From Candidatus Hydrogenedentota bacterium (GTDB lineage: Bacteria; Hydrogenedentota; Hydrogenedentia; Hydrogenedentales; SLHB01): a stretch of DNA of 64,000 bases. Positions 1-64,000 of the stretch are shown here, in pieces; position 1 is the first letter of the stretch, and each line of letters begins with the position of its first letter. The notes below the pieces were generated by a model, which saw nothing but the letters and a program-made list of their open reading frames with translations, searched no databases and was not told where the DNA came from. The position numbers were made by a program, and so were the translations under genes. The stretch covers positions 367,478-431,477 of the forward strand of contig CAVUWV010000001.1 in the NCBI GenBank assembly GCA_963745075.1, read 5' to 3'.

Positions 1-232
1 CGATCGCGTGAGCAATGAGTTCCAGCAGCTCCTCCTGCCGCTTGCCCAAGGAATCGGCAAAAACACCGATGGCGTCAACGTCCTCTGCACCCCCCACGAC
101 GGTCGCCGTTCCCGCCGGCAACGATTCGTCTTTGGCGACGCGCACGACTTCCATGTTGCCGTCGCCCGCATTCTCCGTCAAAAATCCGAATAGCGGCTCA
201 TTCTCGCCCACCACCACGATCCGTTTAAGCAT
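1..232 (-). CDS. 5' part of a protein running off the window edge (possibly an HD-GYP/signalling protein)
   Basis: Not in the ORF track. Manual translation from ATG at 232 gives MLKRIVVVGENEPLFGFLTENAGDG...RQEELLELIAHAI with no stop, preceded by a GAGGAG RBS on the minus strand. Function is a guess. Confidence 0.6.
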   Translation of the reverse strand, partial: MLKRIVVVGENEPLFGFLTENAGDGNMEVVRVAKDESLPAGTATVVGGAEDVDAIGVFADSLGKRQEELLELIAHAI

Positions 233-441
233 GAAACGCTCCTCGCATTCTGTGAATCGACCCCTCAACCGATTACGCAATCGCATCGCCATAGTAGCAA
301 CACCGTCGTCTTGCGGCAAGCGACTCGTCATTCGCAGCCGATTGGTGCGCGTGCACAAGACGCGGTGCCAGGCTGACTTGCCTCTTGTCTCGCACGCGGA
401 ATCTGGTATACTCGTTCGGGGACCGGGAAAAGGAGCATGCC

Positions 442-1401
442 ATGAAACGAGTCGGAATCTGCTTAGCCGTTCTAGGATGCATGATTATGATGGGTTGTCA
501 GCGGTACCAGTCCGGCGCCCCCCATGGCGCCATCGACGTCATCGCCCACCGGGGCGCCAGCGCCTACGCCCCCGAAAACACACTCGCGGCCTTCAAGCTG
601 GCCAAGGAAATGAGTGCGGACTGGTTCGAGCTGGACTGCACGCTGACCCATGACGGTGAAGTGGTGGTCATGCATGATGAAACCGTCGATCGCACGACGA
701 ACGGCAAAGGGTACGTCCGCGACCTGACCCTTTACGACATCAAACAGCTTGACGCCGGTTCGTGGTTCTCGCCGGAGTTCGCCGGAGAACGCGTTCCCAC
801 CCTGGGTCAGGCGCTCGATTTCGCCAAGTGGAACATCGGCGTCTACATCGAGATCAAGGACAGCGCGGACGACACCGCCCTCTTGGCGGCTATCCTCGAC
901 AAGGCCAAGGGCGACAAAGATGCCGGTCATCGGTTTAAGAATGAGATGATCGACATGATCGAGAAGAGCGAGTCGCGCAACCTCGAACTCACGCGCAAGG
1001 TGATCGAAGAAGTGCGGGTCCGCAAGATGCACCGGTACGTCGTCATCCAGTCCTTCTCGCCGATCGTGTGTGCCATCGTCATGAAAGAGGCGCCCGAGAT
1101 GCGCGTCGAATTCCTCGGCGGGTTCAAAGAAGGCGACACCGAGGGCTGGGAGCAGTATCTCCGGCTCGGCTACTTCTTCGACTTTGACGGTTTCAACATG
1201 AATGCCGACGCATTGACCATCGGCCGCCTCGCCGCCTTCCAGGACGCGGACAAGACGGTCGCAGTCTATACCGTCGACGATTTGGAAACCATGAAACGCT
1301 TCGTCGAATGGGGTGTCGACGGCATCATCACCAACAAGCCTGACCTTGCCCGCACCGTGACCGGCACGGTCAACCGCGCCGGCGGTCCGGCGGACCAATA
1401 G
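442..1401 (+). CDS. Glycerophosphodiester phosphodiesterase (GDPD family), probable lipoprotein
   Basis: Motifs IAHRGASAYAPENTLAAF, ELD, HDETVDRTT, IEIK and GVDGIITN. AGGAG RBS before ATG 442; N-terminal hydrophobic stretch ending in GC. Confidence 0.93.
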   Translation: MKRVGICLAVLGCMIMMGCQRYQSGAPHGAIDVIAHRGASAYAPENTLAAFKLAKEMSADWFELDCTLTHDGEVVVMHDETVDRTTNGKGYVRDLTLYDIKQLDAGSWFSPEFAGERVPTLGQALDFAKWNIGVYIEIKDSADDTALLAAILDKAKGDKDAGHRFKNEMIDMIEKSESRNLELTRKVIEEVRVRKMHRYVVIQSFSPIVCAIVMKEAPEMRVEFLGGFKEGDTEGWEQYLRLGYFFDFDGFNMNADALTIGRLAAFQDADKTVAVYTVDDLETMKRFVEWGVDGIITNKPDLARTVTGTVNRAGGPADQ

Positions 1402-1430
1402 ACGGCGGTTCAGAAAGCAAATATCGCAGC

Positions 1431-1454
1431 AGGGCGGGTTCTAGAACCCGCCCT
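1431..1454. terminator. Perfect palindrome, probable intrinsic terminator between convergent genes
   Basis: AGGGCGGGTTCTAGAACCCGCCCT followed by TCTTGTT. Confidence 0.7.
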
Positions 1455-1544
1455 TCTTGTTGATGCGGCTTGGACACGGCAGTCTGCTCCGCTGGTCTTG
1501 CTGGGCCGGAACACACCGTGCACGGCTCCTCCGCAGGCTTCCGT

Positions 1545-2327
1545 TCAACTGAGCAGATATTTGGTCAGGTGGTCCCACGCGTTCGTCTGCGCCACACGCA
1601 TGATGAGGAAACTCCAGACGACAAGTACGGCGTATCCCGTGGCGTAGTATCGGTCCCAGGACCGCGTCAGCAACCGCTTGACGACAAGGAACACCAATCC
1701 CAAAACCAGCACGCCAAAGAACGGACCGAACAGGGCGCCGCACAGGGTGCCCGCGTAGAGGTTTCTAATCGCTTCGACGCGGTCCGTGGCGGCGGGGATG
1801 GCAGCCATGGTGGCCAACAGCATCATGGGGCGATGGATCTTCACCCGCTTTCGGTTCCACACGCCGACGAAGACGAAAGCGCCGAAAAGCAGGATGCTGA
1901 AGAGCGGGACCGCCAGAAAACGGTTGGGTTCGAGATTCCACAGTTTGAGGTCCGGCGGGTTGACGCTCGCCGCCGCAAAGGCCACTTTGAGGCCCGCCAG
2001 CACGATGCCGGCCGCGAGCACCGCCCCAACACGGCCGGCCATCATATGAACGCGCCGGTTCCCGGTGACCACCAGGAGCGGCTGGGCCAGGAACAACAGC
2101 ATCCAAGCCGTCATCGCGATCCCGTGGAGGATCAGCCAGATTCGAATGGGCGGAGTGAGTTCCCGATGGGGGAATGCCTTGCCGTGCAGATAAAACTGCT
2201 GGAAACCCAGGAACATGATCGTCAGGAGCAGCAAGGCCGCTCCCGTGTAAAAGTAACGTCCGAAATCGATCTTTGCATGCGTCTTCGGTTGGGGTTCGTC
2301 CAATGATAAGGTCTGGCTCGTGCCCAT
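1545..2327 (-). CDS. Conserved-type multi-pass membrane protein, function unknown
   Basis: About 7 hydrophobic segments with His residues at helix ends (LHG, RVH, KIHRPMMLLAT); GAGG RBS upstream. Confidence 0.75.
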   Translation of the reverse strand: MGTSQTLSLDEPQPKTHAKIDFGRYFYTGAALLLLTIMFLGFQQFYLHGKAFPHRELTPPIRIWLILHGIAMTAWMLLFLAQPLLVVTGNRRVHMMAGRVGAVLAAGIVLAGLKVAFAAASVNPPDLKLWNLEPNRFLAVPLFSILLFGAFVFVGVWNRKRVKIHRPMMLLATMAAIPAATDRVEAIRNLYAGTLCGALFGPFFGVLVLGLVFLVVKRLLTRSWDRYYATGYAVLVVWSFLIMRVAQTNAWDHLTKYLLS

Positions 2328-2505
2328 GATTTGACAGTTCCTCTTTGTTTGAATGTGGCGCTCAACGCGCTCGATCCCCGGACCGGATCGGGGATCGATT
2401 CACCAGAAGCGCAGATAGTACTCCAAGTCATTTGAGAAAAGGTAGCGGAATCTCAAGCGTTTCGTCCGTCTCGTCCCTGCCATCCCCGTCCCTGCTGCCC
2501 CTGCT

Positions 2506-2535
2506 GTCCGTGTAGGTCCGTGTAGGTCCGTGTAG
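2506..2535 (+). repeat. Tandem 10-mer (GTCCGTGTAG)x3, preceded by GTCCCTGC-type units
   Basis: Read directly. The same unit recurs at 4214-4263 and inverted near 56630-56680. Confidence 0.9.
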
Positions 2536-2612
2536 GTCAAGTCCGCGTTCCATTGTTTCATTTCCCTCCGCACTGCAACGCCCCGGCCTATCTTTATAAG
2601 GAGATTTCCGCC

Positions 2613-4195
2613 ATGACAAACCACCCCAAACGCCCCCGCCCTCAAAAACGAACGAATCTCGGCACCCCCTGCGCCCGCACCTGGACCAACGACTGGATCG
2701 CCACCGTCAACGCCAAAGAAGCCGGAACTCAACCACCGAATCTGCGGCGCCCGCCTCCCCGACGCCACGCCCGTTGCACCAATGCTTCCGACCACCCCTC
2801 CGGCCGCTGCCCATTCCACGGCGGATTCGACCTCACCGGCGCACCCCCCGGCAACCGCAACCACGTAATCCACGGCCTCTACTCCCGCCGCCTGAGACCC
2901 TGCACCCCCAACTGCCCCCACTGGGAAAATTGCCCCCTCGCCAACCGTCATCCTCATCCTCTCGAACGCGGGGAACACGGGGACCCATCTTCTCTCCAGC
3001 CTTCTACAAATCCACAATCGGAAGACCCATCTTCGCAATCCCAAACGTCCGATCCGACCGATCGGTGCGATCCGTCCCATTCTTCCCAACCCCCAAACCC
3101 CACACCCCCGCAACAGGATCGTCATCCTCGCGACAGCGGGGACCCATCTTCCCAATCCGATCCGTCCAATTCTTCCGATCCGTCCTATAGGTCCCATACG
3201 TCCTATAGGTCCTATCCCCCCAACGCCACGCCGACGCAATCACCGCCCACCTGCCCCTACCAACTCGCCGAATACAACACCGTCCTCACCGACGCCCTTG
3301 CCGTCGTCGAATCCCAGCCCCACCCCAACCCCATGGGCATCCACGCCGCCCACAACGTCGCCATGCTCCAAGTCCTCGTCAACGCCGCCACCGCCCACTT
3401 AGCGCAAGCCCCAAACCTCGGGTCTTCCTCTGAAGCATGGCCTTCCCCCCCTGGGCACGGGCGTCCCGCCCGTGTTCTTCCTCTTCATCCGCGACATGGG
3501 CTTCAAGCCCATGTCCTCCCGAAAACCTTAACCCCAACACCATCCTCGCCTTCACCCGCCTCATGCGCGAGTACCGCCACACACTAAAACTTCTCCAAAC
3601 ACCGGGGTACACCCCCTTGAACCGTCACAATTCCGCGGGTGCACCCCCCTCCCCCGACGGCATCCTCCGCCACGTCCAACGCACCCAACACGACACCGGT
3701 CTCGACCCCGATTCCATCGCCGCCGCTCAACTCGAGCCCCAAACCCCCGAGACCCACGCCAAAGCCTACATCCAACGCGCCGCCCTCGCCGGAGGACAAG
3801 GTCGCGACGTGGAAATGTGCGAAGCCTTCGATAACGCCGCCCTCATCGACGAACCCTACGCCGAATCCGAACGCGATCACGTCCTGGCCAGCTACCGCCC
3901 CGCAAAACAATCCGTCTCCCAAGAACTCGCCGAACTCATCCTCGGCAACCTTCATCTGCCGCCCCGACCCACAACCCACGAACAGAACCCCGACACAACC
4001 AAGCCCAACACCGACCACCCAACAAACGAAGAATCCGACGATGTGCTCCAACACTTCCTCGACCTCATAAGAGAAGGGAAAATGCCCCCCGAAGCCTTCC
4101 CCATCGGCTCCCCCCTCCGAGCCCACGTTGAAGCCATCTACACCGGCCCACCCACCACCACAACCAAGCCCACCGGCGAAGCCGGCTCCGAGTAG
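2613..4195 (+). pseudogene. HGGxSTG-motif protein (terminase small subunit-like), frameshifted and interrupted by repeats
   Basis: AAGGAG RBS; motif GRCPFHGG..TGAPPGNRNHVIHGLYSRR. ICGARLPDATP lies in the +1 frame at 2725-2772. The frame changes near a C7 run at ~3445-3451 into ORF 3437..4195. May be intact if these indels are sequencing errors. Confidence 0.7.
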
Positions 4196-4213
4196 TCCTT
4201 ATCCGTCCATATC

Positions 4214-4263
4214 GTCCGTGTAAGTCCGTGTAAGTCCGTGTAAGTCCGTGTAAGTCCGTGTAG
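4214..4263 (+). repeat. Tandem 10-mer (GTCCGTGTAA)x5, last unit ending in G
   Basis: Read directly. Confidence 0.92.
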
Positions 4264-4269
4264 CCCAGT

Positions 4270-4344
4270 TGTAGCGCAGGCGTCCCCGCCTGCAATTCCT
4301 GAGACAGAACCCCAAAGAATGCAGGCGGGGACGCCTGCGCTACA
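4270..4344. repeat. Inverted pair of GTAG-type REP-like palindromes (REP doublet)
   Basis: TGTAGCGCAGGCGTCCCCGCCTGCA ... TGCAGGCGGGGACGCCTGCGCTACA; perfect inverted arms. Confidence 0.85.
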
Positions 4345-4377
4345 TCCGCCGCTCAACCCCGGAGTGAACCCCCAAAA

Positions 4378-6013
4378 ATGCTGCGCACCCCCAACCACCT
4401 ATCGTCCTCCCCCTACTACCCACCAAAGCTCAATAACGCAAGCAGGCTTGCCTCGCCGAAGCTGACAAGCGAAGGCGGGTCCATGTGTCCGTCCATCCCA
4501 TCCCGCACCCGCTTCGCCCGCCACTACCTCCGCGACCGCCACGGTTCCCCCTGGGCGCCTTGGCCGTATCAGTCTTTGTCCTTGGAATCCCTCGCACCTC
4601 GGAAGGTGCATTGCGATGGGCGGGATGTGGGGAAAACGTCGGAGATCGAGATCGTGGCGGCGTGGGCGTCGGTGATGCGGCCGAATTCGCAGATGTTGAT
4701 TGCGACGCAGTGTGAGAATCATTTGTTTCCGTTGATGGACCGGATCGTGCGGGTGTTTGAAAGCGATTCATGGAAAGAGGGACAGACCGGTCTCGACGGA
4801 ATGAAAGAGGGCAATGAAAGAGGGACATGGGCGTGGAAAAGAGGGACAGACACGTCTCGCTTCGCTCGCTTGCGTCAGTCCCTCTTTTCCGGTCGCTGGG
4901 GTCAGTCCCTTGGTGGAGGTGAAGCGGACGCCGTCGTGGTGTTTGCGGTTTGCGAACGGGTTTGTGTTGTGGGGGCGGATTGCGGGGCCGCACGGGATGA
5001 ATTTCCAGGGGCTGCACGTGGATTGGCAGATTGTCGACGAGGCGCAGGAGATGACGGATGCGGCGTGGGAGGAGATGTTTCAGGCGTTGAACGCCGGCGG
5101 GTGGCGCTGGGTGTATGGGGTGCCGAACGGGTTGCGGAACACGTTTCACCGGATGACGACGGACCCGGACGCGGAGCAGTACAACTGGCCGTCGTCGTCG
5201 AATCCGGCGTGGTCGGCGGAGAAGGAGGCGGAGTTGGCGCGGCTGTATGGCGGCAAGGATTCGCCGGGGTACATCCATCGGGTGCTGGGGCAACACGGTT
5301 CGCCGGCGTATGCGGTGTTCGATCTGAATGCGTATCTCGCGTGTGTGGACGGGGGGCTGGAGTGGTTCGAGGCGTCGCTGGGGGAGGACGATCCCTTCGA
5401 GGCACCGTCGGGCGTGGCGAAGGGCACCCATTATCTGGGCTGCGACCTGGGGTACGTGCGCGATCCGTCGGAGTTTGTGATCTACCGGAGTGCGCCGCCG
5501 GATTTGGTGAACGTGGGGCGGGTACACTTGCACGGGGTCAATTATCATCGGCAGCAGGGCATCATCGAGGAGTTGGATCGCGCGTATGACTTCCGGGCGA
5601 TCGGCATCGATGCGGGGAACAACGGGAGCGCGGTGGCGCATAACCTGAAGAACATCGACGTGGACTGGCATGAGAAGGTCATGGCGTTCGAGTTCGGGGG
5701 CGTATGCGAAGCGGGGTCGTTTCCGGACGGGTCGCCGGACCGGCGTCCGACGAAGCTGTTCATGACGGAGCTGTTGCAGCGGCGGATGGCGGACCGGACG
5801 ATTGTGTTTCCGCCGCCGGCGGATCGGGAGTCGCAGTACGCGGGGCACACGTATACCGCCGGGATGCGGGGGCAGGTCCTGTTCGACAAGGGGAACGACC
5901 ACATTATCGACGCGGATCGGTGCGCGGTGCTGGCGCATTACCTCGACACGCAGGAGGTGGGGGCGCAGAACGTCGGTGGGTACTATCCCCGTCTCCGGTT
6001 GGAGGCGTTTTAG
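4378..6013 (+). pseudogene. Phage terminase large subunit-like protein (ATPase plus RNase H-like nuclease), one frameshift
   Basis: Q motif WPYQ, Walker A GRDVGKT, Walker B WQIVDEAQ, coupling region GVPNG, nuclease acidic motifs LGCDLG, GIDAGNNG and DHIIDA. Split between ORFs 4378..5589 and 4814..6013 by a 13-nt duplication at 4801-4826. Start may be ATG 4483. Confidence 0.85.
4771..4910. repeat. GAAAGAGGGACAGAC-type repeat/hairpin cluster inside the terminase gene
   Basis: Four AAAGAGGG(AC) units, plus an inverted pair GGAAAAGAGGGACAGAC...GTCAGTCCCTCTTTTCC. Confidence 0.75.
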
Positions 6014-6043
6014 TGTTGCAAGTTGGCGAATCCCTTACAATTC

Positions 6044-6108
6044 AATCGAAATCGAAATCGAAATCGAATTGCAAAGGCAACGTGTCTGCGATTTCGATCC
6101 CGATTTCG
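6044..6108. repeat. (AATCGA)x4 hexamer array with an inverted CGATTT-type partner
   Basis: Read directly, in the convergent gap between the terminase and the TA pair. Confidence 0.8.
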
Positions 6109-6156
6109 GCAGCGGCGAGACTGGCATGCTGCGCAGTCAGGAGCGCGCGGCGCAAC

Positions 6157-6402
6157 TTACGTATCGGACGTGACATTTTCGCGCCAGCGCGCTTCAATCG
6201 TGTCAGCGGAAAGATCGGCCCCGCACCGCCACTCGACATAGTAGCTCCCGTTGCGAACCTGGGAAAACTCGACCCAGTTTCGCAACGGCACAAAGGCCGG
6301 CGATTCGAAATACGGGCGAACATCGAAGATGCCGGAGCGGCCGTCTTCGGCGACCACATGCAGCGTGCCGTTTTCCTGTGGAGTGACCGTTGCGATTCTC
6401 AC
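6157..6402 (-). CDS. DUF2442-family protein (putative antitoxin)
   Basis: GTG start overlaps the upstream TGA (GTGA). Motifs DG.SGIFDV.PY and VEWRCGADLSADTI. Confidence 0.8.
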   Translation of the reverse strand: MRIATVTPQENGTLHVVAEDGRSGIFDVRPYFESPAFVPLRNWVEFSQVRNGSYYVEWRCGADLSADTIEARWRENVTSDT

Positions 6403-6671
6403 TGATCCAATCCTCGAATAGGCAAGGGATTCTGGCCGTTTACAGCCAGTTCCCAATCCGCCATCAAGTCTTCCTGATGAATCTCGATCCAGGCGACCAC
6501 CAGTTTATGCTTCTTCGGCGGCAGACTACCTGCCAACACGCTTCCGTCCGCAATCGAATACACGGCGACCTCGCCCTGATAGTCCGCATGAATGTGTGGC
6601 AAGTGATGTCTGTCTGTGTCGTGAAAGAACATTCGGATCAAAATGCCGTAGAACATCGATATCGTAGGCAT
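6399..6671 (-). CDS. DUF4160-family protein (putative toxin)
   Basis: MPTISMFYGILIRMFF..D.HHLPHIHA.Y and LVVAWIEIHQEDLMADW; AGGAG RBS. Confidence 0.88.
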   Translation of the reverse strand: MPTISMFYGILIRMFFHDTDRHHLPHIHADYQGEVAVYSIADGSVLAGSLPPKKHKLVVAWIEIHQEDLMADWELAVNGQNPLPIRGLDQ

Positions 6672-6848
6672 GCGACCTGCTCCTGTTTCTCACGGCGCCC
6701 AGAGATGACCGATGTATCCAGTTTTCTCGGAGCAACGGCCATCCATAGCTTACGCAGTCATTATTCCACGTCAATCGCGCCCCGGTCTACCTCGTCCGTG
6801 GTAGTTTCCACGGGGGCCGCCTCCCCTACTTGCGCCGCCGTCTCGCCG

Positions 6849-7775
6849 CTACCCTTTCAGCGCGCCGACGGTGATGCCGCGGGTGAGTTGCCGCTGCAAG
6901 AGGATGTACACGAAGAGCGTGGGGAGCAACACGATGACCAGTCCCGCGAACATCAACCCGAAATCGGTCTTGTACTGGGCCTGAATGCTGACCGCGGCCA
7001 GACCGAGCGGCAGGGTCTTGTGGGAGTCCGAGTTCACGAAGACGAGGGCGAAGAGGTATTCGTTCCAGATGCCGAGGAAGTTGAAGATGGCGGCGGTAAC
7101 CAAACCGGGTTTTGCGAGCGGGAGCATGATGTGGCGGAACACGCTGTACTCCGAGCAGCCGTCGATGATGCCCGCTTCGCGCAGGGTGCCGGGGAGGGAT
7201 TTGAAGAAGCCGGTCAACACGAGAATCGTAAACGGAAGACTGAGGGCGACGTAGATCGTGATGAGCCCCGTGAAGGTATCGTGCAGGTGCATCTCGTATC
7301 CCAGGGGCGACAACAGCGCGGTGCCCCATCGCGATAACGCGGTGAATTGAAAAAAGAGGGGGATGAGCACGAGTTGCGCGGGGATCATCAGGCCGCTGAC
7401 GAAGTAGAGGAAGAGCAGCCGGCTTCCGCGGAATGGGAATTTGGCGAGTACGTAGGCCGCCATCGCGGACACGCCGAGGATCCCCAACAAGGAGATCGAT
7501 GTGACCAGGATGCTGTTGAAGAAGAACCGGCTGAACTTCGATTTCACCCAGGCCTTCTGGTAGTTGGACACCACGGCCTGCGCCGGCGTTTCCACATCCG
7601 GGTTGTCGGCATAAGGGGAACCGGTAACCAACCAGGGAATGCCAAAGGGGTCTTCGACGAACTCTTTGGAACTGCGGGCCGAACTTGCAACGACCCACAG
7701 CAAGGGCATCACCACGGCCAGCAACCAGACGACCAGGATGAAATAGAGCGCTATGCGTCCCAATGCCGAAATCAT
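6849..7775 (-). CDS. Carbohydrate ABC transporter permease (MalG-type)
   Basis: EAA loop LREAGIIDGCS, WNEYLFAL, KTLPLGL, C-terminal GITVGALKG. ATG 7775 overlaps the upstream stop. Confidence 0.93.
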   Translation of the reverse strand: MISALGRIALYFILVVWLLAVVMPLLWVVASSARSSKEFVEDPFGIPWLVTGSPYADNPDVETPAQAVVSNYQKAWVKSKFSRFFFNSILVTSISLLGILGVSAMAAYVLAKFPFRGSRLLFLYFVSGLMIPAQLVLIPLFFQFTALSRWGTALLSPLGYEMHLHDTFTGLITIYVALSLPFTILVLTGFFKSLPGTLREAGIIDGCSEYSVFRHIMLPLAKPGLVTAAIFNFLGIWNEYLFALVFVNSDSHKTLPLGLAAVSIQAQYKTDFGLMFAGLVIVLLPTLFVYILLQRQLTRGITVGALKG

Positions 7776-8677
7776 CAGTATTCCAAGGCCTCCCTCCGGG
7801 AAAACCGCAACGTTACCAGTGTTGCCAGAAACACGAGGACAAACAGCATGACCGCCACGGCGGACCCGTAGCCGACGTTGTATTCGCTGAACACCTTTTG
7901 GTAGAGCAGCGTCGCCATGACGTGGGTCTCGCGCGAGGGCCATTCGTTGTCCATGATCCACACGGCCTCGAACAGTTTGAGACTCGTGATAACGAGAAAG
8001 ACGATGCCGACGACGAGCACTTCGCGGATCAGGGGCAGGGTGATATGCCAAAACTGACGAAACGGGGAGGCGCCTTCCAATTCCGCGACTTCGTAGAAGG
8101 ACTCCGGGATTCCTTCCATGGCGGCCAGAAACAACACCATGTAGAAGCCGGTCATGGTCCATACCAACATCGGCACGATGGAATAGATGAGGTACTGCTT
8201 GCCCGTGAAGGGGAAGGGGAGATCGAGGGTGGGCCAGTGAAAATGGGCCTGCAACCACGCGAGAAATCCGTTCACGACGCCGAATTCCGTGGTGCTGTAC
8301 AGGAGGACCCAAAGCAGCGCGATGGCAACCGATGCAATGACGTTGGGGAAGAAAAACGCGACGCGGAAGATGGCAGCCCCGCGAACGCGCCGATGCAGGA
8401 CCGATGCGAAGAACAGCGAAAGCACCAGGACCATGCTGCCGGCGGTGACGGTCAAAAACACGTTGTGCCCGAGAGCCAGCCGGAACAACCCGTCATCCGT
8501 GAACAATGCGCGGAAATTCGCCAATCCGACCCATTTGGGCGTCGAGAGGCCGTCCCATTTTTCGAGGCTGTACAGCAGCGCCCGCACGCCGGGGATCGCC
8601 ACGAATCCAGTGAACAGCAGAAACGCCGGTGTCAGAAACGTGAGGATGAAGACCGTCTGTTCCCGCGTGCGTTTCAC
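7775..8677 (-). CDS. Carbohydrate ABC transporter permease (MalF-type)
   Basis: WVGLANF and the EAA loop YEVAELEGASPFRQFWHITLPL. Confidence 0.93.
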   Translation of the reverse strand: MKRTREQTVFILTFLTPAFLLFTGFVAIPGVRALLYSLEKWDGLSTPKWVGLANFRALFTDDGLFRLALGHNVFLTVTAGSMVLVLSLFFASVLHRRVRGAAIFRVAFFFPNVIASVAIALLWVLLYSTTEFGVVNGFLAWLQAHFHWPTLDLPFPFTGKQYLIYSIVPMLVWTMTGFYMVLFLAAMEGIPESFYEVAELEGASPFRQFWHITLPLIREVLVVGIVFLVITSLKLFEAVWIMDNEWPSRETHVMATLLYQKVFSEYNVGYGSAVAVMLFVLVFLATLVTLRFSRREALEY

Positions 8678-10071
8678 GGTTTTTCTCCGAAGGCCGTGGG
8701 GTCGTAGGGGGAGAAGTTTGGAATGATGGTGTCAGGATTGGCACGGGCGCGCGTGATGCCGTCGTCCATCCGTTTGCCGAATTCTTCGGGCGTAATGGAT
8801 CCCTCGAGCAACGCGCCCAGCGCGGGAGTCATGACTTGCTGCGTCCATTCCAGAAGCAAGGTATCGAGCCGCACATTGAAAATGCCGGGCGCGCCATGGA
8901 TGCGCGATGCGTCCATCATGTCGAGAACCGATTGCAGCGCCGGGGTGACGGCCGACCGGGGCGTTCCCTCTTGGATGGGGGAAATGACGCCGATACTCGC
9001 GCCCATGTCCGGCGCGTTCCGCGGCGACACCATGAAGCGCGTGAAGTCTGCGGCGATATCCGTGTACCGGCCGTCCGACGGCATGTAGACACACTCGGCG
9101 CCCAGTCCGTTGAATAGTTTGGGATTGCCGTTGCCGCCGTCGACCGCGGGGACGTTGAAACAACGCAATTCGAAGCCCGGGGGGATGATGTCCTTTTGCT
9201 CGTTCTCGAGCCAGACCCCGCAAAAGATCATCGCCGCGCGATTGTTGCAGAACTGAAGCTGGCTCTCGGTGTGGGTCATGGCCATGGCGCCCCGTTGAAA
9301 GTAGTGGGTCGCCATCTCCTGGAGCAAGCGCGCGGCCCACAACGCGTCCGGTTCGCTGAAGGCGCCGGGTTCCAATGCGTTCATGCGATTGATTAGCGAG
9401 AGCCCGCCGCATCGTTGCGCGAGCGAGATGTAGGTGAACCACGAGTAATACGGATATTTCCCCTGAAACGCGATGGGGGCGATTCCTTCGGATTGGATTT
9501 GCTCGCACAAGGTCTCGAACGCGGACCACGTGGTGGGGATGTTCCACCCGTGCTCGCGGAACTGGCGGGCGTCGTACCAGCAGCCCCAGGCGCCGAAGCT
9601 CGTTGGGATGGCGTAGACGTGGCCGTCGCTTTTGTACGCGTCGAGCGTACCGGGAATAAAGAGGTCTCTCCAAGGTCTGTCGCTGCCGTACGCCGGTTTG
9701 TCGAGTTCGTCGTCGAATGGTTTCAACTTCCCGGTACTGATCATCAGCCAGAGGGGCAAGCGGTTATCCAGAACCAGCGCCGGCGGGTCACCGCGCAAGA
9801 CCCGCGGTTTAATCTTTTCGGCAATGCGGGGTTCTCCCCAGAGGTCGATTTCGATGCCATCGTCGCGATGGGCGGCCGTGTATTCGGCCGCGATCTTTTG
9901 ATGCCAGTAGATGCCGTAGCCCCCTTCAAAAACGGCTACCTCGACGTGGCGGATAGCACCTTCCCCGACCTGGGCCGGCCGGATGACGCCGTCCCAGAAC
10001 AAGAAACCGATGCAGCACACAATCGCGACGAAGACGCCTGCGAGACCGGATATGCGAAGGAGCAGATTCAC
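8674..10071 (-). CDS. Sugar ABC transporter substrate-binding protein (resembles NgcE-type amino-sugar binders)
   Basis: N-terminal membrane anchor, VAVFEGGYG, DGHVYAIP, PTTWSAF, AAMIFCGVWLENE. First gene of a translationally coupled operon. Substrate is inferred. Confidence 0.88.
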   Translation of the reverse strand: MNLLLRISGLAGVFVAIVCCIGFLFWDGVIRPAQVGEGAIRHVEVAVFEGGYGIYWHQKIAAEYTAAHRDDGIEIDLWGEPRIAEKIKPRVLRGDPPALVLDNRLPLWLMISTGKLKPFDDELDKPAYGSDRPWRDLFIPGTLDAYKSDGHVYAIPTSFGAWGCWYDARQFREHGWNIPTTWSAFETLCEQIQSEGIAPIAFQGKYPYYSWFTYISLAQRCGGLSLINRMNALEPGAFSEPDALWAARLLQEMATHYFQRGAMAMTHTESQLQFCNNRAAMIFCGVWLENEQKDIIPPGFELRCFNVPAVDGGNGNPKLFNGLGAECVYMPSDGRYTDIAADFTRFMVSPRNAPDMGASIGVISPIQEGTPRSAVTPALQSVLDMMDASRIHGAPGIFNVRLDTLLLEWTQQVMTPALGALLEGSITPEEFGKRMDDGITRARANPDTIIPNFSPYDPTAFGEKP

Positions 10072-10201
10072 GCAGCGATTGTAGTGACTCGTCGTGGAGG
10101 AGGCAAGACAGCAACGAGGCGCGGGGAGTCGTCGTGCAGCCTGCCTCCGACCCTGCTATAATGCGAAGACAGCGATGTCAACGGGGTACAGAGGGGGCTT
10201 C

Positions 10202-11251
10202 ATGTCAAGTGTCGATGAGGTTGAACGGTATTTTGAGGTTGGCCGCGCCGTCGTCCTGCAATCGAAGCGGATCCAGGGGGAAGAGGGACGCGTGCGCACG
10301 TTCGTGCGCGGTTGGCAGCGGGGCGCCTACCTGTTGTTGGATGTCCCGCGCAAAGAAGTGGGAAATGCGTCGCTTCGCGTGAACGACCCCTGCGTGCTCC
10401 GGTTTCTTGCGGAGGGAGACGCGTGCGGATGCAACGCGGAGGTGGAGGATCTCGGCACGGGATCCCACTTCTCGTATATCCGGGTCACCTGGCCCCGCGA
10501 CGTATCCTGCGTTCGGGTACGAAAGTACGAGCGCGTTCACGTGCACACTTCTTGTTCCGTACGTTTGGACAACGACAAAACGATTGAAGGAGAACTGGTC
10601 GACCTGAGCGCGGGCGGCTGCAAAGTCCGAGTGCCGCATATCCTGCCAAAGGGGGACCGAATCGTAATGTCTTTTTGCCTGCCGGACGGTTCCGCGGTTG
10701 ATGAGATCGTGGCGGTCGTTTGCGCGTCGGCCGAGGATTCAGAGGGCGCCTGGGTCGGGTGCGAATACCACGACCCGGAGGAAGGGGCCATCTACGATAT
10801 CGAGTTTTTTGTCGCGGCCACGCTTGCCCGTCTGCGCGCGGAACCCCCGGAGAGTCCGCATGTACTTGTCATTGAACCGGACTTGAGCAAGGTGAACGAC
10901 CTTCGCATCGGGCTCAAATCTGCCGGATACGAAGTAATCCTGGCGCCCGGTCCTGTGGATGGTTTCTTCTGGTTGCGTTTGTCGACGCCGTCCGTCCTGG
11001 TGGCTTCGGCCGAGCAGCAGGTCATCAGCGGAGCGGACATTGTCGGAATCATAAAGACAACCCGTCAATTCAAAAATCTGCCCGTTATCGTATACGGCGG
11101 CGACGCCACCATCGGGAAACGGGCGATGGAAGCGGGCGCGGCATTTCACGTGCCATCAGCGGCCGACGTGCAGAAGATTACCGGCGCGGTAAAAGAGTTA
11201 ATCGAAAAGAATGCGCGCAAACCCGAGGAAACCGCCGGCACCGGCCTCTGA
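10202..11251 (+). CDS. YcgR-like N-terminal domain + PilZ domain + C-terminal receiver-like domain
   Basis: PilZ motifs RKYER (RxxxR) and DLSAGG (DxSxxG). C-terminal HVLVIE...LPVIVY...AMEAGA resembles a REC fold. Confidence 0.85.
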   Translation: MSSVDEVERYFEVGRAVVLQSKRIQGEEGRVRTFVRGWQRGAYLLLDVPRKEVGNASLRVNDPCVLRFLAEGDACGCNAEVEDLGTGSHFSYIRVTWPRDVSCVRVRKYERVHVHTSCSVRLDNDKTIEGELVDLSAGGCKVRVPHILPKGDRIVMSFCLPDGSAVDEIVAVVCASAEDSEGAWVGCEYHDPEEGAIYDIEFFVAATLARLRAEPPESPHVLVIEPDLSKVNDLRIGLKSAGYEVILAPGPVDGFFWLRLSTPSVLVASAEQQVISGADIVGIIKTTRQFKNLPVIVYGGDATIGKRAMEAGAAFHVPSAADVQKITGAVKELIEKNARKPEETAGTGL

Positions 11252-11255
11252 ATGC

Positions 11256-12383
11256 TCAAAACACCCGCAGAACGATGCAGTTCAAGTAGGCGGTTTCGGG
11301 CATGGTCAAGAGGACCGGATGATCCCGAGCGGCCCCACGTTCTTCCAGGACCCACACGTCGCGCTGCGCGGCCCGTGCAGCCCGCTTCAAGACTTCGACA
11401 AACGCCGGTCCGTCCATGAAATGGGAACAGGTGCTCGTGACCAGATACCCGCCCGGTTCGACCGCCTCCATGGCATCCCGGTTCAACGCCTGATACAACC
11501 CCGCGGCTTTGCGGCTCTGGCCGCGTGACTTTGCGAAGGCCGGGGGATCCAGTATCACGAGGTCGTACCGTTGGCCCCGTTGGAGCGCGGTGCGCACGTC
11601 CACGCATTCGAAAATGCACCGATCGCTGAGCGCGTTCCGTTCCGCATTGCGCCTGGCGTGCGCGATGGCCGTCTCCGAAGAATCGACCGCCAATACCGAC
11701 GCGGCGCCGGCCGCCGCCATATGGCAAGCCCATTGCCCCGAATAACAATGCCCGTCGAAGACTCGGGCGCCGCGGGCCAATGAACGTGCCGCGAGTACGT
11801 TCTCCCGCTGATCCAGAAATGCACCGGTCTTTTGTCCGCGCTCAAGATCAACTACGAATTGCAATCCACCGTGGCTCACTTCAACGGAACCCGGCGCCTC
11901 GCCCGCGTTGCGCCGGCCGCCCGGCAGGTTCAGTTGTACGCCTTCGACGCCATCGTGGCGCGTGAGGATCGAGGCGAGGGCGTCCCCGTACGCCGCGTAA
12001 AACGCGCATCCGGACTGAACGACCGCAACCGGCCCGTACCGGTCGATCACCATGCCCGGCAACCGGTCGCTCTCGCCATGAACCCAGCGATAGAAAGTTT
12101 CCCCCGGATACAAGCGGTCGCGAAACTGCTTCGCCTGCGCGATACGACGCTCGAGCAAATCTGTATCGACCGTCTCCGTCTCGCGTTTTGTGATCAACCG
12201 AATCGCGATTCCGCCGGTTGCCTGGTAAAAACCCCTGCCGACGAACCGGCCCCGGTCCGACACGATGTCGACCACCGTTCCGTCTTCCACCCGAGGCAAT
12301 CGCGCGAACTCATTCCGGTAGGCCCACAAATGCCCGCGCAACAGGCGGCGGTCTTCTTTTGCTTTTAAGATTGCTGTATCCAT
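11256..12383 (-). CDS. rlmI: RlmI/RlmK-like SAM-dependent rRNA methyltransferase
   Basis: PUA-like GHLWAYRNE, HGESDRLPGMVIDRY, GQKTGAFLDQR, LDPPAFAK, LVTSTCS and PETAYL. Confidence 0.85.
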   Translation of the reverse strand: MDTAILKAKEDRRLLRGHLWAYRNEFARLPRVEDGTVVDIVSDRGRFVGRGFYQATGGIAIRLITKRETETVDTDLLERRIAQAKQFRDRLYPGETFYRWVHGESDRLPGMVIDRYGPVAVVQSGCAFYAAYGDALASILTRHDGVEGVQLNLPGGRRNAGEAPGSVEVSHGGLQFVVDLERGQKTGAFLDQRENVLAARSLARGARVFDGHCYSGQWACHMAAAGAASVLAVDSSETAIAHARRNAERNALSDRCIFECVDVRTALQRGQRYDLVILDPPAFAKSRGQSRKAAGLYQALNRDAMEAVEPGGYLVTSTCSHFMDGPAFVEVLKRAARAAQRDVWVLEERGAARDHPVLLTMPETAYLNCIVLRVF

Positions 12384-12505
12384 AAGCGGAAGAGTGTACC
12401 GCAAACCGGCGTGTACTTGCGAGGAAATTGTTGTCAGGAATTTGTTGTCGTTCGGGCCGATTCGCCCACCGCCGCCGAACCGTGGACATCCGGACAGCCA
12501 AAAGA

Positions 12506-12534
12506 TTGATCCGTTCCCCGTCGTTCGCTATACT
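12506..12534 (+). promoter_or_regulatory. Sigma-70 promoter of tRNA-Ala
   Basis: TTGATC-17 nt-TATACT, 20 nt upstream of the tRNA. Confidence 0.75.
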
Positions 12535-12554
12535 ATCGCCTCGTCTGAACCCAT

Positions 12555-12630
12555 GGGGATGTAGCTCAGTTGGGAGAGCGCTTGTCTGGCAGACAAGAGG
12601 TCAGGGGTTCGATTCCCCTCATCTCCACCA
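12555..12630 (+). tRNA. tRNA-Ala(GGC)
   Basis: 76-nt cloverleaf: acceptor GGGGATG/CATCTCC with G3:U70, anticodon arm CTTGT-CTGGCAG-ACAAG, GGTTCGATT T-loop, encoded CCA. Confidence 0.97.
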
Positions 12631-12644
12631 TCTAACACATTAAT

Positions 12645-12685
12645 GACCGCTGGGTTACAAGAATGGCTCGGCGGTCTTTGTTTTT
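12645..12685 (+). terminator. Probable intrinsic terminator after the tRNA
   Basis: GACCGCTGGG...CTCGGCGGTC stem followed by TTTGTTTTT. Confidence 0.6.
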
Positions 12686-12870
12686 GCCTGCCCGGTTTGT
12701 AAGTCCGCCCTGATGCCGAGGCATCAACAATTCGAGCGTCACGCCAAAACGGTCCACGCGTGCGCGTAGTGTCCAATCGGTGTGCGTTCCTGCACTTTCG
12801 TTTCCCATGTCGCTCGTTGTGTATCGTTGTTGGCTGACGTTCGCTTCGGGGATTACACGAGGTACGTGCC

Positions 12871-13408
12871 GTGTCGCGATGGAACCTTCTCGCCGGGGAT
12901 TTCGGTCCGTCCGGCTTTTCTGAGTTCGTCGCCAAACTCGTCGATGGTGCGATTACCGGGAGCATCGGTGACCATTACGTACTATGGGAAACCGCTGACA
13001 TCGGGCAATTGACCGGCGCACTACGCATTGGTTGCCACGTTCTCTTGGTGAGCAACTTGTGGTATGTGGGCAGCGGGGATGCCGGGTTTGACCTTACGGT
13101 TGCGTCACTCGACTTCATGAGCCGACTTCGAGTGGCGACGGATGCACCGATTACTCGCGGTCTTCGGATATGCCGAGGAAGCGAACTACGCCGGCATGCT
13201 GATTCATGCAGGCGCCGACTTCGCGACTCGTGTTCCGTTTGATCCGAAGCTGTTTCAGGAAGGGTGTTGCGCTTTCTTACTCCCCTCCCGTGAAGATGCT
13301 GTAGTCGCGCATTACCTGCTAATCGTATTGCGTGATTTGGTTAGGGCAGTGTATTATGGCGGGTGTACCGGGACGATGCAATATTACAACGCCACGGCAC
13401 AAGTGTGA
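12871..13408 (+). pseudogene. Frameshifted ORF with a receiver-like C-terminus
   Basis: Removing one base near 13153 joins ...FMSRLRVATDAPI to LAVFGYAEEANYAGMLIHAGADFATRVPFDP, which resembles the beta4-beta5 region of a REC domain. Confidence 0.45.
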
Positions 13409-13579
13409 ACACGGTATCACTCGTCAAGCTGGTTTGAATGACGAATAGCCTAAGACGATTAGGATGAGAAGTAGAGATAAGAGCTAAGCGAACAAGTCGC
13501 TGGACATGTATCGCCTGGAGCAACACCGGCTGCGCCGTCAGATGAACTGTCGGCGTGAGTGTTACCCAAGGAGAAGGCA

Positions 13580-13855
13580 ATGACCAAAAAGTATTGGCCA
13601 ACGGAACGGCAGAAGCGAAGGCAATGTCTGGCAGCAGTGATACTAACAATATGTGCTGTGCTCGACGCATACGTACTTCTTAGGAACTTCGATGCTTCGT
13701 ATGTGTTGGTCGAGATTCTCCTGGTAGCGTGCGCGGTTTTGCAGTGGAGCATCTACCTCAGCATTCAGACACAACTCGACATTAAGGCAATCCTGACGAG
13801 TCAAGAACCAGATGACGATGGGGCGCATAACAAGCCGAATGCAGGAGACGCTTGA
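13580..13855 (+). CDS. Small two-TM membrane protein, cassette-like
   Basis: AAGGAG RBS, two hydrophobic helices; the stop codon lies inside the attC-like hairpin. Confidence 0.6.
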   Translation: MTKKYWPTERQKRRQCLAAVILTICAVLDAYVLLRNFDASYVLVEILLVACAVLQWSIYLSIQTQLDIKAILTSQEPDDDGAHNKPNAGDA

Positions 13856-13882
13856 CAGCGCTCTTAGTCCGTGACGTACCGC
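13825..13882 (+). mobile_element. Degenerate integron attC-like site
   Basis: GCATAAC-AAGCCGAATGCAGGAGACGCT-TGAC-AGCGCTCTTAGTCCGTGAC-GTACCGC: an imperfect hairpin starting at an AAC box and overlapping the ORF end. Confidence 0.5.
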
Positions 13883-14010
13883 ACCGATTGAGAATATACG
13901 CAAACAAGCTCCGCCGAATGGCAGGCCAAACACGATGAGGTGCTGCACGAAAAGTGGAGAGTTGACGAGGGTATCATGCGGCGAATTGACCAAGGGAAAT
14001 GGGGGAACGT

Positions 14011-14473
14011 ATGGAGTACGACACGTCGGTTGCGTTCCACGGGCCGGCCGGGGGAGCCATTGAAAAGGCGCGTTTGAGCGTCACGTCGAACGGCTTCAAA
14101 CTGGGCCACGTCAGCGAGACGCAACTGGTGGCGACCGGCCCGGGGATGCACAGCACGAAGCAGAGTCCGATACTGGGCGCAACGCGCATTACGATCACTG
14201 TTTCCGGAGGCTTTATCGACGTGCAGGCTGCACTTGGGGCGTCACGTTCATGCAACTGTTTGTGTTTCTCTTTCCTCCGGCTCTTGTGGGGATTCTGACC
14301 TTCAGCTTTTGCTTCAGGCCAGAAGTTCCGAAGCATATCTTACTCCTACCGCTTGCGCGACTTTTGCCATGGGCGGTTATATCGCCCTGATGGCCCGGGG
14401 CATCAAGAACCGGACGAGGGAGGCACTGGATGATTTCGCCCAGTACATTGCATTCGTTGGGTTGACGGATTAA
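14011..14473 (+). pseudogene. Membrane protein gene with several frameshifts, cassette-like
   Basis: MEYDTSVAF...GPGMHSTKQSPILGATRI continues in other frames as FMQLFVFLFPPALVG and LMARGIKNRTREALDD. It ends in GATTAAC followed by a short hairpin. Confidence 0.55.
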
Positions 14474-14955
14474 CCAGCGCATGCGGCAGTCCGCGGATAC
14501 GCCGAACGTCAGGCAGCGGCCAATGCGCTCTCCTTAGTGAAGTACCCCAGCGCCGGTTGAAAAGGGCCTTAGGCGTTAGCCTACTTGGCGGATTGGGTTG
14601 CGAGGAGATGGGGCTGACCTGGCCCTGAGTTTCTGCGAAAGGCGTCGATGTGCGGAAGGCTACCTCAGGAGGGTTGAGAATTCCAGACTAAACTTTCTTC
14701 CGCGGCCCATCCATGGTCAACCCAGAACCGTTGGGCGCCGTTTCGGAAGATTTCGGCTGGGATGGCGGTGCGTTGACATTTGGTCACACCGGACTATAGC
14801 CTTCGCTGCGCAACTCTTCGGTCAGGGTAGCAATCGTCGTATGACAGTGGATCGACTCTTTGGCGATTCATGATGGGAACACCGCATTCCGTCGCGGGAG
14901 AAGCAGGGGCGCCGCAGCGAGTGGGCGCGACCGTTACCGACGGGGAGGTTATGGG

Positions 14956-15981
14956 ATGTCGCGATATCTGGCCGGTTCTTGGCGGTCCGGAATCCGAGTG
15001 GCGTTGGTATCCGGCGTACTCGTTTTCATCGTCTGTGTCACGACGGGATGTCCAACCAGCCCACCTTATATCGAGATCAGCGAATCGCAGCACGTGTTCG
15101 GGCAGGATGAAAACCAGTGGGTGTTTCACGTTCGGAACAGTGGTGGGAGGGGGGCTATGTTCTTCCAGGTCGCCGCAACTGTTTCGTGGCTGGAGGTGCG
15201 GCCGGAGCGAGCGTTCAGCCTGGGTCCGAATGACCTGGTACCGGTTTGGGTTCACGTTCGCCGGTCTTCCATTCCGAAGGCTTCGGTACAAGCGCGGGTC
15301 GTCGTGTCATCTACGCAGGCGCCCTATGACAGCGCTGCAGCAGTTTATCTGGATACCGGAAGCTCGGACGAAGTCTTTGTGCGGGATTACTTCCCGTTGC
15401 GTAAGGGGGCTACGTGGCGGTATTCGCCTTCGGGGCTGAAAGGATCGCCCGGCGAACCGTGGAGTGAGCTGCAAATACAACGGGTCTTCTACCGGGGCGG
15501 CATTCGTGTCGCGGAGGCGACCTATCGTATTGCCGGCGAGGCCAAGGTTGCCGTCGTGTACATCGCGTTGATTTCTGAGATACCGGTGGTGGTGAGGAGT
15601 AACACGCGAGCAATTCAGTCGCTGCCAAATACCGAGCGATTTTGGGATCTTGCATTTGACGACGTTGTTCCGTCGTGGTTATTTACCGGCGTATATGAAC
15701 CGGGGGTCGATCAACTGAACTCCAACACGACTCGGTACAGCACGGCGCCTTTGAACGATCTGACCCCCATTCATGTTGAAAGCGGCGACCTTGGACCCTA
15801 CGAGTCCGGCGCGTTCGGGGTAGACGGCGATACGCCCTGCCTCGCGACGCATACGCCGACGGGGCCTCCGTGGTCGGATGTGCGCTACTACGTCGATCTG
15901 TTAGGGCGTGGTATTGGCCCGTTGCTTGATCCTTTTGGCAATGGCGCGTTGATTTTCTTCGATCCGGGCGAAACACCGTAA
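14956..15981 (+). CDS. Putative lipoprotein with a BACON-like Ig domain
   Basis: GGAGG RBS, lipobox TTGC-P, VRNSGG...VSWLEVRP pattern, then DYFPL..GATWRY. Confidence 0.7.
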   Translation: MSRYLAGSWRSGIRVALVSGVLVFIVCVTTGCPTSPPYIEISESQHVFGQDENQWVFHVRNSGGRGAMFFQVAATVSWLEVRPERAFSLGPNDLVPVWVHVRRSSIPKASVQARVVVSSTQAPYDSAAAVYLDTGSSDEVFVRDYFPLRKGATWRYSPSGLKGSPGEPWSELQIQRVFYRGGIRVAEATYRIAGEAKVAVVYIALISEIPVVVRSNTRAIQSLPNTERFWDLAFDDVVPSWLFTGVYEPGVDQLNSNTTRYSTAPLNDLTPIHVESGDLGPYESGAFGVDGDTPCLATHTPTGPPWSDVRYYVDLLGRGIGPLLDPFGNGALIFFDPGETP

Positions 15982-16259
15982 CCACGTTCTACGCGGGTGT
16001 GGGCTATCGGCATCTGCTGGAGCGGCGGAAACCACGGAATCTGGATCGTTCGCTCTCGGCGAAACCTTCACGACGATGTGAGAAGAATCTCGCGCAGCAA
16101 AGAGCCGGTTGGGCTGGTTCGCGTGCTCTTCCGGAATTCTTGCCCGGTTTTTGGAATCATTTCGTACATTGCGCGTTTTCGTGCACGTCCCTATAATCAG
16201 CGCCGGATCGGTTTTTCATTGAACGATAGTGCTTCGGAACCATTGGATGTGTGCGTGCC

Positions 16260-18086
16260 ATGGGCAGATGGCTTCTTCATAGTCTTCAGGGTAGGGTGCT
16301 GCTGACGCTGTTGGTGCTTGCGATGGCGCCGTTGGGAATAGCGGCGTTTCAGGGGTACCACTGCGCCCGGCAAGCGGTAAACGATCTGGTGCAGAAACAC
16401 TTGCTGTCGGTTGTGCGGACGCGGGAAGCCATGATCGAGGCGTGGTATGGTGAGCGGGTGAAGGACATCAAGACCGTGGCATCGTTGCCGGATGTGGTCA
16501 AGAAGGTTCTGAAGGCGGATTCGGCGGGGAAGAGCGAGTCCGACCCGGCGCTGGATACATTGCTCTCGGACATTGAACTTCAGGATTCGGCGTTCGAGAG
16601 TTTGTCCGTGTATACGCTTGACTGGCATCTGGTGGCCCGAGCGGAGTTTGGTGAGCACCGGAGCGAGGACCTTTTGACCAAGCGCCTCATGTCCGATCTC
16701 GAAGCCGCGGAAGGTGTTTTCCTTGAAGAAGTGCACATGCACCACGACGCAAACGCGGGCGCGCATATCGGCGACAGCATCCAGGACAAGGCGGGAACGG
16801 ACATCGGATATCTGGTTGGCAATCTGAACCTCACCAAGAGCATTGCGCCGTTGTTACAGGAGCGGAGCGGCTTGTGGAACACGGGGAAGGCTTACCTCAC
16901 GAACGGTGATCTGGAAATCATTACGGAGCCCTTTACGGAGGGCCGGCGGGTATCCTTCGAGAAAAAGGCTCCGACAGCGGTGGAAGCATGTATCGCGGGT
17001 GGAACTTCCCAGGTTCTCAGTTACAAGGACTATCGCGGTCACGAGGTTCTTGGAACGGCGGTTCGCCTGCCGATCGACAATTGGGCGCTGGTGGCAGAGA
17101 TCGACCGGTCGGAAGCGTTGAAATGGCTGAACCGGCTGATCTTTCGGGCGTCGCTTACGGTTCTCGTCACCCTGATTGTCGTGGTGGCAGCTTCCATGTG
17201 GATGTCGTCCTTTCTGGGGCGTCCTCTCCGGCAGTTGGTGACCATTGCCAACCGGATACGGGGCGGCCAGACGAGTGAACGCGTGCAGCCGACGCAGATA
17301 GTCGAGGCCGACGAGGTTGGTATGGCGTTCAATGAGATGCTGGATGAACTGCGAACCCAGCAGGACTTTGTGGCGCGAACGACGGCACTGGCGAGTATGG
17401 GCGAGATGACATCGAGTATCGTGCATGAAATGCGAAATCCGCTCTCGTCGGTGAAGATGAACCTTCAGGCTTTGTCGCGGTCGTTGGAACCTGGGAATCC
17501 GAACACGGAAGTGGCCGAGATCGCATCCAATCAGATTGCCCGCATCGAAAACATGCTGACGGATTTGCTGCAGTTCGGACGGCCGGTTTCGATCCAGAAG
17601 ACGGAAGTATTTTTCGAGGACCTCGTTCAAGCATGCACTCGTATCGCAGGCGACACGATGCGCGAGAAGGAAATCCGGTGCGAGGCGGATTGTGCGTTGG
17701 ACGAAAGCGTCCTTTTTGTCGACGAGGAGCAGATGTGTCGCGCGTTGTCCAACCTCATCCTTAATGCGGTACAGGCATCGCCCGCGCAGTCCGAGGTTCG
17801 TGTCACGTTGCGGCCATCCCGTCGCGGGGAGCGTTTCGTGGACATCGACGTGGAGGACTCGGGTCCGGGTCTCACCGAGATGGCGCTGAAGAAAGTTTTT
17901 CAGCCGTTTTTCACAACCAAGCCGGGCGGGACCGGGCTTGGCCTCGCAAACGTGAAGAAGATCGTGGAGCTTCATGGTGGATCCGCTTCGGCCGAGAACG
18001 CGGAGCCGGGTGGTGCGGTGTTTCGTATCACCATTCCGCGCGCGGCCCATTCCGTCCAATTGGACGTGTTTCAGGTAAGGCAATAG
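16260..18086 (+). CDS. Sensor histidine kinase (periplasmic Cache-like, HAMP, HisKA, HATPase)
   Basis: Two TM helices, H-box VHEMRNPL, N-box NLILNAVQA, DSGPG, FQPFFTTK and GTGLGL. Confidence 0.95.
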   Translation: MGRWLLHSLQGRVLLTLLVLAMAPLGIAAFQGYHCARQAVNDLVQKHLLSVVRTREAMIEAWYGERVKDIKTVASLPDVVKKVLKADSAGKSESDPALDTLLSDIELQDSAFESLSVYTLDWHLVARAEFGEHRSEDLLTKRLMSDLEAAEGVFLEEVHMHHDANAGAHIGDSIQDKAGTDIGYLVGNLNLTKSIAPLLQERSGLWNTGKAYLTNGDLEIITEPFTEGRRVSFEKKAPTAVEACIAGGTSQVLSYKDYRGHEVLGTAVRLPIDNWALVAEIDRSEALKWLNRLIFRASLTVLVTLIVVVAASMWMSSFLGRPLRQLVTIANRIRGGQTSERVQPTQIVEADEVGMAFNEMLDELRTQQDFVARTTALASMGEMTSSIVHEMRNPLSSVKMNLQALSRSLEPGNPNTEVAEIASNQIARIENMLTDLLQFGRPVSIQKTEVFFEDLVQACTRIAGDTMREKEIRCEADCALDESVLFVDEEQMCRALSNLILNAVQASPAQSEVRVTLRPSRRGERFVDIDVEDSGPGLTEMALKKVFQPFFTTKPGGTGLGLANVKKIVELHGGSASAENAEPGGAVFRITIPRAAHSVQLDVFQVRQ

Positions 18087-18185
18087 CCACTGCGCTGGTC
18101 AGAATCTGTCCAGGGCGAGCGGTAAACCGAAGTTTGAAGGTGTATTATTTTTTATTAACATGACTGAGACTATGGATTTCGGAGG

Positions 18186-18201
18186 TGGCATGATCGTTGC
18201 G
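18186..18201 (+). promoter_or_regulatory. Sigma-54 (-24/-12) promoter upstream of the activator gene
   Basis: TGGCATGATCGTTGCG matches GG-N10-GC. Confidence 0.7.
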
Positions 18202-18326
18202 TTGGCGGCACCAGAGTGCAGAACGCCAGGCACGTGTTCCGGGCGTGAACAGGATTGGTGCTCGATATGCTTGCTCCAGCGTCAAACTTTTCGGTTGCGG
18301 AATGCAGGGAGCTGGGGACCCGAAGT

Positions 18327-19682
18327 ATGCGTATTCTGGTAATCGACGACGACTCGGGTCTTTGCCGATCCATGCAGATTCACTTGGAGCGGCAGGGCCA
18401 TGCGGTTACGACGGCGCAAACGGCTCATGACGCACTCGAGCGGTTTAGTGCGGTGAATCCGGAAGTGACCTTCGTCGATCTGAATCTTCCCGACATCTCC
18501 GGTTTGGACATAATTAGAAAGCTTAAGGAGCAGGGAAGTGAGACGCTTGCCGTTATGATCACGGGTGAGCAGGACGCCAATGCGACTATCCAGGCCATTC
18601 GGCTGGGCGCGTTCGACTATATCCGCAAGCCCCTGGACCTCGATGCGATTCTCGTAACGCTGGAAAAGGCGGCCCAGGATTTGACGCGGCGGAAGGTCGA
18701 ACCTTCCCTCGTGGCGGAAACGGGCGACGCACGAACGGAATTGGTTGGAGCCGATCCGTTGATTATTGACGTGCTCAAACAAGTTGCCGTTCTGAGCGAC
18801 AGCCGGGTCCCGGTTCTGATCCAGGGCGAGAGCGGGACCGGCAAAGAGTTGGTGGCTCGCGCGCTTCACGATACTGCCGGTGCGGGCGCGCCTTTCGTGG
18901 CCGTCAATTGCTCGGCGGTGGTTCCGACGCTGCTGGAGAGCGAGCTGTTCGGCCATGAGAAGGGCGCGTTTACCGGGGCGGATGCAACAAAAGTGGGCAA
19001 ATTGGAACATGCGGACGAGGGGACGGTGTTTCTGGATGAGATAGGAGATATGTCTCTCGAACTGCAGGCGAAGCTGCTTCGCGCGTTGCAAGAGCGTGAG
19101 TTTGAACGCGTTGGGGGAACGCGCGCGATTCCGTTCCGGGCGCGCGTCGTGGCCGCTACCCATCGGGATTTGCAGGCGATGGTGGCAAAAGAAGAATTCC
19201 GTCAGGATTTGTACTACCGGTTGGCGGTATCGACGATCGACGTTCCGCCGTTGCGGGAACGCCGCGGCGATATTCCGTTGATCGTGAAACATCTGCTGGC
19301 CAAGAACGCGATCGAGCTGCACCGCAACGTCACGGGCATTGAGGAGACTGCCCTTCGCGCATTGCGAGCCTACGAATGGCCGGGGAACGTGCGAGAACTG
19401 TCGAACGTGCTGGTCCGGGCAATCCTTCTTGCCCGTTCCGAAACGTTGTCGGCAGGGGAGATTCTTGCGGCCATGGGGCATGGCATCGAGCGGTTCGCGG
19501 ATCCCAGCGACATTCGCCCGCTTCGCGAGGTTGAAAAGGACTATGTCGAAAAAGCCTTGAACGCGACGGGCTGGAACATTTCGCGCACGGCGGAACTTCT
19601 CGATATTTCGCGCGTGACGCTGCGCAAGAAGATCGCGGACTATGAAATCCACTCGCCGGCCGGCAAGAAGCGGCTGGTTTGA
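18327..19682 (+). CDS. Sigma-54-dependent response regulator (NtrC/AtoC/ZraR family)
   Basis: REC domain (IDDD, VDLNLP, KP), GESGTGKE, GAFTGA, FLDEIG, WPGNVREL and a Fis-type HTH. Confidence 0.97.
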   Translation: MRILVIDDDSGLCRSMQIHLERQGHAVTTAQTAHDALERFSAVNPEVTFVDLNLPDISGLDIIRKLKEQGSETLAVMITGEQDANATIQAIRLGAFDYIRKPLDLDAILVTLEKAAQDLTRRKVEPSLVAETGDARTELVGADPLIIDVLKQVAVLSDSRVPVLIQGESGTGKELVARALHDTAGAGAPFVAVNCSAVVPTLLESELFGHEKGAFTGADATKVGKLEHADEGTVFLDEIGDMSLELQAKLLRALQEREFERVGGTRAIPFRARVVAATHRDLQAMVAKEEFRQDLYYRLAVSTIDVPPLRERRGDIPLIVKHLLAKNAIELHRNVTGIEETALRALRAYEWPGNVRELSNVLVRAILLARSETLSAGEILAAMGHGIERFADPSDIRPLREVEKDYVEKALNATGWNISRTAELLDISRVTLRKKIADYEIHSPAGKKRLV

Positions 19683-19795
19683 TTCAATCTAACCGAAATT
19701 TCGTCTGCAAGGCAGAAGAATTCTTTGTCAACGCCGATTCCGGCTTTCCCCTCCACGCCGGCCGACGCTGACCTCGTTAACAGGAGGTAGTCGTT

Positions 19796-20443
19796 ATGAA
19801 GAAGTTTATAGGCGCTCTAGTTGTCATTTGCATAGTGGTTGTTCTGGGGCTCGTCGTCTTCGTTTATTCCGGCGTGTACAACATTGCGGCGACATCGCAC
19901 CACACCGCGCCGGTTTACTGGATGGTGAACACGATGACGGATCGGTCGATCGAGTCGCACGCGCAGGGGATCACGGCGCCGAATCTCGAGGGCGACGATA
20001 CGCTACGGCTGGGGCTGGAGCATTACAACGAGATGTGCGTCACGTGTCACGGTGCGCCCGGAGTCTCACCCGCGGAACTTGCGAGCGGAATGTATCCGCT
20101 TCCGCCCATCCTCTCGGCGGAACCGACGGACATGACGTCATCCGAACTCTATTGGGTCATCAAGAACGGCATCAAGATGACGGGCATGCCGGCCTTCGGA
20201 CCGACCCACAGCGATGACAAGATTTGGGCCATGGTGTCGGTGGTGGAGAAGTTGCCGCAGTGGAGCCCGGAGGAGTTCGCGCAGCAGGTGAAATCCGTCG
20301 GTTTGGAGATGCCCCAAACGGGCGATGAAGACGAATCCGCGGAGCACCATCACGACGAAACCGCGGAAGGGAATGCCGGTTCGGCGACTGCACGAGCAGG
20401 AAGCCGAGCACCCGGGAACCAGTCAAGGCAATGGGTAAAATGA
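19796..20443 (+). CDS. Membrane-anchored monoheme c-type cytochrome
   Basis: CVTCH heme motif, YWVIKNGIKMTGMPAFG, AGGAGG RBS, His-rich tail. Confidence 0.92.
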   Translation: MKKFIGALVVICIVVVLGLVVFVYSGVYNIAATSHHTAPVYWMVNTMTDRSIESHAQGITAPNLEGDDTLRLGLEHYNEMCVTCHGAPGVSPAELASGMYPLPPILSAEPTDMTSSELYWVIKNGIKMTGMPAFGPTHSDDKIWAMVSVVEKLPQWSPEEFAQQVKSVGLEMPQTGDEDESAEHHHDETAEGNAGSATARAGSRAPGNQSRQWVK

Positions 20444-20449
20444 TTGTGA

Positions 20450-20485
20450 AAATCCCGTGCGAGTGTATGCTCTCGCACGGGATTT
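20450..20485. terminator. 14-bp hairpin between convergent genes
   Basis: AAATCCCGTGCGAG / CTCGCACGGGATTT. Confidence 0.7.
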
Positions 20486-20528
20486 GCGTCACGTAGGTCT
20501 TATTCCGGCGTAATCGTCCCGTCTTGTT

Positions 20529-21182
20529 CTATCGATTTCGGTTGTCGTCAATCATTTGGAGATACTTGGCCGGATTCTCTGCAACTTTCTTGATGCAACC
20601 TTTACAGCAGAGGCGAACGAGCCGGTTGCCGACCACGTACTCGATCGGTTCGCCCATGTCGCCGCCCAGCTTGTCTCCGGACACGACACAAGTATCCAGA
20701 GGGTAATTGCTCTTCTGCTTATCAATGACGGCTTGGTCCAAGGTTTTTCGGTACTCGGCCGGGTTCTTTTCGTACTTGGGTAGGCAGCCCTTGCAGCAGA
20801 AGCGGACCAGCGTGTTGCCGTCGATGTAGTCGATCGGCTTGCCCATATCCGCGAGTTTTTCACCGCTGACCACGCAGGTATCCAGGGGGTAGTTGGGCGT
20901 TTGCGCAGCGATCAGTTTTGCCTCGATTTGTGCATCGTACTTCGCACGGTCGGCCTCATATTTCGCGGGACAGCCGCCGCAGCAGAACTTGATCTCTTTT
21001 CCGTCATAGACCTTTACTACCGGTTCGCCCATGGCGCCAAATGCCTCACCGGATACCGGGCACGTGGACAGCAAGTACGGCGTTGGCGCCGGGGATTCTG
21101 CGGCGGCGACACCCACCGATCCTCCGACGAAGGCAAGCCCGACGGCCATACGGGCGAGTAGTTTTGCTATAGAACGTTTCAT
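20529..21182 (-). CDS. Secreted protein with three YHS/TRASH-like metal-binding repeats
   Basis: Signal peptide plus three C(P/V)VSG...(F/L)CCxGC units; GGAGG RBS. Confidence 0.88.
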   Translation of the reverse strand: MKRSIAKLLARMAVGLAFVGGSVGVAAAESPAPTPYLLSTCPVSGEAFGAMGEPVVKVYDGKEIKFCCGGCPAKYEADRAKYDAQIEAKLIAAQTPNYPLDTCVVSGEKLADMGKPIDYIDGNTLVRFCCKGCLPKYEKNPAEYRKTLDQAVIDKQKSNYPLDTCVVSGDKLGGDMGEPIEYVVGNRLVRLCCKGCIKKVAENPAKYLQMIDDNRNR

Positions 21183-21249
21183 TTTTGGACCTCCACCTAG
21201 GGTTATGTTGACGCCGCAGTCGCACGTCGGCGCTTAGCAGCATGTGGAG

Positions 21250-21266
21250 AGCAATCGCCGTGCCAG
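21250..21266 (-). promoter_or_regulatory. Sigma-54 promoter for the YHS/TRASH gene
   Basis: Minus strand reads CTGGCACGGCGATTGCT, near-consensus. Confidence 0.85.
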
Positions 21267-21820
21267 TAAGTGCAGGGTGCGCAAGGGGCGAAGCCAGGGC
21301 CGCGAAAGCATTTTTTCGGGGATACAGTGGTCACTTGAGCGTACCGAGTTCTCGAGCCACAAAGCGATGCAGGCTGGCGCGAATCCGTGCATTGCCGAGT
21401 GATTTCGGCATCGCGCGCATTTTCGTGCGGCCTCGAACTTGGTAGGAAGCATCGCGGTATTCAGCCGAAAGCCCAAGAAGGCTGAAAATAGGCCAAAATC
21501 GGTGCGGGAGAACTCGGTACTCTCAAGGTGGTCAGTATTGCGTCTTTCGATGGACAGAAGCTGATCACTTGGGAGGATCTAATCTGGTGGGGACTTTGCG
21601 TCAGAAAAACATGCTCAATTCGACCGGGGTCGTACGCGATGACCCGTGCTGGCCGTCCGAATTGGCGATTTCGTTACGTCGGGCGAAGCAAACGGTTCTT
21701 TGTGTCCGAGGCCGTGGACTGGTTTGGGTTGGGGGCGGCGTAGTGGTAATGTAAATGGGCTGGGATCAATAGGTTGGCAATAGGTTTCTTTCGGCCGGGT
21801 TCAATTATCGCAGTAGTCAC

Positions 21821-21836
21821 TGGCATCGGACTTGCT
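21821..21836 (+). promoter_or_regulatory. Sigma-54 promoter for the cusB-cusA-tolC operon
   Basis: TGGCATCGGACTTGCT, about 105 nt upstream of the ATG. Confidence 0.75.
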
Positions 21837-21940
21837 TTGCGAAGACCCACAAGTACCCATTCACCCGGTACGTTATTCGAGTACGAAATGAGTGAAGTGC
21901 ACGCATTACTGGCTCCACGGTCACGAAGGCAGAAACCCTT

Positions 21941-24409
21941 ATGAGCAAAGATGGCATACGGACTCGATTCAAGCATATCTCTCGACGGGATCGATTTGCG
22001 CTGGCGATCGGGATTGTCGTGGTCATTCTTCTCGTCGGTATTGTCACCGGTTACTGGCTTGGGCATCGATCCGGTGAAGCGGCGCCTGGCAAAGGAACGG
22101 AAGCCGCTGCCGAAGGTCAGGCGAAGAAGACGCAATTCTGGACCTGCGCGATGCATCCTCAGATTCGCCAGCCGGAACCCGGAAACTGTCCGATCTGCGG
22201 GATGGAGTTAATCCCGGTCTCGAGTGAATCCGGATCGGAAATGGCGGGTCTTCGAGAATTCCGTGCGAGTGAAGACGCCAAGCAGTTGATGCATATCGAG
22301 ACGAGTCCGGTCGAGCGCAAGTTTGTGACCAAAGACGTTCGCCTGGTGGGAAAGATCGATTACGACGAGACGCGGCTGAGCTATATCACGGCATGGATTC
22401 CGGGACGTTTCGATCGATTGTATGTGGATTTTACGGGGATCGACGTTCGTAAGGGCGACCATATGGTTTCCCTGTATAGTCCCGAGTTACTGACCGCGCA
22501 GGAAGAACTCCGGCGGACGTTGGAAGCGCTGAAGAATATGCGGCCCGGCGCCCCCGAGGTGCTTCGGGAAACCGCCAAGGCAACGCTGGAGGCGGCCCGT
22601 GCGAAGTTGCGGCGATGGGGCCTTACCGACGAACAGATTGCGGACGCCGAAAAGAATGGGGTTTCTTCCGACCACGCGACGATCTACGCGCCGATCAGTG
22701 GCACGGTGATCGTTCGGAACGGCCAGGAAGGGATGTACGTGCAGGAAGGAACGCGGATCTACACGCTTGCGGACCTTTCGAGCGTGTGGGTCAAGCTGGA
22801 CGCGTACGAATCCGATTTACCGTGGCTGCACTATGGGCAGCGCGTTTCGTTTACGACGGAAGCGTATCCCGGCGAGGAGTTCGACGGCCGGATTTCGTTT
22901 ATCGAGCCGGTACTCGATGCGACGACGCGGACGGTCAAGGTGCGGGTGAATGTTGCGAATCCGGACGGACGATTGAAACCGGAGATGTTTGTGCGTTCGG
23001 AAGTTCGAGCGCAGGTGGCGACGGGCGGACGCGTCATGGACCCGAGTCTGGCGGGCAAGTGGATCTGCCCGATGCATCCGGAGGTGATTGAAGACAAACC
23101 GGGTACGTGCGAGATTTGCGGCATGCAGCTTGTCAAAGCCAAAGATCTGGGCTACGTGTCCGCGCAGCCGAATGACGAAGATATGCCCTTGGTCATTCCT
23201 GCGTCGGCGGCGCTGGTTACCGGGACGCGCGCGATTGTCTACGTGGAGAAGCCGGACACCGAAGTGCCCACCTACGATGGTCGTCAGATCGTTCTGGGTC
23301 CGAGGGCGGGAGACTATTACCTCGTTCGGGCAGGTTTGGAGGAAGGCGAGCGCGTGGTGACGCGGGGCAACTTCAAGATCGACAGCGCGCTGCAGATTCT
23401 GGCGAAGCCGAGCATGATGACGCCGGAAGGGGGCGGCGGTGGCGGCATGCACATGGCCGGTATGGGCTCGGAGGCGAAAGGGGAGAGCACGGTCGCGATG
23501 AGAATCGATCCACGCACGGTGGAGCAGATTACGGCGCTCGAAGCGGCCGAGACGGTGTTGTCCGAGGCTGTGGCGGCGGACGACCACTCCGCGATTCCCG
23601 ATGCCATTGAAGGCGTCAAGAGGGCGTTAAACGAGGTGGACATGTCGCTCCTGGCCGGCCACGAGCATTTGGTCTGGATGGAATACTCGATGCGCTTGCA
23701 CAACGACTTGGTCGAGATGGAAGGGACCAATACCCACGACGACTTGGCCAATCTGGTCAAGACGATGGCGCATAATCTTTCGCAATTGCGCGACAAGCTT
23801 GGTATCCATGCGCCGGTCAAAGAGCCCTTTAACGCGCCGAAATTCGCGGTGCCGGATGCGTTCAAAAAACAACTCGGTGCGGTAAGTGATGCCTATTTGG
23901 GGATTACGTCCGCGCTGGCTAACGACGACGAGAAGGCGGCACACACGGCTGTGGAGGAGACCTTGCAGGCCTTGGGCGCGGTATCTGCCAAGAACCTTGA
24001 AGGAAAGGCGGCTGATGCCTGGGTGGAACAGTCCACGGAACTGGACCAGTGGCTGAAGGCGATGCGGGACGCAAAGGACATCGACGGAATACGGTCGACG
24101 TTGGACGCGCTGACGGATTCGCTCGCCGATACGCTGGAGCTTTTTGATGAGACTCCCGAGCCGCCGATCTATGAAGTGCATTGCCCGATGGCGATGGAGG
24201 GTGAAGGCGGCAATTGGCTCCAGCGCGGCGCCGAAGTGCACAACCCTTACTTTGGACATATCATGCCTACCTGCGGAACGGTCTTGCGGAAAGTGGGCGT
24301 GCATGATACCGACGACGGGGCAACGCCCACGCCGGCTCCCGGAGATAGAATACAAGCTGCACCGATGACGGATACCGATGCCCATGCGGGAGCGATGTCT
24401 CATGAGTGA
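21941..24409 (+). CDS. cusB: CusB-like RND periplasmic adaptor with two heavy-metal-binding domains and a DUF3347-like C-terminus
   Basis: WTCAMHP...CPICGM, WICPMHP...CEICGM, YSPELLTAQEE, LKPEMF and HCPMA...W...NPYFG..M..CG. Confidence 0.9.
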   Translation: MSKDGIRTRFKHISRRDRFALAIGIVVVILLVGIVTGYWLGHRSGEAAPGKGTEAAAEGQAKKTQFWTCAMHPQIRQPEPGNCPICGMELIPVSSESGSEMAGLREFRASEDAKQLMHIETSPVERKFVTKDVRLVGKIDYDETRLSYITAWIPGRFDRLYVDFTGIDVRKGDHMVSLYSPELLTAQEELRRTLEALKNMRPGAPEVLRETAKATLEAARAKLRRWGLTDEQIADAEKNGVSSDHATIYAPISGTVIVRNGQEGMYVQEGTRIYTLADLSSVWVKLDAYESDLPWLHYGQRVSFTTEAYPGEEFDGRISFIEPVLDATTRTVKVRVNVANPDGRLKPEMFVRSEVRAQVATGGRVMDPSLAGKWICPMHPEVIEDKPGTCEICGMQLVKAKDLGYVSAQPNDEDMPLVIPASAALVTGTRAIVYVEKPDTEVPTYDGRQIVLGPRAGDYYLVRAGLEEGERVVTRGNFKIDSALQILAKPSMMTPEGGGGGGMHMAGMGSEAKGESTVAMRIDPRTVEQITALEAAETVLSEAVAADDHSAIPDAIEGVKRALNEVDMSLLAGHEHLVWMEYSMRLHNDLVEMEGTNTHDDLANLVKTMAHNLSQLRDKLGIHAPVKEPFNAPKFAVPDAFKKQLGAVSDAYLGITSALANDDEKAAHTAVEETLQALGAVSAKNLEGKAADAWVEQSTELDQWLKAMRDAKDIDGIRSTLDALTDSLADTLELFDETPEPPIYEVHCPMAMEGEGGNWLQRGAEVHNPYFGHIMPTCGTVLRKVGVHDTDDGATPTPAPGDRIQAAPMTDTDAHAGAMSHE

Positions 24410-27400
24410 GCCGCACCCGGACGAGAACATCAACACGCATGAGTTATCGTTGATCGACAAGGTCATCTGGTTTTGCCTCAACAACAAGCTTGTCGTTGGT
24501 CTCCTTATCGTGTTCGTCGTTGTGTGGGGCATACTCGTGGCCCCGTTCGACTGGGAAATTAACTGGCTTCCGCGAAACCCGGTGGCCGTCGATGCCATTC
24601 CCGACATCGGCGAGAATCAGCAGATTGTCTTCACGGAATGGATGGGACGGTCGCCGCAAGACGTAGAGGACCAAATCACCTACCCGCTGACCGTGTCGCT
24701 ATTGGGAATCCCCGGTGTCAAGACGATCCGGTCCTCCTCGTTTTTCGGATTCTCTTCCGTTTACATCATCTTCAAGGAGAACGTGGAGTTTTATTGGTCG
24801 CGGAGCCGCGTCCTCGAGAAACTGAACAGCCTTCCAGCCGGAACGCTGCCCGAGGGGGTGCAGCCCATGCTGGGCCCCGACGCCACGGCGCTTGGCCAAG
24901 TCTATTGGTACACCCTCGAAGGGCGGGATCCGGACGGTCGCCCTGCGGGAGGGTGGGACCTCGCAGAACTGCGGAGCGTCCAGGACTGGTACGTGCGGTA
25001 TTCGCTTCAATCGGCGGACGGCGTCAGCGAGGTCGCTTCGGTGGGAGGCTTCGTTCAGGAGTACCAGATCGACGTGGACCCGGACGCGATGCGGGCGGAT
25101 CACGTGACGCTCGACGAGGTGTTCATGGCGGTGCGGTCGTCCAACCTGGACGTGGGCGCCCGAACCATCGAACTCAATGACGTCGAGTACATCATTCGCG
25201 GTCTTGGATTCATCAAGAGTTTGGCGGATATCGAAGAGTCCGTCATCAAGGTCAACGACAACGTCCCGATTCGGATAAAGGATGTAGCCCACGTATCCCT
25301 GGGGCCGGCGTTGCGACGGGGCGCCCTGGATAAGGAAGGCGCCGAAGCTGTGGGGGCGGTGGCGGTCGTACGGTACGGCAGCAATCCCCTGGCGGCCATC
25401 AAGAACATCAAAGCGAAGATAGGCGAGATCGCGCCTGGCCTCCCTATCAAGGCGGTAGTTGACAACGAGAAGGTGGACCGCGCCGAAGTCGAGCGTTTTG
25501 CCGAAGCCCACGGCTTCCAAGCGTACGCCGATGTGGGATTGAATCAGAAGGACTGGATGGCGTGGCTGCGATCGACGGACCGGCAGGAATGGCCGGACTG
25601 GATCACGACCAGCCAAGTCACGATCGTTCCATTCTACGATCGAACGGGGCTCATTTACGAGACCCTGGGCACATTGAACGAGGCCTTGCTGCTGGAAATT
25701 CTCGTCACGATCATCGTCGTGATCGTGATGGTTCGTCATCTACCGAGTTCGATACTGATTAGCGGATTGTTGCCGCTGGCCGTGCTCATGTGCTTCATCG
25801 CCATGAAAGTTTTCGGGGTCGATGCGAACGTTGTGGCGCTTTCGGGAATCGCGATTGCCATCGGCACGATGGTCGACATGGGGGTCGTGATCTGCGAAAA
25901 CATCCTGAGAAAGCTCGACGAACTCGAACCGGGAAAGAGCCGGCTCCGCGCCGTCTTCGACGCGGCCAGCGAAGTCGGCAGTGCCGTCACCACGGCAGTT
26001 TCCACCACGGTCGTCAGTTTCCTGCCGGTTTTCACGATGACGGCGGCCGAAGGGAAACTCTTCAAGCCGCTGGCCTTTACCAAGACTTTCGCTCTCATCT
26101 CGTCCGTTATTGTCGCGCTGGTTATCATTCCGCCGGCGGCGCACCTTATTATGGGAAGCAACTTCCGCTCGGTCCGTTTGCGGACGGGACTTCTCCTGGC
26201 AACGGTTTTCGCTGGTTTTGCGCTGCTGTTTTACGCGCCCTGGTGGGTCGGGGCTATCGTGATTGCTTTTGCCGGCTATCAACTTACCCGGAGCTATCTG
26301 CCACCAAGACTCGCGTTGGCGGGACCGTGGATTGCGAATGGATTGGCCTTGGCATGCATTGTCACGATCTTAACGCAACAATGGGAACCGCTTGGTCCGG
26401 AGCGTGGCGTCATACGCAATCTTGCGTTCGTCGTATTGATCACCGGCGGTTTGTTGGGTTTCTTTCAGATATTTCAACATACCTATCCGACGATTCTGCG
26501 CTGGTGTTTGAACCATAAGCTGAGCTATTTATCCCTGATCGTTGTCATTATCGCGACGGGGTTCTCGGCCTGGCTGGGCTTTGACACCGTTTTTGGGTTC
26601 ATTCCCCAAGGGGCCGGGAAAGTGGGGGTGTCGCCGGGGACCATCCGGAACTCGAGCCCGTGGCAGATCGCGTCCAGAACGTTTCCCGGGTTCGGTAAGG
26701 AGTTCATGCCGCCGCTCGATGAAGGCTCGTATCTCTACATGCCGACGACGATGCCACACGCCTCGATTGGCGAAGCCATGGATGTATTGCAGACGCAGGA
26801 TAAGGCCCTGGCCTCCGTGCCCGAGATCGAGTCCGTGGTCGGAAAGATCGGCCGCGTTGACAGTCCCTTGGACCCGGCCCCCATATCCATGATCGAGACG
26901 GTGATCAACTATGTTCCGGAGTACATCACCGACAAAGACGGTCATCGAATGAGCTTTCGATACGACACGAGCAAAGGCGAGTTCGTTCGCGATGAGAGAG
27001 GAGAATTGATACCGGACCCGGACGGGCGACCGTTCCGTCAGTGGCGCGACGCGATCCGTACGCCGGACGACATCTGGAAGGAGATTGTTGATGCCGCCGA
27101 GATTCCGGGTACAACATCGGCGCCCAAGTTGCAGCCCATCGCCGCGCGAATCGTCATGCTCCAGAGCGGCATGCGCGCCCCGATGGGCGTGAAGATAAAA
27201 GGCCCCGATCTCGAGACGATTGAAGGAGTGGGGTTGGATATCGAGCGGTTCTTGAAAGAGGTACCAAGCGTAAAACCCAGCGCGGTCATTGCGGATCGGA
27301 TCGTTGGAAAGCCGTACCTGGAAATCGCCATCGATCGCAAATCCATCGCGCGGTATGGAATCACGATCAAGCGGATGCAAGACGTCATCGAAGTGGCCAT

Positions 27401-28361
27401 TGGCGGGCGCAAGATTACGAACACGGTGGAGGGCCGAGAACGCTATCCGGTACGGGTGCGTTACATGCGCGAATTGCGCGATCAAATCGAGACGATCGGC
27501 AAGATCCTCGTGCCGTCACCCACCGGCGCGCAGATTCCGATCGATCAGTTAGCCAAGATCCGATACGTCCGGGGTCCCCAAGTTATCAAGAGCGAGGACA
27601 CCTTCCTGACGGGGTACGTCTTGTTCGACAAGCAGCCGGACGCCGCGGAAGTGGACGTGGTCGAGGACTGCCAGCGCTATCTGAAAGAGAAGATCGCAAG
27701 TGGTGAGTTCAATCTTCCGCCCGGCGTGAGCTATACCTTTGCCGGCAGCTATGAAAACCAAGTGCGTTCGCAGAAAACGCTAGCTGTGGTGCTGCCGTTG
27801 TCGCTCTTCGTGATCTTTCTCATTCTTTATCTGCAATTTCGCTCGGTGGCGACTACGACCCTTGTGTTCTGCGGAATCGTGGTCGCCTGGGCGGGAGGGT
27901 TCATTCTGATCTGGCTGTATGGTCAACCCTGGTTTCTCGACTTCAGCCTGTTCGGCGTTAATCTCCGAGAACTGTTCCAAGTCCATCCAATTAATTTGAG
28001 CGTCGCAATCTGGGTGGGATTCCTCGCCTTGTTCGGTATAGCGTCGGATGACGGGGTGATTATCGCTACGTTCTTGGACCAGAGTTTTGCCGCTCGTCAG
28101 CCCGAGTCGATTTCGGAAATCCGGGAGGCGACGATCGTGGGCGCCAAGCGGCGAATTCGTCCGGCCCTCATGACGACGGGCACGACGATTCTGGCCTTGA
28201 TTCCCGTATTAACATCCACCGGTCGAGGGTCTGACATCATGCTGCCCATGGCGATACCGTCTTTTGGTGGTATGTTGTTTGTGTTATTGACGGTCTATAT
28301 GGTGCCCACGTTGTATTGCTGGGTCAAGGAAGCCCAATGGCGATCGCGGCGATCGCGTTAG
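24402..28361 (+). CDS. cusA: CusA/SilA-type heavy-metal RND efflux pump
   Basis: DAIPDIGENQQIV, LGPDATALG, GIAIAIG.MVD, three Met positions equivalent to the CusA Cu(I)/Ag(I) site (LYMPTTMP, DPAPISMIET, RIVMLQSG) and RIRPALMT. Confidence 0.95.
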   Translation: MSEPHPDENINTHELSLIDKVIWFCLNNKLVVGLLIVFVVVWGILVAPFDWEINWLPRNPVAVDAIPDIGENQQIVFTEWMGRSPQDVEDQITYPLTVSLLGIPGVKTIRSSSFFGFSSVYIIFKENVEFYWSRSRVLEKLNSLPAGTLPEGVQPMLGPDATALGQVYWYTLEGRDPDGRPAGGWDLAELRSVQDWYVRYSLQSADGVSEVASVGGFVQEYQIDVDPDAMRADHVTLDEVFMAVRSSNLDVGARTIELNDVEYIIRGLGFIKSLADIEESVIKVNDNVPIRIKDVAHVSLGPALRRGALDKEGAEAVGAVAVVRYGSNPLAAIKNIKAKIGEIAPGLPIKAVVDNEKVDRAEVERFAEAHGFQAYADVGLNQKDWMAWLRSTDRQEWPDWITTSQVTIVPFYDRTGLIYETLGTLNEALLLEILVTIIVVIVMVRHLPSSILISGLLPLAVLMCFIAMKVFGVDANVVALSGIAIAIGTMVDMGVVICENILRKLDELEPGKSRLRAVFDAASEVGSAVTTAVSTTVVSFLPVFTMTAAEGKLFKPLAFTKTFALISSVIVALVIIPPAAHLIMGSNFRSVRLRTGLLLATVFAGFALLFYAPWWVGAIVIAFAGYQLTRSYLPPRLALAGPWIANGLALACIVTILTQQWEPLGPERGVIRNLAFVVLITGGLLGFFQIFQHTYPTILRWCLNHKLSYLSLIVVIIATGFSAWLGFDTVFGFIPQGAGKVGVSPGTIRNSSPWQIASRTFPGFGKEFMPPLDEGSYLYMPTTMPHASIGEAMDVLQTQDKALASVPEIESVVGKIGRVDSPLDPAPISMIETVINYVPEYITDKDGHRMSFRYDTSKGEFVRDERGELIPDPDGRPFRQWRDAIRTPDDIWKEIVDAAEIPGTTSAPKLQPIAARIVMLQSGMRAPMGVKIKGPDLETIEGVGLDIERFLKEVPSVKPSAVIADRIVGKPYLEIAIDRKSIARYGITIKRMQDVIEVAIGGRKITNTVEGRERYPVRVRYMRELRDQIETIGKILVPSPTGAQIPIDQLAKIRYVRGPQVIKSEDTFLTGYVLFDKQPDAAEVDVVEDCQRYLKEKIASGEFNLPPGVSYTFAGSYENQVRSQKTLAVVLPLSLFVIFLILYLQFRSVATTTLVFCGIVVAWAGGFILIWLYGQPWFLDFSLFGVNLRELFQVHPINLSVAIWVGFLALFGIASDDGVIIATFLDQSFAARQPESISEIREATIVGAKRRIRPALMTTGTTILALIPVLTSTGRGSDIMLPMAIPSFGGMLFVLLTVYMVPTLYCWVKEAQWRSRRSR

Positions 28362-28452
28362 AATGAACCTCGTTATTTGAGCAAAGGTTGTTATCCAACG
28401 GCGGCGACTCAATGGGAGCGGGGATGGATGAAGAGAGGAAGGGGTTAGAACC

Positions 28453-30009
28453 ATGACGGCACTGGTTTGCTTGATTGTCTTGGCGCAGGCTCCAGTCGAG
28501 GCGCCCGAGTTCTATGCGCCGAACGAGGAACTCCATGGCTACCTGATGGAGGCGATGGAGAACAACCCCGGTCTGCACGCGCGCTACACCGAGTACCTGA
28601 TGGCGCTGCAGAAGATCCCACAGGTGACGTCGCTGGACGATCCCATGTTTACGTACGGGCAGTTCCTTCAATCGGACGTGAATCGGTTCAAGGCGATGGT
28701 CCAGCAGAAGTTCCCGTGGTTTGGCACGCTCAAAACGCGGGGCGAGAAAGCAGCGGCAGAAGCGGATGCGCGTCTGCAACGGTTCTTCGACGAACGGAAC
28801 CGGATCGGTATGGCCGTGAAGAAGGCGTACTTCGAGTATGCGTTCCTTGGGGAAAGCATCAATGTGACGCAGGCCCAAGCGGACGTGTTGTCGTACATGG
28901 AAGACACGGTGCGGGCCAAGTATTCTCTTGGATTGGCCAATCAGGATGACTTGGTGCGCGTCTCGATCGAACAGACGAAACTGCAAGATCGATACGATGG
29001 GTTCGTGCGCCTCAAGCCGGCGTTGATGGCGAATTTGAATGAAGTGTTGGGACGAGAACCCACCAGCGAGATTCCTTGGCCGCAGAAGGCTGAATTTCCT
29101 CCCGATCTGCCGCCGCCGCCGATCGTTCTGGCGCGTGTGCGGGCTGCGAATCCGCAATTGCGGGCCTTCGACTCGGAAATCGAGAGCTGGGAAAAGGCGA
29201 CGGAGCTTGCGAAAAAGAAGGGGCTTCCGGACTTCACCGTGGGCCTTGAATATGTCTCGATCAGCAAACCCCGGCAGATTCGTCCCGACCGGCCGTACCC
29301 GGCGACACTGAACGCTCTCAATCGGCGGCGTATGACCGCGGCGAATGCGGCTCGGACCGATATTCAGGCGCTCAACAACGTTTTGCAGGGCCAGCCGGCG
29401 CAGTTTTCAGCGCTGGAGCGTGGCGTTACGCCGGCGATCGACGCCTATTCGATTGCGACGTACGACGAACCTATGGCGTACTCCGACGGTGGGGAGGACA
29501 ACATCGCGTTGTCGTTGACGGTTAACGTTCCCATTTGGAGGAAGAAAATCCGGGCGGGCATTGAAGAAGCGGAACTCGGGCAGAGTATGGTAGCGGACAC
29601 GAAACACCAAAAAGCGCTGTCCCTTTCGAGTGCAGCCCAAATGGCGGCGTATCGTTTTGACGACGCAAAACGGAGATACAATCTCTATGAAGATTCGCTG
29701 ATCCCACAGGCACAGCAAGCGTACGAAGACTTACAAAGTCAGTACGGCACGACCGAGTTGGGCTCGGGCCTGGCTGCAGCGAGTTTCATCGATGTTCTGG
29801 ATAGTGTCCAGACCTTGCTCAGCTTTGAACTCGACCAAGTTCGGGCGGAGCGGGATTGGCAAATCGGCGCGGCGGAACTCGAGTACTTGATGGGAGGGCC
29901 GTGGGCTGCGGACTCCTCGGGCGAGGTAAAGGAAAAGGAAGCCGAGCCTGCGGGACCTACTCAAGTTGACGCGACAGATTCGAGTGAGGACTCTCAAGCG
30001 TCGCAATAG
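28453..30009 (+). CDS. TolC-family outer-membrane efflux protein
   Basis: AMENNPGL, QKFPWFG, LPDFTVG, VNVPIW; directly downstream of the RND pump. Confidence 0.9.
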   Translation: MTALVCLIVLAQAPVEAPEFYAPNEELHGYLMEAMENNPGLHARYTEYLMALQKIPQVTSLDDPMFTYGQFLQSDVNRFKAMVQQKFPWFGTLKTRGEKAAAEADARLQRFFDERNRIGMAVKKAYFEYAFLGESINVTQAQADVLSYMEDTVRAKYSLGLANQDDLVRVSIEQTKLQDRYDGFVRLKPALMANLNEVLGREPTSEIPWPQKAEFPPDLPPPPIVLARVRAANPQLRAFDSEIESWEKATELAKKKGLPDFTVGLEYVSISKPRQIRPDRPYPATLNALNRRRMTAANAARTDIQALNNVLQGQPAQFSALERGVTPAIDAYSIATYDEPMAYSDGGEDNIALSLTVNVPIWRKKIRAGIEEAELGQSMVADTKHQKALSLSSAAQMAAYRFDDAKRRYNLYEDSLIPQAQQAYEDLQSQYGTTELGSGLAAASFIDVLDSVQTLLSFELDQVRAERDWQIGAAELEYLMGGPWAADSSGEVKEKEAEPAGPTQVDATDSSEDSQASQ

Positions 30010-30173
30010 GCAATCCGAGGAGTTCCATGCGAAGTCCCGCGTCTGTGGCATTCGCCACTGGAAGCGCGGGCTTCGCTTCCCCGGCGGGGCAACCGAAGCC
30101 AAATCACACACAAGTTCCATCCTTCCGAGTCGATTCCACGAAACTCCCGTCGGCGGACTCTGACCATCGCTAT

Positions 30174-30188
30174 GGTCAATTGCTGACC
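30174..30188. promoter_or_regulatory. Palindrome GGTCA-N5-TGACC, candidate enhancer for the sigma-54 activator
   Basis: TGGTCA-ATTGC-TGACCA; variants at 18097-18111 and 21552-21566. Confidence 0.6.
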
Positions 30189-30260
30189 AAGGACCCGGTT
30201 TTGGGGCAGGGCTGGCACCTCAAAACAGGCCTAAATCACGCGAATCCTGGAGGATTTCTC

Positions 30261-30277
30261 TTGGCACGCGGCATGCA
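30261..30277 (+). promoter_or_regulatory. Sigma-54 promoter for the small secreted protein
   Basis: TTGGCACGCGGCATGCA matches GG-N10-GC. Confidence 0.7.
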
Positions 30278-30444
30278 CTCGGTCGGGTTGAGGATGGCCG
30301 ATGAAGGCCGCGAGCCTCGGGGGGACCTGACGCGGACCCATCCGGACACCTCGCACAGTTTTTCCTGGCAAGGGGGTGTTCTGAATTCGCACATCGCGAC
30401 AGCACCCCACATGACCTCGTTGTGAGGTTATAAGGAGAAGAGCC

Positions 30445-30822
30445 ATGAGGCGCAACCTTTACGATCTGGGTGCATTGGCGGTTGTGGGTATTCTTGCAAT
30501 CGCGCTGTTCGGCAACGTTGCCGAGGCTACAACGACCATCGACAAGGGCGACTTGGGCACGTACCAGCGGCACGGCCGGTTCGTGCACCGGATCTTGTCG
30601 TCCACTGCGGAATGGGGTACAAGCGCGTCCCCGGCGGCGAACTCCGTAGACCGTCAAGTTCGCTATGAGAAGGGCGACCTGGGCACGTGGGTCCGTGATG
30701 GCCGGCGTGTCATGAAAGTTGCTACCGGCGCATCCGACAGGCACGACTCCGGTCGAGGATTCCATGAGGCGACCTACCGAACGGTCGACCATATCAAACA
30801 TATCCACCGTTACCCTGGTTGA
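30445..30822 (+). CDS. Small secreted His-rich protein with a duplicated KGDLGT motif
   Basis: AAGGAG RBS, signal peptide ending AEA, repeats DKGDLGTYQRHGR and EKGDLGTWVRDGR. Confidence 0.75.
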   Translation: MRRNLYDLGALAVVGILAIALFGNVAEATTTIDKGDLGTYQRHGRFVHRILSSTAEWGTSASPAANSVDRQVRYEKGDLGTWVRDGRRVMKVATGASDRHDSGRGFHEATYRTVDHIKHIHRYPG

Positions 30823-30858
30823 GACACTTCCCCATATCGCCTGGAGGCAACTCGTACC

Positions 30859-30891
30859 GCACGCTCCGGTCTGGCAGAGACCGGAGCGTGC
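30859..30891. terminator. GC-rich hairpin after the small protein gene
   Basis: GCACGCTCCGGTCT-GGCAG-AGACCGGAGCGTGC; no clear U-tract. Confidence 0.55.
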
Positions 30892-31061
30892 TCCGATCAC
30901 GTTTCCTGTCGACACGATAGAACCCTGTGCCAGTTGTCGTCTTAGGGGGAGCAGGAATTCCGATTCCAGACAAATTGTTTTCCCTGTATCAATGAAGTTG
31001 CACGGACATCCAACCGGATCGTACTCAGGTTCAACGTATTCACGGGCGGAGTGGTCTTGGC

Positions 31062-32048
31062 GTGAAAGAATTGTTTCTTGCCTTTGTAATTGCGAGTGTA
31101 GGGCTGTTTTCGGCATACGCTGGACCGCTGGCGTCCCTTACGTTGTTGCGCACGCTGCCGCTCCAAGGCGTGGAAGGGCGCATCGATCACTTGAGTCTGG
31201 ATGCGAATGGAAGCCGGCTATTCGTGGCGGCCCTGGGGAACAACACCGTCGAAGTGTTAGACCCTGTGAGCGGCGAGCGTGTTGGCATAATCACGGGGCC
31301 ACTCGAGCCGCAAGGTGTTGTGGTTGTACCGAACTCGAGCGCCCTCGTTGTTGCCAGCGGCGCCGATGGGATGTGCCGTGTGTACGATCGATCCTTGAAC
31401 CTGACGGGCACCTTGAGCGGGCTGAACGACGCCGACAATGTTCGATACGATGCGGAAGGCAGGTGTGTCTGGGTTGGTTACGGGGACGGCGCTTTAGCCG
31501 CGATCGATGTTTCCGGCGCCACGATCTCGAGGCAAATCGAACTTGACGGACATCCCGAATCATTCCAGTTGGAAAAGGAAGGCAATCGCATTTTTGTAAA
31601 TGTGCCTTCCGCACAAGGGATAGTCGTAGTCGATCGGGGGAGTTGGAAAGTTACGGCTCGCTGGCCTGTAAAGGAGGCCAAGGCCAATTTTCCCATGGCC
31701 CTGGACGAGGAGCACCACCGCTTGTTCGTTGGATGCCGTCGGCCTGCGGAGCTGCTCGTGATCGATACGGAGTCGGGCAACGTCGTGGCGGAAACGGTGT
31801 GCAGTGGAGATGCGGATGATATCTTCTACGATGCAGTGCGCAAGAGAATATACGTTTCGGGCGGCGAAGGAAGTGTTACGGTAATCGAGCAGGCTGACGC
31901 AGACAAATACCACGTGATAGATAGGATTCCTACCGGAACCGGCGCGCGCACGTCCTTGTTCGATCCGGCGAGCGCGTGCCTGTACGTCGCGGTTCCGCAA
32001 CGGGGTGAGCAACGCGCGCACGTATTGGTATACAGGGCCCATCCTTAG
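31062..32048 (+). CDS. YncE-like secreted beta-propeller protein
   Basis: Signal peptide, GRIDHL, RLFVAALGNNTVEV, GHPESFQLE, NFPMALD and GARTSLF repeats. Confidence 0.85.
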   Translation: MKELFLAFVIASVGLFSAYAGPLASLTLLRTLPLQGVEGRIDHLSLDANGSRLFVAALGNNTVEVLDPVSGERVGIITGPLEPQGVVVVPNSSALVVASGADGMCRVYDRSLNLTGTLSGLNDADNVRYDAEGRCVWVGYGDGALAAIDVSGATISRQIELDGHPESFQLEKEGNRIFVNVPSAQGIVVVDRGSWKVTARWPVKEAKANFPMALDEEHHRLFVGCRRPAELLVIDTESGNVVAETVCSGDADDIFYDAVRKRIYVSGGEGSVTVIEQADADKYHVIDRIPTGTGARTSLFDPASACLYVAVPQRGEQRAHVLVYRAHP

Positions 32049-32365
32049 GTACGGAAATCCTGTGGGGCGGCGGCACGTGTTCGTGGCCGTCCAGTGGAGT
32101 CCTCGAACCGAACTCAACGATCTCCCCGGTGTGACCTGCGAAGCGCACGTGAAACTGATGAACGAGAAGCGCGTATGGTAGCGCATTGCGCGAACCGTGC
32201 GTTGGTGCGCACCGCTCTTGACGAGGCGGAAGGAAAGGGCGGAAGACCGCGAGATACCTGATAGTTGAAGGCATGTGGCGATTCCCTTAGACTCGCCGGG
32301 AGATCTCAGCGGTAGCCTGTAACCGCTTTGCTTCGTAATTCCCGGAGGAGAAGGGGGCGCGAATC

Positions 32366-33670
32366 ATGCCGAGTATTCTGCGAAGGCGAGAATTCCTGCA
32401 ATCGGCTGCGGCAGCCATGTCCATTCCCATACTTGGCGCGCCACGCGTATCCGGCCAGGAGGCCGCGCCGGTTTCGCCCAGCGAACAGATCACGCTGGGT
32501 TGCATCGGGGTGGGAAACCACGGCACGACCTGGAATCTCGACGCTTTTCTCAAGATTCCTGAAGCGCGGGTGGTGGCGGTGTGCGATGTGTTTCGCGACC
32601 GGCGCGAGAATGCGCGCGATATTGTAAACAAGGCCTATGGTAACCAGGACTGCGATACGCACGCCGATTTCCGGGAGATTCTCGCGCGGCCGGATGTCGA
32701 TGCGGTGGTCATTTCCACACCCGATCACTGGCACGTGCTTTTGTCCGTCATGGGGGCCCGTGCGGGCAAGCACGTGTTTTGCGAGAAGCCGACGCTTACC
32801 GTTCAGGAAGGGCAGGTGCTCGTTGATGTGCTCGGCAAGGCGGGGGTCGTGTACCAGGGCGGCATTGAGGACCGGTCCGTTGAAATCTATCACCGCATGG
32901 CGGAGCTGGTGCGCAATGGCGCGATTGGGAAACTGCAACGCATTCTGGTGGTTCTTCCGGAAGGCGAGGTATTCGCGAAAGAGGAATCCGTGCCGGTACC
33001 GGACGGTCTCGATTACGACCTGTGGCTGGGGCCCGCCCGATTCACGCCGTACACACCGACGAAGCTCGGCGCGCAGGAGTGGCGGAACATCTGGGATTAC
33101 TCGGGCGGCAAGTTGACGGATTGGGGCGCGCACCTTCTGGATACGGCGCAGGTCGCCATGTCCCAGGAACACGGCGGACCGTTGGAAGTTGACGGGAAAG
33201 GCACATTTCCCGAGGACGCGATGTCCCAAACCGCCACGGAGTACAAGATCTATTATCAATACCCCAACGACGTGCAGATGATCGTGAAATCGGGCGGCAC
33301 GGGGATCCGCTTCGAGGGCACGGACGGCTGGATCGAGAGTCCGGCATGGCGAAAACCGATCAAGGCCAGCGACCCCGGCATTTTGGAAATGGTTTTTGCG
33401 CCGAACGAGAACAAGATGTGGCCGCGGCCGTCCACCGAGCACCAGAGTTTTATCGATGGCGTGAAGGGAAGGGAAACTCCGTATTACACGCCGCTGGATA
33501 TTCATCATTTGAGTATCCCGATGCACATCGGGAACATCTCGATGCGGGTGGGGCGCAAGTTGAAGTGGGACCCGAAGCGCGAGGTGTTTCCTGGGGATGA
33601 CGAGGCCAACGGGTACTTGTCCCGGCCTATGCGCGAACCGTGGTCGCTGGAGAAATTGGGGCCGGCGTAA
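32366..33670 (+). CDS. Tat-exported Gfo/Idh/MocA oxidoreductase
   Basis: RRREFL, GCIGVG, STPDHWH, CEKP, DLWLGPA and DWGAHLLD. Confidence 0.93.
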   Translation: MPSILRRREFLQSAAAAMSIPILGAPRVSGQEAAPVSPSEQITLGCIGVGNHGTTWNLDAFLKIPEARVVAVCDVFRDRRENARDIVNKAYGNQDCDTHADFREILARPDVDAVVISTPDHWHVLLSVMGARAGKHVFCEKPTLTVQEGQVLVDVLGKAGVVYQGGIEDRSVEIYHRMAELVRNGAIGKLQRILVVLPEGEVFAKEESVPVPDGLDYDLWLGPARFTPYTPTKLGAQEWRNIWDYSGGKLTDWGAHLLDTAQVAMSQEHGGPLEVDGKGTFPEDAMSQTATEYKIYYQYPNDVQMIVKSGGTGIRFEGTDGWIESPAWRKPIKASDPGILEMVFAPNENKMWPRPSTEHQSFIDGVKGRETPYYTPLDIHHLSIPMHIGNISMRVGRKLKWDPKREVFPGDDEANGYLSRPMREPWSLEKLGPA

Positions 33671-33832
33671 GACAGCAGAGACAGCAGAGACGGCAGGGAC
33701 GAAACGCCGCATGTAATCCGTGATATTCGTGCCGACCATGAGCCCAAAACGTATTCTTAGTTGTGGAAACTCGTACTAAGTACAATTCTCCGCAATTAAG
33801 GGTACATTCCCAGATGCCGCTCTTACCCGAAG

Positions 33833-33994
33833 AACATCCCCCTTGATCCCCCTTCAAAGGGGGAATTTGGGCTCAACTGTTTATATAGATAAACGCATTG
33901 AAACACAGCCCGTATGTTGTCTATAATTGACGTGTAACACAACACGGAGTGTTGTGCGGAATTCCCCCTTTGAAGGGGGATCAAGGGGGATGTT
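33833..33994. repeat. 35-bp perfect inverted repeat around an AT-rich spacer (REPIN/MITE-like)
   Basis: AACATCCCCCTTGATCCCCCTTCAAAGGGGGAATT at 33833-33867 and its exact reverse complement at 33960-33994. Confidence 0.9.
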
Positions 33995-34092
33995 ATCTCG
34001 CGCCAGAGCATACGTGATGTATCCTTAATCATGTTGAAGTGTACTAAGTCCCGTCGTACGGGGTGGAAATGCGGTGATCGCAGGGAGTCATT

Positions 34093-36645
34093 ATGTACAA
34101 GTCTTGCCCAAGCTTCGTAAGTCTTCTGGTTGGATTGATGTCCGTGCTGTTTGTCGCGCAGGCTCCGGCAGACGGGACGCAGATCGATCTGACGCGTCCT
34201 GATGCGGCGAAGAAATGGGTGTTCTCCGATGCGAACGGCGCGATTTCGGAGGGGGAACTCGTGCTGGACGGACGAACGGCGCCGACCAAGGCTTTTTACC
34301 TGCCGTACGCGTGGTCTGACGTCACGTTGAAGGCGGAGTTTAACGTCGATCCCCAGGAGTCGGGCGTGTTGGCGTGTGGGTTTGTCGTTCATGCGGCGGA
34401 CGCCTCTCATTATTACTACGTTCACTACGACCGTGGTCAGGCTATTCTTTGCCGTTCCGATGAAAAGGAGTCCTGGAACGAGATCAAGCGCGTGAGTGGT
34501 CTGGACAAACCAGCCGGCACCTGGCACACGGGTCAGTTGGAATGCGTGGGCGACACGATTCGCGTCTCCTTGAACGGGATGCTGCTCTACGAGGCGAAGG
34601 ACGCTACGCTGAAACGCGGGCGGATCGGGTTCTATGCGGGGCAGGGCCGGGTGCACGTGCGGAACATCTTTGTCTCGGGCGCGGCCGAGAAAGCAGATAC
34701 GGACTTTTCCATGCCGCCGCCTCCGCCGCCGGACTATGTGTACGTGTGCACCGACGCGGGCGCGGGCGGATACGAAGCGTTTCCCGATGTGTGCCGGCTC
34801 AGCGACGGCCGCCTGATGTGCGTGTTTTACGCGGGGTACACCCACGTTTCGATGCCGAACGAACAACTCCCGAACGGAGGCCGGGTGGCGTATTGCCTCT
34901 CGAGCGACGAAGGGCGCACGTGGTCGCCGGCCCAGACGCTCTACGATAGTCCCGACGATGATCGCGATCCGTCCATTGTGCAAACGTCAACGGGCCGGCT
35001 TATCTGCAGTTTCTTTTCGCTCCGCAAGGCCGAAGGCAAGACGCCGCCGTGGGACGGTTTGGGCGCCTGGATGGTCTACTCGGATGACGTGGGCAAGACG
35101 TGGTCGGAGCCGCGGCAGATTGCGAAGACGTACTATTGCAGCTCTCCGGTGCGCCAACTTACCGACGGCCGGTTGATCCTCGGCCTCTACGCGGAGGAAA
35201 ACGGGAAGGGATGGGGGGCCGTATCCATCTCCGAGGACGACGGGCTCACGTGGAGCGACGTTATCGACATCGACAACAACGGGATGCCGCTCGACGCGGA
35301 GACGGATGTAATCGAGCTGAAGGACGGCAGTCTGTATGCCGCGGAACGTGGGCGCAGCGAAACGATGGCGTGGTCCATGTCCAAGGATGGCGGCAAGAGC
35401 TGGAGCGTCTCCGAGGCGTACGGTTTCCCCGGGCATTGTCCCTATCTGCATCGTACGGTGAACGACATCATCGTCATGGCGCACCGTCTTCCTCAGACGA
35501 GTCTTCGTTACAGCCTGGATGAGTGCAAGACGTGGAGCGACAGCGTGCTCGTCGATGACTTTATCGGCGCGTATCCGTCCATGGTCGATCTGAAGGACGG
35601 CACGGTGCTCATTGTGTATTACGAAGAAGGGGGAGGTTCCAGCATTCGTGCCAAACGCTTCCTCGCTACCGCGAAAGGCATTCAATGGATGCCGGTGGAC
35701 CGCGGCCAGGCGCCGGGGGCGACGCTCGTCAGCTACCACAAGATCTGGGACGAGGCGCCCCACAACGCGTTCACCAATCTCATTCGGTATCAGGATCGGT
35801 GGTTTTGCGTGTTCCGTGAGGGGCAAGGGCACGTTTCGGATGACGGCGCGTTGCGTGTGATTACTTCCGAGGACGGCGAGAATTGGACCTCCGCAGCCCG
35901 CATTACGTCCGATACGGCCGATCTTCGCGATGCGCAGATCTGCATCACGCCGGACAACCGTCTGATGCTGAGCGGCGCTGCGGCGCTGCATCAACCGGCC
36001 GATGCGTTTCACCAGACCATGGCGTACTTCTCGGATAGCGGGACTGACTGGACGGACGGTGTGCCGATTGGCGAGAAGGACCTCTGGCTGTGGCGGGTGA
36101 CGTGGTATGACGGCAATGCCTATGGCATCGGCTACACGACCGGAAAACGATGGCCGTCCCGGTTCGTCCGGCTCTACAAGAGCGACGACGGCGTGCATTT
36201 CGAGACCCTCGTGGACAAGCTACGGGACAACGAATACTGCAACGAAAGCCAGCTTGTATTCTTGGAGGACGGGACTGCGCTCTGCCTGCTTCGGCGGGAT
36301 GAAAAGGATCCCGCGCAAACCGACGGGCTTCTGGGGGAGGCGAAACCGCCGTATACCGAATGGACCTGGAAGGACGTCGGCGCGAAGATCGGCGGTCCGT
36401 GCATGATCGCGTTGCCCGACGGACGCCTGGTGGCGGCTGTGCGCCTCTACGATGAGCGCACGCGCACGTCACTCTGCTGGGTGGATCGGGAGAAGGGCAC
36501 ACTTACCGAATTCTTGCCGTTACCGTCCGGCGGCGACACGAGCTATCCGGGGATGGTTTGGCATGACGGCCTGCTCTGGGTCAGCTACTACTCGTCGCAT
36601 GAAGGGAAAACGAGCATTTACTTGGCCAAGGTGAAGCTCGACTGA
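34093..36645 (+). CDS. Secreted DUF1080-like domain plus two sialidase-like (BNR/Asp-box) propeller domains
   Basis: Signal peptide, GRIGFYA..VRNI, Asp-boxes SSDEGRTW, SDDVGKTW, SEDDGLTW and SKDGGKSW; second module PHNAFTNL...LPSGGDTSYPG. Confidence 0.85.
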   Translation: MYKSCPSFVSLLVGLMSVLFVAQAPADGTQIDLTRPDAAKKWVFSDANGAISEGELVLDGRTAPTKAFYLPYAWSDVTLKAEFNVDPQESGVLACGFVVHAADASHYYYVHYDRGQAILCRSDEKESWNEIKRVSGLDKPAGTWHTGQLECVGDTIRVSLNGMLLYEAKDATLKRGRIGFYAGQGRVHVRNIFVSGAAEKADTDFSMPPPPPPDYVYVCTDAGAGGYEAFPDVCRLSDGRLMCVFYAGYTHVSMPNEQLPNGGRVAYCLSSDEGRTWSPAQTLYDSPDDDRDPSIVQTSTGRLICSFFSLRKAEGKTPPWDGLGAWMVYSDDVGKTWSEPRQIAKTYYCSSPVRQLTDGRLILGLYAEENGKGWGAVSISEDDGLTWSDVIDIDNNGMPLDAETDVIELKDGSLYAAERGRSETMAWSMSKDGGKSWSVSEAYGFPGHCPYLHRTVNDIIVMAHRLPQTSLRYSLDECKTWSDSVLVDDFIGAYPSMVDLKDGTVLIVYYEEGGGSSIRAKRFLATAKGIQWMPVDRGQAPGATLVSYHKIWDEAPHNAFTNLIRYQDRWFCVFREGQGHVSDDGALRVITSEDGENWTSAARITSDTADLRDAQICITPDNRLMLSGAAALHQPADAFHQTMAYFSDSGTDWTDGVPIGEKDLWLWRVTWYDGNAYGIGYTTGKRWPSRFVRLYKSDDGVHFETLVDKLRDNEYCNESQLVFLEDGTALCLLRRDEKDPAQTDGLLGEAKPPYTEWTWKDVGAKIGGPCMIALPDGRLVAAVRLYDERTRTSLCWVDREKGTLTEFLPLPSGGDTSYPGMVWHDGLLWVSYYSSHEGKTSIYLAKVKLD

Positions 36646-36713
36646 TCGCGTGTTCGTCGCTGGTCCTGGCGAGCGGAGTGCGGCGCTGTTTGTATATACG
36701 TAGGCGAGCGATG

Positions 36714-36870
36714 AAGAACATCCCCCTTCAAAGGGGGAATTCTTCGCAACACTTTGCGTTGCGGTAAGGCATACCAGAGTTTAACGTCGAAGCATATCGC
36801 GACGCTAATACCGATAGACAAAACTGTTCGCAATTTCCCGCCTTCGAAGGGGGATCAAGGGGATGTTCTT
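36714..36870. repeat. Second, degenerate copy of the CCCCCTTCAAAGGGGG inverted-repeat element
   Basis: AAGAACATCCCCCTTCAAAGGGGGAATT ... AATTTCCCGCCTTCGAAGGGGGATCAAGGGGATGTTCTT. Confidence 0.85.
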
Positions 36871-36947
36871 GCTTTATGCCGACATCCGGTCCGAAACCGA
36901 GTAGTCTGGTGACGCACCGGTACGTTAGTGATTCTCTGGTTCGCCGC

Positions 36948-39617
36948 TCACGGCGTGATGTTCCAGCCGGTTACGCGTAAGGCTGGTTCGGCCCGTTCGA
37001 GATCGGTCGCGTTGAAGGTGGCCGTGTATTCTTTCGATTCACCCGGCAACAGGGAGAAATCGTTTTCCGACCAGTAGCACGGAGCGACTTCCCCACCCCC
37101 TTCGTTCTTGGTGATGGCCAGATTCACGAAGAAGGCGATGGTGTCGCCAGAATTACTCGCGCGAACGGTCGCGGTATATTTATCTCCATTCTGCGTGAAC
37201 GTAGGCGTCGTCTCGAGTTCAGCTTTGGGCAGCGAGCGCAACAGCGTGAAATCGGCGACGGATTTGGCGTTCAGTGCGAAGTTGGTCCAATCGTCGGTCA
37301 TCTGTCCCGGAATATCGGGGGTAGTGGACAGCCAATACAGGTTGTCCGAGATGAGTTTGCCGTCGCGGCCGGTGAGCGTCAGGCACAGGAAATGGGTTTT
37401 GGACAGACCATCCGGAAACTCGATGGCAAAGACGTTCGTCTTGCCGTCCGGTTCAACCTTCACGTTTGCTTCCCGCTGCCACATCTCCTTCATATCCGTA
37501 TTGAGCAGGCGAGCGGACACGTGCAAGTCGTCGAAGGGTTTGTAGAGGGAATTCACGACCCATATCGAATGGTCGTCGTACGAATACTGGACGTGCAGGG
37601 GTTCGCAGGCCTTTTTGGCGCCGTAGTATGCGCCGGTCGCCAGCAGATACCAGTCCACATACTGCCACGTCATGACCGCGGGCCACGCGGCGTCGTACTT
37701 CCAGGCGGTAATCCCGAGGGCGTCGTACTTGTTGCGCGCGAAGGCCTCGTACATGGCCCGGGCGCTTTCGTAATTGAGCACCTGGCCGGTTAAGCAGAAA
37801 TCGTCAACGTCCTTGGGTTGGCCGTAGCGGGCGTTCATCGCACGAATGGTTGCCTGGAAGAATTCGGCGCCCTGGATGACGGTATGGAACGACATGGCTT
37901 CGGACCAGAGCGGCCACAATTGATCCTCGGGAATGGTGCGGCGCACGGTTTCGGACGTGGCAATGACGCCGCCGATGCCGCCGGACTGGGCGAAACCCCA
38001 GGCGCGTTCGGGATACTGGGTGTCGTAGTACCGGGCGGGGTTCGCGTAGGTCCACAGTTCGCGGGTCCCTGTACGCGTGCCGCCGGTTTTGAACCGATCT
38101 GCCACGTCGAAGGCGCCCGAGTGGGGCTGATAGGTGCGGTCGGGGATGTATCGCGCGATGAGGTCGCGGTACGCCTGGTCGAGCGTCGGCGTGGGGAAGG
38201 TTTCGTCGTGCCCGAGGAAGTGCACGAGGCTGGGATGGTTCCGGATGCGGAGAATAGTGTCTTCGATACAGGCAATGGCCAGCGGTTCGTCGGGAATGCT
38301 GCGACCGAAGAGTTGCTGCGTGACCATGACGCCCTCTTCGTCGCAGATGTCGTAAAGCCGGTCCGTTTCGCGAATCGAAAAGCCCTCCGAGCGCAGCATG
38401 TTCAGATTGGCTTCGCGCGCATAGCGAACCAAGGCGCGGTCGCGGCGTTCCGTGAATCGAAGCAGCATATCGTTGGTCATCCACGCGCCGCCGCGAATCA
38501 GCACGCGCTGGCCGTTGATACGATAGCCTCGCCAGCCTTCGTCGTTGATGTAGGTGGTTGCCTCGCGGATACCGAATCGCGATGAAACCTGGTCGGACAC
38601 CTGAGAATCCACGTCCGCGGACAGCGCGACCGTATACAGTTCCTGCGGGCCGAGTGGATGCGGCCACCACACGCGAGGCTTTTCAATGACGAGCGATTCG
38701 AATTCGGCGGGCTCGAACGTAATCCATCGGCTTTCGCCCTGTTTCAGCGAGACCGGCTGTTGAAACGCGCGATCCTCGATGACGCCTCGAATCATGGCGT
38801 CGACACGCTTTTTGGTCACGTTCGTCGCGAGGACGGAAACGGTAAGTTCCGCCTTTGTCAGTCCCGGGACTTCGAGCTTGGGCAGCACGTACGGGTGTCG
38901 CAGCGTGACCGGACCGCTCGCGGTGAGGTATACGTCCTGCCAGATGCCCATATTGAGGTCGGGGGGTTGGGGGTTATGGTCGTCCCATCCGGTGGTAGCC
39001 TCAACTTGTTTCGTGCGAAACTCCTGGTCCGGGAGTTTGCCCGGCGCGCTGACCTCGACCGCAAGGCAATTTGTCTCGCCAGCGTGAATGCCCTTGGTAA
39101 CGTCAAATTCAAAGCGGCGAAACATGCCGACAACGTCGTCGGCGTCCGCGATCTTTTTGCCGTTGAGCCACACGTTGGCCCGATAGTTGATGCCGTCGAG
39201 ATGAAGTTGGACGTGCCGCCCCTCGTAGTCCGCGGGGACGGCGAACTCGATGCGATACCACCACGCCGGATAGAAGGGGCTGGACTCATCCATCCGCATC
39301 CAACGGCCCTCTTTGTATCCGGGAATTTGTTTGAGGTTGAGGCCGTAATACGGATCGGGATACACGTTCGCATCCGCGAGGGCGGCGAGCACGGTCGATG
39401 GGAGCTTCAGCGAATACCAATCCTTGGTGCTGAACCCCAACGAGGACAACGGTGCGCCTTGTGCATTTGGGATAGATGCGCTGGACTGGAGTCGCCACCC
39501 ATCGTTCAGAACGATCGCATCTCCGGGAGGGGTCGCGACCGCAGCCGGCGCGAACGACAGTGCGGCACAAGCAATCGCCAACACCGGAAGACCACTAAAA
39601 CCGCGTAGACATTTCAT
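36948..39617 (-). CDS. Glycoside hydrolase family 2, exo-beta-D-glucosaminidase/beta-mannosidase-like
   Basis: PSTVLAAL..YPDPYYGLN, DGINYRANVWLNG, WDDHNPQPPDLNMGIWQDV, WWP..G.Q.LY, LNMLRSEG, RNHPS and WSENDFSLLPGE. Confidence 0.9.
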   Translation of the reverse strand: MKCLRGFSGLPVLAIACAALSFAPAAVATPPGDAIVLNDGWRLQSSASIPNAQGAPLSSLGFSTKDWYSLKLPSTVLAALADANVYPDPYYGLNLKQIPGYKEGRWMRMDESSPFYPAWWYRIEFAVPADYEGRHVQLHLDGINYRANVWLNGKKIADADDVVGMFRRFEFDVTKGIHAGETNCLAVEVSAPGKLPDQEFRTKQVEATTGWDDHNPQPPDLNMGIWQDVYLTASGPVTLRHPYVLPKLEVPGLTKAELTVSVLATNVTKKRVDAMIRGVIEDRAFQQPVSLKQGESRWITFEPAEFESLVIEKPRVWWPHPLGPQELYTVALSADVDSQVSDQVSSRFGIREATTYINDEGWRGYRINGQRVLIRGGAWMTNDMLLRFTERRDRALVRYAREANLNMLRSEGFSIRETDRLYDICDEEGVMVTQQLFGRSIPDEPLAIACIEDTILRIRNHPSLVHFLGHDETFPTPTLDQAYRDLIARYIPDRTYQPHSGAFDVADRFKTGGTRTGTRELWTYANPARYYDTQYPERAWGFAQSGGIGGVIATSETVRRTIPEDQLWPLWSEAMSFHTVIQGAEFFQATIRAMNARYGQPKDVDDFCLTGQVLNYESARAMYEAFARNKYDALGITAWKYDAAWPAVMTWQYVDWYLLATGAYYGAKKACEPLHVQYSYDDHSIWVVNSLYKPFDDLHVSARLLNTDMKEMWQREANVKVEPDGKTNVFAIEFPDGLSKTHFLCLTLTGRDGKLISDNLYWLSTTPDIPGQMTDDWTNFALNAKSVADFTLLRSLPKAELETTPTFTQNGDKYTATVRASNSGDTIAFFVNLAITKNEGGGEVAPCYWSENDFSLLPGESKEYTATFNATDLERAEPALRVTGWNITP

Positions 39618-39916
39618 AACAACCCCCTGTATGCACGTTATCGCCGATTCGCACTTCGACGGGTACGGTGTGCTCCGTCCACCAATCTAGCGACTGCCGC
39701 ACCAAGACGCAAGGTCGCGTTTTGCGCCGAACACGGAACTTGAAATCCCGACTGGGGATTAACCGGTGTGAAACGTTGATGGCAGGGGACGACGCGGCGA
39801 TGGGCGTGGACCGCGGAAATGCCAGGTCACCGACGAAACGGTAAACCGACACGCCCGGTTTTGCCGGGGAGATGCATTCACGAGCGATTAGCCTATAGCC
39901 ATGAAGGGAGTGCCCC

Positions 39917-41974
39917 ATGTGCAGGTCATCATTTCCAGCGTACTGCGCGGTCGTGTGTCTTATTTTAGTACCTACCGCCAGGGGCGAAACAGGCTCCGAC
40001 AAGACTCTCGCGCCATACTTCTTCGTCGAAGGCGGCGATGCCGCGATTGACAGTTTTCCCCTCAAGCAAACCTCGGCCGACGTTACCATCTCCGGCGTAA
40101 TCGCGAGAGTGGCGCTCACGCAGACCTACGTTAACGATGGCACCCGGCCCATTAACGCAACATACGTGTTTCCCGCGTCCACGCGGGCTTCCGTGCACGG
40201 CATGACGATGACCATCGGCGAGCATGTCATCACCGCGAAGATTCGGGAGAGGGAACGGGCGAAACAGGAATTCAGCCAGGCGAAGAAGGCCGGGAAGAGC
40301 GCGTCACTGCTCGAACAGCAGCGACCCAACGTGTTCAGTATGGACGTGGCCAACGTGATGCCGGGGGACACGATCGACGTTGAACTGTTCTACACCGAGT
40401 TGTTGGCGCCCACCGACGGCACCTACGCGTTCGTGTTCCCGACTGTCGTGGGGCCGCGCTACTCGGAATTCACGGAGAAGACCGCGACCGATCACGACCG
40501 CTGGGTGCAAAGTCCTTATCTTCACGAGGGGGAGGCGTCGCCCATGGGGTTCGATATCTCGGTCAAGATATCGAGCGGCATTCCGTTGCAGGAGGTGTCG
40601 TGTCCGACGCACGAGGTGACTGTCGATTGGGCCGATGAGCGATCCGCGACGGTTTCCCTGGCGCCATCCGACGAGCCGGGCGGCAACCGGGATTTTATTC
40701 TGAAATACCGGCTCGCAGGGCAACAGATCGAGTCTGGTTTGATGCTGTATAGTGGCGTGGACGAAAATTTCTTCCTGCTGATGGCCGAACCGCCGGCCCG
40801 GGTGCGCCTGGAGAATATCCCGCCGCGCGAGTATGTTTTTGTCGTTGACGTGTCCGGTTCGATGCACGGGTTCCCGCTGAATGTATCCAAGGAACTGCTG
40901 CGGTCCTTGATCGGTAGTCTGCGGCCGACGGATACCTTTAACGTCGTTCTCTTCGAGTCCTCGGCCGTCGCCATGTCTCCAGTGTCGATACCGGCTAGTG
41001 CGGAGAATATTAAGAGGGCGATCGGCGTCATCGGTCAGCAGCGCGGGGGCGGTGGCACGCGGCTTTTGTCGGCTATGGAGACGGCGTTTGCGTTGCCGCG
41101 CGACGAGAATACGTCGAGAAATCTCATCCTGGTCACGGACGGCTACATCTCGGCGGAGAAAGACGTCTTCATGGCGATCCGTAAGAATCTGCATAATGCG
41201 AATGTCTTTGCGTTTGGCATCGGATCGAGCGTTAACCGGCACCTTATCGAAGGCGTGGCCAAAGCGGGAAACGGCGAATTGTTTATCGTCACGGAGCCCC
41301 AGGAGGCACCGGTCGAGGCGGACCGGTTCCGGGTCTACGTCGAGTCGCCGGTGCTGACCCGCGTGTCCGTCAAATACGAAGGCTTTGAGGCCTACGATGT
41401 CGAGCCGGGCTCCATTCCAGACCTGTTGGCGCAACGGCCGTTGCTTGTCTACGGCAAATGGCGGGGCGACGCCGGCGGCACGATTCGCATTGAAGGCGTG
41501 AGCGGCAACGGCCGGTACGAACGGGATTTTAATGTGGCCGAAACGCGTCCCGTGGCGGAGAACGAACCCTTGCGTTACTTGTGGGCTCGCGCACGCGTTG
41601 CAGAGTTGTCTGACTACAACTTCGAGTTGGGTGAGGACGAGGCGGCTCGCGAAGTCACGTCGCTGGGGCTAACGTACAACCTTTTGACCAAATACACGTC
41701 TTTTGTTGCGGTACACGAGGTCGTCCGGAATACGCAGGGTAACGCGATGGACGTGCAGCAACCGCTGCCGTTGCCCAAGGGCGTAACCGATCTCGCGGTG
41801 GGCACCAACGCTATGGCTACGGCCAAGACCCAACCGGCGGGACGAATGTCGTCCGTCCGCACGGCGAGGAGACTCGCTGAGCCGGGCCTCGTGCTGATGC
41901 TGCTGTTGGTGACGCTTGGTTTCGCCGGAAAGTACCTGCTTGAGCGGCGCGTGGCAGGTCGCAAATCCGCATGA
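39917..41974 (+). CDS. VIT + vWA domain protein with a C-terminal exosortase-type sorting signal
   Basis: VIT (YVFP...AKKAGKSASLLEQQRPNVF), MIDAS DVSGSM, TDG, FGIG. C-terminus AEP + hydrophobic helix + RR..RK. Confidence 0.9.
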   Translation: MCRSSFPAYCAVVCLILVPTARGETGSDKTLAPYFFVEGGDAAIDSFPLKQTSADVTISGVIARVALTQTYVNDGTRPINATYVFPASTRASVHGMTMTIGEHVITAKIRERERAKQEFSQAKKAGKSASLLEQQRPNVFSMDVANVMPGDTIDVELFYTELLAPTDGTYAFVFPTVVGPRYSEFTEKTATDHDRWVQSPYLHEGEASPMGFDISVKISSGIPLQEVSCPTHEVTVDWADERSATVSLAPSDEPGGNRDFILKYRLAGQQIESGLMLYSGVDENFFLLMAEPPARVRLENIPPREYVFVVDVSGSMHGFPLNVSKELLRSLIGSLRPTDTFNVVLFESSAVAMSPVSIPASAENIKRAIGVIGQQRGGGGTRLLSAMETAFALPRDENTSRNLILVTDGYISAEKDVFMAIRKNLHNANVFAFGIGSSVNRHLIEGVAKAGNGELFIVTEPQEAPVEADRFRVYVESPVLTRVSVKYEGFEAYDVEPGSIPDLLAQRPLLVYGKWRGDAGGTIRIEGVSGNGRYERDFNVAETRPVAENEPLRYLWARARVAELSDYNFELGEDEAAREVTSLGLTYNLLTKYTSFVAVHEVVRNTQGNAMDVQQPLPLPKGVTDLAVGTNAMATAKTQPAGRMSSVRTARRLAEPGLVLMLLLVTLGFAGKYLLERRVAGRKSA

Positions 41975-42717
41975 CGATTCGGACCCTCCGAGACAATTGG
42001 AGGCCCTACCTGGCCGCCATTGTCGTGGCCGCGTCGCTCAAAACCGGGTACAGCGTTGCGGGCGCCGGTGAACTTCGGTGGATACTGGGACCCACGGCAT
42101 GGCTTGCGGACGTATTCACGAGGCGTGGGTTTGCATTCGAAGACGGCGCCGGATACGTGAGCGCGGACGGGGGCATTGTTATCGCGCCGGTGTGCGCAGG
42201 AGTCAATTTTCTGATCATCTGTTTTTGTATGCTGGCGTTCAGTCATATTCCGCATGTCCGGCGACCAGCAGCAACGTTTGGCTTGCTGATCGGATTGGCG
42301 CTCGTTTCGTACGTCGTGACGGTCTTGGTGAATGCAGCGCGAATCGCCGTGTCGATTCAATCCCTCGAGTTGGCGCTCCCGTACCGATGGCTTTCGTCCG
42401 AAGGCATGCATCGCTTGGAAGGAGTGTCCATCTACTTTCTGAGTTTGAGCTTGCTCTATATTGGGTCGCAGGAGATATCGCACCGCGTCGTCGGCGGTGG
42501 CAACGGACGACACCTTGGACGTTTGACGCTCGCGGCGCCGCTGTTCTGGTACTTTTTGGTTACGGTCGGCATACCGCTGGTTCGAATCTCCTACGGGGCG
42601 GACGATGAGCGCTTTATTGAACACGTGCGATACGTGATTCTCGTTCCCGCACTCATGGTACTTGCGTACGCAGCACTACGACGCGGGTTGCGTGCGTTCG
42701 GCCCGGTGCGGGACTGA
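41971..42717 (+). CDS. xrtK: Exosortase K-like membrane transpeptidase
   Basis: LKxxYS..LRWILGPT, Cys (APVCAGVNF), Arg (VNAARI) and His (HRLEG) triad. ATGA overlap with the upstream gene. Confidence 0.85.
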   Translation: MTIRTLRDNWRPYLAAIVVAASLKTGYSVAGAGELRWILGPTAWLADVFTRRGFAFEDGAGYVSADGGIVIAPVCAGVNFLIICFCMLAFSHIPHVRRPAATFGLLIGLALVSYVVTVLVNAARIAVSIQSLELALPYRWLSSEGMHRLEGVSIYFLSLSLLYIGSQEISHRVVGGGNGRHLGRLTLAAPLFWYFLVTVGIPLVRISYGADDERFIEHVRYVILVPALMVLAYAALRRGLRAFGPVRD

Positions 42718-42986
42718 ATTGTCTGGATACCCATTCGCGCCTTCGCGGCACCCCTGAGGGGGGAATCTCGATTGGTTCTACCCCGGAATTCTCACGCGAT
42801 CCAAGTCTACCTCGTATTGGCGCGGTCGCCGGCCACGCGAATCCCGACGGTTGCAAAATCGGACACGGGGCGTCATGCTAATCCCTGTTGTGTGTCGCGC
42901 TCGGCGAGCGGTACGGGTTTCAGAATGTCTGTCGTATAGGATTTTTCCGAACGTCGAACGATGCAGGTACGAGGAGGATGATGGGG

Positions 42987-45476
42987 ATGATGGGGATGCA
43001 AGCCGGATTAGACTTGAGAGCGTGTAGTGTGTGCCTGCTGGCGTTGTGGACCCTGACCGGCGCTTTTTCGGCGGAGGCCGATCCCGACCGGGAGGCGGTC
43101 CGGACTTCCCATGTGAGCATTATCATCGACGCGGGCGGGGACGGGGTCGAGCAGCATGTCGCCGACGTGTTGCGGGACCGGATCCTTCGTCGCAGCCATG
43201 TAGCGGTGGACATCGCGGAGAGAGCCAATTCGGACTCGGGTCTTCGCGTTTATCTCGGGCGGCGCGACGGGGGATCGGAGCGGTTCGCGAAACTCGTGGA
43301 GCACTATTGGGTGACGTTACCGGGCAAAGAGCGCGTCGCGCCGGAGGGATATGCGGTCAAGCTGGCGCGGGACTCGGATGGTCCGCTGGTGATCGCGGAA
43401 GGGGCGGACGCCCGCGGGGTGTTGTACGCGGCGGGTGAGGTGCTCCGGCGGTTTTCGTATGGCCCGGATTGTATATCGTTAGCGCCGACCGATGTCAGCG
43501 CAGCTCCCGCGTACCGGTTCCGTGGGTCGTCGGCCAATCAAGGTGGCACCATGCGCACGAAGACCGGCGCGCGTGCGTGGACCCAACAAGAGGCACGGGA
43601 CTACATGCTGGACTTCGCGCTGGCCGGAGCGAACACGTTTTACGCGAGCGGAGCGGATTTTGACTTCGTCAAACAGTTCGATTTGATGACCGTGGGCGGG
43701 TGCCGGCCCAACGAGTACAAAGGCGACGTTCCGCCGGAGTGGAAGGCGGGCGGTCTCGAGTTCTGGGAAGGGGACAAGTGGGTTTGTCCGTCCGTACCGG
43801 AAGCGCGCGCCGCGCTGTTGGAACAGTGGGACCAGGAATTCGCCCAAACGCAGGACCACGATATTTTGCGCCTGTACGCGGGCGATCCGGGTGGATGCCG
43901 TTGTCCGCGCTGTGAACCGTGGGGTAAGACCTTTGTCGAGTTATGCGAGGAGGTGGCACAAGTCTGGCTGAAGCATCACCCTGACAGCATCGTTCAGATC
44001 GCCAATCAGGATTTGAGCAACCAAGGGGATCAAGCCATCTTCGACTATCTCAATGCCAAGCCGCGGCTTTGGCTCGAAGGTATTGCCTACGGTCCGGGCA
44101 GCAACGCGATGTCCTACTACTTCCGCGATCGGTTGCGCGAAGACCTGTTCGAATACCCGGGGTCAGGGCCGGTTAACCGCTACTTGAGGGAGATTCTCAA
44201 CAACATTCCCCGGTATCAGCACATCACGCATTACTCGGATATCACCCACTGGGTCAGCGCCCAGTATATGGTCGAAAATCCGGAGCCGCATATTGAGAAG
44301 GTATACGGCCGGCGCACGTTTCATACGCGTCCCGCCGCGTTTTACCGGATCTTCCAATCAATCATGCCCTTTTCCGAAGGGGACATCATCTACTCCGAGG
44401 GGTATCACGACGAACTTCATCAGTACATGTGGAACCGGCTGCTTTGGAATCCGAACCGTTCGCTTGAGGACGTGCTGAAGGAGTACTGCGATTTTCAGTT
44501 CGGTCCCGAAGCGGCGCCGGATATGCTCGAAGCGATGCTGCAACTCGAGAAGAATCTGGAGACGCCGCTGGCCGGGAACGACGGTGTCGATCGGTTCTAT
44601 CTGTTGGTGAAGGAGGCGGGGTGGAAGATGCCGGAGTTCCGCATGAACGGGAATTACCGGTGGCGGCTCTATATGCAGAAGGCCGCCCTCGACAAGTATG
44701 TCCAACTAAAACTGCGGCGTGAACTGGAGCGCGAGTCGCAAATCGAGACTTGGGTTCGAGACGATTCGGACCATGCCGTTGAGCAGACGCGCCGGCTCGC
44801 AGCCGAACCGCTCGAAACTGGCGAGATGGCGGCGTTGCGCGAGGAGGCCGGACGGTTGGGCGAAGAGAGCGATCAGATCATGGGTGTCCGAAACGTGGGG
44901 TATTTTGCCCTGGATACCCCGCTGACGGCCCTCGACTGGACCCTGAAACAGTTGGAAGCGGCGTCGCAGGGAACGCAGACGGAACAGTTCGGGGCACTTA
45001 AACGCGCGGTCTTGTACGAGGATCCCGGGCCGGGAGGATTTTACGACGACGCGGGAACAAAGGGGCATCAGCCGCACCTGATCAAAGGCGAAGTCTACGA
45101 CGCGTCGCGCCGGCTGGATGCCGCGTGCCGGCCCAGTCAAGGCACGATCGCATACGACCTGGAACAAGACGGCGTGGCGTTCCGGTACACGGACCTCGAT
45201 TCACGCGCGTCGTACAAGGTTCGGCTGACGATGGTCCTACCCCGGCATTGGATGGAGACCGACCTGGATCCGCCGCATGGCGTCCAGATGCAAAACGTCC
45301 TGGCGGACGGGACGTATATTGCCAAGGACGTGGTGATTCCCGAACTCACTCCCCAGGAGTTCGAGTACGACATACCGCGATCGGCGACGAAGGACGGGTC
45401 TCTGACGATCGATATCGAACGCGGCGAGGGTTCACGAGGGGTTTCGGTCTCGGAAGTGTGGTTGGTGAAGAAATAG
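42987..45476 (+). CDS. Secreted putative glycoside hydrolase (GH20/GH67-type N-terminal domain plus uncharacterised catalytic region)
   Basis: PEGY..GADARGVLYAAG..LR and PAYRFRG, GDPGGCRCPRC. GAGGAGG RBS with several candidate ATGs at 42978-42996. Confidence 0.7.
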   Translation: MMGMQAGLDLRACSVCLLALWTLTGAFSAEADPDREAVRTSHVSIIIDAGGDGVEQHVADVLRDRILRRSHVAVDIAERANSDSGLRVYLGRRDGGSERFAKLVEHYWVTLPGKERVAPEGYAVKLARDSDGPLVIAEGADARGVLYAAGEVLRRFSYGPDCISLAPTDVSAAPAYRFRGSSANQGGTMRTKTGARAWTQQEARDYMLDFALAGANTFYASGADFDFVKQFDLMTVGGCRPNEYKGDVPPEWKAGGLEFWEGDKWVCPSVPEARAALLEQWDQEFAQTQDHDILRLYAGDPGGCRCPRCEPWGKTFVELCEEVAQVWLKHHPDSIVQIANQDLSNQGDQAIFDYLNAKPRLWLEGIAYGPGSNAMSYYFRDRLREDLFEYPGSGPVNRYLREILNNIPRYQHITHYSDITHWVSAQYMVENPEPHIEKVYGRRTFHTRPAAFYRIFQSIMPFSEGDIIYSEGYHDELHQYMWNRLLWNPNRSLEDVLKEYCDFQFGPEAAPDMLEAMLQLEKNLETPLAGNDGVDRFYLLVKEAGWKMPEFRMNGNYRWRLYMQKAALDKYVQLKLRRELERESQIETWVRDDSDHAVEQTRRLAAEPLETGEMAALREEAGRLGEESDQIMGVRNVGYFALDTPLTALDWTLKQLEAASQGTQTEQFGALKRAVLYEDPGPGGFYDDAGTKGHQPHLIKGEVYDASRRLDAACRPSQGTIAYDLEQDGVAFRYTDLDSRASYKVRLTMVLPRHWMETDLDPPHGVQMQNVLADGTYIAKDVVIPELTPQEFEYDIPRSATKDGSLTIDIERGEGSRGVSVSEVWLVKK

Positions 45477-45493
45477 GCGGGGGTGCGATAGGC

Positions 45494-46336
45494 CTAATCT
45501 TCCGCGACGCCCTGATACCCAGGGACATCGTGCACAATGGTGCCACCGTAGAACCGTTGCGTTCCGCGGGACGTTTGGAGTTCCAACGCGCCGGTGGCGT
45601 CGATGCCGGTGCAAATTCCTGCGATTTCATCGGAGTCCATACGAAGCCGAACGCGGCGGCCACGAAGCATGCAGCGACTGATCCATGCCTGGGGAAGTGC
45701 CGAATCGGCATGGGCGAGTTGATCAAACCGCTTCTCGAGGGATTGAAGCACGCAGACCAGGGCTTCCGTCAACTGTGTGCGCCGGGCGGTGAGGTCGAGT
45801 AGGGATGTCGCGATGATTTGGAGTTCCTCAGGAGCGTTCCGCACGGAATTGTTCACGTTGATTCCGACACCCAGCACGAGGCGCGGCGTTCGGTTTAAGT
45901 GCAATTCCGGCAGGATGCCGCAGATCTTTCGTTGTTCCATGCACACGTCATTGGGCCACCGGATTCCGAATCGGGTGTTGGGCGTCATCGATTCCAGCGC
46001 GTCGCAAATACCCACCGCGGCGGCAAGGGCGAAGCGGGGCCAGGACTCCGGTTGTACGGTGTCGGAATGCAGGTCGAGGATGAGCGAGAACGTGAGTGCT
46101 CCGGACGACGACCACCATGCGTTGGCGCCGCGTCCCCGTCCGGCGGTCTGCAACTCGGTCAAGACCAACGCGGGAACGGGGAGGTGCGGCTGGGCGGCGA
46201 GTTCCATTGCTCGCGTATTCGTCGATTGAAGGCTGCGGTGGTAGTCGACGTGTCCCGCGAAGGTTTCGCGTCGAATTCGGGAGACGGAGAACCGTCGGCG
46301 AACGGGTCGACCGGTCATTTTGGAGGTCCTGGACAC
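45494..46336 (-). CDS. birA: Biotin-protein ligase without an N-terminal HTH
   Basis: STN, QTAGRGRG..W, RWPND, KICGIL, GVGINV and GIDATGAL. Confidence 0.92.
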   Translation of the reverse strand: MSRTSKMTGRPVRRRFSVSRIRRETFAGHVDYHRSLQSTNTRAMELAAQPHLPVPALVLTELQTAGRGRGANAWWSSSGALTFSLILDLHSDTVQPESWPRFALAAAVGICDALESMTPNTRFGIRWPNDVCMEQRKICGILPELHLNRTPRLVLGVGINVNNSVRNAPEELQIIATSLLDLTARRTQLTEALVCVLQSLEKRFDQLAHADSALPQAWISRCMLRGRRVRLRMDSDEIAGICTGIDATGALELQTSRGTQRFYGGTIVHDVPGYQGVAED

Positions 46337-46394
46337 GAAGTCTTAATCCTTCGTTACGGCGCGGTCATCAGGCAAACGCGAGCCCATGAATTGG

Positions 46395-49300
46395 TTATTC
46401 CAGCCGCACGAGGAGGTCGCCGGCTTCGACTTGCGTTTTGGGTCCGGCTGACAACTCCGCGACGCGCGAATTTCGCGGCGCGTAGAGGGTCATTTCCATC
46501 TTCATGGCTTCGAGGGTCAACAGTTTTTGTCCTTCGCTCACCTCGTCGCCGACTTGCACGGCCACGTTGACCACGAGCCCGGGCATGGGGGCGGCGACCT
46601 GATCGGGATCGGCGGGATCGGCTTTCGGGCGCTTCACGACCTGGGATTCGAGCGACGCGTCGATAACGGTGGCGTTGCGCGGTTGGCCGTTGAGTTCGAA
46701 GAAGACGGTGCGATTCCCATCGGGATGGGGGTCGCCGATGGTGACGCATTTTAGAATGAACGTTTTGCCGGGTTCGATCTCGAAAGCGGTTTCCTGCCCC
46801 GGTTGCAACCCGTAAAAGAACACGGACGTGGGGAGGACGCTGGTGTCGGAGTAGGTTTGCTGATGGCGCGCGTAATCGTCGAACACACGCGGGTAGAGCA
46901 AATAGGACAGGATATCCTGATGAGATGGTTCGTAGCCGAGCACTTTCTTGAGTTGAGCCGACGTCGCCTTGAAATCGGCCGGCTTCATGGCCGAGCCGGG
47001 TCGGCCGCGCAACGGCGTTGCACCGCGCAAGACACGCTTCTTCAGTTTCGCCGGGAAACCGCCGGGGGGCTGTCCCAACCGTCCCATCATCATGTCCACT
47101 ACTGATTCGGGAAAGGCGAGTTCGCGCTTGGATTCCAGCACGTCGTTCGTTGTCAGATTGTTGGCGACCATGAACAGCGCCATGTCGCCGACCACTTTTG
47201 AGGTAGGCGTCACTTTGACGATATCGCCGAACATGCGATTGACTTCGGCGTACATCTCGCGGACTTCGGGCCAGCGGTCGGCTACGCCCAAGGCCTGGGC
47301 CTGCGCGTAAAGGTTGGTAAGCTGCCCGCCGGGCATTTCGTGCTGGTAAACCTCCGCGGTGGAGGCTTTCTGGCCCGTTTCAAAGGCGGCATACTGTTCG
47401 CGCACCTCTTCCCAGTACGCGGCGAGCATTCGCAAATGGTCCGGATCGAGCCCGGTCTTTCGGGGGTGGAATCGCATGGCTTCGACCAGCGAATCCAGGT
47501 TGGGTTGGGACGTCATGCCGGACATGGGGGCGCTGGCGCCGTCCACGATGTCCGCGCCGGCTTCGGCGGCCAGCAAGAGCGCCGCGGACTGGACACCGCC
47601 GGTATCGTGGGTATGAAAGTGAATGGGGATTCCGATTTCCTGTTTGAGGGTTCGAACGAGCAACTGGGCGGCGTAGGGTTTGCACAAGCCGGCCATGTCT
47701 TTGATGGCGAGGATGTGGGCGCCCATTTGTTCGATGCGTTTGGCCAGTTCCACATAGTATTTGAGGCTATACTTGGTACGTTTCGGGTTCGTGATGTCGC
47801 CGGTATAGCACATGGCAACTTCGCACAGTTTATCGGCGTTTCGGACTGCGTCGACCGCCACGCGAAGGTTCGGTTCCCAGTTCAGTGCATCGAAAATCCG
47901 GAACAGATCGATCCCGGCATCGGCGGATTCTTTGACGAAGGCCCGAACGACGTTGTCGGGATAGCTCGTGTAGCCGACCGCGTTCGAGGCGCGAATCAGC
48001 ATCTGGAAGAGGATATTGGGAATGCGCTCGCGCAGTTCGGTCAAGCGTTGCCAGGGGGACTCATTGAGGAACCGCATGGAGGTGTCGAAGGTTGCGCCGC
48101 CCCACATTTCGATGGAGAACATTTCGGGCGCGAGCCGGGCGTAGGCGTCGGCGATGGCCAGCATGTCGTAGGTGCGCATGCGTGTGGCCAGCAAGGATTG
48201 ATGGGCGTCGCGAAATGTCGTATCGGTCAACAGAAGCCGTTTCTGTTTTTGAATCCAGCGACTGAACTTTTCGGGACCCAACTCCTGGAGCCGCTGGCGC
48301 GTACCCTTGGGTGGAGCCATTTTGGTTTGCACGGGCGGGGGCTCGGGCGGCTCGAACCGGGCCGGGACCGGGCGGTCTTTGACCAGGGGGTGCCCGTTCA
48401 CCGCGATTTCCGCCAGGTAGGTCAGCAGTTTTGTGGCACGATCGCGTCGCGGGACGATCTCGAACAATTTCGGTGTCTCGTCGATGAACCGCGTCGTGCA
48501 TTCCCCGCGAACGAAGGAAGGGTGATTGACGAGATTGATAAGAAAGGGGAGATTCGTTTTTACGCCGCGAACGCGGAATTCCTGGAGGCACCGTTCCATG
48601 CGCCGCGCGGCGTCTTCGAATCGGCGGGCCCAGGCGGTAACCTTTACCAGCAGCGAATCGTAGTACGGCGTAATGGTGGCGCCGGAGAACGCGGTGCCCG
48701 CGTCGAGCCGGATCCCCAGGCCGCTGGCAGAACGGTAGTGTGCGATGCGCCCGTAGTCGGGCACGAACTGGTTCTGGGGATCTTCGGTGGTGACGCGGCA
48801 CTGGAAAGCGGCCCCGCGCGTCGTCACGTATTCCTGCGAGGGCAAGTAGATTCCGGGATCGCCTAGCCGCGCGCCTTGCGCGATCAGGATCTGGCTCTTG
48901 ACGATATCGATGCCGGTCGTGACCTCGGTCACCGTGTGTTCCACCTGGATCCGCGGATTGACCTCGATGAAGTAGAACTTGTCGGTATCGACGTCCAGCA
49001 GGAACTCGACCGTGCCGGCGCTGACGTAGTTGACGCTCCGGCCGATCGCCAAAGCGGCTTCGCAGAGGTCATTTCGCAACCTATCGGACAAATTCAGCGC
49101 AGGGGCGATCTCCACGACTTTTTGATGACGCCGCTGGAGCGAGCAGTCGCGCTCGTACAAATGGACGAGGTTGCGGTGCGTGTCACCCAAGAGCTGCACT
49201 TCGATGTGGCGGGCGCGCGCCACGAATTTCTCGAGAAAAACGTCTTCACTGCCAAATGCGGTGAGCGCTTCGCGTTGGGCCTGCGCCAGCGCTTCGGCGA

Positions 49301-49856
49301 GTTGATCGTCGGACTGCACCACGCGCATGCCGCGGCCGCCGCCGCCTTTGGCGGCTTTAAGCATCACGGGATACCCGAGGTCCTTTGCGAGCTTGCGCGC
49401 GTCGCGCAGGTTCCGGATGGGCTTGCTTCCGCCCGAAAGGATGGGTACGCCGGCGGCCTGGGCCAAGGCCCGCGCTTCGATCTTGTCGCCCAACTGCTCG
49501 AGGACTTCCACCGGCGGTCCGACGAACACGATCCCGGCGGCTTGACAAGCGCGCGCCAGGTCGGGATTCTCCGAGAGGAAGCCGTAGCCGGGGTGGATGG
49601 CATCGACTTCGTAGCGCTTGGCGACGGCGATGATGTTGTCGATATCGAGATAGGAGCGCAGCGGTTCGCCGGGCCGTCCCACGGGATACGATTCGTCCGC
49701 CTTCAGGCGGTGCAGTGCGTAGCGGTCTTCGTGTGAATAGATTGCAACCGTGCGGATGCCCATCTCGTGGGCGGAGCGAAATACGCGAATGGCGATCTCG
49801 CTGCGGTTTGCCGCCATGAGTTTTTTGAATGTTTTGTCGGAACGCTTCTTTTTCAT
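46395..49856 (-). CDS. pyc: Pyruvate carboxylase
   Basis: ANRSEIA, HPGYGFLSEN, RDCSLQRRHQK, RDAHQSLLATR, IKDMAGL, HFHTH, HEMPGGQ and biotinyl EAMKM. Confidence 0.98.
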   Translation of the reverse strand: MKKKRSDKTFKKLMAANRSEIAIRVFRSAHEMGIRTVAIYSHEDRYALHRLKADESYPVGRPGEPLRSYLDIDNIIAVAKRYEVDAIHPGYGFLSENPDLARACQAAGIVFVGPPVEVLEQLGDKIEARALAQAAGVPILSGGSKPIRNLRDARKLAKDLGYPVMLKAAKGGGGRGMRVVQSDDQLAEALAQAQREALTAFGSEDVFLEKFVARARHIEVQLLGDTHRNLVHLYERDCSLQRRHQKVVEIAPALNLSDRLRNDLCEAALAIGRSVNYVSAGTVEFLLDVDTDKFYFIEVNPRIQVEHTVTEVTTGIDIVKSQILIAQGARLGDPGIYLPSQEYVTTRGAAFQCRVTTEDPQNQFVPDYGRIAHYRSASGLGIRLDAGTAFSGATITPYYDSLLVKVTAWARRFEDAARRMERCLQEFRVRGVKTNLPFLINLVNHPSFVRGECTTRFIDETPKLFEIVPRRDRATKLLTYLAEIAVNGHPLVKDRPVPARFEPPEPPPVQTKMAPPKGTRQRLQELGPEKFSRWIQKQKRLLLTDTTFRDAHQSLLATRMRTYDMLAIADAYARLAPEMFSIEMWGGATFDTSMRFLNESPWQRLTELRERIPNILFQMLIRASNAVGYTSYPDNVVRAFVKESADAGIDLFRIFDALNWEPNLRVAVDAVRNADKLCEVAMCYTGDITNPKRTKYSLKYYVELAKRIEQMGAHILAIKDMAGLCKPYAAQLLVRTLKQEIGIPIHFHTHDTGGVQSAALLLAAEAGADIVDGASAPMSGMTSQPNLDSLVEAMRFHPRKTGLDPDHLRMLAAYWEEVREQYAAFETGQKASTAEVYQHEMPGGQLTNLYAQAQALGVADRWPEVREMYAEVNRMFGDIVKVTPTSKVVGDMALFMVANNLTTNDVLESKRELAFPESVVDMMMGRLGQPPGGFPAKLKKRVLRGATPLRGRPGSAMKPADFKATSAQLKKVLGYEPSHQDILSYLLYPRVFDDYARHQQTYSDTSVLPTSVFFYGLQPGQETAFEIEPGKTFILKCVTIGDPHPDGNRTVFFELNGQPRNATVIDASLESQVVKRPKADPADPDQVAAPMPGLVVNVAVQVGDEVSEGQKLLTLEAMKMEMTLYAPRNSRVAELSAGPKTQVEAGDLLVRLE

Positions 49857-50090
49857 GTTGCACTCATTGGTTGTCCGTCGCTGCTGACCCAAAACATATC
49901 CGACTCGATCGAAGCACGATGGCGGATCGGCGGCAGAGCATTCTTGCACGTTATGATGTTGGTTGCACCCCTGACCCGGAGGCACTATTGCCCGCACGCC
50001 GTAAGCCTACACGAAAGAAGCCGTCTGCTGCGAGTTCATGTCCGGGATCTGTTTGTGGCGCCGACTTCCCGAACTCGAAGTATACGTGTC

Positions 50091-50984
50091 TCAGTTGGTG
50101 TCGCGCGTCTTTGCGAACCGCGTCTGCATCGATTTCCACGCGTTCATCGAATGTTGGAGGTTGTCGTGGACATCACCGCCGATGCCGTATCCTTGCAGGC
50201 CGATAGGACCCGTATACCCGAGATCGTGCAGGGCGGACAAGAGCCCGTACACGTCGAAGTCCCCTTTGTCCAGTGGCTGAATGAGCGTATCCCAATCGGC
50301 GCCGTCTTTATTGGCGCCGTTAATGGTGACCATGAACAGTTTTGGCATGGCCATTTCGAGGCGCGCCCGGAGATCCTGTCCGTCGACGCGAAGCCAGTGA
50401 CAGAGGTTGAAGGTCACGCCCACGTTCGGGCGGTCGACTTTGTTGGCGATTCGCACGGCATCGTCGACCCGTTCGAGCCAGTGTCCGGTGTGGGGATACA
50501 AGGCGATGCGCAGATTGCTTTCCGCGGCCCTTGCAGCGAGATCCCGAAGCACGGCGACGGCGTCGGCGTCGCCGTCCGGTGAGGATACGGCGTACTTTTT
50601 GCTGGTGACCGGAATCCAAAGGACGGTATCGCGGCCTTTGAGTAACTTGATAACGTTCTCAAGACCGGGGTCCCAGTGGGGTGCATCGGGGTCGATGTTC
50701 ACGCCCGTATACACGGCGAAAAAGCGCAGATCGCGCGCGTCCAGCTCCGCCAACAGTTCCGGAATTCCCTCGGTGCCCAGTTGGTCGGTGCCGGCGTAGC
50801 CCAGTTCTTTCAGCATCTCCGCTTGCGCGGCGAAGGATTCATGCTGTGCGTCCCGGGTACCGGTACACATGGCAAAGAAGGGATTCTTCATGGGGGACTC
50901 CTCGTCGGCATGGGCCGGTTCGCAGAGAACGAGCGCCAAAGTGAGAACGACTGCCACGTTGTAGAACACGACTTGCACTTTCAC
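50091..50984 (-). CDS. Secreted sugar-phosphate isomerase/epimerase-like TIM-barrel protein
   Basis: GTG start after GGGAG, signal peptide, IALYPH, GVTFNLCHW and GYTGPIGLQ. Confidence 0.82.
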   Translation of the reverse strand: MKVQVVFYNVAVVLTLALVLCEPAHADEESPMKNPFFAMCTGTRDAQHESFAAQAEMLKELGYAGTDQLGTEGIPELLAELDARDLRFFAVYTGVNIDPDAPHWDPGLENVIKLLKGRDTVLWIPVTSKKYAVSSPDGDADAVAVLRDLAARAAESNLRIALYPHTGHWLERVDDAVRIANKVDRPNVGVTFNLCHWLRVDGQDLRARLEMAMPKLFMVTINGANKDGADWDTLIQPLDKGDFDVYGLLSALHDLGYTGPIGLQGYGIGGDVHDNLQHSMNAWKSMQTRFAKTRDTN

Positions 50985-51016
50985 GGCATTTCTCCCTTGG
51001 TTGCGGGCGCGCAGGC

Positions 51017-52348
51017 TCAGAGCGTCCAACCTTCGCGGTACTCTCGGCGCACATATTGGTTCGCTTCGGGTAGATTCGGAAACTGCATCGTTTCCGGATC
51101 CCATTCCAGCTTGGTTCCCATGCGTTTGGCGATATTGCCGAGTTGGCACACCTCCGTTAAGGGGCCCGAATAGGAAAAGTCGGCGCCGGCTTTGTGGCCT
51201 TCCTTGATCGCGCGGAGCCAGTCGTCCTCATGCGTGCCTTCCACACGGGGAATGGAGGGATCCGGCGGCGTGAAGTCTTCCATACGCGACGCGGGCAACA
51301 GCCGCGGATTCTCGCCGTAGACGCCGCAGGTCAGCATACCTTTGGAGCCTTTGAACAGGGAGCCGCCTTCCGGATGCCCCATCTCGTCGGAGGCATCCAG
51401 TTCCCGCGGCCGCGGCGCACGCAAGCCGTCGTACCACGTGAGCGTGACGGGAGGCATGGCGCCACGTTCCGGGAACTCGTAGCGTGTGAGGCACGCGATC
51501 GGGTGGGTTTCGTCGTTGAGGTCCGTGCATGACCCGTCGATGCTGGTGGGCTGTTCCAAATCCAAGGCCCAGAAGATGGGGTCGAAGGTGTGGGCGCCGC
51601 GATCGCCCATCATCCCGGAGCCGAAGTCCCACCAACTGCGCCAGGTACGCGGATGGTAGCAGGGGTGATACGGTCGCATGGGTGCGGGTCCGATCCAGAG
51701 ATCCCAATCCAGCGTTTCCGGCACAGGCGGCGTCTCGTCGGGGCGGGTCCCCAAGGGGGAACTCCAACTGGCGTGGCCCCAGGGATAGTAGGTGAGACTG
51801 CACCACGCGTCGACTTCGCGCACTTCGCCGATGACACCGGCCTGAATCCATTCGCGAATCTGCCGGATGCCTTCACCGGAGTGTCCCTGGATGCCCATCT
51901 GCGTCACGACGCCGGTTTCCTTGGCGGCCTGTGCGAGCATGCGCGCTTCGTAGACCTGGTGGGTGAGCGGTTTCTGGCAATAGACGTGCTTGCCCGCTTT
52001 CATGCAGGCCATGGTGATGATTGCGTGAGTATGATCGGGCGTCGCGACGAGGACTGCGTCGATGTCTTTCTGCTTATCGAGCATTTCGCGATAGTCTTTG
52101 TATTGCTTTGCTTCCGGGAAGGCCTTGAACGCCGGCGCCGCGTATACGTCGTCCACGTCGCACAGGGCTACGATGTTTTCCCCGGCCAGCCGGCGCAGGT
52201 TGGAACCGCCCATTCCGCCGATGCCGATAGCGGCGATGTTGAGTTTGTCGTTGGCGGCTTGTGCGCGCGCGGTGCGTGTGGCTCCCAAGGCTGCGGCGCC
52301 TGCGATTGACGTGTACGACAAGAAGTTCCGGCGGCTGATATCCTTCAT
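51017..52348 (-). CDS. Tat-exported Gfo/Idh/MocA oxidoreductase
   Basis: SRRNFL, IGIGGMG, ATPDHTH, CQKPL, WDLWIGPA and GDRGAH. Confidence 0.93.
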   Translation of the reverse strand: MKDISRRNFLSYTSIAGAAALGATRTARAQAANDKLNIAAIGIGGMGGSNLRRLAGENIVALCDVDDVYAAPAFKAFPEAKQYKDYREMLDKQKDIDAVLVATPDHTHAIITMACMKAGKHVYCQKPLTHQVYEARMLAQAAKETGVVTQMGIQGHSGEGIRQIREWIQAGVIGEVREVDAWCSLTYYPWGHASWSSPLGTRPDETPPVPETLDWDLWIGPAPMRPYHPCYHPRTWRSWWDFGSGMMGDRGAHTFDPIFWALDLEQPTSIDGSCTDLNDETHPIACLTRYEFPERGAMPPVTLTWYDGLRAPRPRELDASDEMGHPEGGSLFKGSKGMLTCGVYGENPRLLPASRMEDFTPPDPSIPRVEGTHEDDWLRAIKEGHKAGADFSYSGPLTEVCQLGNIAKRMGTKLEWDPETMQFPNLPEANQYVRREYREGWTL

Positions 52349-52598
52349 GGTTGTGCTCCTTCCCGCCCGTTCGCGTGATACGGGCGAGCATATTGGTGGC
52401 GATTGCTCAAAGGACCGTTGCTCCACAGGCTAGCAGATTCACGTTGTGTACGGCATACCGCGACCCAGAATCCGAATCCCCGTCGGGCAAGTCCTTGAAC
52501 CGACCCTCGGATTCTGCTTTTATCAACGAAACGCATGGTAGCACATACCCGGGGAATCCCATGGGATCCTTTTTCGCGCGGCACTGTCGCAACCAAAT

Positions 52599-52640
52599 AC
52601 GAAATCCGAATCACGAAATCCGAAACAAATTCGAATGTAC
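52599..52640 (+). repeat. CGAAATC heptad-type short repeat element
   Basis: ACGAAATCCGAATCACGAAATCCGAAACAAATTCGAATG in a divergent intergenic region. Confidence 0.6.
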
Positions 52641-52722
52641 CAAATGGGAAAATGCCAAAACGGGCACAGCCGGTCAGGGTTTCTCCAGAATTACGATTTC
52701 TGATTCGCGTTACTTGGCTCGG

Positions 52723-54351
52723 ATGGAGTTGCGCTTTCTCTCGTTACTGACGGTCCTCTTCGTCCTTACTGTCCCGATTTGGTCTGCGGCGGCGGAAATC
52801 AACGAAATCGAGCAGGTTACCAATACAATGGCGTCAACTCCGACGGGATTGAAGCCGGTCGATTGGGTCATCATTGCCGTATACGGCACTTCGACCATCG
52901 CGCTGGGCTGGTATTATAGCCGGCGGCAGGGATCCGCGAAGGAGTACTTTGTGGGGAGCGGCAACATGTCCCCGTTCCTCATCGGCGTTTCCCTTTTCGC
53001 AACGCTGCTGAGCACCATCACCTATCTTTCTCTGCCCGGCGAGGTCCTCGGAAAAGGGCCAATCTATATGACAAGCCTGCTCGCGCTGCCGCTGGTGTAT
53101 CCGGTGGTTGCCTACGTGTTGCTTCCCGTCTACATGCAGTTTCGCGTGACGAGCGCCTATGAGTTGCTGGAGATGCGGCTCGGGCTCAGCGTGCGGTTGC
53201 TCGGCGTTGCCATGTTTCTGGTGTTGCGCCTGACGTGGATGTCGTTGCTGGTCTATCTTGCGGCGAAGGCCATGTCGGTCATGATTGGCGTTGGCGAGCA
53301 ATGGATTCCACTCATCGTATTGATCACGGGATTCGTTTCGGTGATTTACACGTCGCTCGGCGGGTTGCGCGCGGTCGTCATTACGGACCTCATTCAAGTC
53401 ACGCTCCTTTTCGGCGGGGCACTGCTGGTTATCGCCATGGTGACTGTGGAGCAGGGCGGGTTGAGTTGGTTTCCCACGCATTGGCAACCGCACTGGGACA
53501 CGCAGCCGCTGTTCTCGCTGGACCCGAAGAGGCGGGTCACCGTATTCGGCACGGTGCTCACCATCTTCATCTGGTACGTGTGCACGTCCGGCGGTGACCA
53601 GGTATCCGTGCAACGGTTCATGGCGACCCGCGACGCGCGCGCGGCGCGAAAAGCGTTTGCCACCCAACTCTGCGTTGCGGCAACCATCACGTTCACGCTC
53701 GCGGTCGTTGGTTTGGCTCTGTTGGGATATTTTCATGCGCACCCGGGCGCACTACCGGCCGGCATGAGCATTAAGGCCAACGCCGACGACATCTATCCAC
53801 GCTTCATCGCGTTTCATTTGCCGGCGGGCATTTCCGGATTTGTTGTGGCGGCCATGTTCGCCGCTGCTATGTCGAGCATCGACTCGGGTGTGAACTCGAT
53901 AACGGCGGTTGTCATGACCGACCTGCTGGAACGCTTCGGCTATCATCCGAAAACCGAACGGGGACACGTCGTCGCGGCGCGGTGTCTCGCTTTCACCATT
54001 GGCGCGGTGGCGATGATCGGCAGTTCCTTTGTGGGCTCGATTCCGGGCAACATCACGTCGGTGACGGGAAAGACGGCCAATCTGCTCGCTACGCCGATCT
54101 TCGCGCTGTTCTTTTTTGCGCTCTTTGTGCCGAATGTGCGGGTGGCGAGCGTTTGGTTTGGCTGGTTCTTCGGGGTGACGACGGCGATCCTGGTGGGGTT
54201 TTCCGGCGCCATTTTTGGATACGATCCCCAAACGGGCTACGATCCCATCAGTTTCCAGTGGATTGCGCCCGCCTCGATAACGGCGAACCTGGGGGCCGGG
54301 CTGATTGCCCATAGGCTTCTTCCGCGGCGTACAGGATGCCAAGCCGTATGA
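52723..54351 (+). CDS. Sodium:solute symporter (SSS family, sugar/sialic acid-like)
   Basis: DW..I..Y, EYFVG, SLFATLLSTITYL, SAYELLE.R, GGLRAVVITD, DQVSVQRF and AAAMSSIDSGVNS. Start is uncertain. Confidence 0.92.
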   Translation: MELRFLSLLTVLFVLTVPIWSAAAEINEIEQVTNTMASTPTGLKPVDWVIIAVYGTSTIALGWYYSRRQGSAKEYFVGSGNMSPFLIGVSLFATLLSTITYLSLPGEVLGKGPIYMTSLLALPLVYPVVAYVLLPVYMQFRVTSAYELLEMRLGLSVRLLGVAMFLVLRLTWMSLLVYLAAKAMSVMIGVGEQWIPLIVLITGFVSVIYTSLGGLRAVVITDLIQVTLLFGGALLVIAMVTVEQGGLSWFPTHWQPHWDTQPLFSLDPKRRVTVFGTVLTIFIWYVCTSGGDQVSVQRFMATRDARAARKAFATQLCVAATITFTLAVVGLALLGYFHAHPGALPAGMSIKANADDIYPRFIAFHLPAGISGFVVAAMFAAAMSSIDSGVNSITAVVMTDLLERFGYHPKTERGHVVAARCLAFTIGAVAMIGSSFVGSIPGNITSVTGKTANLLATPIFALFFFALFVPNVRVASVWFGWFFGVTTAILVGFSGAIFGYDPQTGYDPISFQWIAPASITANLGAGLIAHRLLPRRTGCQAV

Positions 54352-56279
54352 GCCCTGTGGACGACCATGAATTGCGTTGTGACGTGCTCGTCGCCGGGGG
54401 CGGCGCGGCCGGCGTTCCCTGTGCGATTGCCGCTGCGCGGAACGGGGCCAAGGTCATTTTATGTCAGGACCGCGGCGTCCTCGGGGGAAATGCTTCGAGC
54501 GAAGTGCGCATGCATGTCGTTGGCGCCAACGGCGTGGGCCGCAACGACCGCGGCGCCGAATTGGAGACGGAGGCCCGCGAAGGCGGGATCATTGAGGAAA
54601 TCCGGCTGGAGAATTGCGTCCGTAATCCGCAGCGATCCGCTTCGATGTTCGATCTGATTCTGTATGACATGTGCCGCGCGGAACCGACTCTGACCTTGCT
54701 GCTCAACACCACGGTGACCGGTGTGACGATGGACGGGGATGCCATTGCGACCGCCAATGCGGAGCGACAGAGCACCGAAGATCGTTTCCGGATTGCTGCG
54801 AAGGTGTTCGTGGATTGCACGGGGGACGGGCGGTTAGGCGTCGAGGCCGGTGCGCCGTACATGGAGGGGCGCGAAGACAAGCGGCAGTTCGACGAATCGC
54901 TCGCGCGAGATGTCGCGGACAAGGCGCGGCTGGGGTCCACGATCATGATGCAGGCCCGTCGCCACGACCGTCCGATGCCCTTCGTCGCGCCGGATTGGGC
55001 GCGCACGTTCAGCGAGGACGACTTGCGGCTCCGGTTGTATGCCGTGCCCGGTGACGAGGCGCCGACCCATGAATACGGATTTTGGTGGGCGGAATGGGGC
55101 GGCACGCTCGACACAATTAAGGACAACGAGCAAGTCCGCGACGAATTGCTGGCCATCGTGCTTGGCATCTGGGATCACGTGAAGAATGGTCCGCCCGGCA
55201 CGCCGCCGGACACGGACCCCTTCGACGCGTCTCGCTGGGCGCTGGAATGGATCGGGTTTCTGCCGGGGAAGCGCGAGAGCCGGCGATTCATCGGGCAGCA
55301 CGTGCTCACGCAGGATGACGTGCTGCAATCGACGCCTTTTGAAGACGCCATTGCCTACGGAGGCTGGCCGATCGATGTTCACCCCGCCGAAGGTGTTGAT
55401 GCGCCGTTGGAAGAGCCCTGCGTGCAACATCCGGTGCCGTACCTTTACGACATTCCCTTGCGGGCCTGCGTGTCGAGCACGATTCCCAACCTCATGTTTG
55501 CCGGGCGCAACATCTCCGCGACCCACGTTGCGTTTGCGTCGACGCGGGTCATGGCCACCTGTGCGGCGATGGGGCAAGGCGTGGGTACCGCCGCGGCGAT
55601 GGCGGCACAACGAGAAATCGCGCCTTGCGACATCGCTTCCTCAACCGACGTACTGCAGGCCATACAACAGCGGCTATTGCGCGACGATTGTTTCCTGGTG
55701 GGACGTGCGAACGAGGATCGGGACGATCTTGCGCGTCGCGCGCATGTGACCGCGTCGAGCGAACAGAAGACGGGCAGCGCGTCCCATGCGATTCAAGGCC
55801 AGACCCGCGCCGTGTTTGGAGAAAAGGGCGCGCCGCCCGACCGGCGCGAGGTAACGAGCCACCGGTGGATGTCCGATCCGGCGGCGGGGTTACCGGCGAT
55901 GTTGGAACTGGCGTGGGATTTTCCACTTCGTCCGACGGAAATTCAGTTGATCTTTGATACGGGGCAACATCGTCATTTGACGCTCAGTCATCATGGCGGA
56001 TACACCGCGACCATGATCTGGGGCTGGCCGCAACCGGAAACCGTGCGCGATTATGCCGTGAGTGGATATGACGGCGAAGATTGGGCAACACTGGTGGACG
56101 TGCAAGGGAATTACCAACGGAGACGGGTTCATCGAATAGACTGCGATCGACCCGTATCGAAGCTGCGCATCACGGTGACTACAACCAACGGACTGGACCA
56201 TGCCCGGATCTGCGAAGTAAGAGTCTACGGGGATGGACCGGACACGAGGAAAGAATTCAGGATTGGAGGCGCTCCATGA
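54348..56279 (+). CDS. FAD-dependent oxidoreductase with a C-terminal discoidin-like domain
   Basis: VAGGGAAG, LGGNASSE, DCTGDG, KRESRR, GRNISATH and STRVMATC. ATGA-coupled to the symporter. Confidence 0.9.
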   Translation: MSPVDDHELRCDVLVAGGGAAGVPCAIAAARNGAKVILCQDRGVLGGNASSEVRMHVVGANGVGRNDRGAELETEAREGGIIEEIRLENCVRNPQRSASMFDLILYDMCRAEPTLTLLLNTTVTGVTMDGDAIATANAERQSTEDRFRIAAKVFVDCTGDGRLGVEAGAPYMEGREDKRQFDESLARDVADKARLGSTIMMQARRHDRPMPFVAPDWARTFSEDDLRLRLYAVPGDEAPTHEYGFWWAEWGGTLDTIKDNEQVRDELLAIVLGIWDHVKNGPPGTPPDTDPFDASRWALEWIGFLPGKRESRRFIGQHVLTQDDVLQSTPFEDAIAYGGWPIDVHPAEGVDAPLEEPCVQHPVPYLYDIPLRACVSSTIPNLMFAGRNISATHVAFASTRVMATCAAMGQGVGTAAAMAAQREIAPCDIASSTDVLQAIQQRLLRDDCFLVGRANEDRDDLARRAHVTASSEQKTGSASHAIQGQTRAVFGEKGAPPDRREVTSHRWMSDPAAGLPAMLELAWDFPLRPTEIQLIFDTGQHRHLTLSHHGGYTATMIWGWPQPETVRDYAVSGYDGEDWATLVDVQGNYQRRRVHRIDCDRPVSKLRITVTTTNGLDHARICEVRVYGDGPDTRKEFRIGGAP

Positions 56280-56590
56280 AACGAATCGCCTTGACAATGT
56301 GCGCCCATTTCGGAATCGTGTTTGCGGCTGGCGCGAAAACGCTGACTTACAACCAACACGAAGAAATCAGCCTTCGCGATCGGAGTCTCCCCGCGGACGA
56401 AGGGGCCACCAACGTGCTGATCGCGGTGGATGACGTGGCTTCGGAAGCTTAGAAGAAGCATTGGAAAGTGCCCGACGATTTTTTCTACGAAGATATCCCG
56501 CTGCAACCGTCCTACCTCGGCTACGCCGCGCACCTGGAGGGAACGTGCTACGCGGTCTACTGCGTGAAGAACGCTGCGAGTATCCGGTAA
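56276..56590 (+). pseudogene. Remnant of a secreted protein gene
   Basis: GGAGG RBS plus ATGA coupling and a signal-like start MKRIALTMC; stops after 58 aa; a downstream fragment reads YAAHLEGTCYAVYCVK. Confidence 0.45.
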
Positions 56591-56628
56591 ACCGATATAA
56601 AGCCGGGGGCAAACGGACGAAGCCACAT

Positions 56629-56680
56629 GGACAGCAGGGACGGCGGGGACAGACTCGGACCTACACGGACAGTAGGGACA
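56629..56680 (-). repeat. Inverted copy of the GTCCCTGC/GTCCGTGTAG repeat family
   Basis: Reverse complement reads GTCCCTACTGTCCGTGTAGGTCCG...GTCCCTGCTGTCC, as at 2470-2535. Confidence 0.75.
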
Positions 56681-56744
56681 TAGAACCTATGCGCAGGCCA
56701 CGCGCAGGAGGACCAAAGCGCCACACCCGTCGATAGGTGCGCCA

Positions 56745-59039
56745 CTACCCGTTCGCCTTCGCCGCATTGCCGGGAACCTTGGCCTCCTTGGGGCGGAACG
56801 GTTCCCGGTAGTGGTAGAAGACCTGCATTTCGGAGGGGGTGCCGGTCACGCCCAAGGTATTGCGCGTGCGCATAGTGAGCGTGTTCAGTGCGCTCCGATG
56901 GAGCTTCCACACGAAGTGCGAGTCGGCCGGTTTCCAGCCCGTGTCGTCCACATTGATTTCGTAGGTGTCGAAGTTCGGGGTGAAACTCGTCATGTCGACG
57001 ACCACATCTTCTTCATCCTCGCCGTGCACGGCGCTGAACGAAACCTGGTTGAGCGTGGGGTAGAAGTCCGAGACCCGGTCGCTGTGGAGCGCGTACTGCA
57101 GTTTGCGTGGCGTGGCGTCGTCGTACCAGTTGAGGTATCCGTCCCACGGCCACCAGGTGGAACCCTGCGAGAGGGGCCGCGGTGTGGGGTGGGAGAAGTA
57201 GTTGTTGCGCGGCATCATGCGGAAGAAGCCCGCCAGCCTATGCTGCGGCGGCCGCTTGCTTGGGTCGGGGTTGTTGAGCCACGGCGTATACGTGGAAATC
57301 TCCAGGGGTTGCTTGATTTCGTCGAGTCCGCCGTTGGGATGGTTGCACCAGGCCGTCGGGCTCATCCAGTCGATGGGATTGTTCTTGGTCAGACCGTATT
57401 GCGCCAGGAAATACTGGTGTTGTTCGTAGATGTTGATGGGGATCCCAGTGTCGGTGTTGAATTCATAGGAATCGAACACGCTTTCCGGGTCGGCGTGCAC
57501 CCACTTGCCGAGTTCGTCCACGTACACCTCGACCGTCTCATGATTGAAGATGTTCACGTGCCGTGCCTGGTATCCCAGCGATTCCAGGGACTGGATGAAG
57601 ACAATGGAGAACTGAATGCACATGCCGCCCACCCCGCACTGGTCGCGGCGATCCAGTATGTTAAGCGCATTCCACTCGGGGTAATTCGGTAGGGGATCTC
57701 CGTGATACCACTGCTGCGAGACGTAGTGCCGCAGGATGTTGATCTTCTCGAAGTCGCCCGTTGCGTTCGCCAGGAGTTCGTCGAGATTCAAACGTTCGCG
57801 CAATTTTTTTAGTTGTGGGGTATCGGCATCTTCGTACGCGAAATTGTAGCTCGCGTAGCGCAGCCGCGGGTTTTCGCATTTCATGACATAGAAGGTATTG
57901 ACGGGCGGCACTTCAAAAGTGAGTGTGCGGTCGATCTGCGTATCCGACACCGTCGGTGTCAGCAAGGGGTTTTCGGTTCGTAATTGCGCTTCCCATTGCA
58001 TGTACCGTTTGCCGCCATTTTCCAGCGGCGCTGTAATGTCGGGACCCTCCGCGACATTGATGAAGTTGGTCCAGGCGTCGCTACTCATGTCCGGCGTATC
58101 GGAGAATCGTGCCGACCACACGAGCGCGGTGCCGTTGGGGGTCTCGCCTTTCCCGTGAAACGTGAGCTTGCTGACGCTGCATTCAGGCAAGATGGAATCG
58201 GGACCGTCCACAGAGCCTTTCCACAGATCGATGGCGGGAGAGCGCAGGAAACCGACCGGCTTGCGCCGCTCGAGATTCAGGCGGATGACGTATTCGCCGA
58301 CAACGTCATTGGTCGTGCCGAGCGCGTACTGATTCCAGTTCCGGCCGCCGTCCGTCGACTTTGCGGAGTGTTCGCCCACATGGATGGGCTGAAATCCGTA
58401 CTCCGAATTGTTGGAGTTTCCGGGAATCTGGTTGGCGCTGATCAACGCTGTATTGCCTTGGTAGGTGAACTTCCCGCCCCCGGCGTCGTACTCGTCTTCG
58501 CGCGCGATCAGGAGCCGGTACTCTTTGTCTTCGGGGGCGTCGCTGCCGACGACGATCTCATTGGGGCCGGCCTTCAGGTATTCCACCGGTATTTTCACCC
58601 AGTGCCAGTTTGGATCGTGCCAGGAGATTGGATTCCCCTCGATGCGGTGGCCGTTGACGACGAGGTAGTAGGGGGGCTGGTCTTTCGGGCTTTGCGGTTC
58701 CATATACAGCACGACATGCGCTTCGGATGCCGTCGGGTCGTCGAGCTGAATGATCTTCCTGGCAAGGACCCCCTTGTGGATACCTTCCCAGAAGGTGCCT
58801 TTCTCGCTGTATCCGGAACCGGGGCCGTCGTCTTCGAGGAGCACCAGATCGTTGAGGGCGACGTCATTGCCGTCACGCATCACGTCGAACGCGAATCCCC
58901 AGTCGTAGGCTTCCTGCGCGGTCACTTCCGTCGTCACCGCGCGTTCTACGGTTTCACTTGCGGTGGATACCGTAGCGGGGAGCAAGACTGCAATCGCTAA
59001 GACTGCCACTGTAACGTGTCGCATTCGGCGTATCTCCAT
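56745..59039 (-). CDS. Secreted protein with a transglutaminase-like domain
   Basis: Signal peptide; Cys-His-Asp motifs GGMCIQFS, NHETVEVY and KWVHADP. Confidence 0.82.
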   Translation of the reverse strand: MEIRRMRHVTVAVLAIAVLLPATVSTASETVERAVTTEVTAQEAYDWGFAFDVMRDGNDVALNDLVLLEDDGPGSGYSEKGTFWEGIHKGVLARKIIQLDDPTASEAHVVLYMEPQSPKDQPPYYLVVNGHRIEGNPISWHDPNWHWVKIPVEYLKAGPNEIVVGSDAPEDKEYRLLIAREDEYDAGGGKFTYQGNTALISANQIPGNSNNSEYGFQPIHVGEHSAKSTDGGRNWNQYALGTTNDVVGEYVIRLNLERRKPVGFLRSPAIDLWKGSVDGPDSILPECSVSKLTFHGKGETPNGTALVWSARFSDTPDMSSDAWTNFINVAEGPDITAPLENGGKRYMQWEAQLRTENPLLTPTVSDTQIDRTLTFEVPPVNTFYVMKCENPRLRYASYNFAYEDADTPQLKKLRERLNLDELLANATGDFEKINILRHYVSQQWYHGDPLPNYPEWNALNILDRRDQCGVGGMCIQFSIVFIQSLESLGYQARHVNIFNHETVEVYVDELGKWVHADPESVFDSYEFNTDTGIPINIYEQHQYFLAQYGLTKNNPIDWMSPTAWCNHPNGGLDEIKQPLEISTYTPWLNNPDPSKRPPQHRLAGFFRMMPRNNYFSHPTPRPLSQGSTWWPWDGYLNWYDDATPRKLQYALHSDRVSDFYPTLNQVSFSAVHGEDEEDVVVDMTSFTPNFDTYEINVDDTGWKPADSHFVWKLHRSALNTLTMRTRNTLGVTGTPSEMQVFYHYREPFRPKEAKVPGNAAKANG

Positions 59040-59200
59040 TGTGAAATCCGCAGACAGATTGCGTTGCGGGCGTTGCGTCAGCGGCCTTGGCCGACGAGAA
59101 CCATCCTACCACGCCGGCCACGATGTTGACACGTCGGGCGCTGCTTCGTACAGTGCCCCTTTGCACAAGCTCGTGGGACGCTTAACCGGAAGACCTTGGT

Positions 59201-60388
59201 ATGATTCAATCCCTTCGTCACAACCGGCGCACATGTCTGTGTTCGCTGATCTCCCTTTCGCTGGCCCTTGCGGTGTTCGGTGGGCCGACCTCACAAGCCG
59301 ACGGACCCAGCCGGGAACGGGTCTTAGCTACCATGGCGAAGGCTTCGGACTTCATGATGAACACAGTGTCCAATCGCGGCGGTTTCGTCTGGGCCTATAG
59401 TCTCGATCTGGAACCGTATGGCGAGTTGCCCGCGCGCAAGAGCATGATCTGGGTGGAGCCGCCGGGAACGCCCACCGTGGGGCTGATGTTTCTGGAGGCG
59501 TATCGTGCGACGGGCGATTCCATCTACCTCGACTATGCGAAGCGCGTGGCGAAACCACTGATCCTGGGGCAGCATCCGTCCGGCGGATGGCATTATTTCA
59601 TCGACTTCGACCCCGCCGGGCTTCAGGCGTACTACGACGAATTCTTCTCCAAGTGCTGGGGCTGGCAGGAATACCTCCATTATTACGGCAACTGCACCTT
59701 CGACGATTACAGCACGACCGAGCCGACGCGGTTCTTGCTTCGGCTTTACGATGTCACCCAGGATCCGGAGTTTCGTGTGCCGTTGATGAAGGCGCTGGGC
59801 CACATCCTGCGCGCGCAATATCCGAACGGCGCGTGGCCTCAGCGGTATCCCACGGGCACGTTGTTTCCGCGCGCCGATATTCCGGACTACACGCCGTTCT
59901 ACACCTTTAACGACGGGGTGATGTCCGATACCATCGATACGCTCCTGGAAGCGTACCGGACCCTCGGCGATCCGGCGTATGAGGAAGCCGCACGCCGTGG
60001 GATGGAGTTCTATCTCATCGCGCAATTGCCGGAACCGCAGGCCGGCTGGGCGCAGCAATATAGTTTCAACATGAAACCGGCCTGGGGACGGCCTTTCGAG
60101 ATTGGCACGGTCTGTGCGGGCGAGACAACGTCGTGCATTCAGGACCTCTTCACGTTCTACACGATCACCGGGGACAGCCGATTCCTGGATGCCGTTCCGC
60201 CGGCGTTGGATTGGCTGGATCGGTCGCGCATCCCCGGCGCGGAGGGGTACACGCACACGTACTATTACGAGCTCGGCACGAATCGGCCCGAATACATTCG
60301 CCAAAGCGGGGAGACCATCGACGACGTCAATGGTTATGTTGTGTGGCTGAGTTTCAGTTTACGTGTATTTGTAGAGCGAAAAATATAG
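59201..60388 (+). CDS. Pectate lyase (PL10/PelA-like), truncated at the junction near 60330
   Basis: GQHPSGGW, TFDD..T, AQYPNGAWPQRYP, TFNDGV and GWAQQY...PAWGRPFE. The last ~19 codons come from the foreign AT-rich sequence. Confidence 0.85.
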   Translation: MIQSLRHNRRTCLCSLISLSLALAVFGGPTSQADGPSRERVLATMAKASDFMMNTVSNRGGFVWAYSLDLEPYGELPARKSMIWVEPPGTPTVGLMFLEAYRATGDSIYLDYAKRVAKPLILGQHPSGGWHYFIDFDPAGLQAYYDEFFSKCWGWQEYLHYYGNCTFDDYSTTEPTRFLLRLYDVTQDPEFRVPLMKALGHILRAQYPNGAWPQRYPTGTLFPRADIPDYTPFYTFNDGVMSDTIDTLLEAYRTLGDPAYEEAARRGMEFYLIAQLPEPQAGWAQQYSFNMKPAWGRPFEIGTVCAGETTSCIQDLFTFYTITGDSRFLDAVPPALDWLDRSRIPGAEGYTHTYYYELGTNRPEYIRQSGETIDDVNGYVVWLSFSLRVFVERKI

Positions 60389-63300
60389 AAAGCGATGCTT
60401 CTGGGCCACTTACCGTAACGGGCTGCAAAAAAGATAAAATTTAAGAGTAATTTTCTGCAAAGCGCATAGCAGATGTTATCCTACAAACGGAGCAAGAAAT
60501 GGCCGAACCACTATTTGCCAAGCCATCCTTCGGCATCCAAGCAGCCAAATTGAAGAAGAATATATGACTCAACACAATAGAACTTACCGAAATAGTAGAG
60601 CTCGTCGAAACAATTCGGCGCTTTGCAGAATGGCATTGCTTTCAGATGGGTTTCAACGTCAACCATTCGAGGGCATTGGCAGCATGGCCTTCCAACTGGC
60701 ATTTCACAGATTGGAAACATTTCTCATCACCGAACTGGAAATATCAATGAAATCAGCGCCAAGGCCAGCTCCACACCATATCTACACCGGAAGACGACTT
60801 CACAAGCCCTGACATGTACCACAGTACCAGCTCCACCCGGGCATCAAAGCAAGCCGGGTGGCGGCGGCGATGCAGTTTTTGGGAGAAGATCGCGCACGCT
60901 TCACCAGATGGACGCGTCGTGGTGCCGGGCAGGCTGCAGGTGCACGCCCATCGACAAATCCTGAAGCCAAAGCCATTGCCGACGCCCGGACTATGTTCTA
61001 CGGCCCAACTTCCTATGCGCGGTGATGGAAACCAAACGCAATGCCTTTGCCATCGCCACCTCCACAGGTATCCGACCAGCCCTGCATGGCTCACGGAGAT
61101 GAACACCTTGCTCTCAGCACCACCAAAGGGCAATGGTCCTTGAACTACTAGTCAACAATTTTGCCGCCGACCCATTTGGAGCACCGACCTATGGCCATGA
61201 ACAGTCTACCGGGCCTGGAGGCTGTAACCTCTGCCGACAATCAAAACTGTCAATTTTCTACCACCTTCAATGAATCAATCCGTGGAAACGGGCCTGGCAG
61301 GGAGAGCTTGCCGGTAAAAAACCAGCTGCTCCAGCATGTATGGCCATCGATCGCGCCGTGAACAGAAACCGTGCGCCAAAGGACAAGGCATCATTGTTTT
61401 CCGGGTCATGGCCACCGACTCGGCAAACCTACACCGCTCCAGATCCATCTGAGGCGGCTGTGGAAAGCAAAAAGGAAAAAGCCGTCCTGTTTCTGCCCAA
61501 CCGCAAACATCGCCATGAACAGACACATCCAGCAGGACTTGCCCCTTCGGCAGAGGTGATGCACAAAATCCATCACAAGGAAAATGGAAAAAAGAACTCT
61601 GCAAATGTCTCTCAGCCTCTACACAGGCTGTCACTGAGGTAATAGTGAGTGAAAATTAAATATACCACAGTTCCCTCCAATTCTAGAAGTACTATTGGTG
61701 GTGGTGAGAAGCAGAAATACCCACCACCGGGCAGTCACAAAGTTCCCGCCCTGACACACAGAAGTGCTCCAATTATCTCTCCCCCACCCCCACCACCCAC
61801 CTGGCAAGGATTTGACTCCCCACCCCCAAAGAAGAAAACCAAACAAAATTAACACCAAAACCTATTTGGCCAACCTTATTGCATTACTACTCCTCAAGCA
61901 GGCATGAAACAGCTTGCTGGCTCATACAAAGTGATCCGCATCATCAACAATTTCATGAATGCCCGTCCACACTTTGCCCCAAAAGCCGGCGAAACCAACA
62001 ATACGGTAAACCGGTGAACCACGCATCTGAACACCACCAAAGAGGTTGCCGACACAAATAATCAAACGCCTACCCGACAGTGCAACCTCACTGCAACCTG
62101 GAATATGTACTCAAGAGACCAACCCATGCAAAAGCATCTGCATGGTGGCATTCAACTATACAATTCCCGGCTTTCCGGCAATGTGACCAGTACGGGAAAA
62201 GGTTCTTGGTCCCCCTTTTTTCAACCGGCCGCCGCTGCTCTCGGCGTACACCAATCCATGCAAAAGTCAAATCACCCTGTCGAACCAACAGATCCAAATC
62301 CTCCACCCTAATTCCCTTCATCAGAAAGCAATCCCATACCCGGCCCCCGGATGCAACTGAAATGTTGCCACCATGAATGAAACGATGACAGCCTCTCAAA
62401 GCTCAACGAGCATGAGGCCCTGGCCAAAAAGGCCAACAGAAGAAAGATTTCAGCAAACTCATTACCCCGCGAGATGAACTCTACCTCACTGAAAAGATGG
62501 CCACTCACAACCCAAAGGTGGACCCATAAGCGAAAGTAAATGAACATTTTTCGCCATCCAATCATGACTCAGAAGGATGCGAAACTTCATCTGATAACGC
62601 CACAGTAGTGTTCCTATACTTTTTAGGTGATAGTTCCACAGTTGTCAAAGTCCATAACGGGTAACACCAAAAATAAAATGTAATGATTCCCAATGGTGAA
62701 CCCGTTATACGGCAAGACATTGATGGCAGGCAAAAGCAAAAGCTGCCGCCTGAAGTTGGTGAAGCAAAGGTACCCAAAGGGTTGCCGACCCAAATTTTAT
62801 GCTCCGCTCTTGTCATCGGCTTTGCAATACCCAAAGGAGGTGTTGCTGCTGGGTATGAAAATGAACGAGCTCCGCTTGCACCCAACCATCAAAATATTTC
62901 CAGTCTCCGGCTTTGATTGCAACAAACGGAAACCCACCCTATAGATCTACATGAAGCATGTGAAAAGTCACAAAAACAGGCATTGTTACAGGATATAACA
63001 TTTCAATGTCCAGACGATGGGTCTCCACTTCAAGGGGATGTGTACAAGCAATGATGATGGCCAACAACAATTCGAACTGCCTACCCCAGTGCAAAACTCT
63101 CTCCCGAACGGCAATGTGGGGGAAATGAGTATAAGTTACAAATCTTAAAGCTTCCTGCCTAATAAAAGAGCTATAGATCAAAATGTAAAGTTGAACCCCT
63201 GAAGCAGTATCACCCCTTTTTTTTTTTTTTTTTTATTTTCAGAAAGCCTCATCAAATACAAGGCAATCTGAATTCCTCATCCCATTGGCAGATGAGAATT

Positions 63301-64000
63301 GGATGACATATATATAAGGAGCTCACATGGTGTCAAAAGGCATGCATTACCCCCACATTCACCAGCCTGCTGTTGCTCAGGGCACCAAAAGAGCAGATGT
63401 ACACACTTTGTTGCCCAGCTTGTCATCGATCTGCTTGCAACTGGAAAGCACAATACAGTGAACAAATTCCAACAACTACAACTTCGATGAAATCAAACAT
63501 TTTCAAGCTGATGTTAAAGCAAAAAACGAATATCAATGCGCTCCTTCAGATATCTCAACTTCAAAAACCAGCAGCCACTTCCACAAGCACTTTTTATATC
63601 AATACACTGTTCATCAAATATTTCACAACTCAGATATCCACATCCAACTCAATCAGATGACATATCCAAACACCACCAACCATCTTGTTCAGGGGGTGGT
63701 GGTGGTTCACTCAAAATTTCCGTCGTCGTCGCCGCACTCGCAATATCTTGCTGCTGGCAATTCATGAAAACATTGGTTTCACAGATCTTGGCAGGATTCA
63801 TTGGATCACGGTCTGCGGACAGTGCTCCGCTATGACCAGCACCACCCCAAACCAGCATGTCGATGCCCACAGATAACAATCCAAATGTCCAGCACCAAGG
63901 CAACTCAATTCCTTGAAATGATCTTGTATCCCACCATGAAACAAAACCAGCCACGCCATGCCCATGGATCACCTGGATAGTTTCCAAATTGGCCGATATC
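60331..64000. other. Compositionally foreign, eukaryote-like DNA (probable chimeric join)
   Basis: Abrupt GC drop, no long ORFs or RBS-linked genes, CpG scarcity with CA/TG excess, T18 tract followed by ATTTTCAG. Confidence 0.8.

Follow-up and report, generated by a model that had tools for sequence, protein, structure and literature searches.

The locus considered here raises the question of why the composition of one DNA strand should reverse abruptly inside a protein-coding gene, and what kind of process could leave such a mark on a bacterial chromosome. The window, that is, the whole stretch of 64,000 nucleotides analyzed from a Hydrogenedentota genome (G000), carries near its left end a gene termed S followed by a terminase gene, TerL (Table 1). 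An earlier note on this DNA had described a mirror-image switch from a C-rich to a G-rich + strand within TerL. The flip was confirmed as the strongest in the whole genome, located at about codons 25-40 of the gene, and the hand counts given for two short segments (30 C and 9 G at 3661-3720; 29 G and 11 C at 5041-5100) proved exact. On the + strand, positions 2550-4560 contain 878 C and 380 G, and positions 4561-6013 contain 333 C and 577 G. The cumulative G-C curve reaches its minimum at 4600 and the cumulative (G+T)-(A+C) curve at 4551, with a two-state change point at 4598-4605. In a genome-wide scan with 1.4-kb arms (sd 0.061), the step of 0.65 was the largest among 134,147 positions.

Table 1. 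Features of the window and its flanking arms (coordinates in window positions).
Feature	Position	Strand	Description
Left arm, start	1..2550	.	Host genes C-rich on the + strand, reaching ~80 kb beyond the window's left edge on contig C1
10-nt tandem repeat	2496..2548	+	Occurs again at 4204-4276; short dispersed repeat type (D1) with copies elsewhere in the genome
Promoter-like leader	2573..2612	+	TGCAAC, AT-rich box and ribosome-binding site, in this order
Gene S	2613..4195	+	TerS-like: N-terminal HGGxSTG Cys/His domain, helix-hairpin-helix oligomerisation domain, helical C-terminal part; coding strand C-rich
Conserved motif inside S	3612..3646	+	Consensus CCCCCTTGWHYCGTCAMAA, frequently with GGGTGCACCCC after it; candidate site for initiation or pac-like cutting
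REP-like 25-bp inverted repeat	4270..4344	.	Dispersed family (I1), not specific to skew jumps
TerL, derived "skewed" clade	4483..6013	+	Uncertain start codon; carries Walker A and B and three nuclease aspartate motifs; palindromic insertion and frameshift at ~4768-4915
Skew switch point	4551..4605	.	TerL codons here show synonymous divergence 2-4x that of the gene body
Right arm	6014..58000	.	In host genes the + strand is G-rich; four-fold skew ~+0.2 to +0.3 from ~13 kb, weak in the first 10 kb
DUF2442/DUF4160 gene pair	6157..6671	-	Same insertion hot spot; unskewed

At four-fold third positions, the G/C counts are 6/47, 1/31 and 9/95 in the pieces of S and 1/12 in TerL codons 1-24, turning to 24/0 in codons 39-94 and to 52/6, 50/11 and 49/9 along the TerL body; for comparison, the per-gene four-fold skew of the genome has a mean of -0.02 and an sd of 0.19 (n = 4,278 genes). 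The statement that this switch occurs within one reading frame holds for TerL codons 1-94 but not beyond, since TerL is broken by the insertion and frameshift listed in Table 1, and S is interrupted as well. The proposal of strand-asymmetric processing at a fixed point, with no role for gene orientation or protein selection, gained support. Skews calculated from + and - genes agree across the genome (r = 0.76, 322 bins), identical TerL codons are C-rich at some loci and G-rich at others, and gene orientation was rejected as the cause for want of any correlation (rho 0.03).

Homologous loci flip too, with the same in-gene switch at L006, at L007 and in a gene fusion of G095, but not everywhere at the same position: TerL is wholly G-rich in 5 of the 10 skewed-clade copies, and divergent loci flip at the 3′ end of S. 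This recurrence in separate assemblies, the synteny of the flanks with relatives and the rank of the step among all positions scanned make an assembly artefact or chance an exceedingly improbable source of the flip, even though indel-type breaks do affect core genes of this assembly, whose rpoB/rpoC region lies in pieces. Alternatively, a C-rich S module and a G-rich TerL allele, both of which had become biased elsewhere, may have been joined by recombination, with nothing special at 4570. This would agree with the sharpness of the switch, with BLASTN identity (93%) to the C24 paralog that begins at ~4549, and with the downstream insertion common to the window and C24. Nevertheless, such a joint leaves unexplained both the long host arms and the absence of the inversion at empty sites (see below). 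Moreover, two separate branches of the TerL tree contain the C-rich 5′ allele, and the C-rich alleles diverge fast among themselves (pS 0.71 vs 0.31 in the gene body). We regard it as a very unlikely account of the whole, although it may explain the exact switch position.

The flip is not confined to positions 2550-6013, as had been supposed. It is the sharp core of a far longer origin-like inversion, in which host genes are C-rich for ~80 kb leftward and G-rich for ~50 kb rightward. At the orthologous site in two genomes of the same genus, S is absent and the skew is flat, with the synteny of the flanks kept. Across 44 left-flank orthologs, four-fold sites with G in the relative and C in G000 outnumber the reverse by 1284 to 808 on both gene strands, in a comparison whose saturation (56% of sites differ) hides the type of mutation. 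In the reciprocal test, the S site of G106 gave -0.20/+0.19, and the G000 orthologs without S gave +0.10/-0.09. In both directions of comparison, the long origin-like inversion goes with the presence of S and is missing from the site without it. Jumps at S were also found in G106, G095, G082, G097 and G048 and, clearly, at two of three sites in G093; the flank downstream of S is G-rich at 17 of 23 loci, and the skew arms fade over tens of kb. A weak or absent long-range jump characterizes the S sites on C27 of G000, on C27 of G096 and at 1649 kb in G093.

Jumps are also found away from S. G000 has 17 upward jumps of at least 0.18, of which nine have no copy of the S-associated motif (Table 1) within 10 kb, including the two largest (C8 at ~453 kb and C18 at ~18 kb), and one jump in G069 occurs without S, which implies that such jumps also arise through a host process. 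Roughly half of the jumps in the genome are accompanied by neither S nor motif, and a k-mer scan for a motif shared by the S-less jumps yielded only repeat fragments and leader-like words. The number of upward jumps also departs from the single switch of this sign per chromosome that defines an oriC. With the consensus that we took to represent DnaA boxes, no cluster was found at the switch, and clusters occurred only at C9:166.8 kb and at C10:407.6 and 409.3 kb (the latter beside dnaN). A lineage devoid of dnaA was rejected, as the DnaA C-terminal domain is present in 127 of 135 genomes; its absence from G000 is read as assembly incompleteness (89.7%), and a Bac_DnaA match at C36:54 kb is an ATPase domain within another protein.

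Given these jumps, the host chromosome may be imagined to have many origins of its own, open sites into which S and its motif merely insert in the manner of short repeats. Unrelated short repeats are indeed likewise enriched at jumps, sampling at 30 places in one complete chromosome and at 10 in another revealed no two-replichore pattern, and dnaA of G069 sits in a flat stretch. A precedent is provided by multi-origin cyanobacteria, for which irregular chromosome-wide skew is reported (PMC7198777). However, the retention of dnaA and the flat or reversed skew of empty orthologous sites, whichever genome serves as reference, argue against this view, which we consider improbable.

Upstream of TerL, gene S encodes a small terminase (TerS) that carries an HGGxSTG Cys/His domain at its N terminus. 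Among 78 members of the S family, 58 match the TerS family phrog_9231 (best E 2e-6) and 37 match phrog_1889, the first member through its N-terminal motif only, and one of four S proteins tested scored above the cut-off of NF041373. The window's own S is split by a REP-like insert and a frameshift at ~3410-3520, and its ORFs gave no match in family searches; uninterrupted S proteins comprise 474 aa in paralogs and 490 aa in relatives. The predicted model (pLDDT 91) shows a helix-helix-beta-hairpin-helix arrangement, for which many Foldseek matches are named TerS (the first named at rank 6, E 2.5e-3), and HK97 TerS is the structural match at rank 2 (Z 7.0, below the stand-out level of Z 8; rmsd 2.7, 83 aligned). 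This fold match needed a compact S relative instead of full-length S, the model of which gave no clear fold match. Four copies of the relative P0103 are predicted to self-oligomerise (0.69 vs 0.01 for the best control; 20 of 30 solved homo-pairs attain the self-binding mark, as does 1 of 23 single chains), with runs sharing at least 71% of contacts at a pLDDT of at least 71, a pass that may stem from likeness to solved TerS rings. No S relatives were found in viruses (IMG/VR and phage records). A first Atlas search returned only leads below 0.9.

S is also connected to TerL by its genomic arrangement, including a natural S-TerL fusion of 947 aa in one relative (G095) and tandem or divergent neighbors at several loci. 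Most S copies stand alone, and the copies are dispersed and mobile; S genes of a second clade have neither the strict motif nor the extreme C-rich core. TerL itself matches phrog_2 (E 3e-15) and the solved TerL 4zni (E 3e-5), and its pN/pS of about 0.1 indicates purifying selection on the ATPase and nuclease motifs. These motifs are legible in 23 of 24 copies, the exception being the C24 copy, which is out of frame at Walker A; both skewed-clade copies in G000 are frameshifted in the assembly.

This terminase had been called an orphan, which it is not. Across 135 Hydrogenedentota genomes, a conserved and mostly single-copy GTA-like set includes TerL in 121, a portal in 115 and a major capsid protein in 114 (83, 79 and 78, respectively, of 86 good genomes), and the conserved portal occurs in none of 14 control genomes. 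An HK97-type portal is restricted to 15 of the 135 genomes, and HK97, SPP1 and lambda portals were not found in G000. The genes terS, terL, portal and capsid are linked in one genome, and the core cluster also yields a Dit match (E 3e-12) and a weak holin match (E 0.012). Its short TerS-like protein of 173 aa has an Atlas row at 0.90, with Terminase_4 in 56% of members, and no NCBIfam or PHROG match. No replication or integration genes were detected among the subset of ORFs scanned in the G000 and L021 clusters. The core terS-terL locus is unskewed, and the sign of portal-gene skew in other genomes is inconsistent. Judged from genes alone, Hydrogenedentota appear to carry a vertically inherited GTA-like packaging system composed of a short TerS-like gene, TerL, portal, capsid, tail parts and a holin.

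Two further elements associate S with specific sites. The 19-nt motif within S has 37-38 copies in the genome and is confined to 14 of 135 genomes in only four genera, all of which possess this S clade; a reversed-pattern control gave 0. Through this co-occurrence, the motif is a candidate binding or packaging site of S. In G000, the zones within 10 kb of a motif amount to 7% of the genome and contain 8 of the 17 upward jumps and none of the 7 downward ones, an enrichment that is partly circular because the motif was first spotted among peak regions. The effect at G000 motif sites looks one-sided (downstream +0.093, 20/24 positive; upstream -0.013, 9/22 positive), but a purely one-directional effect was rejected because this pattern did not recur in relatives, where the effect is two-sided and downstream skew exceeds upstream skew at all five motif-only sites. 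Folding of the motif into a hairpin was likewise unsupported (z-scores of -1.3 to +1.2 in 4/4 copies). The leader, presumably an ECF-sigma-like promoter judging from consensus shapes, is common to all four S copies, to motif-only units and to genes of the conserved GTA-like cluster. The remaining content of the island is a membrane-protein gene and the DUF4160/DUF2442 pair, which we take to be a toxin-antitoxin-like cassette; integrase, helicase, primase and Rep genes were not found among the island ORFs.

On balance, we lean toward the view that S, with or without TerL, is a selfish, site-specific packaging-start module of the GTA-like system, from whose cuts replication forks run outward. 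The mobile, virus-derived S/TerL pair sits at reversal points, probably by making the built-in virus-like gene-transfer machinery cut the chromosome there. S would be a second, DNA-binding TerS that turned into a mobile multicopy element using the same promoter-like leader as the cluster and that, in one clade, would move with its own TerL paralog. Upon induction of the GTA regulon, S may bind a site that lies within or close to its own gene, as well as motif-only derivatives, TerL would cut at the S-bound site, and packaging would begin at the element. The ends left at this fixed point could be healed by recombination-dependent replication, following either abortive cuts in survivors or recombination of packaged fragments in recipients. 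Healing would send forks outward, and the strand running 5′-3′ away from the site would become G/T-rich. The extreme core of 1-2 kb would represent old bias carried by the module, and the arms of 50-80 kb would have accrued in host genes after insertion. We infer the cutting, the particles and the forks from sequence, starting from parts whose identity and mobility were observed.

The earlier suggestion of a pac-like cut with resection and repair fared unevenly. Its pac-like part is strengthened by the identity of S as a TerS and by the conserved portal/capsid cluster, but resection and repair are not supported as the direct cause, because 5′-3′ resection should, by our reasoning, uncover the + strand on the left side of the cut and thereby produce a skew of the opposite sign. 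The sign observed is the one that forks moving outward would give. Two general considerations weigh on the packaging-start view. Pac packaging is usually one-directional, which counts against it given the two-sided effect in relatives, and producer cells normally lyse, so that the link from cuts to inherited mutations is a guess.

The S module might instead be a selfish bidirectional origin, at which S binding or leader transcription fires local run-off replication that amplifies the flanks, with no terminase cut, in the way of the phage-derived origin tied to the Bartonella GTA. Both at the window and at motif sites of relatives, the polarity is two-sided and resembles that of an origin, the arms decay across tens of kb, and most S copies have no adjoining TerL. 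However, an origin of this kind does not account for the TerS fold of S or its fusion with TerL, and the site offers neither a helicase, primase or Rep gene in the island nor a DnaA-box cluster; we consider it unlikely.

A wider reading can be put forward tentatively, as possible but somewhat short of probable: one- or two-gene "GTA satellites", a new class of mobile element in which a DNA-binding TerS, alone or together with a TerL of its own, is combined with amplified target motifs, capture a phylum-wide, undescribed GTA; their cuts act as recurring replication starts that rewrite strand bias over 100-kb domains, the skew map records packaging starts, and terminase breaks may serve as extra origins. 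The findings point to a GTA-like system spanning an entire phylum of bacteria, with selfish elements that could direct what it packages, and they bear on the choice of start sites by GTAs and on the reasons for their persistence. The comparison of occupied and empty sites shows that an element of 1.5-3.5 kb accompanies an origin-like mutational footprint over ~100 kb of chromosome, which offers a sequence-only route to mapping packaging or initiation sites in uncultured bacteria and cautions that a GC-skew switch need not mark oriC.

Compared with bacterial oriC, the switch at S has the same sign but differs in the number of switches per chromosome, the decay with distance, the missing DnaA boxes at the window switch and the gain or loss with a mobile gene. 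Among titles and abstract openings, no report of a GTA in Hydrogenedentota, of skew footprints or of this system was found, although supplementary GTA or prophage tables could list it, and the literature search returned no papers on HGGxSTG. Like RcGTA, DsGTA, CcGTA and BaGTA, the Hydrogenedentota set vertically retains the head, packaging and tail genes of putative particles. DsGTA packaging is reported to form seven peaks and is proposed to be bidirectional from each (PMC5786225), and known GTA TerS proteins are without a DNA-binding domain, with no site motif found (PMC11841831, PMC5786225); unlike these, S has the Cys/His HGGxSTG domain and a dispersed motif. The Bartonella run-off origin is reported to be phage-derived, to fade in both directions and to be tied to BaGTA (PMC2697382), and the word "skew" is absent from the main text of that paper. 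That origin is single, conserved and beside a helicase gene, whereas S sites are many, mobile and accompanied by terminase genes, with no helicase gene of the Bartonella type among the island ORFs. MIGE in giant viruses are reported to consist of a non-coding leader with one zinc-finger ORF, present in multiple copies and of unknown spread mode (10.1101/299784); S, likened to it by description only, also combines a leader with a Cys/His ORF in multiple copies. In SaPI/PICI, the element's TerS is reported to redirect the helper TerL to sites of the element, and the packaging of host genes to be directed by pseudo-pac sites dispersed in the chromosome (PMC6687093). The S module is proposed to resemble these elements and lateral transduction in redirecting a helper TerL through its own TerS to dispersed sites. 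Unlike SaPI/PICI, which combine an integrase with a primase or Rep in one island, it has none of these genes, comprises only one or two genes, is multicopy at unrelated sites with an often two-sided effect, and has as its presumed helper a domesticated cluster rather than a phage.

The strand-skew flip reported by an earlier note, whose hand counts of G and C were exact, was confirmed and proved larger than claimed, with long host arms around a sharp core. The switch lies inside the large terminase gene (TerL); with 1.4-kb arms, its step of 0.65 exceeds all others in a scan of 134,147 positions across the genome (6.8 Mb, 36 contigs; sd 0.061). Ranks 2-4 go to the 3' ends of paralogs, three in number, of S, the mobile gene upstream of TerL. 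Four-fold-site skew is about -0.8 to -0.9 in S, -0.85 in TerL codons 1-24 and +0.64 to +0.79 in the TerL body, with 24 G vs 0 C counted in codons 39-94, against a mean of -0.02 for the genome's genes (sd 0.19, n=4,278); single-gene values are approximate because the gene calls come from a crude codon model made for this analysis.

Genome-wide, the four-fold track is saw-toothed, with abrupt C-to-G jumps and slow declines. Skew agrees between plus- and minus-strand genes (r=0.76, 322 bins), and is uncorrelated with gene orientation (rho 0.03), which the note had dismissed as a cause of the flip. Around the window jump, skew is -0.10 to -0.23 over 80 kb to the left and +0.15 to +0.30 at 10 to 60 kb to the right. 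In two same-genus genomes the orthologous site lacks S and TerL (a 100-base gap in one, a 587-base interval in the other), and skew is flat. For 44 left-flank orthologs, four-fold differences toward the window's genome comprise 1284 G-to-C vs 808 C-to-G, on both gene strands; right-flank orthologs, only 3-4 in number, lean weakly the opposite way, as expected (70/85 and 69/93). Flanks of an S copy in the relative G106 have skews of -0.20 (21 genes) and +0.19 (4 genes), and their S-free orthologs in the window's genome +0.10 and -0.09; two other such comparisons are uninformative, as they fall at a contig end of the latter with equal skew in both genomes. Further S copies sit on jumps in G095, G082 and G097. 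Copies of a second S clade do so in G048 and G093 (-0.46 to +0.37 and -0.25 to +0.51, a third being weak), and two S sites, G096:C27 and C27 of the window's genome, have no clear long-range jump.

Strong origin-like jumps also occur without S or the 19-nt motif found inside it (table). At C10, some 18 kb separate the jump from dnaN with its DnaA-box clusters, in an assembly where no dnaA gene was found. Sampling of two complete chromosomes from the phylum (30 places in one, 10 in the other) revealed no two-replichore pattern, and a multi-site host process therefore exists besides S. Set between these S-free jumps and the flat empty sites, passive insertion of S into the host's own origins is an unlikely explanation. 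Presumed transposase-like ORFs with flanking palindromes, in one S-TerL gap and one empty site, mark such sites as insertion hot spots.

Coordinates of the features (C, contig of the window's genome G000 unless another genome is named; L, related locus)
Feature	Location	Strand	Remarks
S	window 2613..4195	+	
TerL	window 4483..6013	+	
Skew switch	window 4551-4605		
tRNA-Ala(GGC)	window 12555-12630		then lower-GC short-ORF stretch reaching about 16 kb, perhaps an island
Contig end	window 60500-64000		low GC, C/A-rich, long T run, no called genes; looks foreign or mis-joined
GTA-like cluster	C8:463-472 kb (C8:463000-472400; L214:5064-14355)	-	portal, capsid, virion structural protein, Dit, weak holin match
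HK97-type capsid fragment	C14:65537-66004		away from conserved cluster
Jump	C8 about 450-453 kb		
Jump	C18 about 18-19 kb		in an AT-rich gap that contains a tRNA-like stretch and precedes a recA-like gene (both labelled by eye)
Jump	C10 about 390 kb		
Jump	C36 about 122-126 kb		
DnaA-box clusters	C10:407500-409900		flank dnaN, no dnaA adjoining
Short-repeat-fragment arrays	L002:8200-9300 and 11300-12100		between S and TerL; G-rich strand always oriented as the local skew
Blocky skew	L021 and G034:C1:1.76-1.91 Mb		four-fold up to +0.7, sign change every 10-40 kb; unlike the G000 saw-tooth
Short ORF	L059:8278-8730		S-TerL gap
Short ORF	G106:C9 about 80 kb		empty orthologous site

The motif, first found by BLAST among skew-peak regions, has 37 exact matches in the window's genome and occurs in 14 of 135 phylum genomes, from four genera in which the window's S clade is present; a reversed control pattern gave 0. 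As a hairpin it was not significant. Over motif clusters the jump averages +0.092, 14/21 being positive (resampling p 1.5e-4), and the 7% of the genome within 10 kb of a cluster holds 8/17 upward and 0/7 downward jumps, in tests that are partly circular and ignore autocorrelation. As an independent check, downstream skew exceeded upstream at 5/5 motif-only sites in two relatives, picked by flank length from 33 matches (one upstream flank just 1.3 kb); two more with a downstream flank alone were both positive. Most copies are short units of S leader (a promoter-like TGCAAC stretch), small ORF and motif. Contigs of G109 hold 80 copies, with frequent triplets 104-132 bases apart, which suggests active spread of these units. 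The motif is missing from the genome's two largest jumps. A selfish replication origin formed by the S module is a conceivable, secondary reading.

S is a small terminase: of 78 family members, 58 match TerS profiles of PHROG, the protein carries an HGGxSTG domain, and its predicted structure contains a helix-hairpin-helix, with named structural neighbours that are largely TerS. Predicted self-binding was 0.69 vs 0.01 for the best control (contact agreement at least 71%, pLDDT at least 71), the set mark being reached by 20/30 solved homo-pairs and 1/23 single chains, and one natural 947-aa protein fuses S to TerL. S occurs in 32/135 genomes (window's clade, 13/135), often multicopy at unrelated places. 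In the window-clade search set, its coding strand is C-rich in 23/23 copies examined, and the 5 kb directly 3' is G-rich in 17/23. Window S and TerL are both frameshifted at repeat insertions, relatives' copies being intact; since this assembly splits core genes too, the frameshifts may be errors. That the flip itself is an artefact, given its recurrence within the gene in separate assemblies, is highly improbable.

Loci related to the window pair are mostly Ca. Hydrogenedentota records. The gene that follows S in the window is TerL by its matches (phrog_2, E 3e-15; solved TerL 4zni, E 3e-5), with catalytic motifs and pN/pS about 0.1. A tree of 24 copies, from which L010, L021 and L027 were omitted, places it in a derived clade of 10 (support 100/100) whose gene bodies are all G-rich; core copies are near G/C balance, with a mild G lean in that of the window's genome. 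At reference codons 30-55, four-fold G/C is 2/12 in the window, 6/10 in L006, 5/10 in L007 (same DNA as L059) and 2/8 in the fusion, where S, if visible, is tandem to TerL; it is 16/0 in the C24 paralog, 12/0 in L008, 11/0 in L009, 10/1 in L012 and 11/0 in L013, where visible S is divergent (TerL of L011 is truncated). By these sequences, the bias is set by position, not by gene. C-rich 5' alleles are found on two tree branches, and among skewed-clade pairs pS is 0.71-0.88 in this segment vs 0.19-0.44 in the body, which fits local hypermutation and recombination alike. A recombination joint, set between this divergence and the long host arms, is an improbable source of the flip.

The presumed helper of S is widely conserved: a divergent Mu-type portal occurs in 115/135 genomes, a major capsid gene in 114/135 and TerL relatives in 121/135, each mostly single copy, with a short gene detectable 5' of core TerL in 52. 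At locus L021, portal and capsid genes are linked to terS and terL. A TGCAAC leader stands ahead of the portal of the window's genome, terS and portal of L021, terS of L017 and 3/4 other portal loci; it was not found 5' of the core terS of the window's genome, L021 terL or L223. By its genes, the cluster looks like a GTA and deserves study of its own across Hydrogenedentota. In the window's genome it lies 10-20 kb from the largest skew jump.

These data, in which all counts come from incomplete metagenome-assembled genomes and related genomes are not independent, establish what the parts are, that they are mobile, and that S is linked to skew domains. In the proposed mechanism, the GTA regulon and S module would be induced together, S would bind, TerL would cut, and forks would run outward from the cut site, arising where the cut end invades the sister chromosome or, in recipient cells, where recombination takes up a fragment that begins at this site. 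The note's pac-like cut with resection gains support in its pac-like part, S being a small terminase, and not in its resection part: by a polarity argument, decay of the resection-exposed strand would give the opposite skew sign, and outward forks, which would give the observed one, are favoured. Of the readings weighed, the pac-like one has the strongest support, with somewhat better than even confidence.

No known system matches the whole, and literature searches, judged by titles and abstract openings, found no description of an S/GTA-like/skew system. Comparison drew on parts of reports on multi-origin cyanobacteria (PMC7198777), the Bartonella run-off origin (PMC2697382) and MIGE (10.1101/299784). 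In its way of working, the S module may be likened to the SaPI small terminase with pseudo-pac sites, as described in part of PMC6687093, but it is not a PICI member, integrase or Rep being absent from the module. Its presumed helper resembles, by gene content, a GTA. Known GTA TerS proteins, in the sections consulted of PMC11841831 and PMC5786225, are without a DNA-binding part, unlike S, for which one is predicted.

Follow-up and report, generated by a model that had tools for sequence, protein, structure and literature searches.

GTAs are regarded as "selfless", on the ground that DNA specificity has been lost from their small terminase. The small terminases of known GTAs are described, in the passages on packaging of two accounts (PMC11841831, PMC6854486), as being without a DNA-binding domain, which is proposed there as the cause of random packaging. 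For the DsGTA, two-way headful packaging from seven peaks was proposed in the corresponding part of PMC5786225. SaPIs, in the section of PMC12829572 that treats them, still transfer from a helper from which terS was deleted. The locus compared here with these systems lies in a 64,000-nucleotide stretch of a Hydrogenedentota genome (the window, always meaning the whole stretch) and consists of a large terminase gene (terL) and, upstream of it, the HGG gene.

The terL gene lies at 4378..6013 on the plus strand and belongs to a derived clade. The full set of terminase ATPase and nuclease motifs reported in an earlier, sequence-only reading was located: Walker A at 4618, Walker B at 5030, motif III at 5117 and the nuclease motifs at 5438, 5603 and 5897. 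The gene has the N-terminal ATPase and C-terminal RNase H-type nuclease, with acidic residues, of a phage large terminase, and the motifs are conserved in 107-113 of 113 full-length homologues. The C-terminal frame (4814-6013) matches terminase family phrog_2 (E 2.8e-15), and a profile built from 48 terL relatives matches the solved phage TerL chains 4zni, 5m1q and 5tge (ATPase and nuclease). A search of the genome using the phrog_2 profile missed all three terL copies. The claim that every catalytic motif had survived repeat insertion was right as to presence but not as to frame; the frame starting at 4378 holds Walker A, and the one after it holds the remaining five motifs. The frameshift is contained in a repeat insert of about 140 bp in a loop of terL (4770..4912, plus strand), which is one base longer than the copy on contig C24 near 4812; relatives P0001 and P0003 have in-frame inserts at the same loop. 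A 13-bp duplication as the cause of the break was dropped, as the difference from C24 at this place is one base. The terL homologues found were from Hydrogenedentota, the best viral terL relative has at most 38% identity, and scans of viral contigs using the single protein and the HGG alignment gave no matches. The window terminase is a real large terminase, orphan only locally.

The HGG gene (2613..4195, plus strand) encodes a Cys/His-rich N-terminal domain with invariant Cys and His residues (motif at 2802-2861), followed by helical domains, and an open copy of 474 aa is present on contig C36. Its motif is CxxHGGFDLTG rather than the HGGxSTG that had been read from the letters, and the HGGxSTG model NF041373 gave 17.8 bits on the window N-terminus, under the curated cut-off of 29 (22.8 for P0121). 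Across the family the same model matches 54 of 55 members at E<=0.05 (best member E 6e-10), and the TerS model NF040601 matches 24 of the 55. These sub-threshold HMM matches weakly suggest a small-terminase-like protein. The AlphaFold model (pLDDT 75) gave no Foldseek match at E<=0.001, ESM Atlas returned unnamed clusters only (below 0.9), and profile comparison with the resident small subunit described below was not significant (E 0.43). A small-subunit gene had been placed directly before terL; the HGG gene is indeed upstream, but 182 bp of repeats separate its end (4195) from terL. The term HGGxSTG was not found in the literature searched.

Both genes lie in an inserted segment of 5.4 kb (approximate limits 1472..6848). 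Three congeners (G105, G106, and G107) join positions 1-1471 to 6849 onward, lack the whole 5.4 kb and have other DNA of 0.6-1.6 kb at the site; no target-site duplication was found at the insertion. On the left is the gene of a 260-aa membrane protein (1545..2327, minus strand; no Pfam family over cut-off), which adjoins an HGG gene in G106 (contig C1) and a derived terL in G107 (contig C475). This neighbour is cargo of the insertion, contrary to the earlier description of the flanks as housekeeping genes. Downstream of terL are a DUF2442 gene (6157..6456, minus strand; PF10387 E 4.8e-10) and a DUF4160 gene (6399..6671, minus strand; PF13711 E 1.8e-24), which we take to be a toxin-antitoxin-like pair, in line with the TA pair recorded earlier. 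Repeats comprise a 10-bp tandem repeat (2506..2538, plus strand) that recurs at 4214-4262 and a REP-like hairpin with 25-bp perfect arms (4270..4344) that has many copies in the genome. Four window ORFs gave no Pfam family and the module gave no Rfam family. None of the 42 called neighbours, of which 31 lie in the window and 11 upstream of it, matched a head, tail or integrase family; the reported lack of portal, capsid, tail and integrase genes stands for the neighbourhood but not for the genome, which has structural genes on contig C8.

As assembled, neither gene is one open frame, and each has a single-base break, that of the HGG gene being near 3455 in a G run with one G fewer than in the open C36 copy. 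In this assembly, which is error-prone, 17 of 167 congener orthologues are frameshifted or stopped, the resident protease included (a few false calls are counted). Relatives' copies are open frames. If the window copy and its kin were decaying duplicates without current function, the frameshifts in both window genes and the broken copies on C24 and C27 would be accounted for. Set against this are the general rate of broken orthologues, the single-base nature of the window breaks (one in a G run), the open frames in relatives and a dN/dS of 0.08 downstream of the break (window versus C24), and we regard it as extremely improbable. That the window copy alone is dead has somewhat less than an even chance. 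A decaying prophage was rejected, as there are no phage genes nearby, no close viral relatives and dN/dS is not neutral.

The genome has three terL copies, namely the window copy, the C24 copy (96%) and an intact 488-aa copy on C8 (71%), which is preceded by a short helical gene (the resident small subunit). The suggested genome search for dispersed portal and capsid genes located both on C8, in a particle cluster about 130 kb from the C8 terL, so that the module is not one without structural genes. The cluster comprises a portal (Portal_Mu E 7e-10), a protease-like gene, a capsid (phrog_3922 E 4e-52), a decoration gene, a connector-like gene, Dit (E 3e-12), a hub-like gene with an SNase domain, a fibre-like gene and a weak holin, the connector, hub and fibre labels being partly interpretive. 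A PF04860 search found no portal, a false negative because the portal is of Mu type. Scanning of 11 cluster proteins (the protease taken from G063), with neighbours read by eye, gave no match to a tail tube or tape measure among these proteins. In G063 and G034, the particle cluster adjoins terL. ComEC and DprA are present.

TerL was detected in 123 of 135 Hydrogenedentota genomes, the portal in 119 and the capsid in 114; for the 86 genomes that are at least 90% complete, the counts are 83, 81 and 78. Portal and capsid are single-copy and TerL is mostly single-copy, the resident terL is under purifying selection (dN/dS 0.02-0.13; 8 pairs), and the cluster is without integrase or replication genes. 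This phylum-wide particle set, known here from its genes, has the profile of a GTA and may be termed GTA-like. The sequence-only reading had proposed a domesticated, GTA-like or satellite-like module rather than a decaying prophage. Near-universal and mostly single-copy TerL, purifying selection and the lack of a viral relative above 38% identity bear this out for the family; the window copy is not the vertically kept one.

A TerL tree of 69 rows (a quick search, with long branches) places the window terL within an 11-row clade (SH-aLRT 100) nested in resident diversity. The gene is a derived extra copy, in an insertion absent from three congeners, and not the resident, vertically inherited one. 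A conserved two-gene context with vertical phylogeny, looked for as a sign of domestication, is thus lacking for the window pair, the site being empty in all three congeners; dN/dS below 1 was confirmed (0.06-0.26 in the derived terL clade; 11 pairs). For the HGG gene dN/dS is 0.21-0.67 (36 pairs), with synonymous sites near saturation. This gene was found in 30 of the 135 genomes, often multicopy and mostly without terL, and four copies from G106 form a group with one from G107 (support 99). Where both genes occur, the layout is either tandem (window, L002, and L091) or divergent with cargo between (C24, L004, L007, and L008). Among the cargo found within HGG loci or next to them are Thoeris ThsA (E 3e-172), FRG, HEPN, TIR and KAP proteins, and toxin-antitoxin pairs.

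A module beneficial to the host, kept as a variant that targets packaging to defence-gene islands and spreads them in the population, would fit the defence cargo between or beside the genes, the purifying selection and the shared promoter motif described next. Its patchy occurrence, its shifts of site, its expansion in particular lineages and its many relics are more parasite-like, and we consider a host-beneficial module very unlikely. Its mechanics would be identical to those of the explanation that we prefer.

Upstream of the HGG gene is a promoter-like motif, m1 (2574..2612, plus strand), consisting of TGCAAC, a spacer, TATAAG and a ribosome-binding site, the function of which is judged from its form. 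The motif is common to the HGG gene and to the resident portal and small-subunit operons. The word [TC]GCAA[CT] was found between -200 and +40 of the start in 4 of 4 portals, 25 of 33 resident small subunits and 26 of 30 HGG genes, and at 18 of 65 terL genes, counts in which close-kin loci are not independent. The terL genes are usually second in their operon. Using an m1 matrix trained on relatives, the top five of 29 matches in genome G000 were two HGG copies, two D5 helicases and the portal. From its shape, the TGCAAC motif is probably a promoter of an alternative sigma factor; no sigma-70 promoter was found in the module. A second motif, m2 (3610..3655, plus strand), consists of a C-run, TTGAACCGTCA and a G-run/C-run palindrome and is also present in non-coding relics genome-wide. 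In total, 26 sites in the genome carry m1 or m2, and about 22 of these are non-coding relics of the HGG gene.

The G/C skew flips inside the window terL, from -0.39 on the left to +0.27 on the right, and this flip, which the sequence-only reading did not mention, is the sharpest among 134,435 genome positions (z 10.1). Ranked by sharpness, the first four local flips of the genome are those at the four HGG copies, with the window at the top. The flip zone, where fourfold sites change from C to G, is at 4550..4625 (fourfold G:C counts of 1:8 at 4483, 4:3 at 4579, and 10:0 at 4627), and the same spot is used in L002 and L091. The skew is an effect at synonymous sites; in the HGG gene about 80% of fourfold sites are C, in the derived terL 84% are G, and all 11 terL rows of the derived clade are G-skewed (+0.37 to +0.86). 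With 3 kb on either side omitted, the long-range flip is at the 99th percentile for the window, the 97th for C24, the 94th for C36 and the 69th for C27. There is no long-range flip at C27. Among 19 HGG loci, the flip is 35-404 bp 3' of the HGG stop in 12 (two of which are one orthologous site) and 735-1,754 bp 3' in 4, with 3 not measurable; no sequence common to the flip positions past HGG genes was found. At 10 of the 30 HGG loci, the more distant ones, there is no skew or the opposite skew (counted from bins). A lean towards flips was likewise measured at m1/m2 sites (21 measurable, mean +0.105, p 1e-4) and at non-coding relics (17 measurable, mean +0.083, p 0.004).

The flips may be older than the module, as resident packaging hot zones, break-prone sites or dormant origins that collect repeats, defence genes and terminase copies, with the module a passenger and the extra terL a spare in trans. 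Six of the 10 origin-polarity steps in the genome, including the two largest (C8 453k and C18 23k), have no m1/m2 site within 10 kb. The C-rich left flank at the C51 site of G106 is shared by G000, which lacks an HGG gene at that place. A lean to flips was measured for two further short-repeat families as well (+0.16 at 5 sites and +0.14 at 4 sites), and flips may therefore attract junk; the empty site, moreover, is filled by different small insertions in G106 and G107. For G034, a complete genome in which no HGG gene was detected, 42 stretches were sampled, and the one with the strongest skew lies at the particle cluster; this sample has local sign changes and is too sparse to map flips. Against a passenger module, the left flank of the window is more C-rich than that of G107, which is without the insertion and shows no such skew, in 17 of 19 orthologues (means -0.15 versus 0.003). 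At an insertion specific to G106, 19 of 19 orthologues shift in the same direction; these paired-orthologue tests are two natural experiments in partly rearranged regions rather than 38 independent points, and the right flank of the window (5 genes) is uninformative. The flip also tracks the HGG 3' end at unrelated sites, and the REP hairpins used as a control, with a mean of +0.057 overall, drop to a mean of 0.0 when the 28 sites are reduced to the 17 that lie far from any motif. We consider a passenger module unlikely.

Replication starting at the site would give the same polarity as packaging and is a real rival. The HGG gene or m2 would act as a local two-way replication origin (through Bartonella-like run-off or restart from a terminase cut), amplifying the region before packaging, and the skew would be a leading-strand bias. 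The skew steps are mostly of origin type (10 versus 4 of terminus type) and the signal fades with distance, dnaA is not at a flip, and the promoter motif is also present at two D5-type helicase genes. In Bartonella, run-off replication is tied to a GTA, according to the relevant portion of PMC2697382. The D5 helicase, however, was found in 24 of 135 genomes and not in G106, which has flips, and is itself not at a flip; the HGG protein gave no replication-protein match in HMM and fold searches. A local origin is distinctly unlikely in our judgment. A role of the D5 helicase as a core run-off factor was rejected for its patchiness, and a reading of the window as the chromosomal origin was rejected in view of the large number of flips and of the position of dnaA away from them. 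Skew flips in Hydrogenedentota do not mark oriC.

The explanation that we prefer, to which we give an even chance, is that the locus is a mobile extra terminase module (derived terL and HGG gene), likely selfish, that starts packaging beside itself. The shared promoter would turn the module on together with the particle genes. The HGG protein would then bind at or near its own gene and recruit the derived or the resident terminase, the latter because many HGG copies are without terL. The HGG protein has an extra Cys/His domain and the resident small subunit is without it. The terminase would cut some 35-400 bp beyond the HGG 3' end, at no fixed sequence, and headful packaging would proceed both ways, fading with distance, so that the module and its cargo would be over-transferred. 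During uptake and recombination, one strand of the packaged piece may be single-stranded part of the time (plus to the right of the cut and minus to the left), and many rounds would give an origin-like skew flip; this last step is the weakest. The polarity would fit if the end packaged last were the first to enter the recipient and if ComEC-type uptake kept the 3'-leading strand.

The Cys/His domain, the weak TerS matches, the GTA-type promoter and the recurring place beside a captured terL together suggest that the HGG protein restores self-targeting of packaging, and packaging directed to its own neighbourhood would explain a strand-composition flip centred on the module. The tandem layout counts against this, as the predicted cut inside terL would split the module. 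Neither an integrase nor a target-site duplication was found that would explain spread of a self-targeting module to new sites.

A tentative extension, which we think possible but would not expect, is a GTA parasite, in which an integrase-free gene gives sequence-blind packaging a self-targeting small terminase, a terL has been captured and the skew flips are a fossil map of packaging starts. If so, GTA packaging bias would be readable from genome sequence alone in an uncultured phylum, with the sawtooth skew predicting the places at which particle DNA would accumulate. If packaging regained self-targeting through a mobile gene, that gene would be the predicted cheater and would offer a direct approach to the question of why GTAs persist. 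In the literature searched (most subscription papers being outside its scope), no Hydrogenedentota GTA, GTA-specific satellite, GTA joined by a mobile partner of this kind or skew flips at packaging sites were found.

Compared with known systems, the HGG family shares the CGAR...GRC..HGG core of the HGGxSTG proteins (NF041373) and differs from them in having HGGFDLTG and about 300 extra residues, with the window protein under the cut-off. Like the PICI/SaPI elements as presented in part of PMC12829572, the module has an element-borne small-terminase-like gene that would redirect helper packaging, with defence cargo beside it. Unlike them, it spans 2-8 kb and is without integrase, att sites, repressor or other regulators, and primase; its presumed helper is the host GTA rather than a phage, and some copies carry a terL from that helper. 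The footprint of lateral transduction is one-sided, whereas that of the module is two-sided. The Bartonella BaGTA, as described in the portion of PMC2697382 concerned, is similarly a GTA with a local centre and a signal fading both ways; here there are many centres per genome, no conserved helicase, and the centres follow a terminase-like gene. The resident set resembles the RcGTA/DsGTA type of Alphaproteobacteria and the two-operon, short-tailed FpGTA of Faecalibacterium in its single-copy, phylum-wide head and packaging genes spread over several loci, in the cluster free of integrase and replication genes and in the short helical small subunit before terL. With no tail tube or tape measure found in its cluster, it may also be like the FpGTA in its tail, as far as the latter is set out in the part of PMC12946183 consulted. 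It differs from known GTAs in belonging to another phylum, in being described from its genes and in having a mobile partner as well, one with an additional Cys/His domain.

Motif sites in the genome that carries the window (G000) numbered 26 after merging (for instance, C1:149172, C24:237218, and C32:72142), and 22 of these were non-coding relics of the HGG gene. The relics consisted of the promoter-like motif m1 (TGCAAC, a spacer, TATAAG, and then a ribosome-binding site), a short start, and the C-run and G-run/C-run palindrome m2, and were frequently doubled. The mean flip in strand skew at the non-coding relics was +0.08 (17 measurable; p = 0.004 versus intergenic gaps). The TGCAAC promoter-like motif was also common to two lone D5-type helicase genes (C20:222920-224320 and C24:14590-16020), ranking 3 and 4 among 29 matches, and these genes are possibly a second passenger of the TGCAAC regulon. 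The two copies are almost identical to each other.

Across the whole of G000, the fourfold-site GC skew was sawtooth-shaped, with 10 steps of origin polarity versus 4 of terminus polarity and a slow decay of the skew between steps. The position of dnaA coincided with no step. The largest flip was located ~11 kb from the portal-capsid-tail-tip particle cluster (L114; C8:463063-472354), and the motif was absent there. In the hub-like gene of the cluster (584 aa), a domain of the staphylococcal-nuclease-like type was recognized (PF00565, E 4e-6), and no tail tube or tape measure gene was found in the cluster.

The site that matches the window's insertion was occupied by other insertions in two congeners. 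In G106 (C9:79527-81142), the insertion comprised repeats and a REP-transposase-like gene; in G107 (C3:35218-35805), it held, from the sequence read by eye, an acetyltransferase-like gene. Compared with the congeners, about 1 gene in 10 of the G000 assembly was frameshifted or stopped (17/167, including a few false calls), and caution is therefore needed with pseudogene calls there. Within the window, low-scoring DNA follows a tRNA gene (12555-12627), and GC drops to 43% at the window end (60000-64000); both stretches are possibly other islands.

More distant large terminase genes (41-43%) were present at three loci (L064, L065, and L066), each with its own small subunit and an HNH gene, and with a weak replisome-organizer match in two; neither a portal nor an integrase was found in the fetched stretches, and these loci are a further type of orphan module. 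Prophage-like elements (L068-L075) combined a large terminase gene (32-36%) with a portal, a head-morphogenesis gene of 1,500 aa, an integrase, and a primase, and the viral contig L243 held relatives of the large terminase, portal, and protease at 31-38%.
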